Assembly (NCBI RefSeq): GCF_000020645.1
Contig: NC_011060.1
Coordinates: 2,252,409-2,284,408 of the forward strand
Length of the DNA: 32,000 nt
From: Pelodictyon phaeoclathratiforme BU-1
GTDB lineage: Bacteria > Bacteroidota > Chlorobiia > Chlorobiales > Chlorobiaceae
Direction: 5' to 3'
Translations under genes and position numbers: made by a program
Shown: piece after piece, positions 1 through 32,000 of the stretch
How positions within the stretch are numbered: the first letter of the stretch is position 1
How the letters are laid out: each line of letters starts with the position of its first letter
Notes under the pieces: model-generated
What the model was told of the DNA's origin: nothing
What the model saw: only the letters and a program-made list of their open reading frames with translations
Databases searched by the model: none

Positions 1-2
1 AT

Positions 3-551
3 GTAGGCCAGCATCAGATGTGGACTTCGCAGTTCTATACCTTCATCAATCCACGATCGATCATCACCAGCGGTGGACTCGGCACCATGGGCTACGGCTT
101 GCCTGCTGCCATCGGAGCCGCCTACGGCATTACGGATCGCCCGGTTGTTCTCTTCAGCGGAGATGGAGGCTTTATGATGAATGTCCAGGAGCTTGTTACA
201 GCGGTACATGGTAAAGTCCCGATAAAGATCTTCCTGATCAACAACAGCTTTCTCGGTATGGTCCGCCAGTGGCAAGAGCTTTTCCACCAGGAAAAATACT
301 CCTTTACCGATATTGGCGACAGCAACCCCGACTTTGTCAAGGTTGCTGAAGCATTCGGCTGCAAGGCCATCATGGCCGACAATCCTGATCGTGCCAGAGA
401 GGCGATCAAGGAGGCGCTTGCCTGGAACGAAGGGCCGGTTCTTGTTGATTTCAGGGTTTTCAAAAAAGATATGGTCTTCCCTATGGTTCCCGCCGGAGGC
501 TCAATTTCAGATATGCTCCTGGAACGGTTGAATCCAAAAACAATGGTCTGA
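3..551 (+). CDS. ilvB: Acetolactate synthase large (catalytic) subunit, C-terminal part; the 5' end lies upstream of the window
   Basis: The frame is open from the window edge. The ThDP-binding region GGLGTMGYGLPAAIGA ... GDGGFMMNVQEL is typical of AHAS-type ThDP enzymes. ilvN and ilvC follow downstream. Confidence 0.9.
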   Translation, partial: VGQHQMWTSQFYTFINPRSIITSGGLGTMGYGLPAAIGAAYGITDRPVVLFSGDGGFMMNVQELVTAVHGKVPIKIFLINNSFLGMVRQWQELFHQEKYSFTDIGDSNPDFVKVAEAFGCKAIMADNPDRAREAIKEALAWNEGPVLVDFRVFKKDMVFPMVPAGGSISDMLLERLNPKTMV

Positions 552-560
552 ACCAGATTC

Positions 561-614
561 TGAAGAGGACTGCGAGTAAGAGAACACCGCAGGGTAAACT
601 CGCAGCCCTCTTCA
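561..614 (+). terminator. Long imperfect inverted repeat just 3' of the ilvB stop (possible terminator or RNA structure)
   Basis: TGAAGAGGACTGCGAGT (561-577) pairs with ACTCGCAGCCCTCTTCA (598-614): 17 bp with one mismatch and a 20-nt loop. No U-tract follows, so the terminator call is weak. Confidence 0.3.
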
Positions 615-790
615 TCTGATAACGAACTGAACAACCACCATCTCAGCCAACCACCCGCCAACTTTGGGAATTGCTTTGTGAATTACTTATAGTTAAAATC
701 AGTCAACGAGTTACTGATTGTGCTGTAATGTATAAAAATGGTAATACGCATCGGGTTCCAGATGCGTAAACAGATTTTGCCAACAAAACG

Positions 791-3700
791 ATGTGCACAA
801 CAAATTCCCTTCCGGAGAGCAAGCTGGCCAACGATCCGGTTTTTGCATTGCTGGAGTCCCTTCCTGAAGAAGCTCTTCTCATCGACCCAAACGGCATAAT
901 TCTTACTGCCAACACCCTGTTTGCCGCACGTTTCAGCATCTCTGCAGAGGAGTGCATCGGCTCTGTAGTCTATGATTTGATTGCAACCATACTGCAAATT
1001 CCAGAACAGGCGTTTCACTACAAAGAAAAGATTGGAGAGGTACTTCGCCTGGGCAAACGAATGGTTTTTGAAGATGGAAAAGGGAATTTGAATTGGAAAT
1101 TTACCATTAATCCCGTCTTGTCACCGGAAGGGACGATCACTCGATTGTTCATCACCATTGCAGATATCTCCCGGCAAAAACAGAAGGAGACAAGGTTCAA
1201 TGAATGCAAGGTAAAGTTTAACCAGGCCCTTGAAGCTGCACGAGCGGGCGTCTGGGAATGGGACTTGACAACGAACGATAATATCTGGTCGGACGAAATA
1301 TGGCCGTTATACGGGCTGGAGCCAACCAATAATAATCCCTCCTTCCATCTCTGGGCAAGTGTCATTCATCCTGAAGATCGTGACTCTGTCATAAGCGCTG
1401 TTACTGAAGCCGCAAAATGTGACGCCGAGCTGAACATTGAATATCGCGTCTGTTATCCCGACGGCTCCATGCACTGGCTGATGTCCCGAGGCAAACCCTT
1501 GCATGACCTCAACGGCAGGACAGTGCGCTACATCGGAACGATTATTGATATCACCAAACGCAAGGAGTTTCAGGAGAGGCTTCTTGCCGCCAATGAGCGA
1601 ATGCATTTTATTCTGGCCGCGACCAGTTCCGGTACCTGGGAACATGATATAACCACAAATACCAATATCTGGTCAGATGAAATATGGAGTCTCTACGGGC
1701 TTAAACCAAACAGTGTTGAACTGAACTATGAAAGCTGGATAAACACCATTATCCCGGAAGAGAGGGAACGAGTGAGACAAGCCACCATTGATGCCGTAAA
1801 TAAGGGTTGCGAGTTCATTTGTTCCTGGCGTATTCCCGGAGCTGATGGAGCAGTACGATGGCTCATGTCGAAAGGAACTCCGGTAAAAGATTCCGAAGGA
1901 AAAATAGTTCGGTATGCCGGTATCATGATTGACATCACTGATCAAAAACAGAGGGATGATGCACTCAAAGAGAGCGAAAATCGCTTCAGGATGGTGTTTG
2001 AAAAGCATTCATCGATCATGCTCGTTATTGAGCCCGATACGGGCAGAATCATAGACGTGAATCAAGCGGCTGTCAACTTTTACAAGTGGCCAACTGAAAC
2101 GCTCAAACAGATGACCATCCGGCAGATCACTACAGAGCCGTTTGAGAGCAGACAGAACCAGACCCATCAGATAGCCGATGGCTCAATACGTGATGTTGAA
2201 GTGTACAGTTGCTTGATTCCATTTGGTGAAAAGGAAATACTCTATGCCATCATGAACGACATCACGGAGCGCAAAAAGGTTGAACAGGCGCTAGCCGTAA
2301 GTGAAAAAATGTTTCGTTCCATTACCGAACAAATTTCCGAGATCGTTTTTATTACGGATCAAAGTGGAATTACAACCTATGTCTCACCTGCTGTTGAAAC
2401 AATTTCCGGCTATAAAGCTGATGAGGTGATTGGTCATCGCTTTGTCGAGTTTATGGCTGAAGAGGACATTGAGAGGGCGATCAGCTCGTTTCAGAATGGG
2501 TTGATGATGCAGGTGGATGAAGTGCTCGAATTCCGCTACAGAAAAAAAGATCGCTCTCTCTTTTACGCAGAAATTCATGTGCAATTTTATAAGCATGAAG
2601 GATTTATCGGATATATCGGATTGATACGCGACATTACAGAACGAAAAAAATATGAGCAGGAGTTAATCGAAAGCAGACAGCTTCTCAAGAGTATCTATAA
2701 TCAGGTCAATTACGCCATTTTTGTTGTCGACATTTTAACGGATGGCACTTACCGCTATAACTCCATTAACCCGCTCAGTGAGCAAATATCGGGCGTCACA
2801 AGTAATGAACTCGCCGGAAAAACACCTGAGCAATTCTTTCCTCCCCCTATTGCCAAATCGGTTACTCAGCACTATAACGACTGTATCCGTGAAAACAAGA
2901 TCATTCACTATGAAGAGTCCATGATGTTTCATGGCAAAAGCTCTTTATGGGAGACCGTGCTGAACCCTGTTCGTAATGAAAACGGAGCTATTTTCAGAAT
3001 TATCGGCACCAGCGTAGATATCACGGAACGCCGCCAAATCGAAGAGCAGAGAGCGGAACTTTCCGTTCAACTTCAACAGTCACAGAAAATGGAGATGGTC
3101 GGACGACTGGCTGGAGGTATCGCTCATGATTTCAATAATATGCTGACGGTTATTCTTGGTCATTCAGAAATGGCCATGGAAACGAGTGACCCCACACTGA
3201 AAACCTATGCCCAGTTTGTTGCTATCCACCAGGCGGCAACCCACTCTGCAAATCTGACCCGGCAACTGCTTGCTTTTGCCCGAAAACAGGTTGTCTCTCC
3301 AAAAATTGTTGAACTGAACACGGCGATTACAGAGATGCTTCCCATGTTGAGGCGTCTCATCGGTGAAAATATCATGCTGACCTGGATTCCGGAATGCAAA
3401 AATTGCTATATCAAAATTGATCCATCACAGATCGACCAGATTCTTGTCAATCTCTGTATCAATGCACGTGACGCTATAACTGGCAATGGCAGAATCACTA
3501 TCGATAACCGTTGTGTCACTCTGCCTGAAATCCCCTGTGAAACCGATAAAACTGCGTGTCACTCCGCAGACTATGTCTCACTTTCTGTACATGATGATGG
3601 ATGTGGTATTGAACCAAACGATCTTCAACATATTTTTGAGCCCTTTTTCACCACAAAAGAGAGTGGAAAAGGCACTGGACTCGGTCTTTCAACCGTCTAT

Positions 3701-4237
3701 GGCATTGTCAAACAAAACAACGGCAATATTGAATGCCGAAGTGAACAGGGAAAAGGCACAACCATAACGATTCAACTGCCCAAGCATATGGTACAGGCCA
3801 TAACGAATCCAGATAGAGATCAGAAGCAACTACTCAAGAAAGGGCATCAGACAATCCTGCTTGTCGAGGATGAACCTGGCATTCTCAAACTCTGCAAACT
3901 CATCCTTGAACAGAACGGTTATAACGTGCTGGCCTTTGAACGAGCCGCAGACGCCATTAGAATGGAAAAAAATTACCCTGGAACGATCGACCTTTTAGTG
4001 ACCGATGTCATCATGCCGGAAATGAATGGAGCCGAGCTTTCGAAAAAGCTGCTTGCCGCACGCCCCGGACTTAATGTGCTCTTTATCTCAGGTTACACTG
4101 CTGACATTATTCCCCAAAATACAATAGTTGACAGTCAGCTAAACTTTATTCAAAAACCGTTTAACCCCAAAACGCTGACGACAATCATCTATAATATCCT
4201 CAATCCGAAGTTGCATAAGACACCGGTAATGGAATAA
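791..4237 (+). CDS. Multi-PAS/PAC hybrid sensor histidine kinase with C-terminal receiver domain
   Basis: 1148-aa ORF. It has repeated PAS/PAC modules (e.g. GVWEWDLTTNDNIWSDEIWPLYGLEP and GTWEHDITTNTNIWSDEIWSLYGLKP; several D(I)TERK PAC ends). The HisKA H-box is GGIAHDFNNML. The HATPase G-boxes are DDGCGI and GTGLGLSTVYGIV. The receiver has ILLVEDEP ... LLVTDVIMPEMNG ... FISGY. Confidence 0.9.
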   Translation: MCTTNSLPESKLANDPVFALLESLPEEALLIDPNGIILTANTLFAARFSISAEECIGSVVYDLIATILQIPEQAFHYKEKIGEVLRLGKRMVFEDGKGNLNWKFTINPVLSPEGTITRLFITIADISRQKQKETRFNECKVKFNQALEAARAGVWEWDLTTNDNIWSDEIWPLYGLEPTNNNPSFHLWASVIHPEDRDSVISAVTEAAKCDAELNIEYRVCYPDGSMHWLMSRGKPLHDLNGRTVRYIGTIIDITKRKEFQERLLAANERMHFILAATSSGTWEHDITTNTNIWSDEIWSLYGLKPNSVELNYESWINTIIPEERERVRQATIDAVNKGCEFICSWRIPGADGAVRWLMSKGTPVKDSEGKIVRYAGIMIDITDQKQRDDALKESENRFRMVFEKHSSIMLVIEPDTGRIIDVNQAAVNFYKWPTETLKQMTIRQITTEPFESRQNQTHQIADGSIRDVEVYSCLIPFGEKEILYAIMNDITERKKVEQALAVSEKMFRSITEQISEIVFITDQSGITTYVSPAVETISGYKADEVIGHRFVEFMAEEDIERAISSFQNGLMMQVDEVLEFRYRKKDRSLFYAEIHVQFYKHEGFIGYIGLIRDITERKKYEQELIESRQLLKSIYNQVNYAIFVVDILTDGTYRYNSINPLSEQISGVTSNELAGKTPEQFFPPPIAKSVTQHYNDCIRENKIIHYEESMMFHGKSSLWETVLNPVRNENGAIFRIIGTSVDITERRQIEEQRAELSVQLQQSQKMEMVGRLAGGIAHDFNNMLTVILGHSEMAMETSDPTLKTYAQFVAIHQAATHSANLTRQLLAFARKQVVSPKIVELNTAITEMLPMLRRLIGENIMLTWIPECKNCYIKIDPSQIDQILVNLCINARDAITGNGRITIDNRCVTLPEIPCETDKTACHSADYVSLSVHDDGCGIEPNDLQHIFEPFFTTKESGKGTGLGLSTVYGIVKQNNGNIECRSEQGKGTTITIQLPKHMVQAITNPDRDQKQLLKKGHQTILLVEDEPGILKLCKLILEQNGYNVLAFERAADAIRMEKNYPGTIDLLVTDVIMPEMNGAELSKKLLAARPGLNVLFISGYTADIIPQNTIVDSQLNFIQKPFNPKTLTTIIYNILNPKLHKTPVME

Positions 4238-4466
4238 ACTCGCCACAGCATATCAGTACCAACATTTGCAAGCGAGGATGCATGGGAAACATACTTCCCG
4301 GCCCGGCCCACTCATTTCAAAAAAAACTTTATATTGACTTTCATGTAAAGTTATACACTCCGCGTTTTTTTACCTTCGGATATTACAGCCAGGAATATCT
4401 GTAAATTTTTTGTAAATGGGCACTGTAACCCATGCCATGAGTTACAGTAAAAGGGATCAATAAACT

Positions 4467-4943
4467 ATGAAACACATCATATCAGTACTGGTTGAAAACA
4501 AGTTTGGCTCTCTTAACCGGGTTGCCGCCATGTTCAGCGCCCGGGGGTTCAACCTTGAGAGCATCTCCATTGGAGAAACCGAGGATACGGAAATCTCACG
4601 CATGACCATTGTAACGAGAGGGGAAGACCAAATCGTCAGTCAGGTGCTCAAACAGTTGAACCGGCTGGTCGATACCATCAAGGTTACCGATCTCACCCGG
4701 CAGCCGCATGTTGAACGGGAGCTGCTCCTGATGACCCTGAAGCTCAGCAAGACGGTACAGCATGAGATTTTTGAGCTTATCAATGTTTTTAAAGGAAAAG
4801 TCGTGGATATAAAACAAAAATCCATTACTATTGAGGTCATCGGATCTCCGGACAAGATCAACACAACTATCGATATCTTCAAGCCGTACGGCATAAAAGA
4901 GCTTGCCCGTTCTGGCGCGGTAGCAATACACCGGGGAGAGTAA
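4467..4943 (+). CDS. ilvN: Acetolactate synthase small (regulatory) subunit
   Basis: 158 aa. The N-terminal ACT domain HIISVLVENKFGSLNRVAAMFSARGFNLESISIG is typical of IlvN/IlvH. It lies directly upstream of ilvC. Confidence 0.9.
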   Translation: MKHIISVLVENKFGSLNRVAAMFSARGFNLESISIGETEDTEISRMTIVTRGEDQIVSQVLKQLNRLVDTIKVTDLTRQPHVERELLLMTLKLSKTVQHEIFELINVFKGKVVDIKQKSITIEVIGSPDKINTTIDIFKPYGIKELARSGAVAIHRGE

Positions 4944-4985
4944 CCTGTTTTTTACTGAATCACCAATCAAACCTATTCTACCAAC

Positions 4986-5978
4986 ATGAACGTTTACTAT
5001 GAGCAGGATGCCGATCTCGGTTATCTTCAGGGAAAGAATATTGCAGTACTCGGTTATGGCAGTCAGGGTCATGCCCATGCCCTGAACCTCAAGGAGAGCG
5101 GCCTGAACGTCTGCGTCGGCCTTCGCCCCGAAAGCGCATCGTGCGCAAAAGCACGGGAAGCAGGCCTCGAAGTCAACACCGTTGCTGAAGCAACAAAATG
5201 GGCCGATATTGTGATGGTGCTTCTCCCCGACCAGAACCAGAAAGCGGTCTACGACGCAGAAATTGCTCCGAACCTTGTTGCCGGAAATACCCTTGCTTTT
5301 GGTCACGGCTTCAATATTCACTACAAACAGATTATTCCGGCAGAGTCAATCAACGTTATCATGATTGCGCCGAAAAGCCCCGGCCACCTTGTACGCCGTA
5401 CCTTTACCGAAGGCAACGGTGTCCCCTGCCTTATCGCAGTGCATCAGGATGCTACCGGAGAGGCCAAACAGCAGGCGCTTGCATGGGCAAAAGCTCTTGG
5501 CGGAACCAAGGCTGGCGTTATTGAAACCTCCATCAAGAATGAGACTGAAACCGATCTTTTCGGTGAGCAGGCTGTGCTGTGCGGCGGTTCTGCCGAACTG
5601 ATCAAAGCCGGTTTTGAAACCCTTGTTGAAGCAGGATACCCGGAAGAGCTTGCCTACTTCGAATGTATGCATGAGCTGAAACTGATTGTGGATCTCTATT
5701 ATGAAGGCGGCCTTTCAAGAATGAACTACTCCGTCAGCGATACCGCTGAGTACGGCGGCATGACCCGCGGACCACGCCTTATCACTCCTGCGGTGAAGGC
5801 AGAGATGAAAAAAATTCTTGAAGAGGTACAGGATGGCCGTTTTGCCAAAGAGTTTATCGATGAATGCAACGGTGGCTACAAAAACCTGAACAAACTCAGA
5901 GAGGAAAACAGTGGTCATGCCATTGAAAAGGTAGGCGCAAAACTTCGCGACATGATGAGCTGGCTGATCAAAAAATAA
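4986..5978 (+). CDS. ilvC: Ketol-acid reductoisomerase (class I)
   Basis: 330 aa. Rossmann motif [15 protein letters not shown], then LLPDQ and the C-terminal knotted domain ([14 protein letters not shown]) characteristic of KARI. Confidence 0.95.
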
Positions 5979-5994
5979 CCCATTCAACAGAAGA

Positions 5995-7053
5995 ATGTAC
6001 AAGATTGTCTCAATACCAGGTGACGGTATAGGCCCGGAAGTGGTTGCAGGAGCTGTTTCAGTACTGGAGCAGCTCTCCAGAAAACATGGCTTTGAAATTG
6101 TGATTGAAGAGCACCCCTTTGGCGGCGCCTCCTGGGAACTGCATGGAGAGATGCTCACCCAGGCAACGCTTGATGCCTGCCGGAACTGCGATGCCGTACT
6201 GCTTGGAGCCGTTGGCGGCCCCAAATGGGAGAGCCTGCCACACGAACACAAGCCGGAAGCTGCGCTGCTCAAAATCCGAAAAGAGCTTCAACTCTTTGCC
6301 AACCTCAGACCGGCAAAAGTCTACGACGCACTGATCGACGCATCCTCACTCAAAGCAGATGTGGTTCGTGGCACCGATTTCCTTGTTTTCAGAGAACTTA
6401 CCGGCGGCATCTATTTCGGCCAGCCACGCGGCTTCGATGAAAACCGGGGCTGGAACACCATGGTCTATGAACGCTATGAAGTTGAGCGCATCGCCCGTCT
6501 GGCCTTTGAAACAGCCCGGAAACGGAAGGGCAAGGTCGTCTCGATCGACAAGGCAAATGTACTTGAAGTATCACAGCTCTGGAGAAATGTGGTGCATGAA
6601 CTGCACAAGGAGTTTGCCGATGTGGAGCTGAGCGACATGTATGTAGACAACGCTGCAATGCAGATTGTCCGCAATCCGAAACAGTTTGATGTGATTGTAA
6701 CAAGCAACCTCTTTGGTGACATTTTGAGCGACATTGCAGGCATGATTACCGGCAGTCTCGGTATGCTCCCTTCTGCAAGCATCGGTACAAAATATGCCCT
6801 CTACGAACCAATCCACGGAAGTGCACCGGACATTGCCAGCCAGAACAAGGCCAACCCGATAGCCACCATAGCATCGGTAGCCATGATGTTCGAACACAGC
6901 TTCAAAGTTCCGGAGATTGCCCGTGAGATCGAGCAGGCAATTGAGTCCGCCCTTGCCTCCGGCTGCCGGACAGCAGACATAGCCAATACAGGTGACAGGG
7001 TGATTTCAACAACAGAGATGACAGAAGCAATTGTCAGGCACCTCGGCGCCTGA
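5995..7053 (+). CDS. leuB: 3-isopropylmalate dehydrogenase
   Basis: 352 aa. IVSIPGDGIGPEV at the N-terminus, NLFGDILSD and GSAPDIA motifs of the isocitrate/isopropylmalate dehydrogenase family. Context is the leu cluster. Confidence 0.95.
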   Translation: MYKIVSIPGDGIGPEVVAGAVSVLEQLSRKHGFEIVIEEHPFGGASWELHGEMLTQATLDACRNCDAVLLGAVGGPKWESLPHEHKPEAALLKIRKELQLFANLRPAKVYDALIDASSLKADVVRGTDFLVFRELTGGIYFGQPRGFDENRGWNTMVYERYEVERIARLAFETARKRKGKVVSIDKANVLEVSQLWRNVVHELHKEFADVELSDMYVDNAAMQIVRNPKQFDVIVTSNLFGDILSDIAGMITGSLGMLPSASIGTKYALYEPIHGSAPDIASQNKANPIATIASVAMMFEHSFKVPEIAREIEQAIESALASGCRTADIANTGDRVISTTEMTEAIVRHLGA

Positions 7054-7074
7054 TCAAAAAAAAGGCCAAAAAGA

Positions 7075-8646
7075 GTGGTGAAAGAGAAGATAATCGTATT
7101 TGATACAACCCTGCGCGACGGAGAGCAATCCCCCGGGGCCTCGCTCAATGTGCAGGAAAAGGTAGAAATTGCCCGGCAGCTTGAAAAACTTGGGGTAGAT
7201 GTGATAGAGGCTGGTTTTCCGGCTTCATCACCCCTGCAACTTGAAGCGGTTCAGCGGGTAAGCGCAGAGTCCAAAGCCGTTGTGGCCGCACTGGCCAGAG
7301 CGGTGGAAAAGGACATTACCGCCGCCTGGAAGGCGCTGCAGCAGGCACGCAAACCCCGCATTCACACCTTTATCGGCACCTCCGATATTCATATCACCGG
7401 GAAATTCGGCAGTGACCGTTACGGCCTCAGCCTGCAGGAAAAGCGGCAAACCGTTCTCAACATGGCGGTGAACGCCGTAACCTTTGCCAAAACCTTCACT
7501 TCGGATATTGAATTTTCCGCTGAAGATGCAGGACGCACCGATCAGGGTTTTCTCGCAGAAATCATCGAAGCCGTTATTGCGGCAGGTGCAACCACCGTCA
7601 ACATTCCCGACACCACAGGCTATACCTGGCCTTCAGAATTTGGCCGGAAAATAGCCGACCTCCGGAGCCGCGTCAGCAACATCGGCAATGCCATCATCAG
7701 TGTCCACTGCCATAACGACCTCGGTCTTGCCGTAGCAAACACACTCAGTGCAGTTGAACATGGCGCTCGTCAGGTGGAGTGCTCCATGAACGGCATCGGA
7801 GAGCGGGCCGGAAACGCTTCGCTCGAAGAGATTGTGATGGCGCTGAAAGTACGCAGCGACCTGCACAACTTCTACACCGATATCGTCACCGAAGAGCTCT
7901 ACAATACGAGCCGTATGGTCTCGACCTTTACCGGCATCATTATCCAGCCCAACAAGGCAATTGTTGGCGACAATGCATTTTCACACGAATCGGGCATTCA
8001 CCAGGACGGGATGCTGAAAAACCGGCAAACCTATGAGGTGATGACACCTGAATCGGTAGGAGTGCCGCAAACAAGCATCGTGCTTGGCCGCCACTCCGGC
8101 AAACACGGTCTCTCATCCCGTCTTCTGAGCCTTGGCTATAACCTTGATGATACCGAACTCGAAGCGGTCTACAAGCGCTTTGTTGAAGTTGCCGACAAAA
8201 AAAAAGAGGTCTATGACGATGACCTGAGAGTGCTGATGGGCGATGAACGGAGCAAGCCGAAAAACGCTTATGAGCTCGATTACCTCCACATCAACAGCGG
8301 TACAGCCTCAATTCCGACCGCAACCATCAGGATCCGGCACAAAGAGCAGATCTTTGAAGAATCCGCAATCGGCGACGGCCCGGTAGATGCCTGCTTCAGA
8401 GCCATTGAGCGTGCCCTTGGCATCGAATCGATGGTTACCTCCTACTCCGTCCGCTCCACCACTGCCGGACGTCAGGCACTCGGAGAGGCGCTTGTCCGCA
8501 TCCGGGACAAGAATGTCTCCTTTAACGGAAGAGGGGTCTCGACCGATATCATAGAGGCCAGCGCCAAAGCCTATCTGCAGGCTCTCGGCCTGCGCCAGCA
8601 TCATTTTGACAACATCACTACAGAAACCATAGAAAGCGGGGTTTAA
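7075..8646 (+). CDS. leuA: 2-isopropylmalate synthase
   Basis: 523 aa, GTG start at 7075. FDTTLRDGEQSPG and VHCHNDLGLAVAN motifs of the HMGL-like/DRE-TIM family, plus a C-terminal LeuA-type regulatory domain. Confidence 0.9.
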   Translation: MVKEKIIVFDTTLRDGEQSPGASLNVQEKVEIARQLEKLGVDVIEAGFPASSPLQLEAVQRVSAESKAVVAALARAVEKDITAAWKALQQARKPRIHTFIGTSDIHITGKFGSDRYGLSLQEKRQTVLNMAVNAVTFAKTFTSDIEFSAEDAGRTDQGFLAEIIEAVIAAGATTVNIPDTTGYTWPSEFGRKIADLRSRVSNIGNAIISVHCHNDLGLAVANTLSAVEHGARQVECSMNGIGERAGNASLEEIVMALKVRSDLHNFYTDIVTEELYNTSRMVSTFTGIIIQPNKAIVGDNAFSHESGIHQDGMLKNRQTYEVMTPESVGVPQTSIVLGRHSGKHGLSSRLLSLGYNLDDTELEAVYKRFVEVADKKKEVYDDDLRVLMGDERSKPKNAYELDYLHINSGTASIPTATIRIRHKEQIFEESAIGDGPVDACFRAIERALGIESMVTSYSVRSTTAGRQALGEALVRIRDKNVSFNGRGVSTDIIEASAKAYLQALGLRQHHFDNITTETIESGV

Positions 8647-8653
8647 GAATACC

Positions 8654-9949
8654 ATGGCACAAACAATAACCCAGAAGATCCTTTCAAAAGCCGCAAACAG
8701 AAAATTTGTCGACGCTGGTGAAAGCGTTTGGCTGAATGTCGACATCCTCCTTACCCACGATGTCTGCGGGCCACCAACCTTTGATATTTTCAAGCAGGAA
8801 TTTGGCGCCGACGCAAAAGTATGGGATCCCCGTAAAGTTGTCGTCCTGCCTGACCACTATATTTTTACGGCAAACGAGCACGCCCATCGCAACATTGATC
8901 TCTTGCGCCAGTTTGCAAAAGAGCAGCAGCTTGAGCACTACTATGATGTCGGCACCGACCGCTACAAAGGCGTCTGCCATGTAGCCCTGGCGGAAGAGGG
9001 ATTCAATCTGCCCGGCACCGTGCTCTTCGGAACCGACTCCCATACCTGTACTTCCGGAGCTTTCGGCATGTTCGGCTCGGGCATTGGCAACACCGATGCA
9101 GCCTTCATTCTTGGCACTGGCAAGCTCTGGGAAAAAGTTCCGGAATCCATCCTCTTCACCTTCGATGGTCAGATGCCCGAATATCTGACAGCAAAAGATC
9201 TCATTCTGCAGATTCTTGGCGACATCACAACCGACGGCGCAACCTATTGTGCGATGGAATTTGACGGCGAAGCGATTTTTTCCCTTCCGATGGAAGAGAG
9301 AATGACCCTGACCAACATGGCCATCGAAGCGGGTGGCATGAACGGCATCATCGCAGCAGACAGCATCGCAGAAAATTATGTCAAGGCAAGAAGCCAGAAA
9401 CCCTACGAGCTCTTCCAGAGCGACCCGGATGCCCGATATCACAGCAAGTACCGCTACGACGTCAGGACGCTTGAACCTGTGGTTGCACAGCCGCACAGCC
9501 CCGACAACCGCGCCACCGTCAGAAGTGTTCAGGGAACAAAGATTACCAAGTCCTATATCGGCTCCTGCACCGGCGGCAAACTGACCGATTTTATGATGGC
9601 CGCAAAAATTCTGAAGGGTCATAAGGTTTCCGTTACCACCAACATCGTGCCAGCCACAGTAAAGGTTGCCCGTGACCTTGAGTGCGAACTCTACGACGGA
9701 CAGAGCCTGAAACAGATCTTTGAAGATGCCGGATGCACCATTGCCCTTCCCTCATGCGCCGCATGTCTGGGTGGCCCTGCCGATACCGTCGGACGCTCGG
9801 TTGACAACGATGTTGTCGTCTCAACCACAAACCGCAATTTCCCCGGACGAATGGGCAGCAAACATGCAGGGGTATACCTTGCCTCCCCACTCACAGCAGC
9901 CGCATCGGCAATTACGGGTAAACTCACCGATCCGAGAGATTTCCTCTGA
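8654..9949 (+). CDS. leuC: 3-isopropylmalate / (R)-citramalate dehydratase large subunit (aconitase family, short archaeal-like type)
   Basis: 431 aa. Aconitase-family motifs (GTDSHT, Fe-S cysteines in IGSCTGG and PSCAACLG, NRNFPGRMG). Confidence 0.9.
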   Translation: MAQTITQKILSKAANRKFVDAGESVWLNVDILLTHDVCGPPTFDIFKQEFGADAKVWDPRKVVVLPDHYIFTANEHAHRNIDLLRQFAKEQQLEHYYDVGTDRYKGVCHVALAEEGFNLPGTVLFGTDSHTCTSGAFGMFGSGIGNTDAAFILGTGKLWEKVPESILFTFDGQMPEYLTAKDLILQILGDITTDGATYCAMEFDGEAIFSLPMEERMTLTNMAIEAGGMNGIIAADSIAENYVKARSQKPYELFQSDPDARYHSKYRYDVRTLEPVVAQPHSPDNRATVRSVQGTKITKSYIGSCTGGKLTDFMMAAKILKGHKVSVTTNIVPATVKVARDLECELYDGQSLKQIFEDAGCTIALPSCAACLGGPADTVGRSVDNDVVVSTTNRNFPGRMGSKHAGVYLASPLTAAASAITGKLTDPRDFL

Positions 9950-9983
9950 TCGCACTTGAACTTTGGGCAAACAGACACAAATA

Positions 9984-10550
9984 ATGGAAACCATCATTCA
10001 GGGAAAAGCCTACGTTTTAGGCAAAAATATTGATACCGACCAGATCATTCCAGCCGAACATCTGGTCTACAGCCTCTCCGATCCCGAAGAGGTGATTCTC
10101 TACGGCAAATATGCCCTTTCAGGAGTACCACCCGAACAGGGAGGGCTGCCCCAGGGCAACATCCTCTTCATCGAGGAGGGAAGCTGCCACTCAAACTATA
10201 CGATCATCATTGCCGGGCCAAACTTCGGTTGCGGATCGTCACGGGAGCACGCTCCCTTCGCCCTCAAGGTTGCCGGAGTCAAGGCCATTGTAGCCGAATC
10301 GTACGCACGTATTTTTTATCGCAACTGCGTTGACGGCGGTTTTGCCATCCCCTACGAAAGTGCGGAACAACTGAACCAGCTCATCAAAACCGGTGACGAA
10401 CTGAAAATCGACGTCGAAGCCAACACCATCGAAAATCTGACAAGCAACATCACCTACAAGCTCAATCCCCTTGGCGATGTCTTCAATATTGTTGAGGCTG
10501 GCGGTATTTTTGCCTATGCCCGTCAGGAAAATTTAATGCCCCAACACTGA
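9984..10550 (+). CDS. leuD: 3-isopropylmalate dehydratase small subunit
   Basis: Aconitase swivel-domain protein (GPNFGCGSSREHAP). The ORF track starts at a TTG at 9963. I prefer the ATG at 9984 (METIIQGKAY...), so the start is uncertain. Confidence 0.85.
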   Translation: METIIQGKAYVLGKNIDTDQIIPAEHLVYSLSDPEEVILYGKYALSGVPPEQGGLPQGNILFIEEGSCHSNYTIIIAGPNFGCGSSREHAPFALKVAGVKAIVAESYARIFYRNCVDGGFAIPYESAEQLNQLIKTGDELKIDVEANTIENLTSNITYKLNPLGDVFNIVEAGGIFAYARQENLMPQH

Positions 10551-10553
10551 TTT

Positions 10554-12164
10554 ATGACTGTTACCACAAAAAAAATAGAACTTTACGACACCACCCTCCG
10601 TGATGGCACACAGGGTGAGCATATCAACCTCTCGGTTCAGGACAAGCTCCTTATCGCACAGAAGCTTGACGAATTCGGCATGGACTATATCGAAGGTGGA
10701 TGGCCGAGCAGCAACCCGAAAGATGAAGAGTTTTTCATCAAGGCACGGCAGCTTTCGTTCAAACATGCCAGGCTCACCGCCTTCGGTTCAACAGCCCGTT
10801 TTGTAAAAAGCGTTGAAAGCGACCCCAACCTGCTCGGGCTGCTCCACTCCGAAACACCGGTGATCACCATCTTCGGCAAAACATGGCAGGCACACTCTGA
10901 AAAAAGTCTTGGTATTTCCGATGAAGAGAATGCCGAACTGATCTATCGCTCCGTTGCCTTTCTCAAGCAGCAGGGACGAGAGGTCTTTTTTGATGCCGAA
11001 CACTTTTTCGATGGCTACAAAAACAACCCGGAATTTGCCCTGAAAATGCTCCTTTCAGCCGTTGAGGGTGGAGCGTCAAGAATTGTACTTTGCGACACCA
11101 ACGGAGGTTCACTGCCCCATGAGGTGACCGATATCGTATCCCGTGTTCTGGCCGTCACCGGTGTTCCTGTGGGTATTCACAGCCACAATGATGGTGATCT
11201 CGCCGTAGCAAACTCCATCGCCTCCGTCATGGCTGGAGCAACCCATATCCAGGGAACCATCAACGGCATCGGCGAACGGTGCGGCAACGCCAACCTCATC
11301 AGCATTATTCCCAACGTCATGCTGAAGCTGCAACGCTCATTCACCTTTGTCGAGCACCTCACCCAGCTCACCTCACTCTCGAAGTTTGTCTACGAGATTC
11401 TCAACATGCCGTCAAATACCCGGGCGCCTTTTGTCGGGAAATCGGCATTTGCCCACAAAGGGGGTATCCATGTCAGCGCAGTCATGAAAGAGAGCTCACT
11501 CTACGAGCATATCAACCCCACACAGGTCGGAAACCGCCAAAGGGTCCTTGTCTCCGAGCTTGCCGGCCAGAGCAACATCCGGTACAAGGCACACGAACTC
11601 GGCATCACCCTGCCCGAAAAAAGCGAACTCTTCAAGAATATCGTGCACCACATCAAGGAGCTCGAACACGAAGGGTACCAGTTTGACGGAGCCGAAGCCT
11701 CATTCGAACTCCTGCTGCATAAAGAGATCGGCAACTTCAAGCCATTTTTTGAAGTGCTTGAAACCAAGGTGCATATCGAATCGAGCAAGAACGCCAAAAA
11801 CGTCGACCAGGCAGTACTCAAGGTCAGGGTTGGAGAGGAGATAGAACATATCGCCGCCGACGGTGACGGCCCGGTCAACGCCCTCGACAAGGCGCTCCGC
11901 AAAGCGCTGATCCACTTCTACCCCGAAATCAAGAGCATCAAGCTGGTTGACTATAAAGTTCGTGTACTCGAAGAAAAACGGGGAACCAGCGCCAAGGTGC
12001 GGGTACTGATAGAGTCAAGCAATGGCCGCTTCACCTGGGGAACAGTCGGTGTCTCCACAAACATCATTGAAGCAAGCCTCCACGCCCTTGAAGACAGCAT
12101 GAACTACCACCTCTTCACGCTGAAGGCATCAGCTCCTGCTGCAAAACAGGTACCACAGGGATGA
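10554..12164 (+). CDS. cimA: LeuA-family synthase, most likely (R)-citramalate synthase
   Basis: 536 aa. YDTTLRDGTQGE and IHSHNDGDLAVAN motifs plus a C-terminal LeuA-type allosteric domain. It is a second LeuA paralog placed directly after leuCD. The substrate assignment is an inference from family and context. Confidence 0.75.
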   Translation: MTVTTKKIELYDTTLRDGTQGEHINLSVQDKLLIAQKLDEFGMDYIEGGWPSSNPKDEEFFIKARQLSFKHARLTAFGSTARFVKSVESDPNLLGLLHSETPVITIFGKTWQAHSEKSLGISDEENAELIYRSVAFLKQQGREVFFDAEHFFDGYKNNPEFALKMLLSAVEGGASRIVLCDTNGGSLPHEVTDIVSRVLAVTGVPVGIHSHNDGDLAVANSIASVMAGATHIQGTINGIGERCGNANLISIIPNVMLKLQRSFTFVEHLTQLTSLSKFVYEILNMPSNTRAPFVGKSAFAHKGGIHVSAVMKESSLYEHINPTQVGNRQRVLVSELAGQSNIRYKAHELGITLPEKSELFKNIVHHIKELEHEGYQFDGAEASFELLLHKEIGNFKPFFEVLETKVHIESSKNAKNVDQAVLKVRVGEEIEHIAADGDGPVNALDKALRKALIHFYPEIKSIKLVDYKVRVLEEKRGTSAKVRVLIESSNGRFTWGTVGVSTNIIEASLHALEDSMNYHLFTLKASAPAAKQVPQG

Positions 12165-12261
12165 TATCTCAACATTTCGAAAAACCAGCGCCACACTCTA
12201 CTCCCTGAAAGGATAAGAGGGTGATGCTGGTTCAAGGGCTTAAAACGGGATGTTCTTCTTT

Positions 12262-12516
12262 TCAGGATTGTTTGCCATCCATGACCGCTTTCTGTGCATC
12301 ATCTTTTTTCAGAATGCCATCTTCGACCATTTTGTTGATCGCCTGTGAAAGTTGCTCATGGGTACGAAGCAAGGCTGGCATTGACATCGCCAGCGCCGCA
12401 ACAGGCCTGATATTTGCTTTTTCTTTTTCAAACTGCATGATATTGACAAGATCAAAACGGATGATGCCATCAATCAGTGTAATATTGGCTACTCCGTCAG
12501 CATAGATAGTCTGCAT
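12262..12516 (-). CDS. Small hypothetical protein (84 aa)
   Basis: Clean ORF with a protein-like composition, convergent with cimA. I recognise no family. Confidence 0.45.
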   Translation of the reverse strand: MQTIYADGVANITLIDGIIRFDLVNIMQFEKEKANIRPVAALAMSMPALLRTHEQLSQAINKMVEDGILKKDDAQKAVMDGKQS

Positions 12517-12704
12517 ATTTTTTCTCCCTTGAAAATGATTTGTGTTTCGTTTCGCTTACCATAGCGAAGCCACAATATATTAACCGCTGCATCTTATTTT
12601 ATAAATAATTCGTTGATGTATACGGAATTATCCCTATTTTTTGACCAACCCGTGTTGTCGTATAAAAGAAAAACCTCATAACCACAAGCGCACTCGATCC
12701 CGGT

Positions 12705-13913
12705 ATGCCTACTTCAGACAAAGGACTCTGCAGTTCATGCGGTCTCTGTTCCAATCAGGCTTGGCCGGTTGAACAAAGTCTCCAAAGCTGTGTTTTTAAA
12801 AATGGCTGGCTCGGCGAAAGGGAGAAACAGCTTTTCGGGCGGGAACGCAAGCTCGATGATCCGGTTGAAATGCGCTTTGGCATCACACTTGACCGTTTTA
12901 CAGCTCAACTGAAACTGCCGCTACCCGGATCGCAGTGGAGCGGAATCATTACCCGAATGGCCATGAAGGCCTTTGAAGAGAAGCTTGTTGAAGGCGTTGT
13001 ATCGCTGCAGCACACTCCCGGCAACCATTTTTTCTCTCAACCGGTGTTAGCCCGAAACAGCGATGAGATCTACGCAACAAGAGGCAATAAACCGGTGCTC
13101 TCCCCACTCTTATCCTCCCTTGAAAGCGCATATCATCAGGGGCTGAAAAAAGTCCTTGTCATTGGAGCGGCATGTCACCTCCATACACTCCGGGATTTCA
13201 AGGAACGATTCGAATACCTGCAAGAGATGGAGCTCCTCACCATATGAATTCCCTGCATAGACAACGTCGCACGCTCAAAATGGCCGTGGATTCTGGAGAG
13301 AATGTCGAAATCACCCGATACCGCCTGCCATATGGAGTTCATGCAGGACTTCAGGATTCACATCCGTCACCTTGACGGCAGCATTGAAAAAGTCCCCTTC
13401 TTCAGCCTTCCGGAAGAGCTTTCAAATCCCGCCATCTTCCCCTCTGCATGTATGAGCTGCTTTGACTATCTCAACAGCCTTGCCGACATCACCGTAGGCT
13501 ATATCGGAGCAGAACTGAAGCCAAAGCAGAAGCGGCAATGGATTCTGGTACGAACCGAAACAGGGCAAAAACTGCTAAAGCTGATTGAAGCTGAACTCGA
13601 ACGGTTTCCGGAATCAGGCAAGTGGGAGTGCCGATCATTTGTCGAAAACACGACGAAACGCATCATCGAGAGCATGAAGGAGAGGGATAAAGAGTATTCA
13701 TCGAAAAGCAGAATCCCGCTCTGGCTCGGCAACCTGCTTGCAGGAGCGCTTGGCATGATCGGGCCAAAAGGGGTCGGGTTTGCCCACTACTCGGTTGACT
13801 TTCATCTGATCAGGCATTACTACTACCTCAAATTCCGCCACCCGGAGCGGATCGAAAAGCTGGTGCCACGGCATGTCCGGGTTATCCTTGAGGAATACGG
13901 ACTTCCCCTTTGA
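12705..13913 (+). pseudogene. FrhB/FdhB-family Fe-S flavoprotein (BciB / 7-hydroxymethyl-chlorophyll reductase-like) interrupted by an in-frame TGA at 13245-13247
   Basis: ORFs 12705-13247 and 13302-13913 are in the same frame (both starts are divisible by 3). The read-through gives ...[28 protein letters not shown].... The N-terminal Cys cluster is [10 protein letters not shown] and the C-terminal half has CMSCFDYLN. These are typical of coenzyme F420 hydrogenase beta-subunit-like proteins. Confidence 0.7.
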
Positions 13914-14040
13914 AAGAGGAGCGCTTCAGGCAAAAAGGTTCCGTCTCCTCAGTGGCGCCAACACCATCTTCCCAACCATCCTCTGCAAGACCAAACCCTA
14001 TCCCCCTGGTGCTGCCGGTAATAACAACCGTTTTTCCCAT
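13882..14040 (-). pseudogene. Stub of a short-chain dehydrogenase/reductase (only the N-terminal ~20 aa look SDR-like)
   Basis: Minus-strand ATG at 14040 gives MGKTVVITGSTRGIGFGLAE (classic SDR TGxxxGIG dinucleotide-binding motif). It then runs into non-SDR sequence, overlaps the 3' end of the FrhB-like gene and stops after 52 aa. Confidence 0.3.
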
Positions 14041-14063
14041 GTTACCGCTACCCTCTTCCAAAA

Positions 14064-14450
14064 TTATACCAGTTGAATTCCTTCTCCATAAGCTGCTACC
14101 ACAGTATCTGAAGTAATCAACAACATTTCTTCTGTCCGGGCTTGTGTAATAAGCATCCGGTCAAAAGGATCTTTATGCAAGAAAGGAAGCATAGTTACAG
14201 CCACAGCATGTTCACTGCTGATAGCTAATTCCCGTTACGCATGAAACAAAAGCATGCGCCTGAACCGGAAGGGATCAACATTAAAATCAGAGCGCCCAAG
14301 TACGGATTTGATACTGATTTCCCAGAGACTTGCTGCACTGAAAAACAAATTATTTACCGGGTTAACAAGCATATCTTTGCATCCCTCCGGTAAAAGATCA
14401 GGTTGAGCTGCAGCCCAAAGAAGAATATGCGTATCAAGCAATAAATTCAC
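14064..14450 (-). pseudogene. vapC: PIN-domain toxin (VapC-like) with an in-frame TAA at 14235-14237
   Basis: The 71-aa ORF MNLLLDTHILLWAAAQP... is a PIN N-terminus. The same frame continues after the TAA as RELAISSEHAVAVTMLPFLHKDPFDRMLITQARTEEMLLITSDTVVAAYGEGIQLV*. That restores a normal ~128-aa VapC (HKDPFDR motif). Confidence 0.75.
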
Positions 14451-14704
14451 TGTGCATTTTCGTTAAATAACCCAGCAATCTCGCTACTGCCCATACGATC
14501 GAAATCTTCCGGCACAGAAATTTCACCAATCATAAAACCAAGGCGTTCTGAACTCCCAGTCATAGAGTCATAGGGTATCACTTTAACCATCGGTCGTCCC
14601 GCCTTGCTGATAATAAAAGCCTTGCCAAGCGCTGCCTGCTCAACCAATCTCACAAGCTGATTTTCCGCATCATGCAGCGTAATTGTGTGCATCGACGATA
14701 TCAT
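14447..14704 (-). CDS. Phd/YefM-type antitoxin paired with the PIN toxin
   Basis: 85 aa. HTITLHDAENQLVRLVEQAALGKAFIISKAGRPMVKVIP is a typical Phd/YefM N-terminus. There is a 4-nt ATGA overlap with the vapC start. An alternative start is at 14692. Confidence 0.8.
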   Translation of the reverse strand: MISSMHTITLHDAENQLVRLVEQAALGKAFIISKAGRPMVKVIPYDSMTGSSERLGFMIGEISVPEDFDRMGSSEIAGLFNENAQ

Positions 14705-15064
14705 TATTCTCCCCCATGCTCATCGAAAAAATTGAAAGAATTATTTTTGGTACGCACCCGCGAAACCTGTTAGCGGAAAACATTTTCCTGCCTTTAAGCC
14801 CCCTTGACCAAAATACACCACTCATAAAAAAACCACTGTCAGGCCTGTCGCCATCATAACGTTCACCCTGCCACAATCACAGCGATAACGTAAAAGTATA
14901 AGCATTTCTCTCCTATAAACGATCGTAAACTCAAAGGAAACCGCTTCCTCTATTTCTGTCTTTCGATGATGAAGAAATTGAAGCCTTCGACATGTATCAA
15001 AAAGATGATGCCCCATATATGGCAATCTCAATTGCCGGGAAATTTCAGCTCCCCGCAATGATCC

Positions 15065-15589
15065 TTACGGTTTCTGTTTGCCCAGATAGCGGAGTTTGGC
15101 GGTATCAAAACCGAGCGCCGTCGCCCTGGCCACCAGCGCCTTGAGTTGAGCCTGCTCCATAACAGAATCTTTCGACAAAATCCAGAAAAGAGATTTATCA
15201 CGGCCACAAACCATCGCCCAGCGATAGCCCGCCCTGTCGAGATCAATCACATTGTAGCTCGCATAAAATGGGCCGAAAAAAGAGACCTTTAACGCACCCT
15301 CGGTGGTTTTTTTATCATCAAGAAAAACACCGCGCCCCTGAATGGTTTTCCACTCCTGTTTTTTCAGATCATACCCCTTGTTCATCACCTTGACGCTGCC
15401 ATCCGGGGCAAGCGAGTAGGTCGCCGATACCGGATCAAGCTCCTTTTCAAACCGGTTATCGAGACGAACAATTTCATGCCAGGTACCGAGATAACGATCG
15501 AGAGAAAAATTATCAACAACCGTGATTCCCTGCGGAACACCGGTGCATCCTGCAAGCAAGAGAAAACAGAGCAATAAAAGTTTTTTCAT
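15065..15589 (-). CDS. blc: Bacterial lipocalin (Blc-like outer-membrane lipoprotein)
   Basis: 174 aa. Signal peptide with lipobox LLAGC, then the lipocalin motif DRYLGTWHEI. Confidence 0.85.
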   Translation of the reverse strand: MKKLLLLCFLLLAGCTGVPQGITVVDNFSLDRYLGTWHEIVRLDNRFEKELDPVSATYSLAPDGSVKVMNKGYDLKKQEWKTIQGRGVFLDDKKTTEGALKVSFFGPFYASYNVIDLDRAGYRWAMVCGRDKSLFWILSKDSVMEQAQLKALVARATALGFDTAKLRYLGKQKP

Positions 15590-15628
15590 GTGGCATACTC
15601 CAATTATGATTGTTTCAAAAAAAAATTC

Positions 15629-15678
15629 CCCTTTCAGAGTTCCAGAAAACAGAAAGACAGAAGATCAGGAAGAGGGAC
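15629..15678 (-). promoter_or_regulatory. Candidate IMH / target-recognition flank of VR2
   Basis: 50 nt identical to 22383-22432 (the flank of VR1) and absent next to the TR. It spans the last codons (SPSS*) and 3' UTR of the target gene. Confidence 0.5.
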
Positions 15679-18600
15679 TGGAACGGACAACCCGAAAGCC
15701 AAAACCGCTGAGCCAGCTCGCCGGATGACTGAAGTACCGGGCAGAGCAACGCAGAACGCCGGGAACATAGCCCCAGGAACCGCCGCGCAACGCACGGGCA
15801 AGAGCGTATTTTTCGTGTATATCATCCGTCCACTCCCACACATTGCCAGCCATATCGTACAACCCTTCCGGAGTTGCACCTTCAGGATAGCGCCCAACCG
15901 GTGTTGTGGCTCCCTCATTTTGATTAAAATTTGCCAGTTTTGAATTAGGCGCTGTATTTCCCCACGGATATTCACGTCCATCCTCCCCGGCAGCAGCATA
16001 TTCCCACTCGATTTCTTTGGGCAATCGATAAATATTAGCAATCCTGCCTTCGCTTTCCAGAAGAGAGAGCCACAAGCAATAGGCTTTGGCTGCATACCAG
16101 CTTATATCCATCACCGGTTGTTCCTCCTTGTTAAATCGCTTGTCGTCATCCGATTCAGAGCGGAAAAGCTTTGCCAGATCTCGTTTATCCTGAAGATAAT
16201 CGCTGAATCCATTAATGCTGTTCGCCATTTTCTGTAAGTGGTTGTGGTACAATTCCAGGGTAACAGCATCAATATCGGGCACCTTTCCTGACTGTAGGTA
16301 ATTGAGGAACTGCCGGTACAACTCGTTGGTAACCGTATATTTAGCGACATAAAGATCTGGCATCTTTTCAAGCTTCTCAGTCAACGAGAAAGCAAATGTG
16401 CCACCTTTTATCAGAATGTACTCTGCATGAAGTTTGTCAAATAAAACATTGTTTCTTCCTGATTCGATAAACGTCTTCACTATTGCAAGTGCTTCAGGCT
16501 TGCCAATGATTTTCAGGCACTCCATGATATATCGCTGCCGGTTTGGCGTGGTCTGAAGGTCAAACAACTTCTTTTGCAAGGCATCGATCTTCCGCTGTGG
16601 AGCCTCTTCGACAAGGGTGACGAGCAAGTCCTGCTGCTTTGATGTCAAGTTTTCCGTAACCGGCGAATCGAAAAGCTTCTGCATGAAGCTGTCAAAAAGC
16701 TCTTCATTTTCAACATGGCCGATAAAAAAGCGAAGCGGTTCTTGCCACCAATCGTCTCCAAACCTGGTAACAATGGTGTCGAGATAGTCTGGCCGGTACA
16801 TATTTTTGAGCAGTTGAACACCCGCAAGGTACTCACGGAATGATTTGTGCCGAAAAACATACTCCTTGTCGCCATACTCCACCAGCACCCCGGCCCGGTC
16901 CACAAGATTTTTGCAGAACTCCCCTGCGGGAAGAGAATTGTAGAGCGTGTCGAGCAGCTTTTGCATTTTCTGCTGCATTGCAATCCGGTCAGCTTCGTCT
17001 GTTTTCAGCTCTTCCTGCATCCAGAGAGAAACCGGGCTCAGTACTCGCCGAGCATCTTTGGCTGCAAGCAGCGGATAGATTCCCCTGCGACGGTCACGAT
17101 AATCGAGCATATAATTCAATGCAGCATCATAGAGTTCTGAACGCCCTGCTGGCAGAAACTCCCTCTCTTTCCAGAGCATTGCCATAATCTGCAAGAGCAG
17201 GGGGACACCTGCCAGAGAGTGCATACTCCTGTTTTTTTCCTGCGCGAGAAACGTAATAACTGCGTCAGCTTTTTGCGCCGCTTTTTGAGCGGCCTGTTGT
17301 TCCTGCCGAGCTCTCAACTCCGGTTCATCCCGAGCACTGAGAGGTATCTCCCGAAAAAATGCTGCACTAAACCAAAGATGCAAAAACTCAGCCTGTTTTT
17401 CCTTGGTAAAGTCCATGATATCGGCCCGCAGATGGCTTGCCTCAAGCTCGATGCCATCCCCCTTCCGGTAACCTGTGCTTCGGGAGGTAACCACAAATCG
17501 GGCATTTGTAAACCTTGAAACCGTTCGGTCAATCCAGTCACAAGCAGCCTTCCGATCATCGACGTTGCTGATTTCATCCAGTCCATCAAGGAGTACAAGG
17601 GTTGAGTCCTCACCAAGCCAGCCCGCAAAAAGGTTTTCTTTAATTTTGAGAAAATATTTTTCAGACCATGCGGAAAGAGCTGCCGGCAATGAGGGATAAC
17701 CGGTATCACTCTTGTTGATATCACGCAACGGGAGGTAAAAAACATTGACTGGTTCACTAAAACCAAATTCATGACATCTACCGTTATCAAGGCATGAAAG
17801 TGCATAATATTTGAGCAATGTTGTTTTACCAGAACCCGGATCGCCAATAACCAGTAGCAAGTGATGCTTTTGAAAAACAAAACTCATCACTTCTTCAGGG
17901 GCACGAACGCGCTCTTCTTTTTTGGGTTCACAGAGATCGCCCTCAGTATGGGATCGTGCTTCGCAGCGCCATGTATCAGAAAGACTCAACGAAACAAAGG
18001 TATCCTTATGCCTTACAGAAAAACTCTCGATTGCCGGAGAACCCGAAAGGTTGGTATTGCCAAGTTGCTCTGTCAGCGTTGAGTGGTAGAGCTGGAGAAG
18101 CGAATCTGTGTTGAAATCAAGTGGTTGATACCTGTTTTTCATTGAGGTATCATCACCACATTCTTTTGAACAGAACCACCGGTGAACCTGTATATCAAGC
18201 TGATGAGCAAGTTTTTCCCGGAACTCATGACGCTCGTCATACTCCTCTATCAGCGCATTCGATTGTAGTGATTCCCTGAAGCGATCAAGTGCCTCAATCT
18301 GTTCGATAGTAACATCCTTCCTCCGGTATGGCACATTTGAGAAATAGAGCATGACCAATTTTCCGGCTGCCATCATTCTCTCAACCTCTTCAACCGCCCC
18401 GCCTGGAGCAACACCAGTACCTGTGCCAATGCGTGTCCAGAAAATACCGATAGCAAAATCACATTCATCAACAATCTGTTTATTGAGTATCCCCTGCACC
18501 CGCCCCCCGGTTTCAGGCGCTGCATGTGATTCCCATAACACCGCTTCGAGCATCAGCGGACGCTGTGGCCGAGCATTCCATTTCTTTATGACATCTTCCG

Positions 18601-18688
18601 CCATTTCACGCTCAGCAACAACATCAGAGGGTGATGCGACAAGTACCTTTATGATCCGAATATTTTTATCACTCATTCTTTCTATCAT
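15665..18688 (-). CDS. STAND NTPase: N-terminal DUF4062/NDT/TIR-like domain - NACHT - C-terminal FGE-sulfatase (SUMF1, CLec-fold) domain; DGR target 2
   Basis: 1007 aa. Walker A GDPGSGKT (17822-17845) and NACHT-type Walker B LVLLDGLDEI. The C-terminal ~250 aa carry FGE-family motifs (YILIKGGTF, VSWYAAKAYCLWLS-like, RLPKEIEWEYAA, GLYDMAGNVWEWT, RGGSW, GFRVVRS). It is a paralog of 22419-25568. An alternative start is at 18676 (MSDK...). Confidence 0.85.
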   Translation of the reverse strand: MIERMSDKNIRIIKVLVASPSDVVAEREMAEDVIKKWNARPQRPLMLEAVLWESHAAPETGGRVQGILNKQIVDECDFAIGIFWTRIGTGTGVAPGGAVEEVERMMAAGKLVMLYFSNVPYRRKDVTIEQIEALDRFRESLQSNALIEEYDERHEFREKLAHQLDIQVHRWFCSKECGDDTSMKNRYQPLDFNTDSLLQLYHSTLTEQLGNTNLSGSPAIESFSVRHKDTFVSLSLSDTWRCEARSHTEGDLCEPKKEERVRAPEEVMSFVFQKHHLLLVIGDPGSGKTTLLKYYALSCLDNGRCHEFGFSEPVNVFYLPLRDINKSDTGYPSLPAALSAWSEKYFLKIKENLFAGWLGEDSTLVLLDGLDEISNVDDRKAACDWIDRTVSRFTNARFVVTSRSTGYRKGDGIELEASHLRADIMDFTKEKQAEFLHLWFSAAFFREIPLSARDEPELRARQEQQAAQKAAQKADAVITFLAQEKNRSMHSLAGVPLLLQIMAMLWKEREFLPAGRSELYDAALNYMLDYRDRRRGIYPLLAAKDARRVLSPVSLWMQEELKTDEADRIAMQQKMQKLLDTLYNSLPAGEFCKNLVDRAGVLVEYGDKEYVFRHKSFREYLAGVQLLKNMYRPDYLDTIVTRFGDDWWQEPLRFFIGHVENEELFDSFMQKLFDSPVTENLTSKQQDLLVTLVEEAPQRKIDALQKKLFDLQTTPNRQRYIMECLKIIGKPEALAIVKTFIESGRNNVLFDKLHAEYILIKGGTFAFSLTEKLEKMPDLYVAKYTVTNELYRQFLNYLQSGKVPDIDAVTLELYHNHLQKMANSINGFSDYLQDKRDLAKLFRSESDDDKRFNKEEQPVMDISWYAAKAYCLWLSLLESEGRIANIYRLPKEIEWEYAAAGEDGREYPWGNTAPNSKLANFNQNEGATTPVGRYPEGATPEGLYDMAGNVWEWTDDIHEKYALARALRGGSWGYVPGVLRCSARYFSHPASWLSGFGFRVVRSSPSS
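15679..15800 (-). repeat. DGR variable repeat VR2 (remote target)
   Basis: Aligns without gaps to TR 21850-21971. I count 20 differences, all at positions where the TR has T on the printed strand (A on the coding strand). Confidence 0.8.
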
Positions 18689-18759
18689 TTATCAATCATT
18701 TTCTGACAAAAATAACGCCGTCAATGCCGTCCAATTTCATAACACAACATCTCAGAAGT

Positions 18760-20158
18760 TCATGACGGAGAAGCAGAACGAACAACCCGAAAACCAATCT
18801 CGGAGGAACTATAAAACGGACTCTGAAAACCGGGAGCTGAGCAGCGCAGATAATCGGGAGTAGTGTCCCACGAACCGCCTCTCAAGAAAAAACGCTCTTT
18901 TTCTTTCTCATTCTCATTCCTGTGTTCCATCCACTCCCACACATTTCCTGCCATATCATACAACCCGTCAGGAGTCGCACCATCGGGATAAACACCAACC
19001 AGTGTTGTTGTCTCTTTCTTGCTCATCTTATAATTTGCACGTTGCTGCGTTGGAGAAGAACTGCCCCATGGATAGGGGCGTTGTTCCTTGCCGCTGGCAC
19101 AATATTCCCACTCAATCTCTGTCGGCAGCCGATACAATCCTGCATCCATGCATCCCGTTTCAAGACATGAAAGCCAGTAGCAATACGCTTTTGCGGCATA
19201 CCAGCTTACCCCAACCACCGGTTGATGATCCTTGTTGAATCGGTCATCATCTTCATAAACGGAACGTAAGCGCTCTGTCAAATCCGACTCCCCCTGAAGA
19301 TAGTCGTAGAATCCCGTCTCGTGAATTTTGTTTGCATAAAGCAAGCAACTTTTGCCTAAAAATTTCGGTAGACAGTACCTCAATAAAAGAGCCCTTGCCT
19401 GACAGGTAGTTGATAAACTGTCGATAGCGAGAGTTAGTCACAGCATATTTTGCCATGTAGAGATCAGTCACAACTTCGGACTTGTCTGTCAAAGAGTAGG
19501 TGAATGTACCTCCCTTGATCAGGATATAATGTGCACCAAGCTTGTCAAGCAGCATAAAGTTTATCCAGCGCTCTACCAACAAAACTTTATCTGCGTAAGA
19601 GATATCATCAAGATCCAACCCTCGTTGTTTCATAAGATCGGGCTGAGTCGCCTTAAACTCCATATAATTGTCAAGAATCACTTTAGGCCCAGGAATTGCA
19701 TCATTAATCTTGAGTGCATGCAAAACATCCCTGATACACTTGATCAACTTCTTAATATCATTGTCATGAGATTTGACATCTTGACCCGATATATCCGAAA
19801 TAAACTGTTGATAACGATGGGGATCCCTGTCAAGAATAAGCGACACTTTAGACTTCTGCAACTTTGAACCAAATCGTTTGGCACCAAGAAAAAGCCCTAG
19901 CTCAAAGGGCATATTAAATCTGGGCAGCTTGGTCTTTTTATCAGGTTCTGTTCTTGATATATCATGGATTCCACAACAACACTCTTCAATGATTCGATTG
20001 ATTTTTTCTATGCGTACCTGGCCGCCATCATCAAATTCGTAAGCACAGCGAGGACGAAAACCACACTTATAGACCGTAAAAAGAATAGCATCAAAAAACG
20101 GAATGTACTCTTTGTCAAAAGGGCAATTAATAAACACATTGAGGTTATGTGGTGGCAT
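18760..20158 (-). pseudogene. Frameshifted gene: N-terminal NDT/TIR-like Rossmannoid domain fused to an FGE-sulfatase (CLec-fold) domain; no NACHT
   Basis: ORFs 19253-20158 and 18760-19383 overlap in different frames and together rebuild one FGE domain (YILIKGGTFTYSL ... VSWYAAKAYCYWLS ... GLYDMAGNVWEWM ... RGGSW ... GFRVVRS). The frame switch maps to a tandem GCAAGCAA at 19341-19348. Confidence 0.7.
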
Positions 20159-20240
20159 GGCAAACGCAATTATGATTTATCCTGTACCGTAGCAACACTT
20201 GGATTTAATGACCTGTTGCTCCAATTTTCACCAATCATCA

Positions 20241-20468
20241 CTACGGGACATCCTCTCCCGATCGTGAATCCTCTACAGCCTCCAGAATATCTTTCGTTGC
20301 TGCTCTTGTTTTCACCCCTTTGACATCAAAAGGAGAATTTGAAAGCTGTTTATACACAACGGCAAATTGTTCACCACTCCGTTTTTTGATAATCACCTCT
20401 TCCGTACGAGCAAGATCAAACACCTTGGCGAATTTCTTTCGCGCTTCAGAATAGCTGTAAACTTTCAT
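20241..20468 (-). CDS. Orphan Phd/YefM-like antitoxin
   Basis: 75 aa. MKVYSYSEARKKFAKVFDLARTEEVIIKKRSGEQFAVV is a Phd/YefM-type N-terminus. Only ~80 nt separate it from the next gene, so there is no room for a cognate toxin. Confidence 0.65.
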   Translation of the reverse strand: MKVYSYSEARKKFAKVFDLARTEEVIIKKRSGEQFAVVYKQLSNSPFDVKGVKTRAATKDILEAVEDSRSGEDVP

Positions 20469-20610
20469 AACGTCTACGTCATAATTGTGATACCAATTCT
20501 ACACAATATCAGCGATGGAATCAAGCCATCGTTTCAAAACCAGTCAATACCAGATTTTTATGGATACTCGTGCCTTGAATAACAATCAGTTCTCAAAAAG
20601 TTACAAGCTG

Positions 20611-21642
20611 TCAGCTCTTTTCCACCAGCCCCAACGAGCGCAACAGATTGCGGGTATCGGCCTGCCGGGCGTGACCAACCCACCCGGCAAGGCTTTTCTG
20701 CAAGGTTTCCGGCTTGGCAAGCAGGGTGCATTGTATCCGTTTTTTTGCTCTCCGAACATTTGCTGAAGGAAGTAACCGGTAGCTCTGAAAAACTTTTTGC
20801 CCGAGAAAGCACTTCCCTTCTGTTGCCGGGTAAAGCTCTGTTCTCCCTGAATTAAGCGTCAATCTGAATTGTTGCAAAAACTCTTCGATTGCTTTTTTCC
20901 ACTCCCACAATTCATCCTTGCTATCGGAAAACAAGACGTAATCATCAACGTATCTTACGTAGCCTTTGCATCGCAACACCTCTTTTACGTAGTGATCCAG
21001 AAAGCTGAGGTAGTAGTTGGCAAAAAACTGGCTGGTCAGGTTCCCGATAGGCAGCCCTTTTCTCCGTTCATGAGGGGTAAAAAGGGTGTCACCGGGGAAA
21101 TAGTGAAAATGCTCTGCCTGTATGTTACTGTTATCAATAATGGTATCAATAAGCCACAAAGTGTCAGCGCAGGCTATTTTTCTGCGAAGCAACGATTTGA
21201 GTATCTCGTGATCGATTGATGGAAAATATTTCCGGATATCACACTTCAGCACATAAGCATACTTTTTCAGATAGTGCTGGTAGCGCTCTATGGCCTTGTG
21301 TGTTCCCTTGGCCGTTCTGTTGGCATAGGTGTCGAAAATAAAGCTCCGTTCAAGAAGAGGGCCAACAATAGTGATCAGGGCATGATGCACAACGCGGTCT
21401 TTAAAGGGAGCTGCGCTGATCATTCTTGGTTTTGGCTTGTAGATGCTGAAGGTTTTGTATGAACCGGGCTGCCAGGTTTTCGTTCGCAACTCCGAAAGAA
21501 TCTGCCAGAGGTTCTCTTCCAGAAAGGTGAAAAAGTGCAGCACCGACTGGTTTTCGCGCTTTCCTTTCGCCGCTTTTTGGGCTGCTGAAAGCACATTTTC
21601 GAAGGTTACAATGCTCTGAAAAAGGTTTTTGCTGGTTTTCAT
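20611..21642 (-). CDS. Diversity-generating retroelement reverse transcriptase
   Basis: 343 aa. RT motifs include LPIGNLTSQFFANYYL (the DGR-type I/LGxxxSQ motif) and the catalytic YVRYVDD. The size, the N-terminus (NLFQSIVTFENVLSAAQKAAKGKR) and the adjacent TR and avd fit DGR RTs. Confidence 0.9.
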   Translation of the reverse strand: MKTSKNLFQSIVTFENVLSAAQKAAKGKRENQSVLHFFTFLEENLWQILSELRTKTWQPGSYKTFSIYKPKPRMISAAPFKDRVVHHALITIVGPLLERSFIFDTYANRTAKGTHKAIERYQHYLKKYAYVLKCDIRKYFPSIDHEILKSLLRRKIACADTLWLIDTIIDNSNIQAEHFHYFPGDTLFTPHERRKGLPIGNLTSQFFANYYLSFLDHYVKEVLRCKGYVRYVDDYVLFSDSKDELWEWKKAIEEFLQQFRLTLNSGRTELYPATEGKCFLGQKVFQSYRLLPSANVRRAKKRIQCTLLAKPETLQKSLAGWVGHARQADTRNLLRSLGLVEKS

Positions 21643-21651
21643 CGTTTTGCC

Positions 21652-21699
21652 AGAAAAAAAACAGGCCGCTTTTTCAATTACTTACTCAAGCGACCTGTT
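21652..21699 (-). terminator. Intrinsic-terminator-like hairpin between the TR/spacer and the RT start
   Basis: On the minus-strand RNA, AACAGGUCGCUU (21699-21688) pairs with AAGCGGCCUGUU (21671-21660). That is 12 bp including one G-U, with a 16-nt loop, followed by U7. It ends 11 nt before the RT ATG. Confidence 0.4.
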
Positions 21700-21849
21700 T
21701 TATGGGTACTGTTCGTGCATGTTCCACTGAGTGCAATGGCAACATGCCGCAGGAGAAAGAGCCCGGGATGTCATGCCCAAAAAACTGTCCGTTATTCCTT
21801 GAAAGAACGGCATCATAATGGGCTTTAACACGCATCGAAAGGGGCATGA

Positions 21850-21974
21850 TTGGAACGGACAACCCGAAAGCCAATATTGTTGTTCCTGTTCGCCGGATGA
21901 TTGTTGTTCCGGGCAGAGCAACGCAGATTGTCGGGATTATTGTTCCAGGAACCGCCGCGCAACGCACGGGCAGA
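21850..21974 (-). repeat. DGR template repeat (TR)
   Basis: Non-coding 125-nt copy of the VRs between avd and the RT. In the target frame it reads ...[31 protein letters not shown]..., with 11 AAY codons. The boundaries are approximate (+/- 5 nt). Confidence 0.85.
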
Positions 21975-22037
21975 TCAGTTACCGGCTCTTTTCCATCATT
22001 CTGAACAAACGATAATTACCATTTATCAACGACTTAT

Positions 22038-22373
22038 TCAAGCTTTTTTTATCCATCCGCCCAGCATCTTCCCCAATTCTGAAATCTGGCTGCTCCCAAA
22101 CTCATAGGAGTTCAAGCTGATAAATTTCATGTCAAAACTCAATCGAACCAGAATGCGCAAACGCGTCAGCACCTCATCGGCCTGCTCCAGCAATGGTCGT
22201 TTGACGTTCCGCATATTGGCAACTGCCACAAGCTCTGTAAACTCGAGTATAGAATTTTCGATACGCACAGCAATACTGAACCGGTAGCTTTTGGGAAATT
22301 TCCCAGTATGCAGCAGCAGCCATTTCGAAAAATCGTAGGCCTTTTTGACGATCAGCATTTCATGATTCTGCAC
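22038..22373 (-). CDS. avd: Accessory variability determinant (Avd-like four-helix-bundle protein)
   Basis: 111 aa. KKAYDFSKWLLLHTGKFPKSYRFSIAVRIE ... ELGKMLGGWIKK matches my recollection of Avd / 23S-rRNA-IVS-family proteins. Its position between the VR and the TR is canonical. Confidence 0.8.
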   Translation of the reverse strand: MQNHEMLIVKKAYDFSKWLLLHTGKFPKSYRFSIAVRIENSILEFTELVAVANMRNVKRPLLEQADEVLTRLRILVRLSFDMKFISLNSYEFGSSQISELGKMLGGWIKKA

Positions 22374-22382
22374 AAATTTTTT

Positions 22383-22432
22383 CCCTTTCAGAGTTCCAGA
22401 AAACAGAAAGACAGAAGATCAGGAAGAGGGAC
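22383..22432 (-). promoter_or_regulatory. Candidate IMH / target-recognition flank of VR1
   Basis: 50 nt identical to 15629-15678. The TR flank diverges here (coding sense: VR ...CCGTTCCAGTCCCTCTTCC versus TR ...CCGTTCCAATCATGCCCCT). Confidence 0.5.
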
Positions 22433-25400
22433 TGGAACGGACAACCCGAAAGCCAACATTGCCGCTCCTGTGCGCCGGATGAAGGTCGTACCGGGCAGAG
22501 CAACGCAGACCGTCGGGATACTTGCTCCAGGAACCGCCGCGCAACGCACGGGCAGATTTAAAATACTCATCCGACGTATTGTTTTCGTATAAATCTTCCA
22601 TCCACTCCCACACATTGCCTGCCATATCATATAGCCCCTCCGGTGTAGCGCCATCGGGATAGCGCCCTACAGGAGTTGTGGCGCCTTCATTACTATCATA
22701 ATTGGCTCTAGTGGTTGAGGGCTCCTCCTCGCCCCAAGGGTATGTTCTGTTCTCTTTGCCACCTGCGGCATATTCCCACTCCTTTTCTGTGGGCAAATGA
22801 TAAAGGGTGCCATCCTGACCATTGCTCTCAAGCAACGAAAGCCAGAGGCAATAGGCCTTGGCGGCATACCAGGTTACACCCATCACCGGTTGATCTTCCT
22901 TGTTGAATCGCTTGTCGTCATCATAAAAAGAAGCAAGAAGCTTTACCAGCGATTCTTCACCCTTGAGATAATCGCCAAACCCCTCAATCTCCCCAGCCTC
23001 AGATCGTAGAGTTTTTGTATACAATTCAACCGATACATCCTTGGCAAATACAGGCTCTCGGGAATCCAGATAAGCAATAAATTGCCGGTACAACTTGTTG
23101 GTAACCGTATATTTGGCAACGTAAAGGTCTGGCACTGTTTCCTGCTTCTCAGTCACGGAGAAGGTAAAGGTACCTCCCTCGATAAGGATGTATTGCGCAT
23201 CGAGTTCATAGGGATTGTATCTGACAGAAATTGCCTTCACACTAACATTCACCTTACAGACGATGTCAGCGGTGATATCAGAGGCAATTTTAACCCCTGG
23301 AATTTCATAAGCAAGACGCAGAATATCGGCGTCTTTGGTGCAGTTAGCGTCAATGAACTTCTGTACAGCTTTGACAGCTTCCGGCTTACCGATGGTTTTC
23401 AAGCACTCCAAGAGATATCGCTGCCTATTTGGCGTTGTTGCCGGGTCAAGCAACTTCTTTTGCAAGGCGTCAACCTTCCTCTGGGGAGCCTCCTCAACAA
23501 GGGCAACAAGCAAGTCCTGCTGCTTTTGAGTCAAGTTTTCTGTAACCGGCGAATCAAAAAGCATCTGCATAAAGCTGTCGAACAGTTCCGCATCATCAAC
23601 ATGGCCGATAAAAAAGCGAAATACCTCCTGCCACCAGTCGTCACCAAAGCGGGTAACAAGCGTGTCAAGATAACCTGGCCGGTGCATGTTTTTCACAAGC
23701 TGCACACCCGCCAGGTACTCTCTGAATGATTTGTGCCGGAAAACATACTCTCGGTCACCATATTCCACGAGCACCCCGGCCCGATCAACAAGGTTACGGC
23801 AGAACTCCCCTGCGGGAAGCGAGTTGCAGAGGGTATCAAGCAGTTCCTGCATTTTTAACTGCATGTCAATTCTACCAACCTCGTCCTTTTTAAGCTCCTC
23901 CTGCATCCAGAGTGAGACCGGACTCAGAACGCGCCGGGCATCTTCTGCCCCAAGCAATGGGGATATTCCTCTACGCCGGTCACGATAATCGAGCATAAAA
24001 TTCAATGCCGCATCATAGAGCTTCAACCGGCTACCCGGCATATATTCTCGCTCTTTCCAGAGCATGGCCATAATCTGCAACAGCAAGGGAATCCCTGCGA
24101 GTGTTTGCATACTTCTATTTTTTTCCTGTGCCAGAAACGCAATAAGAGCATCTGCTTTTTTCGTAGCCACATGTTCCTGCTGGCTTCGCCACGCCGCCTG
24201 ATATCCTGCTGGAGGAATCTCTCCCAAGTATGCAGCCTTGAACCACTGCTGTAAAAATTGCGCCTGCTGCTCTTTTGTAAAATCCATGATATCAGCCCTC
24301 AAATGGCCAGCTTCAAGCTCAATGCCATCCCCTTTCCGATAACCCGTGCTTCGTGACGTCACAACAAAACGGGCATTGGTAAATCCACCAACCGTGCGGT
24401 CTATCCAGCCACAGACCGCTATCCGGTCGTGAACATCGCTGATTTCGTCGAGACCATCGAGAAGCACCAATGTTGACGGCTTGTCAAGCCAGCCGGAAAA
24501 GAGTGTTTCTTCAATCTTGAGAAAATGTTTTTCCGACCATGCCGCCAGGTTTTCCGATAATGACATGTAGCCGGTATCACTTTTCTTGAGTTCACGCAAC
24601 GGAAGAAAAAAAACATTGACTGGTTCACGAAAGCCAAACTCCTGATAGCGTTTGTTATCGAAGCAGGAGAGTGCATAATATTTGAGCAAAGTTGTCTTTC
24701 CCGAACCGGGATCACCGATAACGAGCAGTAAAAGATTATGCTGAAAAACAAAGCTCATCACCTCTTCAGGGGTACTGTTGCGTTCATCCTTCTGCGGTTC
24801 GCACAAAGCCTCCCCTGCACGAAATCGCTCTTCGCACCGCGATGAACCTGAGAGAGTTAACGAAACGAAGGTGTCGGATAGTTTTACTGAAAAACTTTCA
24901 AGGGCGGGAGAGCCTGTCAGGGTGATATTTCCGAGTTGTTGTTTCAATGTGGATTGGTAGCGGAACAAATCAGCCGCAGCGTTGCGGGTATGCGAGCAAA
25001 TACGATTGCCTGAAAAAACGACATCCGAATTTTTTTGAGCGAACCAGTTCTGAATCTGAAGGTCAAGATGTGTGACAAGATCGCTCTTGAACATGGAGAG
25101 ATCATCATATTCCCACAAAAGAAGATAATTTTGCAATGTTTTCCGGAAAGTCTCAAGCTCTCCAACCTGCCGGGAAAATTCTGCCACCTTGCCTGCATCA
25201 GAAGTGTCAAGAGGATACTTTGCTCTGGAAAAATAGAGCATGACCTGTTTTTCATCGTTCATCAGGCGCTGTACCTCTTCAACTGCTCCTCCCGGCGCAA
25301 CACCTGTATCGGTGCCAATCCTTGTCCAAAAAATAGCAATGGCAAAATGGCATTGATCTACGAACTGTCTGTTGAGAATTCCCTGCGTCCGTTCCCCGCT

Positions 25401-25568
25401 TTGAGGAGCAGCGCGTTCCTCCCACAATACAGGATCAAGTATGAGTTCAGACTCTGGATGTCGGTGATTCCAGCCCAATATTACCTCTTTGGCAATATCC
25501 CGCTCTTCTGCTACATCTGAAGGCGAAGCAACAAGAACTTTTATTTTGCGATACAATTTATCACTCAT
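22419..25568 (-). CDS. STAND NTPase: N-terminal DUF4062/NDT/TIR-like domain - NACHT - C-terminal FGE-sulfatase (CLec-fold) domain; DGR target 1
   Basis: 1049 aa. GDPGSGKTTLLKYYALSC, LVLLDGLDEI and FTNARFVVTSRSTGYRKGDGIELEA are shared with the 15665-18688 paralog. The C-terminal FGE motifs are YILIEGGTF, VTWYAAKAYCLWLS, GLYDMAGNVWEWM, RGGSW and GFRVVRS. Confidence 0.85.
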   Translation of the reverse strand: MSDKLYRKIKVLVASPSDVAEERDIAKEVILGWNHRHPESELILDPVLWEERAAPQSGERTQGILNRQFVDQCHFAIAIFWTRIGTDTGVAPGGAVEEVQRLMNDEKQVMLYFSRAKYPLDTSDAGKVAEFSRQVGELETFRKTLQNYLLLWEYDDLSMFKSDLVTHLDLQIQNWFAQKNSDVVFSGNRICSHTRNAAADLFRYQSTLKQQLGNITLTGSPALESFSVKLSDTFVSLTLSGSSRCEERFRAGEALCEPQKDERNSTPEEVMSFVFQHNLLLLVIGDPGSGKTTLLKYYALSCFDNKRYQEFGFREPVNVFFLPLRELKKSDTGYMSLSENLAAWSEKHFLKIEETLFSGWLDKPSTLVLLDGLDEISDVHDRIAVCGWIDRTVGGFTNARFVVTSRSTGYRKGDGIELEAGHLRADIMDFTKEQQAQFLQQWFKAAYLGEIPPAGYQAAWRSQQEHVATKKADALIAFLAQEKNRSMQTLAGIPLLLQIMAMLWKEREYMPGSRLKLYDAALNFMLDYRDRRRGISPLLGAEDARRVLSPVSLWMQEELKKDEVGRIDMQLKMQELLDTLCNSLPAGEFCRNLVDRAGVLVEYGDREYVFRHKSFREYLAGVQLVKNMHRPGYLDTLVTRFGDDWWQEVFRFFIGHVDDAELFDSFMQMLFDSPVTENLTQKQQDLLVALVEEAPQRKVDALQKKLLDPATTPNRQRYLLECLKTIGKPEAVKAVQKFIDANCTKDADILRLAYEIPGVKIASDITADIVCKVNVSVKAISVRYNPYELDAQYILIEGGTFTFSVTEKQETVPDLYVAKYTVTNKLYRQFIAYLDSREPVFAKDVSVELYTKTLRSEAGEIEGFGDYLKGEESLVKLLASFYDDDKRFNKEDQPVMGVTWYAAKAYCLWLSLLESNGQDGTLYHLPTEKEWEYAAGGKENRTYPWGEEEPSTTRANYDSNEGATTPVGRYPDGATPEGLYDMAGNVWEWMEDLYENNTSDEYFKSARALRGGSWSKYPDGLRCSARYDLHPAHRSGNVGFRVVRSSPSS
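22433..22557 (-). repeat. DGR variable repeat VR1
   Basis: Gap-free alignment to TR 21850-21974. I count 14 differences, 13 at TR adenines (coding strand) and one at a non-adenine (22521). Confidence 0.85.
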
Positions 25569-25861
25569 TCTTCCTCGAGCCCCATTAATCGTCTTGTATG
25601 ATAAAGAGAGATAACAACAACCCGTGATACTTTTTCGTCTACTCTGTAAACAATCCGGTACTCTCCATGCAACAACTCACGAAGAGAATCTTCAGAAAAT
25701 TCCGGAACAACTCTTCCGATATAAGGGAAATCAGCAAGTTTCATAACGGATTGCCTGACAGATTCCGCCCAATTTCTGGCTGCACCGGGTTTATCAACAG
25801 CAATAAACCGCACAACCTCTTCAATCTGAGAGGCCGCACGTTCTGAAAATTCGACGATCAT
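25565..25861 (-). CDS. parE: ParE/RelE-superfamily toxin
   Basis: 98 aa. The architecture ...FPYIGRVVPEF ... LRELLHGEYRIVYRVDEKVSRVVVISLYHTRR is typical of ParE-like toxins. There are 4-nt overlaps with the upstream antitoxin and with the downstream NACHT gene. Confidence 0.8.
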   Translation of the reverse strand: MIVEFSERAASQIEEVVRFIAVDKPGAARNWAESVRQSVMKLADFPYIGRVVPEFSEDSLRELLHGEYRIVYRVDEKVSRVVVISLYHTRRLMGLEEE

Positions 25862-26148
25862 CGCTTTTCAGCTTCGGCAATGATCTTTTCAAGCGAGGCA
25901 AAAACCTCCTTTGCTGGTACAGTGCGGTTGTTGCGATAATCTTCAAGCCCTTCGGTAACCGACTGCATAAATGCTATTTGATCAAGCATCTGTTGATATG
26001 ATTCCGCATCAAGCAGCACAGCCGAACCTCTCCCTGTCCGCGTTAACAGCAGCGGTTGTTTGCTGACGCTCAGCTCCTCCATATACCGTTCGATATTGTT
26101 TCCGAAATCTGTTAATGGAGCAACGTTCCTGACTTGAATGGTATGCAT
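25858..26148 (-). CDS. Phd/YefM-type antitoxin of the ParE toxin
   Basis: MHTIQVRNVAPLTDFGNNIERYMEELSVSKQPLLLTRTGRGSAVLLDAESYQQM is Phd/YefM-like. I prefer the ATG at 26148 over the track start at 26208. Confidence 0.8.
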   Translation of the reverse strand: MHTIQVRNVAPLTDFGNNIERYMEELSVSKQPLLLTRTGRGSAVLLDAESYQQMLDQIAFMQSVTEGLEDYRNNRTVPAKEVFASLEKIIAEAEKR

Positions 26149-26223
26149 GGCATTCACAAGAAGTAATAAGGTGACACTATCTTGTACAAGGTAACTCCAT
26201 TCATACAAAAATCATTACCCGTT

Positions 26224-26313
26224 TTATGAGAAACAACCCAATCCCAGCGAGCGCAAAAGGTTACTGATATCGGCCTGCCGGGCTTGATGCTGTTTCACCT
26301 CTTCAAGCTTCGC
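26224..26313 (-). pseudogene. Relic 3' end of a second DGR-type RT gene
   Basis: The minus strand reads AKLEEVKQHQARQADISNLLRSLGLGCFS*, against the intact RT C-terminus GWVGHARQADTRNLLRSLGLVEKS*. Nucleotide similarity to 20620-20680 is visible by eye. It is bounded upstream by a stop, and no RT body is present. Confidence 0.45.
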
Positions 26314-26365
26314 TTACAATCTGCGCAAGTGGACTGCTCATTGTTTTTACTGGTTTCCGCTTTTG

Positions 26366-26750
26366 TCAAGCAATTTTCGGAGGCTGGATTGCCGAGGAGT
26401 TGAAGGCTACAAGCTTGTGCCAGTTGATAGCACCACTGTCGTCGCAATACTCGATACTGAATTGGCGGGTAAATTTATTGAGCATCCTGTCATAGGAGTC
26501 CTGAAACTCTTCGCTTTTTTCCTGGGCCTTGTGACCCAGCGGGTCGATAAGCTCGGTGTAGAGATTGGGATCTGAAGAGATAAACTCCCAAAAAGTCTGG
26601 CCGCAATATTTGAAATAGTCGCCCTGATCGGGGGTACTAACTCTGCCGTAACAGCAGCCATTAACGGCAACAACCTATTCTTTTCTGATGAAAGGTGCCG
26701 ATGTTCTCTTCAACGTAGGTCAATACGTCGTTCAGGATAAGTGGTTTCAT
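26366..26750 (-). pseudogene. Remnant of a probable type II restriction endonuclease (frameshifted, apparently missing its middle)
   Basis: AAGGAGGAG RBS plus an ATG at 26750, overlapping the methyltransferase 3' end, gives MKPLILNDVLTYVEENIGTFHQKRIGCCR*. A startless frame (26674-26366) reads ...GCCYGRVSTPDQGDYFKYCGQTFWEFISSDPNLYTELIDPLG...*. The RE assignment comes from context and remembered motifs only. Confidence 0.35.
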
Positions 26751-27588
26751 GCTCCTCCTTTTGTTCCAGCAGATAGAGTTCAACCGGTTTCAGCTCCGTT
26801 TTTACCATGTCGTAGTACTCTGGCACAATTTCAATGCCGATAGAGTTTCTTCTCATTCTTTGCGCTACCGCATTGGTTGTTCCTGACCCCATGAATGGAT
26901 CGAGCACAGTATCTCCCTCTTTGGTAAAGAGCTTGATAAACCATTCCGGAAGCCCTTCAGGAAAGGCTGCGCTGTGTTTTTTGTTGTTGCATTCTGTGGC
27001 GAGGTGCAGCACGTTGGTCGGATAGGCCATCTCCCGATCCAGCCAGTTTGAGATATTTTTTCCGAACCCGCTGCCGACCTTCGATTCATCACGCGTTTTG
27101 TCGGTCTCACTCAGGTTTTTCAGGCGGGTTTTCGACCAATCGCCCATTGGCACCATAACGGCTTTCTGGTCCATATAAAAGTGCTTGCTTTTATTGAACT
27201 GGATCAACCGTTCCCAGGAATCCCTGAATCGGTTTGGCCATTTACCGGGATAACAGTTTTTTTTATGCCAGATAAATTCTTCTGTCCAGAACCAGCCCTG
27301 CTTCCTCATTTCAAGAATGAGTTCCATCACGTAGGTACTCCGTTCGCCATTGACAACCTTCTCCTTGATGTTCAGGACAAAGGTACCTGTTGGTTTCAGC
27401 ACCCTCAGAAGCTGCAGGGATATCGGTAAAAACCACTCAACATAATCGTCCGGATGAAAGCCGCCATAGGTTTGTTTTCTCTGGTCAGCATAGGGCGGGG
27501 AGGTAAATATCAGGTCTACCGAATCATCCGGCAACGTTTTGAGCAGTTGTGTGCAGTCTCCAAGGTAGAGATCCGTTTTTGTTTCCAT
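26710..27588 (-). CDS. Beta-class DNA methyltransferase (N4-cytosine or N6-adenine)
   Basis: 292 aa. Motif IV TSPPY precedes motif I DPFMGSGTT (beta-class order). The SPPY form hints at m4C specificity. Confidence 0.85.
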   Translation of the reverse strand: METKTDLYLGDCTQLLKTLPDDSVDLIFTSPPYADQRKQTYGGFHPDDYVEWFLPISLQLLRVLKPTGTFVLNIKEKVVNGERSTYVMELILEMRKQGWFWTEEFIWHKKNCYPGKWPNRFRDSWERLIQFNKSKHFYMDQKAVMVPMGDWSKTRLKNLSETDKTRDESKVGSGFGKNISNWLDREMAYPTNVLHLATECNNKKHSAAFPEGLPEWFIKLFTKEGDTVLDPFMGSGTTNAVAQRMRRNSIGIEIVPEYYDMVKTELKPVELYLLEQKEEHETTYPERRIDLR

Positions 27589-27837
27589 GCGTATAAGCTT
27601 TCAAAGTCGTAAGATGTTCATCTCTCGCAGTAGTTGTGTCGCATTCGATACTGCACTGGCTGAAACTTACATTATTTTTTTGATTTATCCGGTTGAGAGG
27701 CCACGCTGCTGCAACCCGATAAGGGTGCTGGGGCATGGAGCAACAACTTTTCTCCCGAAAAAATGAGCCCCTCATAAAAATGGGATAATTCCGTATACTC
27801 CCCTTTTTATGACACAACCAAAACGGGAGAAGCAACC

Positions 27838-28020
27838 ATGGCAATGACTGTAGAGATCAAGAACAACAAGCTTTGTATTGAAATCGATCTTGAAACCCCT
27901 ACCCCTTCGGCTTCTGGTAAGACCCTTGTTGTTGCAAGCACGCGCGGCAATGCAGTCACCACCGCAGAGGTGAATGGCAAGCCAATCATTATCGGTCTGA
28001 ACGCCTATATCAAGCCTTAA
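27838..28020 (+). CDS. Small hypothetical protein (60 aa)
   Basis: ATG preceded by GGGAGA at a suitable distance. The composition is protein-like, and I recognise no family. Confidence 0.45.
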   Translation: MAMTVEIKNNKLCIEIDLETPTPSASGKTLVVASTRGNAVTTAEVNGKPIIIGLNAYIKP

Positions 28021-28022
28021 GG

Positions 28023-28955
28023 CTAAAGGAGATTCCGGCACGCCTCTCCGGGATATTCGATTTCAACGGTTGAGTGATACAGTCCGTATCGCTCAACCAG
28101 CGCTCTGATAAGCTCCTTGAGTTGCATGTAAGCTTCGGCGTCGAGAAGGGCATCGACTTCGAGGTGGGCGGTAAAGACGGTATGAACACCGTCGAGTGAC
28201 CAGATGTGGGCATGATGGACAGCATGAATATGCTCCATCGCTTCGATCTCTCTGGTAATGAGAGCGATATCAAGCTCATCGGGCACGGCCTGCAGAAAGA
28301 CCGGCAGCATGGCTTTGAGGTTTTTAACCACACCGGAGAGAATGTAGAGCGTGATGATGACGGCAAGAAGCGGGTCGAGCACCGGAATATTCCAGAAGTA
28401 GAGCACAACGGCAACAACAAGCACGGCAACCCATCCGAGCATATCTTCGAGCAGGTGCAGGGCAACCACTTTTGCATTCAGACCACTCTCTTTCGAAAGT
28501 CTTGCCATGGCAATGCCGTTGACGATAACACCAATAATAGCCAGAAGAATCATCCCTCCGGCATCGGGTTTTTGTGGTTCAAGAATGCGGGGTATGGCGT
28601 GGGCAAGCACAAAGAGTGAACTGGTAAGCAGCACCACTGTACTGATGAGCGCTCCAAGCAGGGAGAAGCGTTTGTAGCCGTAGGAGTAGCGCGCGCTGCT
28701 CTTTTCTCCTGATTTTTCCTCAAAATACCATGCCTGGGCAAGAGCAAGGGAGTCGCCGAGATCGTGAACGGCATCGGCGAGGATTGCAGTGCTGCCGGTT
28801 AACAGTCCACCGACAATTTCAACCAGGGTAAAGCCCACATTGAGAAAAAAGGCCACCTTGATGTTTCCTGACGCATGATGATGATGGTGATGATGCGTCG
28901 AATCATGGGTATGCGCACACTCTCCCGATGTTGTGTTGCTCATAATGGCATTCAA
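28023..28955 (-). CDS. czcD: Cation diffusion facilitator (Zn/Co/Cd efflux) transporter
   Basis: 310 aa. His-rich N-terminus (HTHDSTHHHHHHHASG), CDF TM signature (LADAVHDLGDS, HLLEDMLGWVAV) and a C-terminal cytoplasmic domain. Confidence 0.85.
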   Translation of the reverse strand: MNAIMSNTTSGECAHTHDSTHHHHHHHASGNIKVAFFLNVGFTLVEIVGGLLTGSTAILADAVHDLGDSLALAQAWYFEEKSGEKSSARYSYGYKRFSLLGALISTVVLLTSSLFVLAHAIPRILEPQKPDAGGMILLAIIGVIVNGIAMARLSKESGLNAKVVALHLLEDMLGWVAVLVVAVVLYFWNIPVLDPLLAVIITLYILSGVVKNLKAMLPVFLQAVPDELDIALITREIEAMEHIHAVHHAHIWSLDGVHTVFTAHLEVDALLDAEAYMQLKELIRALVERYGLYHSTVEIEYPGEACRNLL

Positions 28956-28988
28956 TTTTTCTATGACGTTGACCTCTCCCTGGCTCTT

Positions 28989-29855
28989 TCAATCAAACAC
29001 AACCGTTTTTTTGCCGTTCACAAGAATTCGGTGCTCGGAGTGCAGACGAAGGGCTTGTGCAAGCACCAGCCGTTCAAGGTCGCGCCCTTTGCGGACAAGA
29101 TCGTCCAGTGTATCCTTGTGGCTCACCCGCACAATGTCCTGCTCGATAATCGGTCCCTGATCGAGTTCTTCAGTCACGTAGTGGCTTGTGGCTCCGATGA
29201 TTTTAACGCCCCGTTCATAGGCCTGCCGGTAGGGACTGCTGCCGACAAAGGCTGGCAGAAAGGAGTGATGAATGTTGATAATCTGACCCGGATAGCGGTC
29301 AACGAATTGTGATGACAGTATCTGCATATAGCGGGCAAGCACAATGGTGTCGATCGAGTGCTTTTCAAGAAGCTCTCTTTCCTGTAATTCAATCTCCTGC
29401 TTGCTGGCACTGCTGACAGGGAAACAATGATACGGGATTCCATGGTGTTCGGCAAGCGGAGCAAGATCGGGATGGTTTGAGATAATCAGCGCAATATCGA
29501 TGGCGAACTCTCCGATACTGTTCCGCCAGAGAATCTCCTGGAGACAGTGATCGTAACGGGAGACAAATATTGCAATACGGGTTTTTCTACCGGTAAAACG
29601 AATTTTCCATATGGCGTTGAACTCTTTCGCCAGAGGCATAAAGGCCTCAACAAGCTCAGAGGGGGGAATCGAAAAGTTTTCAGTACTCCATGATACCCTG
29701 ATAAAAAAAGTTTTTTCAACAGGATCCACATGCTCGTCGAGATCCAGAATATTGCCCCCCCGCTCATAGATAAAGTGTGAAATGCGGGAAACCAGACCGG
29801 GTCGGTCAGCACAGGAGAGAAGAAGAATCGCCACCGTATCTGATTTTTTCATCAT
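28989..29855 (-). CDS. purU: Formyltetrahydrofolate deformylase
   Basis: 288 aa. N-terminal ACT domain (ILLLSCADRPGLVSRISHFI) plus a formyltransferase domain (IINIHHSFLPAF, GVKIIGATSHYV). Confidence 0.9.
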   Translation of the reverse strand: MMKKSDTVAILLLSCADRPGLVSRISHFIYERGGNILDLDEHVDPVEKTFFIRVSWSTENFSIPPSELVEAFMPLAKEFNAIWKIRFTGRKTRIAIFVSRYDHCLQEILWRNSIGEFAIDIALIISNHPDLAPLAEHHGIPYHCFPVSSASKQEIELQERELLEKHSIDTIVLARYMQILSSQFVDRYPGQIINIHHSFLPAFVGSSPYRQAYERGVKIIGATSHYVTEELDQGPIIEQDIVRVSHKDTLDDLVRKGRDLERLVLAQALRLHSEHRILVNGKKTVVFD

Positions 29856-29963
29856 CTTTATTTTGAATGAAAGAAGTTTGCATTTGCAAAAACAAGAAGT
29901 TGCAAAGAGGAAAAAATTTAATGTATTTTTTCGGCCAATCGTTGGTCAAAGATAACTCCTTGC

Positions 29964-30224
29964 GTGATGGCTGAAACTATGAAAGTTTTATTGAAAAAAG
30001 TACCGGTTTTCTGGATTGTTCTCAGCCTTACTGCACTTCTCTATCTCATCAATTTCAGTGTCAATGACATCTGGACAGAAAATGAGAGCTTTTATGCTGA
30101 ATCGGTGCGGGAGATGGCTGAAAAGGGGAATTATCTTGAAATCAACAACAGTCGTTTTTACCAGCTTGCGGCTGTTGCCCTCCCTTGGCTTGACTTACAG
30201 CCTGATCTACAAAAAATAGTTTGA
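29964..30224 (+). pseudogene. N-terminal stub resembling a GT39/ArnT-family glycosyltransferase
   Basis: NDIWTENESFYAESVREMAEKGNYLE parallels FDVDEGAFSEATREMMISKNYLT of the downstream GT39 gene. The similarity stops after ~60 aa and the ORF ends at 86 aa. It could instead be a genuine small membrane protein. Confidence 0.3.
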
Positions 30225-30850
30225 TGATGAATCGTTCCCTGCAATGGAGTATCAGCTCTGCGACGGTTGCCCTGCTCTGTTTCGTCAGTTTTACCTCTGC
30301 GGATATTGAGACTGCGTTGTGGTTCCATGCGCTCGACAACACCGCGCTTTACACCCTCTTCAAAAAAATAACGCTCTTTGGCGATTCAACAGGCTACCTT
30401 GTCGGGGGGCTCTTGCTCTTTGTTGTTTTTCGCAACCGCAACCCGTTCAGGGCTTATGCGGGCCTTTTCCTCTTCTCTTCCGTCGCTCTTTCGGGTTTGA
30501 GTGCTGACCTTGTCAAATACCTTGCCGGTCGGGCAAGACCGAAACTCTATTTCAGTGAACAGCTCTACGGATTTGCCGCTTTCCATTGGGAACACGCATG
30601 GACCTCCTTTCCCTCCGGCCATTCTGCAACGGCGCTGAGTGTGGCTACGGTTCTTGCAACCCTTTACCCGCGCTGGCGCTTTGCCGCCCTCTTTGGCGCT
30701 CTCCTGATCGCTTTCAGTCGTATTTTTCTTGCCCAGCACTATGTCAGTGATGTTATAGCCGGCTCTTTTTTTGGTATTGTTTCAACAGTGCTGCTCTACC
30801 ATCTTTATTTCAAAACAAAGTTTGATGACTCCTTACACAACAAAATCTGA
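30224..30850 (+). CDS. PAP2-family lipid phosphatase
   Basis: All three PAP2 motifs are present: KYLAGRARP, PSGHS and SRIFLAQHYVSDV. It is a multi-TM protein. I prefer the ATG at 30224 (the track starts at a TTG at 30221). Confidence 0.8.
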   Translation: MMNRSLQWSISSATVALLCFVSFTSADIETALWFHALDNTALYTLFKKITLFGDSTGYLVGGLLLFVVFRNRNPFRAYAGLFLFSSVALSGLSADLVKYLAGRARPKLYFSEQLYGFAAFHWEHAWTSFPSGHSATALSVATVLATLYPRWRFAALFGALLIAFSRIFLAQHYVSDVIAGSFFGIVSTVLLYHLYFKTKFDDSLHNKI

Positions 30851-32000
30851 AACCGGCTGGTTTCTGGCTGCGCTCATCATCCTGATCCTTGTCAGTTTTT
30901 TTCTGGGCCTTGGATCTGCTCCACTTTTTGACGTTGATGAGGGGGCTTTCAGCGAGGCTACGCGGGAGATGATGATCAGTAAAAATTATCTGACCACCTG
31001 GCTAAACGGCGCTCCCCGTTTTGACAAGCCGATTTTGATTTACTGGCTGCAACTGGCCTCCGTCAGGGTGTTCGGATTGAGTGAGTTTGCGTTCCGGCTC
31101 CCCTCTGCCCTGGCTGGCAGCGCATGGGCACTATCAATTTTTCTGTTTGTGCGAAAAGAAATCGGCAACCGCCAGGCCTTTCTTGCTGCGGCGATGATGG
31201 TGCTCTCGATGCAGGTGATGGTTATTGCCAAAGCGGCCATAGCAGACGGCCTCCTTAACTGCTTTCTTGCCATAACCATGTTCGGGCTGCTCCATCATTA
31301 CAAAACAGGCTCGAAGCTCGCCCTGCACCTCTCCTTTGCTGCCGCTGGTTTCGGTATGCTTACGAAAGGGCCGATTGCCCTCATTATTCCCCTTGCCGTG
31401 ACATTTCTTTTTTCACTGCAGGAGAGATCCTTGAAACAATGGTTGCGCATGATCGTCAACCCGACAGGGATCATACTCTTTCTCGCCATTGCCTTGCCCT
31501 GGTATCTGCTCGAATACCTTGATCAGGGAATGGCTTTTGTTGAAGGATTTTTCTTCAAGCACAATATCAGCCGTTTCAACTCCTCTTTCGAAGGGCACTC
31601 GGGCTCACTGTTCTACTATGTTCCGGTCATCATGCTCGGACTCATGCCCTTTACCGGTCTTTTCTTTACCCTGCTTTTCAACATCAAGCCACTGCTTTCC
31701 GACCGGATGAACCGTTTTCTTCTTATCTGGTTCGCCTTTGTCTTTCTCTTTTTCTCCCTCTCGGGCACCAAATTGCCGCACTACATGATCTACGGTTATA
31801 CACCGCTCTTTATCCTTATGGCAAGGGTTGTGCCGATGAACCGTCATCCAAAAAGCCTTGCACTCTGGCCGCTGCTTTTGCTCGCCGCTTTTGCCTCCCT
31901 CCCGCTGCTCCTGCAGGTGGCATTGCAAAAAATCGACGACAGTTATATCAGGGCAATAGTCGAGGGGGGCGTGCTGCTTACAGACCAGAACTATCTGCTG
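30825..32000 (+). CDS. GT39/ArnT-like (PMT_2) membrane glycosyltransferase, 3' end beyond the window
   Basis: The frame is open from the ATG at 30825 to the window end (392 codons, translated by hand; it is not in the ORF track because it has no stop). Polytopic membrane protein with D-E-G-A-F-S-E-A-T-R-E-M, PRFDKPILIYWL and LTKGPIALIIPL motifs typical of ArnT-like enzymes. Confidence 0.8.
   Translation, partial: MTPYTTKSETGWFLAALIILILVSFFLGLGSAPLFDVDEGAFSEATREMMISKNYLTTWLNGAPRFDKPILIYWLQLASVRVFGLSEFAFRLPSALAGSAWALSIFLFVRKEIGNRQAFLAAAMMVLSMQVMVIAKAAIADGLLNCFLAITMFGLLHHYKTGSKLALHLSFAAAGFGMLTKGPIALIIPLAVTFLFSLQERSLKQWLRMIVNPTGIILFLAIALPWYLLEYLDQGMAFVEGFFFKHNISRFNSSFEGHSGSLFYYVPVIMLGLMPFTGLFFTLLFNIKPLLSDRMNRFLLIWFAFVFLFFSLSGTKLPHYMIYGYTPLFILMARVVPMNRHPKSLALWPLLLLAAFASLPLLLQVALQKIDDSYIRAIVEGGVLLTDQNYLL

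What the first reader, a model, noticed from the sequence alone, without database searches (positions are those of the whole stretch)
15629..15800. Second, remote VR in a paralogous NACHT gene served by the same TR
A full-length paralog (15665-18688, 1007 aa, same three-domain architecture) carries VR2 6171 nt from the TR and 6754 nt from VR1, on the same strand. VR2 matches the TR scaffold exactly except at 20 TR-adenine positions.

The rest of the two genes has diverged like ordinary paralogs. The VR scaffold and 50 nt of 3' flank are identical. This argues that both loci are kept in register by homing from one TR.

The result is one RT/TR pair diversifying two NLR-like receptors, i.e. a small receptor repertoire.
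Basis: seen in the sequence. Interest (0 to 1): 0.75.

Follow-up and report, generated by a model that had tools for sequence, protein, structure and literature searches.

The report
Second target of one DGR retroelement
One diversity-generating retroelement in the green sulfur bacterium Pelodictyon phaeoclathratiforme BU-1 carries a single template that matches the variable ends of two paralogous NACHT-lectin "receptor" genes, which is real but is an already published type of arrangement.

Summary
VR2 (15679-15800, minus strand) aligns without gaps to the TR (21851-21972). It has 20 mismatches and all fall on TR adenines (27 A in 122 nt, p=2e-17). VR1 and VR2 are also identical for 50 nt beyond the end of TR homology. 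The two genes are otherwise old paralogs: 67% amino-acid identity and saturated synonymous sites, yet no synonymous difference in the VR and coding tail.

A sister lineage has the same two-target layout. There, non-adenine substitutions specific to each lineage's TR reappear in both of its VRs, and 14 of 19 VR2 differences sit at TR adenines. So VR2 has been written from this TR.

Two caveats apply:
- The TR lacks the 50-nt flank, so homing cannot explain its identity. Exchange between the VRs, or selection on a cis element, is needed.
- VR1 and VR2 are invariant in all public assemblies of this strain that cover them, so current activity is not shown.

The window is Pelodictyon phaeoclathratiforme BU-1. 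Its DGRs, multi-target DGRs and NACHT-lectin targets in multicellular bacteria are already published.

A side observation may be new. The flank is an array of five YCTG motifs spaced 7-8 nt apart. The same array follows DGR VRs in several phyla and in phage contigs.

The parts
15665..18688 (-). Target gene 2 (1007 aa, ACF44387): DUF4062-like/PDC-S60-like N-terminus, NACHT NTPase, C-terminal FGE-sulfatase (C-type lectin fold) domain ending in VR2
   Evidence: ORF. Pfam: NACHT E=1.8e-12 and FGE-sulfatase E=8.4e-41. DUF4062 E=0.0018, below the curated cutoff. PADLOC PDC-S60 E=3e-22 over residues 11-168. The sequence is 100% identical to a P. phaeoclathratiforme BU-1 protein.
15679..15800 (-). VR2: 122 nt in register with the TR; 20 mismatches, all at TR adenines
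   Evidence: The AAC/AAT codons of the TR are replaced and the reading frame stays open.
15629..15678 (-). VR2 3' flank, 50 nt identical to the VR1 flank and absent from the TR. It holds the boundary G (15678), the stop codon (15667-15665) and five YCTG motifs at 15669-15666, 15661-15658, 15653-15650, 15646-15643 and 15638-15635
   Evidence: One search gives the extent of identity. Searches show that the array is a conserved, VR-specific motif class. One search shows that the 7-bp inverted repeat GTTCCAG/CTGGAAC does not fold better than shuffled sequence.
18760..20158 (-). Third FGE-domain gene (465 aa when intact; weak TIR-like N-terminus, no NACHT). It is frameshifted in this window by an extra T near 19338-19340. 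Its VR-like end has decayed and lacks the CCAGTC boundary and the YCTG array, so it is not a current target
   Evidence: Pfam FGE-sulfatase E=1.5e-36 and E=4e-41 on the intact copy. The alignment to the TR shows many non-adenine mismatches and an indel. The frameshift and one SNP (19564) separate the window from all metagenome copies. Its FGE domain is 55% identical to that of target 2.
20241..20468 (-). Phd/YefM-like antitoxin gene fragment (75 aa) between the RT gene and gene 3
   Evidence: Called gene in L001 11175-11402. Pfam PhdYeFM_antitox E=1.1e-7.
20611..21642 (-). DGR reverse transcriptase (343 aa, ACF44389)
   Evidence: Pfam RVT_1 E=1.6e-19. PADLOC RT E=8.6e-48. The codons for YVDD and IGNLTSQ are readable in the DNA.
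21729..21850 (-). Conserved structured region 3' of the TR (spacer of the DGR RNA): an invariant 8-bp stem UCAUGCCC/GGGCAUGA encloses two hairpins
   Evidence: RNAalifold on 7 TR flanks from Chlorobiaceae, KSB1 and Aminicenantes gave 28 pairs, 6 of them with compensatory changes.
21851..21972 (-). Template repeat (TR), 27 adenines, rich in AAC/AAT codons
   Evidence: It is the only TR-type end (CCAATCATGCC) in the window.
22038..22373 (-). Accessory variability determinant (bAvd-like)
   Evidence: Pfam bAvd E=1.7e-20.
22433..22554 (-). VR1: 14 mismatches to the TR, 13 at adenines and one T>G at 22521
22383..22432 (-). VR1 3' flank, identical to the VR2 flank, with the YCTG array at 22423-22389
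22419..25568 (-). Target gene 1 (1049 aa, ACF44391): NACHT plus FGE-sulfatase, paralog of target 2
   Evidence: Pfam NACHT E=3e-14 and FGE-sulfatase E=8e-48. Accession.

Best explanation
This is a chromosomal diversity-generating retroelement (DGR) of Pelodictyon (Chlorobium) phaeoclathratiforme BU-1.

**Layout on the minus strand.** Target 1 (NACHT-CLec) with VR1, then bAvd, TR, structured spacer, RT, Phd-like gene, a decayed FGE gene, and target 2 (NACHT-CLec) with VR2.

**Proposed mechanism.**
1. The TR with its spacer is transcribed.
2. The RT, with Avd, copies it into cDNA and misincorporates opposite template adenines.
3. The cDNA replaces the homologous 122-nt VR at the 3' end of either target gene.
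4. This rewrites about 13 codons on the ligand-binding face of the C-terminal lectin-fold domain and leaves the scaffold untouched.

**What is shown.** The anatomy is shown, as is the strictly adenine-limited TR-VR2 difference. Lineage-specific TR substitutions are shared with both VRs.

**What is inferred.** The enzymology comes by homology with the Bordetella phage BPP-1 DGR. The receptor role of the NACHT-CLec proteins follows the proposal of Dore et al. 2024.

**The 50-nt flank.** The TR does not carry the flank that VR1 and VR2 share. I read it as the target-side recognition region, an array of five YCTG motifs. It seems to be kept identical between the two loci by occasional VR-VR gene conversion on top of selection. 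That part is inference.
For: **Adenine specificity.** 20 of 20 VR2 mismatches lie at TR adenines, p=2e-17.

**Homogenised VR in diverged paralogs.** There are 0 synonymous differences in the 44 VR-plus-tail codons, against pS=0.63 in the rest of the genes.

**Intact machinery.** RT, bAvd and TR are all present and intact.

**Conserved spacer RNA.** The region 3' of the TR folds into a structure kept across phyla.

**Sister lineage.** It has the same two-target synteny. TR-specific non-adenine bases at alignment positions 99 and 114 are mirrored in both VRs of each lineage. 14 of 19 VR2 differences between lineages lie at shared TR adenines.

**Internal control.** The third FGE paralog lacks the boundary and the array, and its VR-like end has drifted at non-adenine sites.

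**Orientation.** Both targets are co-oriented with the TR. By local GC skew they are co-directional with replication. That is the orientation reported to favour retrohoming (PMC12875486).

**Flank motif.**
- All 64 arrays (four or more YCTG at 7-8 nt period) found in 1.2 Mb of related loci lie just 3' of a VR end.
- TR flanks lack them.
- The array also follows phage VRs that have A-specific TR partners.
Against: **No consensus-level variation.** VR1 and VR2 are identical in every public contig of this strain that covers them, from at least 8 samples. Those contigs differ from the window by only 1-2 SNPs plus one indel over up to 21 kb.

**The one variant is ambiguous.** In L093, VR2 is a VR2/VR1 hybrid. 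This could be gene conversion or an assembly chimera.

**The sister lineage may be idle.** Both its VRs carry four non-adenine differences from their own TR, so homing there may have stopped.

**No classic hairpin.** No GC-rich hairpin of the BPP-1 type follows the VR.

**Untested functions.** The role of the YCTG array and the receptor function of the proteins are both untested.
Confidence: 0.85

Rival explanations
1. VR2 is a fossil. It was written from the TR at some time in the past, but the DGR or this target site is no longer active. The two genes are then now ordinary fixed paralogs.
For: VR1 and VR2 are identical in all assemblies of the strain. The three sister-lineage contigs are also identical to each other. 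In them both VRs have 4 non-adenine mismatches to their own TR. The neighbouring gene 3 shows that such targets do decay.
Against: In BU-1, VR2 has no non-adenine mismatch. The derived TR bases at alignment positions 99 and 114 are present in both VRs, so writing happened after the split from the sister lineage. RT, Avd, TR and the spacer structure are intact. The assemblies are nearly clonal, so consensus identity is a weak test.
Confidence: 0.25
2. The VR2-TR similarity comes from recombination or gene conversion among the three repeats, or from a recent partial duplication of the 3' end, and not from retrohoming into VR2.
For: The 50-nt flank shared by VR1 and VR2 is absent from the TR, so it must have spread by DNA-level exchange. 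L093 shows a VR2 whose 3' half equals VR1. In the sister lineage both VRs share non-adenine bases at positions 24 and 111 that their TR lacks.
Against: Gene conversion would copy the adenine positions as well. Instead VR2 differs from both the TR and VR1 only at TR adenines, with its own pattern. The chance of that by ordinary mutation is 2e-17. Exchange between VRs probably happens in addition to homing, not instead of it.
Confidence: 0.07
3. VR2 is served by a different TR elsewhere in the genome. BU-1 has a second DGR.
For: BU-1 has two DGR RTs (PMC3521204; Dore Dataset S6). I could not scan the whole BU-1 genome.
Against: VR2 matches this TR at all 95 non-adenine positions, so no other TR could match better unless it were identical. 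The other NACHT-FGE cluster of the organism has VR ends only 70-73% similar to this TR.
Confidence: 0.03

Closest known systems
Clade 5D cellular DGRs of multicellular bacteria that diversify STAND/NACHT-CLec proteins (Dore et al. 2024, PMC10907252; e.g. Thiohalocapsa PB-PSB1 DGR 3 and DGR 6)
   Same: The cassette has an RT with Avd and a TR, flanked by two duplicated target genes. Each target has a central NACHT/STAND NTPase and a C-terminal FGE-type lectin domain holding one VR. The host forms multicellular nets. BU-1 is itself in that paper's data. Dataset S6 lists RT gene 642728382 with domain hits at genes RT-2 and RT+2. That matches ACF44387, ACF44389 and ACF44391 here.
   Different: Nothing essential differs. 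Here toxin-antitoxin genes (Phd/ParE) and a decayed third FGE gene sit inside the cassette. Unlike in PB-PSB1, no population-level VR variation could be seen.
Bordetella phage BPP-1 DGR (mtd-avd-TR-brt), the experimental prototype
   Same: Adenine-specific TR-to-VR information transfer. The VR lies at the C-terminus of a lectin-fold protein. Avd is the accessory protein. A structured spacer RNA lies 3' of the TR. The VR and TR ends differ (IMH versus IMH*).
   Different: BPP-1 has one target and is phage-borne. Its target recognition uses IMH plus a GC-rich hairpin with a 4-nt loop (PMC3240598). Here there is no such hairpin. Instead an array of five YCTG motifs follows the VR.
Multi-target and non-adjacent-target DGRs (Treponema denticola; surveys by Schillinger 2012, PMC3521204, and Wu 2018, PMC5758913)
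   Same: One TR matches several VRs in paralogous genes with only A-to-N differences. [quoted passage not shown] The BU-1 RTs are listed in the 2012 survey, which cites Simon and Zimmerly 2008.
   Different: Treponema targets are lipoproteins spread over the genome. Here both targets lie within 5 kb of the RT.
Bacterial NACHT (bNACHT) and Avs antiviral STAND proteins
   Same: Tripartite layout: N-terminal effector-like domain, NACHT NTPase with Walker A (GDPGSGKTT) and Walker B (LVLLDGLDE), and a C-terminal sensor domain.
   Different: The sensor here is a DGR-diversified lectin fold, not TPR or other repeats. No defence phenotype is known for CLec-type members (PMC10907252).

Membership tests
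Diversity-generating retroelement (DGR) | Reverse transcriptase of the DGR type | tested here: met
   Pfam RVT_1 E=1.6e-19. PADLOC RT E=8.6e-48. The codons for YVDD and IGNLTSQ are readable in the DNA. No phylogenetic placement was done here. Clade 5 membership is taken from Dore et al. Datasets S3 and S6.
Diversity-generating retroelement (DGR) | A TR/VR pair that differs only at template adenines | tested here: met
   VR2: 20 of 20 mismatches at A, p=2e-17. VR1: 13 of 14 at A.
Diversity-generating retroelement (DGR) | Accessory protein (Avd or HRDC) | tested here: met
   bAvd PF22296, E=1.7e-20, 22038-22373.
Diversity-generating retroelement (DGR) | VR inside the C-terminal C-type-lectin/FGE fold of the target protein, with the frame kept open | tested here: met
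   FGE-sulfatase hits reach residues 1002 of 1007 and 1044 of 1049. The codon view shows AAC/AAT positions replaced with no stop codon. No structure model was made.
Diversity-generating retroelement (DGR) | IMH-type 3' boundary that distinguishes VR from TR | tested here: met
   TR-VR homology ends at CCA[A in TR / G in VR]TC in this locus and in every related locus examined.
Diversity-generating retroelement (DGR) | GC-rich hairpin/cruciform downstream of IMH (BPP-1 and Legionella type; present in 34% of DGRs according to PMC5758913) | tested here: not met
   Only a 7-bp inverted repeat with a 32-nt loop is present. The fold z-score is +0.19. This is not a universal defining feature.
Diversity-generating retroelement (DGR) | Evidence that the VR is actually rewritten | tested here: inconclusive
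   Between lineages the answer is yes: 14 of 19 VR2 differences are at TR adenines, and TR-specific bases are mirrored in the VRs. Within the BU-1 strain the answer is no: VR2 is identical in 8 contigs and one hybrid exists. Read-level data are not available.
DGR with multiple / non-adjacent targets (criterion of Wu et al. 2018) | The extra VR has only A-to-N differences to the TR and is not part of another DGR | tested here: met
   The window holds only one RT and one TR.
NLR-like STAND (bacterial NACHT) protein | NACHT NTPase module with Walker A and Walker B motifs | tested here: met
   PF05729, E=1.8e-12 and 3e-14, above the gathering score. G282-T290 and D368-E372 are invariant in 15 homologs.
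NLR-like STAND (bacterial NACHT) protein | N-terminal effector and C-terminal sensor that confer immunity or cell death | not testable with these tools
   The N-terminus gives only a sub-threshold DUF4062 hit and a match to the defence candidate PDC-S60. No functional data exist.

The most novel reading that the evidence does not exclude
The 50-nt flank that VR1 and VR2 share is an instance of a DGR target-site element that I did not find described. It is an array of four to six YCTG (mostly TCTG) motifs with a 7-8 nt period on the sense strand. The array begins at or near the stop codon, directly 3' of the IMH-type boundary.

It marks VRs and never TRs. It occurs in Chlorobiaceae, Aminicenantes, KSB1, Pirellulales, Cytophagia and Calditrichia, and in phage DGRs with Mtd-like targets.

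It could be the recognition or priming signal for the roughly two thirds of DGRs that lack the BPP-1-type hairpin. Two speculative ideas, neither tested: a binding array for the pentameric Avd-RT complex, or a cluster of primase-type CTG sites on the lagging-strand template next to the cDNA annealing site.
Probability: 0.3. Interest if true: 0.7.

Novelty: already known. Interest (0 to 1): 0.3.

Why it matters
The finding itself adds little. Multi-target DGRs have been catalogued since 2012. NACHT-lectin targets in multicellular bacteria were described in 2024, and this genome is part of those datasets.

It is still a clean textbook case. It has an internal control (the decayed third paralog) and a sister-lineage comparison showing TR-to-VR information flow into both genes.

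The flank may matter more. How DGRs without a GC hairpin find their targets is an open question. A short, transplantable, VR-specific motif array would be directly testable in the reconstituted E. coli system. It would also be useful for retargeting DGRs.

Tried and rejected
- **Rfam and tRNA scans.** Both found nothing in the window.
- **Hairpin or cruciform in the flank.** The 7-bp inverted repeat GTTCCAG/CTGGAAC folds no better than shuffles. It does not covary across loci: L013 and L022 break it, and families ending in GCCCCAG keep only CCAG/CTGG. I rejected it as a structure.
- **Simple terminator scan.** Nothing was found at the flanks.
- **Third VR.** The FGE gene at 18760-20158 has a VR-like end with many non-adenine mismatches and an indel. 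I rejected it as a current target.
- **Mapping this RT to the 2012 survey.** I tried to link it to the GI numbers of Schillinger 2012 through their supplements. The TR sequence is not held there. The supplements of Wu 2018 are not held. The mapping therefore rests on gene-order arithmetic (ACF44387/44389/44391 against IMG RT-2 and RT+2, with the two RTs 147-148 genes apart). It is an inference.
- **Genome scan.** A whole-genome search for further VRs of this TR was not possible.
- **Literature searches for the YCTG array.** I searched DGR terms with TCTG, IMH, cruciform and direct repeats. The only TCTG match I opened was a primer sequence. This does not prove novelty.
Full report

Yes, in every detail.

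A repeat search found one 175-nt family with three copies at 15626-15800, 21798-21972 and 22380-22554. The genes lie on the minus strand. I read the three copies there in ungapped register.
- VR2 (15679-15800) differs from the TR (21851-21972) at exactly 20 positions. All are TR adenines: 10 A>G, 9 A>T and 1 A>C. The TR has 27 A in 122 nt, so the hypergeometric probability is 2e-17.
- VR1 (22433-22554) has 14 mismatches. Thirteen are at A and one is T>G at 22521.
- The TR is built of AAC/AAT codons. The VRs replace them without creating stop codons.
- VR1 and VR2 are identical from the exact 5' end of TR homology (15800 / 22554) to 50 nt beyond its 3' end (15629 / 22383).
- The offsets are 6172 nt (TR to VR2) and 6754 nt (VR1 to VR2).

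**2. What are the genes?**

The minus strand reads as follows:

| Element | Coordinates | Evidence |
|---|---|---|
| Phd and ParE | upstream of target 1 | called genes, Pfam |
| Target 1, 1049 aa | 25568-22419 | NACHT E=3e-14, FGE-sulfatase E=8e-48 |
| bAvd | 22373-22038 | E=1.7e-20 |
| TR | 21972-21851 | repeat alignment |
| Structured spacer | 21850-21729 | RNAalifold |
| RT | 21642-20611 | RVT_1 E=1.6e-19; YVDD and IGNLTSQ codons |
| Phd-like fragment | 20468-20241 | Pfam E=1.1e-7 |
| Third FGE gene | 20158-18760 | FGE-sulfatase |
| Target 2, 1007 aa | 18688-15665 | NACHT E=1.8e-12, FGE-sulfatase E=8e-41 |
| Lipocalin | downstream of target 2 | Pfam |

Both NACHT proteins have a sub-threshold DUF4062-like N-terminus. 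That N-terminus matches the PADLOC defence candidate PDC-S60 (E=3e-22 and 1e-18). Walker A and Walker B residues are invariant among 15 homologs.

The two targets are 67% identical in amino acids. Synonymous sites are essentially saturated (pS 0.63, dS about 1.35). The 44 codons of VR plus tail hold 0 synonymous and 20 non-synonymous differences.

The third FGE gene serves as an internal control.
- Its FGE domain is 55% identical to that of target 2.
- Its VR-like end differs from the TR at many non-adenine sites and has an indel.
- It lacks the VR-type boundary and flank.

**3. Source organism and population data**

Target 2 is 100% identical to a protein of Pelodictyon phaeoclathratiforme BU-1, whose chromosome is 3,018,238 bp. 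The accessions are ACF44387 (target 2), ACF44389 (RT) and ACF44391 (target 1).

Exact-protein look-ups returned contigs from many metagenomes and one MAG. They are 99.97-99.99% identical to the window.
- The window differs from all of them by one SNP (19564) and one extra T near 19338-19340. Both lie in the third FGE gene, which is intact (465 aa) elsewhere.
- VR1 with its flank is exact in every contig that covers it. VR2 with its flank is exact in 8 contigs.
- The only variant is L093, a scaffold containing a run of N. Its VR2 keeps the VR2 pattern in the 5' half and has exactly the VR1 pattern in the 3' half, 13 nt in all. This is either VR1-to-VR2 gene conversion or an assembly chimera.

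So there is no evidence for ongoing diversification at the consensus level. Because the assemblies are nearly clonal, this is a weak test.

**4. Evidence that VR2 has been written from this TR**

A sister lineage (RT 92% identical; contigs L215-L217) has the same syntenic cassette: Phd, NACHT-FGE, bAvd, TR, RT, Phd, NACHT-FGE and lipocalin.

Comparing the two lineages over 125 aligned nt:
- 14 of 19 VR2 differences and 17 of 24 VR1 differences lie at sites that are A in both TRs. Such sites are 28 of 125.
- At non-adenine positions 99 and 114 the two TRs differ. There both VRs of each lineage carry their own TR's base.

This is the signature of TR-to-VR information transfer into both genes after the lineages split.

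In the sister lineage both VRs also share four non-adenine differences from their TR. Homing there may have ceased, or the VRs may have exchanged sequence with each other.

Two other relatives differ in layout.
- L014 (target 75% identical) keeps Avd, TR, RT, the toxin-antitoxin pair, the FGE gene, NACHT-FGE and lipocalin. Of 20 VR-TR mismatches, 15 are at A.
- L013 and L094 have a single NACHT-FGE gene next to the lipocalin gene and no adjacent RT.

The other NACHT-FGE cluster of the organism (L007, three paralogs, ACF43802-43809) is only 70-73% similar to this TR. It is not a competing source.

**5. The flank**

It cannot be. After CCA[A]TC the TR continues with an unrelated, conserved spacer. 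That spacer folds into a structure kept from Chlorobiaceae to KSB1 and Aminicenantes: an invariant 8-bp stem plus two hairpins, with 6 pairs showing compensatory changes.

On the VR side the sequence is CCAGTC, the stop codon, then five YCTG motifs spaced 8, 8, 7 and 8 nt apart (15669-15635 and 22423-22389).

In 78 related loci from the genome collection, together with the loci fetched earlier and the window:
- 51 of 59 unique VR flanks have four or more YCTG in 66 nt. The mean is 4.5, against 0.5-0.6 in shuffles and random genomic segments.
- CTG-to-CTG spacing is 8 nt (151 cases) or 7 nt (55 cases).
- TR flanks have a mean of 0.7.
- All 64 arrays found in 1.2 Mb, searched on both strands, lie directly 3' of a VR end on the gene strand.

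A pattern scan of IMG/VR also found the array right after Mtd-like VR ends in nine phage contigs. In five of these a TR copy lies 400 nt away with mismatches only at A: 11/11, 8/8, 13/14, 12/12 and 11/11.

The spacer bases between the CTG cores vary among loci. Between VR1 and VR2 of BU-1 they are identical, and they are nearly identical among the three L007 paralogs. So selection on the motif alone does not explain 50/50 identity. Occasional VR-VR gene conversion is the simplest addition. The L093 hybrid and the shared non-adenine bases in the sister lineage fit that.

The 7-bp inverted repeat in the flank does not fold significantly and does not covary.

I found no description of this array in the literature I could search. 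Wu et al. report that only 34% of DGRs have the GC-rich inverted repeat.

**6. Orientation**

The plus strand has negative GC skew throughout, including at third codon positions of genes on both strands. The minus-strand DGR and both targets are therefore probably co-directional with replication. That places the strand complementary to the cDNA on the lagging-strand template, the orientation reported to favour retrohoming (PMC12875486). This rests on only 32 kb and is weak.

**7. Comparison with what is known**

- Multi-VR DGRs are well documented. Schillinger et al. 2012 found that about a seventh of DGRs have several VRs. They list both BU-1 RTs, one of them with four VRs.
- Wu et al. 2018 give 15% of DGRs with more than one target and 45 of 372 with non-adjacent targets. 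They call a target remote only above 100 kb.
- Dore et al. [quoted passage not shown]
- Their Dataset S6 lists domain hits within 20 kb of each RT. For BU-1 it lists RT 642728382 with hits at genes RT-2 and RT+2, and a second RT 148 genes away with three hits.
- The first entry fits the accession order found here. The mapping is by gene-order arithmetic, so it is an inference.

**8. Verdict**

The reasoning about the flank is corrected. Current activity is unproven. The arrangement is already known, so interest is low to moderate. The YCTG array in the flank is the item worth following up.

Noticed in passing
window 15635-15669 and 22389-22423 (minus strand); also L007, L013-L092 and phage loci L104, L117, L132, L135, L136, L155, L164, L171, L183: An array of five YCTG motifs with a 7-8 nt period lies directly 3' of VR ends. 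All 64 arrays found in 1.2 Mb are VR-adjacent, and TR flanks lack them. The array occurs in several phyla and in phage DGRs. I found no description of it in the searched literature.
   Followed up: partly
window 18760-20158 (extra T near 19338-19340; SNP at 19564): The third FGE-domain gene is frameshifted in this window but intact (465 aa) in every metagenome copy that covers it. The only two differences between the window and all those contigs both fall in this gene. Its VR-like end has decayed.
   Followed up: partly
L093 6586-6616 (= window 15733-15703): One scaffold (JGI 3300014786) carries a VR2 whose 3' half is exactly the VR1 sequence. This is either gene conversion between the two VRs or an assembly chimera across the shared 22-nt and 74-nt blocks.
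   Followed up: partly
L094 (ENA ERZ28593417), aligned to window 26676-25228 and 18683-13985: A related strain (about 95% nt identity) has a single NACHT-FGE gene between Phd-ParE and the lipocalin gene. It has no Avd, TR, RT or third FGE gene. This is either a deletion by recombination between the paralogs or the ancestral state.
   Followed up: no
window 22521: VR1 has one non-adenine mismatch to the TR: T>G, turning codon AAT into AAG. VR2 keeps the T.
   Followed up: no
window 21729-21850 and 21650-21701 (minus strand): A conserved RNA structure lies 3' of the TR: an 8-bp invariant stem UCAUGCCC/GGGCAUGA with two inner hairpins. Just before the RT start codon sits a 14-bp hairpin followed by T8, which looks like a terminator. 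L014 keeps that hairpin with compensatory changes.
   Followed up: partly
window 26238-26287 versus 20625-20674: A 50-nt stretch upstream of the Phd-ParE-target 1 genes is 82% identical to the 3' end of the RT gene. This suggests that an RT-antitoxin-target unit was once duplicated in tandem.
   Followed up: no
L007 1-13100 (same organism, ACF43802-ACF43809): A second cluster holds three NACHT-FGE paralogs interleaved with HipA, PIN and HigB toxin-antitoxin genes. Its three VR-type ends share a near-identical 75-nt flank with the same YCTG array. No RT lies within the 23 kb seen.
   Followed up: partly
window 26209-26709: The DNA methylase gene (26710-27588) is followed by a remnant of an EcoO109I-type restriction gene. 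That gene is intact in relatives (L094, L215). About 370 nt of it do not align in the window.
   Followed up: no
L005 4627 (= window 21853): One metagenome copy has a C>A change in the TR, three bases before its 3' boundary (GTTCCA becomes GTTACA).
   Followed up: no

Follow-up and report, generated by a model that had tools for sequence, protein, structure and literature searches.

The prototype of the diversity-generating retroelements (DGRs) is the mtd–avd–TR–brt element of BPP-1, which is carried by a phage and has a single target, a tail fibre. Among cellular DGRs, those of 'clade 5D' have STAND/NACHT–CLec putative antigen sensors as their targets, for example DGR 3 of Thiohalocapsa PB-PSB1, and Chlorobi are among the hosts of this lineage (Doré et al., 2024; PMC10907252). 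DGRs of green sulfur bacteria are also listed in DiGReF (PMC3521204), for Chlorobium phaeobacteroides DSM 266 with two VRs and for Pelodictyon phaeoclathratiforme BU-1 with four VRs, as entries in a list that analyses neither target architecture nor RNA elements. In addition, DUF4062 TIR-like NADase defence proteins have been described as Swarozyc (10.64898/2026.05.01.722283) and Evangelion (10.64898/2026.06.25.731849), in papers that mention neither DGRs nor lectin sensors.

In the present study, a DGR was analysed in a 32,000-nucleotide stretch of P. phaeoclathratiforme BU-1 DNA, referred to here as the window. The element is real, complete and textbook, and ordinary for its class, which has been described before; the type of system is not new. 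Target gene with VR, avd, TR, spacer and RT follow each other on the minus strand in the same order as in BPP-1, and a second target gene with its own VR lies 4.8 kb downstream of the RT:

22419–25568, minus strand: target 1, 1049 aa, DUF4062-like – NACHT – FGE-sulfatase/C-type-lectin, with VR1
22430–22557, minus strand: VR1, the final ~42 codons of target 1, an ungapped match to TR 21848–21975
22383–22432, minus strand: VR1 3′ flank, VR-specific, IMH-like recognition element
22038–22358, minus strand: avd, 106 aa from the ATG at 22358 (111 aa from the GTG at 22373)
21848–21975, minus strand: TR, the non-coding template repeat, 125–128 nt, with homology to both VRs
21643–21847, minus strand: spacer (Sp part of the DGR RNA), 205 nt, from TR to RT, with four conserved helices
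20611–21642, minus strand: DGR RT, 343 aa, full length
15665–18688, minus strand: target 2, 1007 aa, paralogous to target 1 and likewise DUF4062-like – NACHT – CLec
15676–15800, minus strand: VR2, the 3′ end of target 2, matching the TR
15629–15678, minus strand: VR2 3′ flank, identical to the VR1 flank

This target–avd–TR–RT cassette with a remote second target is of the commonest cassette type, in the chromosome of a Chlorobium genome. It therefore differs from the phage-borne BPP-1 element in being chromosomal and cellular, and in having two targets rather than one. A preliminary description had placed a complete DGR at 20611–22557 on the minus strand. All parts are where it put them, nearly to the base, but the span is too short; since the target bodies and VR2 belong to the DGR, the true extent is 15629–25568. 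There are exactly three copies of the constant 5′ and 3′ repeat segments in the window, against a chance expectation of 0. Toxin–antitoxin pairs and a DNA methylase are found in the surroundings of the locus.

The place of the TR, previously given as 21974 to 21850, is confirmed, with slightly different ends: ungapped homology extends from 21975 to 21848 against VR1 and from 21972 to 21848 against VR2. There are 28 adenines in 125 nt of TR, 26 of them mutable and all within 21875–21944, and the 3′ end holds an A-free tract of 23 nt (21852–21874). VR1 has 15 mismatches to the TR, 14 at TR adenines and one at a T (T21939>G), while all 21 mismatches of VR2 are at TR adenines; pooled, this is 35 out of 36 (hypergeometric P = 4e-10 for VR1 and 3e-18 for VR2). 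One of these, A21850>G, is common to VR1, VR2, and every VR of the related loci, and is therefore a fixed TR/VR (IMH/IMH*) difference rather than mutagenesis; as in BPP-1, the 3′ end of the TR differs from that of the VR. Once it is omitted, the earlier hand counts of 13 out of 14 and 20 out of 20 are exact. Mismatches tabulated by TR base are concentrated at A and not spread over the four bases, the adenine-specific mutagenesis of BPP-1, and because they are adenine-only, ordinary duplication is excluded as the source of the repeats. VR1 and VR2 differ from each other at 20 positions, which are adenine-templated.

In translation, the variable sites read SKY/G/YDL/H/SGN/V in VR1 and GYV/D>G/V/YFS/S/R>W/LSG/F in VR2, where the TR has 11 AAY codons, all as first reported. 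The figure of 15^11 variants for these codons is arithmetically correct (8.65e12), and the 11 AAY codons together with four single-A codons give a computed 1.66e15 protein variants per VR. Every one of the 26 mutable adenines is at codon position 1 or 2, and by inspection a stop codon is unreachable by any TR A substitution.

The RT has the signature IGNLTSQ at residues 199–205 and YVDD at 231–234, together with KPKPR containing R73 (bRT R74), I199 (bRT I181), and the CDI aspartate D135 (bRT D138). Functions for R74 and I181 have been reported previously, as has the DGR signature [I/V/L]GxxxSQ (10.1101/2020.04.29.068544). Pfam RVT_1 is matched at 1.6e-19. Were the RT instead of the group II intron, retron, Abi, or DRT class, the three repeats would be duplicated 3′ gene ends, and there are generic matches of this kind, to TIGR04416 (group II, 132 bits), retron St85 (58 bits), and PADLOC RT/DRT models. 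These scores are far under the curated cut-offs (300, 235 and so on), and the RT is under the cut-off of every NCBIfam group II, retron, Drt, and Abi model. Neither intron RNA nor msr/msd nor any further Rfam match was found, the motif is IGxxxSQ and not QGxxxSP, the mismatches are adenine-only, and avd adjoins the TR. The best PDB match (phmmer) is 8ub7, which we take to be the Bordetella phage DGR RT, at E = 4.7e-59 over residues 3–334; the group II RT 6ar1 is matched at E = 1e-16, about 40 orders of magnitude more weakly. Another RT class is refuted by the low scores, the motif, the 8ub7 match, and the adenine-only mismatches, and its probability is negligible. NCBIfam and PDB scores thus bear out the expectation that the RT would stand apart from those of group II introns, retrons, and Abi systems, and the DGR RT aligns with that of BPP-1 end to end, R74, I181, and the catalytic aspartates all being conserved. 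Among phage RTs, the closest shares only 41.5 % identity with it, and no species representative found exceeds 93 %.

Avd is likewise a family member, as in BPP-1, matching NCBIfam NF033474 ('diversity-generating retroelement protein Avd') with 108 bits, where the cut-off is 80 (E = 2e-31), and Pfam bAvd at 1.7e-20. This agrees with the Avd-like ORF proposed at 22373 to 22038, except that the start is probably the ATG at 22358 and not the GTG, because the profile match begins at residue 6 and public gene calls are of 106 aa.

The spacer, estimated earlier at ~200 nt, measures 205 nt, against 140 nt in BPP-1, and ends here in a terminator-like hairpin and U8. An alignment of 14 Chlorobiaceae loci (mean column identity 82 %) gave an RNAalifold consensus of 58 pairs. 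Of the cells in this alignment, 98.5 % are paired, compared with 42–49 % when the partners are slid, and 10 compensatory pairs were observed against 4.7 ± 1.2 after shuffling, with none of 500 shuffles reaching 10. The RNA structure of the spacer is therefore supported by covariation. The RNA elements, the first, second, fourth, and fifth of which are labelled by analogy with BPP-1, are:

21982–21994, minus strand: GGAAAAGAGCCGG, shortly before the TR, a candidate for the upstream strand in a 'cPRT stop'-like duplex
21849–21842 with 21778–21771, minus strand: template:primer-like duplex of UCAUGCCC with GGGCAUGA
21748–21715, minus strand: further spacer hairpin, a conserved helix
21812–21786, minus strand: Avd-binding-like hairpin capped by a CAAG tetraloop
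21766–21752, minus strand: Sp strand of the stop-like duplex
21654–21701, minus strand: terminal spacer hairpin, a 14-bp stem of AAAACAGGUCGCUU and AAGCGGCCUGUUUU, followed by U8

The elements so labelled appear to match the template:primer duplex, the Avd-binding stem-loop, and the cPRT stop of BPP-1 one-for-one. Pairing of GGAAAAGAGCCGG with spacer 21752–21766 is predicted at the equivalent site in 13 out of 13 loci (−17 to −23 kcal/mol; z-scores −1.1 to −3.0), and by analogy with the avd:Sp duplex of BPP-1 (10.1101/2023.10.23.563531) it may be 'cPRT stop'-like. The terminal hairpin (−21.1 kcal/mol, z = −4.1) and its U8 end 11 nt before the RT ATG. It is kept in 14 out of 14 loci, where one of its pairs varies in a compensatory way and four others on one side only, and looks like an intrinsic terminator or RT-binding element.

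Beyond the VRs, the 50-nt 3′ flanks of VR1 and VR2 are 100 % identical and diverge immediately afterwards, although the target proteins are only 64 % identical. The VR1 flank takes in the last four codons and the stop codon and reaches into the 3′ UTR for ~35 nt; it is pyrimidine-rich, with CTG every 7–8 nt. It is unlike the TR flank at the equivalent position, and all VRs of the 12 related loci are followed by a conserved flank of the VR type. Folding of the VR1 flank gave no significant hairpin, and no GC-rich hairpin of the kind that follows the VR in BPP-1 was found downstream of the VRs; only 34 % of DGRs are reported to have such hairpin repeats (PMC5758913).

The related loci comprise 12 from Chlorobiaceae with a long TR/VR pair (RT identity 79–93 %), each carrying one to four VRs. 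Of their 20 TR/VR pairs, 17 are adenine-only and three have one non-A substitution each; among more distant RT relatives (36–50 % identity, several phyla), 15 out of 16 show a strong adenine bias. Non-A TR changes that set three of the loci (L001, L003, and L004) apart from the window are present in all of their VRs that were examined, and a TR position that has become A in L003 and L004 is variable in their VRs. TR-to-VR transfer must therefore have continued after the lineages split. With the 20 adenine-templated differences between VR1 and VR2, this upholds, in the historical sense, the previous claim of activity at both loci.

It is conceivable, but quite unlikely, that the DGR is now a fossil whose parts are recognisable but whose homing has ended, the targets evolving as ordinary paralogues and the VR differences dating from past activity. 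All independent public assemblies of the strain (six to eight covering each VR, 99.97–100 % identical over up to 21 kb) agree in VR1 and in VR2, the only variant being L056, which was rejected as a new VR2 variant as its sequence is a VR2/VR1 chimera; the TR is also identical in the assemblies covering it, bar one SNP in L054. However, these are consensus sequences of near-clonal assemblies (one SNP and one indel in 21 kb), so identical alleles say little. In favour of a fossil, the VR-like end of a third lectin gene nearby has decayed from the TR, so DGR targets can drop out. Against a fossil, the RT, Avd, TR, and spacer have stayed intact, down to the catalytic and signature residues, copying into VRs occurred after lineage divergence in the relatives, and the single non-A mismatch in 250 nt of VR indicates almost no ordinary drift since the last homing.

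The targets of this DGR are large predicted cytoplasmic NTPases, where BPP-1 has a tail fibre, with the C-terminal VR in a C-type-lectin-fold domain in both systems. Target 1 matches NACHT (3e-14, residues 281–445) and FGE-sulfatase (8e-48, residues 793–1044) in Pfam, with intact Walker A (GDPGSGKT at 285) and Walker B (LVLLDGLDE at 367) motifs, and a search for TM-like segments in it found none. It is 64 % identical to target 2, both VRs are at the C-terminus of FGE-sulfatase/C-type-lectin domains, and both proteins are predicted to be cytoplasmic and NLR-like. The green sulfur bacterial DGRs in DiGReF are similar in phylum, in having multiple VRs, and in their paralogous FGE-sulfatase-type targets. 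In architecture, clade 5D elements share two paralogous targets with a central NACHT, a single C-terminal CLec with VR, and an N-terminal extension, as well as a phototrophic sulfur bacterium as host, suggesting a DGR of clade 5D type. In this locus there is no neighbouring peptidase or WD40 partner.

The N-terminal extension, uncharacterised in clade 5D (PMC10907252), resembles DUF4062 (PF13271) here at a level below the Pfam gathering score (E = 0.002 for the N-terminal 180 aa of target 1 and 7e-4 for target 2), and 21 of 34 homologues have DUF4062 matches. An AF2 model of the N-terminal domain (pLDDT 87) has an alternating beta/alpha fold, for which a fold search gave only weak generic flavodoxin/TIR/deoxyribosyltransferase-like matches (TM 0.4–0.5). 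A DUF4062-like domain likewise precedes NACHT in DUF4062–NACHT proteins such as TEP1 and NWD1, and the conserved residues W49/E50 and E98 are reminiscent of what is described for DUF4062 NADases such as Swarozyc and Evangelion, a Q/W/E motif and a catalytic Glu. Those systems have fixed auxiliary or WD40 sensors, whereas here a lectin fold diversified by the DGR would be the sensor. A cut-off of E ≤ 1e-30 yields 2181 representative relatives of the NACHT–CLec core; among those listed, full-length matches number at least nine, and in many others the N-terminus is a different one.

A real DGR could instead have NACHT–lectin targets that tune endogenous signalling or regulation, or recognise cell–cell or environmental ligands, and are not immune sensors. 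This is a possibility of some weight, if an unlikely one. Against it, swapping of N-terminal domains is typical of defence proteins, and here the domain is swapped among relatives with the same NACHT–CLec core. An effector–NACHT–variable sensor arrangement is also the architecture of bacterial NLR-like defence proteins, the family to which the N-terminal domain is assigned, at sub-threshold level, is an abortive-infection NADase in 2026 preprints, and toxin–antitoxin pairs and a DNA methylase lie around the locus. In its favour, PADLOC gave no whole-protein phage-defence match, only PDC-S60 on the N-terminal portion and mad8 weakly; DGR targets of cyanobacteria have been proposed to act in regulation (PMC7517822), and the literature holds no experiment on any NACHT–CLec DGR target (PMC10907252).

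Taken as a whole, the locus is very probably a chromosomal DGR with TR-to-VR homing and NLR-like targets with a putative sensor function. By analogy with BPP-1, and with the pairing conserved, the avd–TR–spacer RNA would fold so that GGGCAUGA in the spacer pairs with the bases directly following the copied TR segment on its 3′ side. An RT–Avd complex would then start cDNA at a spacer adenosine and copy the TR, random bases entering only opposite template adenines, as the mismatch pattern shows. In either target gene, the homologous 3′ end would then give way to the cDNA, with the ~50-nt VR-specific flank, which is missing from the TR, probably marking the targets. Rewriting would be limited to 26 adenines, allowing ~1.7e15 protein variants per VR without stop codons, in what is predicted to be the ligand-binding face of the C-terminal C-type-lectin fold. 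A ligand at the lectin tip may trigger NACHT oligomerisation and thereby activation of the N-terminal effector, which would probably deplete NAD+, as in abortive-infection defence. The targets would most likely serve P. phaeoclathratiforme as hypervariable intracellular sensors.

The cassette lies on the minus strand, and the order target–avd–TR–spacer–RT given in the preliminary description is borne out by reading that strand together with the ORF list. Its parts, including the template repeat (TR) and the variable repeats of the two targets (VR1 and VR2), are as follows.

22419-25568, minus strand: target 1, ORF of 1049 aa (ORF list)
22557->22430, minus strand: VR1, in ungapped homology with TR 21975->21848 (local alignment)
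22038-22358 or 22038-22373, minus strand: avd, ORF of 106 or 111 aa (ORF list)
21975->21848, minus strand: TR, non-coding, repeating the 3′-terminal sequence of target 1 (local alignment)
Between TR and RT, minus strand: spacer of ~205 nt with no ORF of note (ORF list)
20611-21642, minus strand: RT, ORF of 343 aa (ORF list)
15800->15676, minus strand: VR2, in ungapped homology with TR 21972->21848, at the 3′ end of target 2 (15665-18688, ORF of 1007 aa)

The constant 5′ and 3′ segments of the repeat each occur exactly three times within the window, against none expected by chance. When mismatches were tabulated by TR base, they fell almost solely at adenines: 14 of the 15 in VR1, the other being at a T (T21939>G), and 21 out of 21 in VR2. 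The TR contains 28 adenines in 125 nt (22 %), and the hypergeometric probability of this bias is 4e-10 for VR1 and 3e-18 for VR2. Because A21850>G is found in VR1, VR2, and all VRs of the related loci, it is a fixed difference between TR and VR rather than a product of mutagenesis. With this position left out, the counts reported previously (13 of 14 for VR1 and 20 of 20 for VR2) are reproduced exactly, and the earlier translations of TR and VRs, with 11 AAY codons, are confirmed.

Each VR takes up the final ~42 codons of a Pfam FGE-sulfatase (CLec) domain. Every mutable adenine falls at the first or second codon position, third-position adenines being absent from the mutable tract, and by inspection no adenine substitution in the TR is able to create a stop codon. 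The 15^11 variants previously calculated for the AAY codons are arithmetically correct (8.65e12); including the four single-adenine codons (gAc, cAt, Agg, and Att), the ceiling is 1.66e15 variants per VR.

The RT has a Pfam RVT_1 match and carries IGNLTSQ at residues 199-205, YVDD at 231-234, and the first catalytic Asp. Its best match among solved structures in a PDB search is 8ub7 (E=4.7e-59, residues 3-334), against 1e-16 for a group II RT. The depositors name 8ub7 only as "Reverse transcriptase"; from the aligned sequence, we take it to be the RT of the Bordetella phage BPP-1 prototype (bRT). The cryo-EM structure of the bRT–Avd–RNA complex is described in a preprint (10.1101/2023.10.23.563531). 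In DGR RTs, [I/V/L]GxxxSQ stands in place of the QGxxxSP of group II and retroviral RTs, and bRT residues R74 and I181 promote adenine mutagenesis (10.1101/2020.04.29.068544); these two residues align with R73 (KPKPR) and I199 of the RT in the window. Against the NCBIfam models for group II, retron, Drt, and Abi RTs, it scores far under every cut-off. In these searches it does not group with the group II, retron, or Abi RTs, which favours the assignment to a DGR. Likewise, no Rfam family reaches the gathering threshold in the whole window, be it intron, retron, or other RNA, and near the TR and spacer there is one chance sub-threshold match. The accessory protein that adjoins the TR in DGRs (Avd, HRDC, MSL, or CH1) is here Avd, which matches the NCBIfam DGR Avd equivalog NF033474 at 108 bits (cut-off 80) and Pfam bAvd at 1.7e-20.

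At the 3′ end of the repeats, a 23-nt A-free tract is followed by CCAATCATGCCC in the TR and CCAGTCCCTCTTCC in the VRs. The two targets share 64 % protein identity and their DNA diverges directly upstream of the VR; from the VR start through 50 nt past the effective end of TR homology (22432->22383 and 15678->15629), VR1 and VR2 are identical except at adenine-templated positions. This VR-specific flank, CCAGTCCCTCTTCCTGA...CTGGAACTCTGAAAGGG, has the stop codon inside it and is pyrimidine-rich on the coding strand, with CTG each 7-8 nt (CTGA…CTGT…CTGT…CTGG…CTGA). The flank is conserved after every VR shown from 12 relatives, where the CTG periodicity is kept family-wide and the bases between vary, whereas every TR continues with CCAATCATGCCC. 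In these alignments, the 3′ ends of VR and TR show the expected arrangement of IMH and IMH*, with the A-free tract ahead.

The one DGR feature sought and not found is a GC-rich hairpin downstream of the IMH. The VR flanks fold no better than shuffled sequences as a hairpin or cruciform (z=-0.3 and +0.5), and a GTTCCAG/CTGGAAC inverted repeat at the flank is not maintained in three of the Chlorobiaceae relatives (L005, L006, and L016). Such inverted repeats are present in 34 % of DGRs, thus they are not universal and their absence is the majority condition (PMC5758913). All other DGR features tested are present, and the element first described as a complete DGR is real, complete, and correctly interpreted.

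In an alignment of 14 loci, the 205-nt spacer is 82 % conserved and has a consensus structure of 58 pairs. Compensatory changes are seen in 10 pairs, whereas shuffling the columns gives 4.7 ± 1.2 such pairs and never as many as 10 in 500 shuffles. Pairing holds in 98.5 % of cells, a figure that falls to 42-49 % on displacing the partners by 1-3 columns. The helices were labelled using the BPP-1 ribonucleoprotein as the template (10.1101/2023.10.23.563531). By this likeness, UCAUGCCC (21849-21842) and GGGCAUGA (21778-21771) would form the template:primer duplex, in which 21771 would be the adenosine that primes synthesis and templating would begin at 21850 or immediately 5′ of it. This predicted site coincides with the fixed A/G difference at 21850, past which no VR varies. 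The 11-bp tetraloop-capped hairpin at 21812-21786 is a candidate for the Avd-binding stem-loop. A putative cPRT-stop duplex would be formed by GGAAAAGAGCCGG, upstream of the TR (21994-21982), with spacer positions 21766-21752 and one bulged C; a similar duplex is predicted in 13 of 13 loci tested, with modest z-scores. After the latter strand come a hairpin that shows covariation (21748-21715) and A-rich sequence. The third of the BPP-1-like helices is invariant or changed on one side only, therefore it may be conserved as sequence rather than as pairing. At the end of the spacer, 11 nt before the RT start codon, stands a strong hairpin with a U8 run behind it (21701-21654, minus strand; -21.1 kcal/mol, z=-4.1), and this is kept in 14 Chlorobiaceae DGR loci. 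It looks like an intrinsic terminator or attenuator that would set the 3′ end of the DGR RNA and hold RT expression down; binding of the RT is the alternative role.

Relatives of the RT, sought in one genome per species, are encoded at 43 loci. The best 16 of these are all from Chlorobiaceae MAGs, at 79-93 % identity, which points to a Chlorobium-like green sulfur bacterium as the source of the window. Of the 16, 12 are laid out as in the window, with a long TR/VR pair and 1-4 VRs each. Among the 20 TR/VR pairs of these 12 loci, 17 differ at adenines only and three have one non-adenine substitution each. Strong adenine bias is also seen in TR/VR pairs at 15 of the 16 distant relatives examined (36-50 % identity), the hosts of which include Chloroflexota, Cyanobacteria, Desulfobacterota, Bacteroidota, Omnitrophota, and others. 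Adenine-biased pairs beside the relatives of the RT may be taken as the practical equivalent of placing this RT in the DGR clade. Among the distant relatives, loci from Chloroflexota and others (L022-L039) have the TR downstream of the RT (target–RT–TR). Their targets, judged by eye from P-loop motifs, have NACHT-like and other P-loop NTPases and other long N-terminal regions, all fused to the same C-terminal lectin fold.

Comparison with three Chlorobiaceae loci (L001, L003, and L004), the TRs of which differ from that of the window at 8-9 positions, reveals concerted change. Where the TR of a relative has a different non-adenine base, that base is present in all of its VRs, and the VRs of the window keep the window base. 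Position 21899 has become an adenine in the TRs of L003 and L004, and it is variable in their VRs. Changes to the TR are mirrored in the VRs, therefore both target loci have received information from the TR since the lineages split. This is indirect evidence for mutagenic retrohoming, in which an RT-dependent and adenine-mutagenic step would carry the TR sequence into the VR.

Several Chlorobiaceae MAGs contain two DGRs (L004 and L007, L001 and L040, L016 and L043), with diverged RTs (~80 % identity) and TRs of different lengths (~125 nt and ~91 nt). There may likewise be a second DGR outside the 32-kb window in this genome.

The exact RT protein is present on 18 public contigs, 10 of which were compared with the window and are 99.97-100 % identical to it over up to 21 kb. 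The VR1 and VR2 alleles of the window are in all of the compared assemblies but one (L056). Because these assemblies are consensus sequences from a nearly clonal population, the shared alleles bear on current activity neither way. Searches of metagenome contigs found no VR alleles using the VR-specific flank pattern, and every match to the constant 5′ segment belonged to a VR or TR of some other, more remote DGR. A long-dead element would be expected to fit poorly with the VRs seen here, in which non-adenine drift is near absent (1 in 250 nt), and with the intact DGR machinery; both argue against this explanation.

The exception, L056 (JGI 3300014786, Ga0169450_104359), shows 13 substitutions relative to the window, each of which lies in VR2 at an adenine-templated position. 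A recent homing event was considered and rejected, since in alignment the 3′ half of this VR2 is identical to the 3′ half of VR1. The sequence, at the equivalent of window positions 15703-15733, is a chimera of the VR2 5′ half and the VR1 3′ half, arising either from an assembler cross-over between the repeats or from real VR1-to-VR2 gene conversion. The contig ends close to both VRs, and VR1 and VR2 share long identical segments. A chimera of this type mimics adenine-restricted variation and could pass for DGR activity. The sole TR variant seen among the near-identical assemblies is in L054 (JGI 3300034014), a C>A change (minus strand) at the equivalent of window position 21853, in the A-free 3′ end of the TR.

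On one flank of the DGR are an ilv/leu operon and an F420-hydrogenase-like gene, and on the other are formyltransferase-family, cation-efflux transporter, and PAP2 genes, in agreement with a chromosomal location. A phage origin was rejected, based on these chromosomal housekeeping genes and on RTs from phage records being at most 41.5 % identical. Also in the window are the following genes.

18760-20158, minus strand: third lectin-fold gene, between RT and target 2, FGE/CLec without NACHT
14235-14704, 20241-20468, 25565-26208, and 26710-27588, all minus strand: toxin–antitoxin and methyltransferase genes

The third lectin-fold gene was considered as the carrier of a third VR and rejected, its VR-like end differing from the TR at all four bases (A16, C12, G5, and T4). 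Neither of the constant repeat segments was found at this gene with up to three mismatches. It is therefore not a current DGR target, and may be a decayed one. Its N-terminus has a sub-threshold match to TIR-like PF10137 (E=0.003), fused directly to the FGE/CLec domain. Nine public assemblies have the gene intact (465 aa); the copy in the window is broken in two by an extra T at 19340 (TT>TTT) and also has the change I199L at 19564. These are the only differences from three near-identical assemblies (L050-L052) over 21 kb. A Logan contig (L058, SRR29904084) has the same two differences and may be from the same dataset.

The neighbouring genes include one Phd/ParE pair, an unpaired Phd-like gene that directly follows the RT, a Phd-like gene with a 71-aa ORF, and an apparently orphan N6/N4 DNA methyltransferase. 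The GC content of the DGR stretch is slightly lower (0.43-0.48) than that of the leu operon (0.51-0.53). This setting looks like a defence island. The F420-hydrogenase beta-subunit-like gene (FrhB_FdhB_N and FrhB_FdhB_C; 12705-13913, plus strand) has an in-frame TGA at 13245-13247, after which the frame is unbroken. Two separate genes are called there in two of the three assemblies covering it (L050 and L051), and L052 has no call; the gene may be a pseudogene, or its TGA may be read through or recoded.

The two targets have NACHT domains (Pfam E=3e-14 and 1.8e-12) with intact Walker A (GDPGSGKT) and Walker B (LVLLDGLDE) motifs, and neither contains a TM-like hydrophobic segment. Their domains follow the NLR-like tripartite architecture of putative N-terminal effector, central NACHT, and putative C-terminal sensor. 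No PADLOC defence model matches the whole of either protein; the only matches are to PDC-S60, over the N-terminal portion (1e-18 and 3e-22), and, weakly, to mad8. The sole match for the N-terminal ~180 residues is PF13271 (DUF4062), which at 18.7 and 20.1 bits (E=0.002 and 7e-4) stays below the gathering score of 24.7, and 21 of 34 homologues of this domain match DUF4062 at ≤1e-3. An AF2 model of the domain (pLDDT 87) has an alternating beta/alpha fold. Its Foldseek matches, among which are plant TIR domains, nucleoside deoxyribosyltransferases, and further folds of flavodoxin type, are weak (TM 0.4-0.5). For the modelled domain, this result is compatible with a TIR-like fold and is not diagnostic.

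According to two 2026 preprints, DUF4062 serves abortive-infection defence as a TIR-like NADase that has a Q/W/E motif and depends on a catalytic Glu (10.64898/2026.05.01.722283, 10.64898/2026.06.25.731849). In the alignment of the N-terminal domain here, E98 is invariant and W49 and E50 are nearly so; E98 is a candidate counterpart of KpSwz E97 and Eva01 E87 in the published enzymes.

An exhaustive search with the NACHT–lectin core gave 2181 representative relatives (E≤1e-30). Among those listed, at least nine match over the full length, and many others match only residues ~200-1045 and have a different N-terminus. The same core behind differing N-termini suggests effector swapping, as is typical of NLR-like defence proteins. 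Targets of this class have been described before: DGRs of clade 5D usually have two targets, with a central NACHT or nSTAND, one CLec, and often an uncharacterised N-terminal extension; antigen sensing by these targets is, by the authors' own statement, a proposal only (Doré et al., 2024; PMC10907252).

As a working model, the targets would be cytoplasmic sensors, in which a ligand at the variable lectin face would release NACHT oligomerisation, which in turn would activate the NADase effector. It is a tentative suggestion, and one more likely to be wrong than right in its entirety, that the targets are NLR-like immune receptors with a lectin tip reprogrammed by the DGR and an output of NAD+ depletion via a DUF4062 TIR-like NADase. 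A regulatory, non-immune role for the targets is possible.

With avd–TR–RT and its targets sharing one strand, the cassette conforms to architecture B1 of Wu et al., and Avd-containing architecture B as a whole accounts for 68 % of DGRs (Wu et al.). Chlorobi DGRs, including those with multiple VRs, are already on record, and the element is ordinary for its DGR class. As a DGR it brings no conceptual gain: the literature already covers its cassette type, mutagenesis at adenines, targets of lectin fold, and, for phototrophic sulfur bacteria, targets that contain NACHT. Its value is as a clean, compact example, with VRs nearly free of non-adenine drift and a spacer RNA whose covariation is mappable to the BPP-1 elements seen by cryo-EM. 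The 12 Chlorobiaceae loci, with their 1-4 VRs, are natural replicates showing TR-to-VR concerted evolution. Modestly new are the conserved 50-nt VR flank without a hairpin across the family, the terminator-like spacer end, the clean evidence of concerted evolution, and, tentatively, the DUF4062 reading of the target N-termini.

If the DUF4062 reading is true, this would be a somatically diversifying receptor wired to a defined, assayable cell-suicide effector, and there would be an NADase read-out for testing DGR-diversified NACHT–lectin proteins as hypervariable immune sensors. The N-terminal extensions were uncharacterised in 2024 and DGRs are not mentioned in the DUF4062 preprints (10.64898/2026.05.01.722283, 10.64898/2026.06.25.731849), therefore this compact locus of two receptors, avd, TR, and RT could make the question of adaptive-like immunity testable.

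Follow-up and report, generated by a model that had tools for sequence, protein, structure and literature searches.

The window analysed here is a 32,000-nucleotide stretch of the genome of the green sulfur bacterium Pelodictyon phaeoclathratiforme BU-1 (contig NC_011060.1, positions 2,252,409 to 2,284,408), and all coordinates given below are positions within it. The following features were delineated, each on the minus strand.

15665..18688, minus strand: Target 2 (T2), a 1007-aa paralogue with the architecture of T1 (ACF44387.1)
15677..15801, minus strand: VR2, the VR of T2
18760..20158, minus strand: third FGE gene (T3), encoding a short N-terminal domain and an FGE domain, with a 1-nt frameshift near 19340
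20611..21642, minus strand: DGR reverse transcriptase (RT), 343 aa (RVT_1, 70.9 bits; IGNLTSQ and YVDD motifs)
21849..21973, minus strand: template repeat (TR), 125 nt with 28 adenines
22038..22373, minus strand: bAvd, the DGR accessory protein (Pfam bAvd, 73.9 bits; NCBIfam DivGenRetAVD, 108.4 bits against a cut-off of 80)
22419..25568, minus strand: Target 1 (T1), 1049 aa, DUF4062-like, NACHT, helical and FGE/C-type-lectin (CLec) regions (GenBank ACF44391.1, WP_012508868.1)
22431..22555, minus strand: VR1 (T1 residues 1005-1046), with adenine-specific mismatches to the TR
22437..23192, minus strand: T1 residues 793-1044, C-type-lectin domain of the FGE-sulfatase subclass (Pfam, TvpA matches)
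23229..24233, minus strand: T1 residues 446-780, all-helical, NLR-type helical and winged-helix domains (secondary structure, NLRC4/NLRP3 alignments)
24234..24728, minus strand: T1 residues 281-445, NACHT NTPase (Pfam, invariant motifs, Foldseek)
25041..25550, minus strand: T1 residues 7-176, TIR-like/flavodoxin-like, divergent DUF4062 (AF2, Pfam, Foldseek, PADLOC)
25565..26208, minus strand: Phd/YefM antitoxin and ParE toxin genes, directly upstream of T1

The flanks of the DGR locus carry ilv/leu biosynthesis, PAS histidine kinase, lipocalin, purU-like and cation-efflux genes, and a phage-borne DGR was rejected on the grounds that neither tRNA nor phage structural genes were found there. The stop codon of ParE overlaps the start codon of T1 (ATGA), and toxin-antitoxin modules and a DNA methyltransferase lie around T1, where no defence system was recognised. 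The RTs of P. phaeoclathratiforme BU-1 have been placed among the clade 5 RTs (Doré et al. 2024, PMC10907252).

Alignment of the VRs with the TR yielded 15 mismatches for VR1, 14 of them at TR adenines (hypergeometric P = 4e-10), and 22 for VR2, of which 21 lie at TR adenines (P = 7e-17). The TR/VR history is adenine-specific at both targets, and mismatches confined almost purely to adenines indicate little drift after homing. T2 shares 64% identity with T1 and is likewise an active NACHT-FGE target of this TR; the preliminary description of this locus had correctly linked T1 to the DGR but had overlooked T2. The TR adenines fall at codon positions 1, 2 and 3 in 14, 15 and 0 cases, respectively, and the TR is identical in all eight assemblies that hold it. 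The search for a canonical short-loop hairpin after the VRs yielded nothing beyond an inverted repeat of 7 nt whose loop spans 32 nt, which is unconvincing as a cruciform element. T3 was rejected as a third active target: over its VR-like end (18772-18896), identity to the TR drops to 60%, the 50 mismatches being spread over all bases, and this end has stayed largely the same, with about 33 of 42 residues shared, in an orthologue from a different species.

By their domain architecture T1 and T2 are putative cytoplasmic NLR-type tripartite receptors, with their catalytic motifs intact. A hydrophobic N-terminus, a signal peptide and transmembrane segments are all absent from T1 as judged by hydropathy (maximum Kyte-Doolittle 19-residue mean of 1.36, a crude measure), placing the sensor on the cytoplasmic side, and a role as a surface adhesin or lipoprotein was rejected given the absence of both the hydrophobic N-terminus and a transmembrane segment. 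The open reading frame, the Pfam domains and the hydropathy bear out the earlier account of a 1049-aa three-part protein lacking signal peptide and transmembrane segment, and the secretion signal that it had named as pointing to an adhesin was not seen in the hydropathy of the N-terminus.

The centre of T1, residues 281-445, was matched by the Pfam NACHT profile with 53.6 bits against a cut-off of 26.7 and is also matched by NPHP3_N. The Walker A motif GDPGSGKT was located at 285, the Walker B motif LLDGLDE at 369 and TSR at 404-406; neither the Walker motifs nor the sensor residues vary across 68 homologues. All four motifs quoted in the preliminary description are present, the remaining two being AVEEV at 95 and FWTRIG at 80. 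Residues 446-780 were predicted with a pLDDT of 80-95 (81 for the full-length model), and the Foldseek matches to the NACHT and helical module were NLRC4 (4kxf, E = 2.5e-14) and Apaf-1 (E = 3e-7), together with the NLRP3 NACHT domain at a TMt of 0.57-0.60, the alignments to NLRC4 and NLRP3 covering about 600 columns. With the full-length model as query, the best PDB matches were NLRC4, NLRP3 and Apaf-1 for the centre and EgtB, PorK and TvpA for the C-terminus. The profile and structure searches that had been proposed earlier return NACHT for the centre and FGE for the C-terminus, and the reading of the centre as a NACHT NTPase stands on a Pfam score above cut-off, the motifs and an NLR-like fold. 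T1 falls outside the curated EruA family (NCBIfam antiphage_EruA, 28 bits in a range of 28-35, against a cut-off of 1000).

The Pfam FGE-sulfatase profile matches residues 793-1044 with 163.7 bits against a cut-off of 23.3, and TvpA (2y3c) matches the same domain both in sequence (E = 2.8e-10) and in fold (Foldseek E = 1.6e-7, TMt 0.54). In this alignment T1 residues 978-1043 correspond to TvpA chain residues 217-291 and the VR falls on the TvpA VR; in TvpA the ligand-binding site is made up of the variable residues, and the invariant IMH-encoded stretch is strand beta5 (PMC5006420). The variable codons of VR1 are 1015-1017, 1019-1020, 1027-1030 and 1033-1038, and the VR holds 11 AAY codons. 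Across the family, entropy amounts to 3.09 bits at the variable codons of the VR, the most variable ones of the FGE domain, compared with 1.30 bits in the rest of that domain, and hypervariability sits at exactly the TR-adenine codons. The positions of the FGE catalytic Cys residues presumably lie within the variable stretch. The VR had previously been described as the last ~40 residues of the domain, in agreement with the ~42 residues and the adenine-specific mismatches found here.

The N-terminal domain (residues 7-176) was modelled as five strands and five helices in five beta-alpha repeats (AF2 pLDDT 86.8, pTM 0.83). Against Pfam DUF4062 (PF13271) it scores 18.7 bits (E = 0.002) and its T2 counterpart 18.8, both below the cut-off of 24.7. 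DUF4062 is matched by 28 of 35 close relatives (E <= 0.01) and by 27 of 40 distant representatives (E <= 0.001); several relatives at a phmmer E of 1e-30 carry precomputed PF13271 matches, and one paralogue reaches 40 bits. Foldseek searches with this domain returned the plant TIR domains of L6, L7, RRS1 and RPS4 and also DNPH1 (E = 6e-5 to 2e-3), matches that are modest (TM 0.45-0.65) and accompanied by Ras and flavodoxin folds in the same list. The PADLOC defence-candidate model PDC-S60 matches T1 (E = 1e-18) and T2 (3e-22) in part, the only other PADLOC result being a weak mad8 match, and a profile of the N-terminal family gave no meaningful match to PDB sequences. E97-E98 of T1, located after strand 3 at the start of helix 3 in the AF2 model, is invariant in 68 full-length homologues and 40 distant representatives. 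The domain is assigned to DUF4062 as a divergent member, an assignment supported at family level, T1 itself lying below the Pfam cut-off; the preliminary reading as DUF4062, NDT or TIR-like is upheld at that same level by the Pfam matches of the relatives and by Foldseek. The accompanying statement that this domain is uncharacterised is outdated, as DUF4062 has been described in 2026 preprints as a TIR-like NADase in anti-phage defence (Swarozyc, Evangelion) and in human TEP1, dependent on a conserved Glu (KpSwz E97, TEP1 E1008). The NACHT-FGE chassis bears other N-termini in paralogues, namely canonical DUF4062, a metallophosphatase or an unannotated domain, as expected if the N-terminus is an effector slot.

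We consider it about evenly balanced whether T1 and T2 form a system of invader defence in which a DGR-diversified lectin sensor acts through a NACHT switch on a DUF4062 NADase output. For the ligand class, oligomerisation, NADase activity, defence role and present-day DGR activity of the two proteins we infer the following course. Copying of the TR RNA by the RT, with Avd, would introduce errors specifically at adenines, and the resulting cDNA would replace the VR, so that the ligand-binding residues of the FGE-type C-type-lectin C-terminus, the putative sensor, would be rewritten by the adjoining DGR; for T1 the repertoire comprises 15 codons and about 1.7e15 possible sequences. Binding of a ligand by the lectin domain, most probably an invader protein, for instance from a phage, would release autoinhibition, upon which the NACHT module would bind ATP and oligomerise. 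Oligomerisation would gather the N-terminal DUF4062 TIR-like domains and switch on NAD+ hydrolysis, and arrest or death of the infected cell would protect the clonal net-like colony. The sub-threshold DUF4062 score of T1, the modest TIR and DNPH1 fold matches, the near-constancy of the VRs across assemblies (a weak test) and a neighbourhood in which no defence system was recognised count against this explanation. For DGR-diversified STAND proteins as a group, no ligand, output, NADase activity or phage phenotype is known.

Alternatively, the same receptor may have an N-terminal domain that makes a nucleotide signal, hydrolyses nucleotides, or acts only as an oligomerisation or adaptor module. 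Models for an output that does not deplete NAD+ are provided by Thoeris or plant TIR domains (nucleotide signal) and by the NDT/DNPH1 family (nucleotide hydrolysis). DNPH1 (TMt 0.65) and non-catalytic TIR domains such as RRS1 are among the best Foldseek matches of a domain that is itself divergent and sub-threshold, and Osinski et al. state that NADase may be too simple a description of DUF4062 activities. However, the invariant Glu pair probably occupies the position of the DUF4062 catalytic region in both close and distant relatives, and no candidate signal-activated effector of the SLOG, SIR2 or STING type is encoded at the locus; on balance this alternative appears unlikely.

Contigs encoding an identical RT and originating from different samples provided eight independent assemblies of the BU-1 clone, in which VR1 is identical in eight of eight and VR2 in seven of eight, the single VR2 variant being a VR2/VR1 chimera rather than a fresh adenine-mutated allele. 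Likewise, in a set of about 15 billion proteins the 90% cluster that includes T1 shows no VR variant. With T3 next to them already decayed, these data could mean that the DGR is effectively frozen, T1 and T2 being fixed-specificity sensors whose adenine pattern records past events only. The RT, Avd and TR are nevertheless intact, all AAY codons of the TR are kept, and each VR carries only one change outside adenine. As the assemblies represent one near-identical clone (1-2 differences per 15 kb, overall identity to the window 99.96-100%) and minority alleles are hidden in their consensus sequences, they constitute a weak test of current diversification: the constancy of VR1 means that ongoing diversification was not seen, and activity is neither proved nor excluded by it. 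A frozen DGR is regarded as improbable. Kin or self/non-self recognition, or other signalling, within the three-dimensional net-like colonies that the host builds (Dataset S3 of Doré et al. 2024, PMC10907252), comparable to heterokaryon incompatibility through fungal NLRs, was raised explicitly by the same authors and accords with the lack of an adjoining known defence system, but it seems hardly probable, since a cytoplasmic sensor suits injected or expressed invader molecules better than neighbouring cells and the DUF4062 proteins tested to date act in phage defence.

Both the idea of a DGR-diversified STAND protein and the BU-1 locus have been published. The architecture was described by Wu 2018 and Kaur 2020, and a 2026 Nature survey lists STANDs whose sensor is an FGE-sulfatase domain, without mentioning DGRs. 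Doré et al. (2024, PNAS, PMC10907252) described DGR clade 5D with two NACHT/nSTAND and CLec targets as putative antigen sensors, and their Dataset S6 includes P. phaeoclathratiforme BU-1 with two FGE and NACHT genes at RT -2 and +2; the preliminary remark that such fusions had been noted in surveys is therefore outdated. The receptor model set out above corresponds to the one that these authors put forward for the clade. The new point is that the N-terminal extension of T1, hitherto unannotated, is assigned to the DUF4062 TIR-like NADase family, an assignment that gives the receptor a concrete, assayable predicted output, NAD+ depletion. It is possible, at somewhat less than an even chance, that T1 and T2 are the first recognisable DGR-diversified sensors wired via NACHT to a defined enzymatic output, that of a DUF4062 TIR-like NADase. 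If so, they would be a bacterial counterpart of the TEP1/NWD1/NPHP3 order in which a hypervariable lectin replaces the WD40 repeats, and NAD+ loss would offer a simple readout for the ligands of DGR-diversified intracellular receptors and for their avoidance of autoimmunity, in a cultured strain (BU-1, DSM 5477). DGR-diversified STAND proteins are the nearest bacterial thing to a receptor repertoire made by targeted mutation, and the DUF4062 assignment links these bacterial receptors to animal DUF4062-NACHT proteins.

Compared with known systems, the locus shows the RT -2/+2 FGE and NACHT pattern of Doré et al. 2024 and, like clade 5D loci such as Thiohalocapsa PB-PSB1 DGR 3, consists of a chromosomal DGR with two paralogous targets in a multicellular host, each target comprising an N-terminal extension, a NACHT domain in the centre and, at the C-terminus, one CLec/FGE domain diversified by the DGR. 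Unlike those loci, it lacks an adjacent peptidase, EAD or adaptor gene; and whereas the N-terminus of T1 is annotated here, Doré et al. left most N-terminal extensions unannotated, having searched PF01582 TIR and not DUF4062. The N-terminus of T1 resembles the published description of KpSwz in its five-strand, five-helix beta-alpha fold with a conserved Glu after strand 3, and the DUF4062-like domain directly precedes NACHT as in TEP1, NWD1 and NPHP3, an order shared by human TEP1, NWD1, NWD2 and NPHP3 (2026 preprints). In contrast to T1, Swarozyc and Evangelion (Eva01) are each a short protein from a single gene, bearing a small auxiliary sensor, and TEP1 and NWD1 sense via WD40; neither an FGE/CLec sensor nor a DGR has been reported for any of the Swarozyc, Evangelion or TEP1-type DUF4062 proteins. 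With Treponema denticola TvpA and Bordetella phage Mtd, T1 shares a CLec domain of the FGE subclass, a VR at the extreme C-terminus, AAY codons and an invariant IMH end, but TvpA, which is a lipoprotein of the cell surface, and Mtd, the tip of a phage tail fibre, face outwards and lack an NTPase or effector domain. The effector-NTPase-sensor layout is that of Avs, bNACHT and EruA and of animal NLRC4, NLRP3 and Apaf-1, and the predicted NACHT and helical module of T1 superposes on NLRC4 and NLRP3. Whereas the sensors of Avs, bNACHT, EruA and NLR proteins are germline-fixed TPR, LRR, WD40 or bespoke domains, the putative sensor of T1 is a lectin fold that carries its own somatic-style diversifier.

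Exact matches to the green sulfur bacterium Pelodictyon phaeoclathratiforme BU-1 (DSM 5477) were found for T1, the NACHT-FGE protein under study (ACF44391.1), for its paralogue T2 (ACF44387.1) and for IlvC (ACF44375.1). T1 had been proposed in the preliminary description, made from the sequence alone, to be an NLR-like NACHT STAND ATPase whose sensor end is diversified by a DGR; the observation was confirmed and the interpretation was right in outline. The bAvd gene, the template repeat (TR) and the reverse transcriptase (RT) gene are on the same strand as T1 and directly downstream of it.

Features of the T1 locus, in window coordinates
25565-26208, minus strand: Phd antitoxin gene followed by ParE toxin gene, directly upstream of T1
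22419-25568, minus strand: T1 open reading frame, 1049 aa
T1 residues 281-445: NACHT domain (Pfam, 53.6 bits against a cut-off of 26.7)
T1 residues 793-1044: FGE-sulfatase domain (Pfam, 163.7 bits against a cut-off of 23.3)
22431-22555, minus strand: VR1, variable repeat of T1, its last 42 codons, 88% match to TR
22038-22373, minus strand: bAvd (NCBIfam DivGenRetAVD, 108 bits against 80)
21849-21973, minus strand: TR, 125 nt
20611-21642, minus strand: RT, 343 aa, RVT_1, with IGNLTSQ and YVDD motifs
20241-20468 and 14447-14704, minus strand: further Phd/YefM-type genes, interleaved with the DGR
18760-20158, minus strand: T3, third FGE gene, between RT and T2, with a different short N-terminal domain
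15665-18688, minus strand: T2, 1007 aa, T1 architecture, 64% identical to T1
15677-15801, minus strand: VR2, variable repeat of T2, 21 of 22 mismatches to TR at adenines (P = 7e-17)

That the C-terminal end of T1 is the VR of the adjacent DGR, as had been claimed, is borne out by the comparison of VR1 with TR, in which TR adenines account for 14 of 15 mismatches (random placement, P = 4e-10). All adenines of the in-frame TR stretch (29/29) occupy codon position 1 or 2, and the VR has 11 AAY codons and cannot acquire a stop codon by any substitution. The variable codons of T1 (1015-1017, 1019-1020, 1027-1030 and 1033-1038) allow ~1.7e15 possible proteins; across 68 aligned full-length homologues their mean entropy was 3.09 bits, against 1.30 in the remaining FGE domain, and the intervening scaffold residues (RGGSW, LRC, P1031 and GFRV) were nearly invariant. 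The T1 VR aligns with the VR at the C-terminus of TvpA. In both TvpA and Mtd the fold arranges the variable residues into a ligand-binding site and the last strand is the invariant, IMH-encoded end (PMC5006420); by homology, the variable residues of T1 would lie on the putative binding face. T2, which lies outside the coordinates of the preliminary description, is a second target that uses the TR of the T1 DGR.

Exactly one non-adenine mismatch to TR was present in each VR, at 22521 in VR1 (codon 1016, TR AAT to VR1 AAG) and at 15801 in VR2 (its first base); each is an ordinary point mutation or a rare non-A misincorporation. Near-identical non-coding sequence follows VR1 and VR2 (22393-22438 and 15639-15684) and is absent after TR, the 175-nt repeat consisting of each VR and its downstream flank being 88% identical between the two copies. 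A 7-nt inverted repeat (GTTCCAG/CTGGAAC) with a 32-nt loop spans the end of either VR and might serve as a cis element in retrohoming, or simply stem from a recent duplication.

Past diversification of both VRs is clear, since the differences between VR1 and VR2, and those of each from TR, fall almost solely at adenines. Present activity was assessed using ten contigs from different samples (L081-L090), all encoding an identical RT, eight of which cover VR1. The contigs represent one clone, sharing 99.96-100% identity with the window, with the exception of L087 (14 mismatches, most or all in a chimeric VR2). VR1 was identical in 8/8 covering contigs and VR2 in 7/8, and the T1 and T2 clusters at 90% contained no other VR variants. 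The deviating VR2 of L087 (about 6516-6640) was rejected as fresh adenine mutagenesis, its 5' half being VR2 and its 3' half identical to VR1 in an otherwise identical contig, which points to recombination or gene conversion between VRs, or to an assembly chimera. No freshly adenine-mutated VR allele appeared in these consensus assemblies of one clone, which are a weak test of ongoing diversification.

T3 was ruled out as a current DGR target, because its VR-like end is just 60% identical to TR, with mismatches at every base, and ~33/42 of its residues are kept in another species' orthologue. In a further Chlorobiaceae MAG (L003, 629-2020) the RT is followed by a 463-aa orthologue of T3. The N-terminal domain of T3 gave a weak CAP12/Pycsar-TIR match (E = 0.003). 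A 1-nt frameshift near 19340 divides T3 into ORFs of 301 and 207 aa in the window, and L090 is likewise split, while the gene is intact (465 aa) in nine other same-clone assemblies (L081-L089) and is likewise unbroken in a related species; the split reflects either a sequencing error or 1-nt indel polymorphism.

In total, three antitoxin genes of Phd/YefM type and a single ParE toxin gene are present at the locus. The ParE stop codon and the T1 start codon overlap (ATGA), suggesting co-transcription of phd, parE and T1. Just upstream of the Phd/ParE pair, a stretch of 45-50 nt (26238-26287, minus strand) shares 82-84% identity with the RT gene's 3' end and would encode '...ARQADISNLLRSLGLG' where the RT has '...ARQADTRNLLRSLGLV'; the intact RT is likewise followed by a Phd gene. 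The stretch resembles a remnant of a second RT-Phd junction; duplication or rearrangement of the DGR module is therefore possible. Beside the island lies an N6/N4 DNA methyltransferase gene (26710-27588, minus strand) with no restriction enzyme recognised nearby. The N- and C-terminal domains of FrhB (F420-hydrogenase/dehydrogenase beta subunit) occupy adjacent separate ORFs (12705-13247 and 13302-13913, plus strand), the gene being either split or a pseudogene.

The three-part layout attributed to T1, with a central NACHT and a C-terminal FGE-sulfatase domain in a 1049-aa ORF, was reproduced by Pfam scores above both cut-offs, and all four motifs quoted for it are intact and in place (FWTRIG at 80, AVEEV at 95, GDPGSGKT at 285 and LLDGLDE at 369). 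The protein had also been described as free of signal peptide and TM segment; in agreement with this, a crude hydropathy scan (19-residue Kyte-Doolittle window) found neither a hydrophobic N-terminus nor any segment above 1.36, and hence no hint of export or membrane insertion. The full-length AlphaFold2 model, calculated with 68 homologues, had a mean pLDDT of 81 and a pTM of 0.66, poor prediction being limited to the linkers 179-194, 242-262 and 760-777. Its best PDB matches were NLRC4 (E = 2.5e-14), NLRP3, NLRP7 and Apaf-1, over ~600 columns encompassing the NACHT together with the helical region that follows (TM 0.57-0.60, target-normalised, for NLRP3 NACHT constructs), and its C-terminus matched EgtB, OvsA, PorK and the Treponema DGR protein TvpA, as expected of the NLR-like STAND centre and FGE/CLec C-terminus proposed. 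PDB sequence searches with the C-terminus gave the same picture, TvpA again being among the matches. The family of T1 comprises >1,700 matches at E <= 1e-10, the closest source-named members being Chlorobiaceae.

The N-terminal domain had been read as DUF4062/NDT/TIR-like, a reading that stood at the level of the family, T1 itself (18.7 bits) and T2 (18.8 bits) scoring below the Pfam DUF4062 (PF13271) threshold of 24.7. DUF4062 was matched by 28/35 close relatives (E <= 0.01) and 27/40 distant representatives (E <= 0.001), relatives at phmmer E ~1e-30 carry precomputed PF13271 matches, and one paralogue with the same NACHT-FGE chassis scored 40 bits. A profile of the T1 domain retrieved 14,366 representative proteins among 1.84 billion (E <= 0.001), mostly stand-alone proteins of 200-450 aa, and W49-E50, Q62, F80-W81 and E97-E98 were invariant in close and distant homologue sets alike. 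The PADLOC defence-candidate model PDC-S60 matched residues 8-305 of T1 (E = 1e-18) and 11-168 of T2 (E = 3e-22). The model of residues 7-176 (pLDDT 86.8, pTM 0.83) shows a beta-alpha succession of five strands and five helices, and Foldseek matched it to the plant TIR domains L6, L7, RRS1 and RPS4 and to the NDT-family hydrolase DNPH1, with modest TM-scores (0.45-0.65) in a list that also held other flavodoxin-like folds; the predicted fold is consistent with a TIR/NDT-like domain without being decisive, and the sequence evidence is the stronger. Assignment as a DUF4062/TIR-like NADase is supported for the family and putative for T1.

Many Chlorobiaceae NACHT-FGE paralogues (P0066-P0159) cover just T1 residues ~200-1049 and carry another, Pfam-unannotated N-terminal domain, whose consensus 'LLIFIGHSDD...WEW...FVFxxRVGxVTWxELE' is similar to the motif pattern of DUF4062; a few instead have HATPase_c_4 with canonical DUF4062, or a metallophosphatase. 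Such exchange of N-terminal domains (canonical DUF4062, metallophosphatase or unannotated) among otherwise conserved paralogues fits an effector slot.

The central claim of a DGR-diversified NACHT-FGE sensor is already published with BU-1, which forms net-like colonies, in the dataset (Doré et al. 2024, PMC10907252). Dataset S6 of that study lists BU-1 RT 642728382 with genes combining FGE and NACHT at positions -2 and +2, in agreement with the order of genes in the window and with how the GenBank accessions are spaced; a second BU-1 DGR is also included, and the domain list contains PF01582 TIR and lacks DUF4062. Related reports describe FGE targets with Toll-like receptor, NTPase and metallophosphatase domains (Wu et al. 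2018), DGR-diversified FGS domains linked to NTP-dependent conflict systems (Kaur et al. 2020), one BU-1 RT with four VRs (DiGReF 2012) and STANDs with FGE-sulfatase sensors (2026 Nature survey, DGRs not mentioned). Doré et al. 2024 (PMC10907252) proposed that DGR-diversified STAND targets are antigen sensors and gave kin recognition as an alternative role. For T1, the most likely course is that the lectin domain would bind a putative ligand, releasing the NACHT switch; the protein would then oligomerise and bring the DUF4062 domains close together, leading to NAD+ hydrolysis and to arrest or death of the cell in a putative defence role. The DGR, possibly still active, would be the source of new sensor specificities.

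The increment over published work is the DUF4062/TIR-like NADase assignment, which gives T1 a testable output. According to two 2026 preprints (10.64898/2026.05.01.722283, 10.64898/2026.06.25.731849), which are silent on FGE domains and on retroelements, DUF4062 is a TIR-like NADase requiring a conserved Glu (KpSwz E97, TEP1 E1008, Eva01 E87), acts in the single-gene anti-phage systems Swarozyc (triggered by phage portal) and Evangelion, and adjoins NACHT in human TEP1, NWD1, NWD2 and NPHP3. The NACHT region of both T1 and T2 also matches Pfam NPHP3_N.
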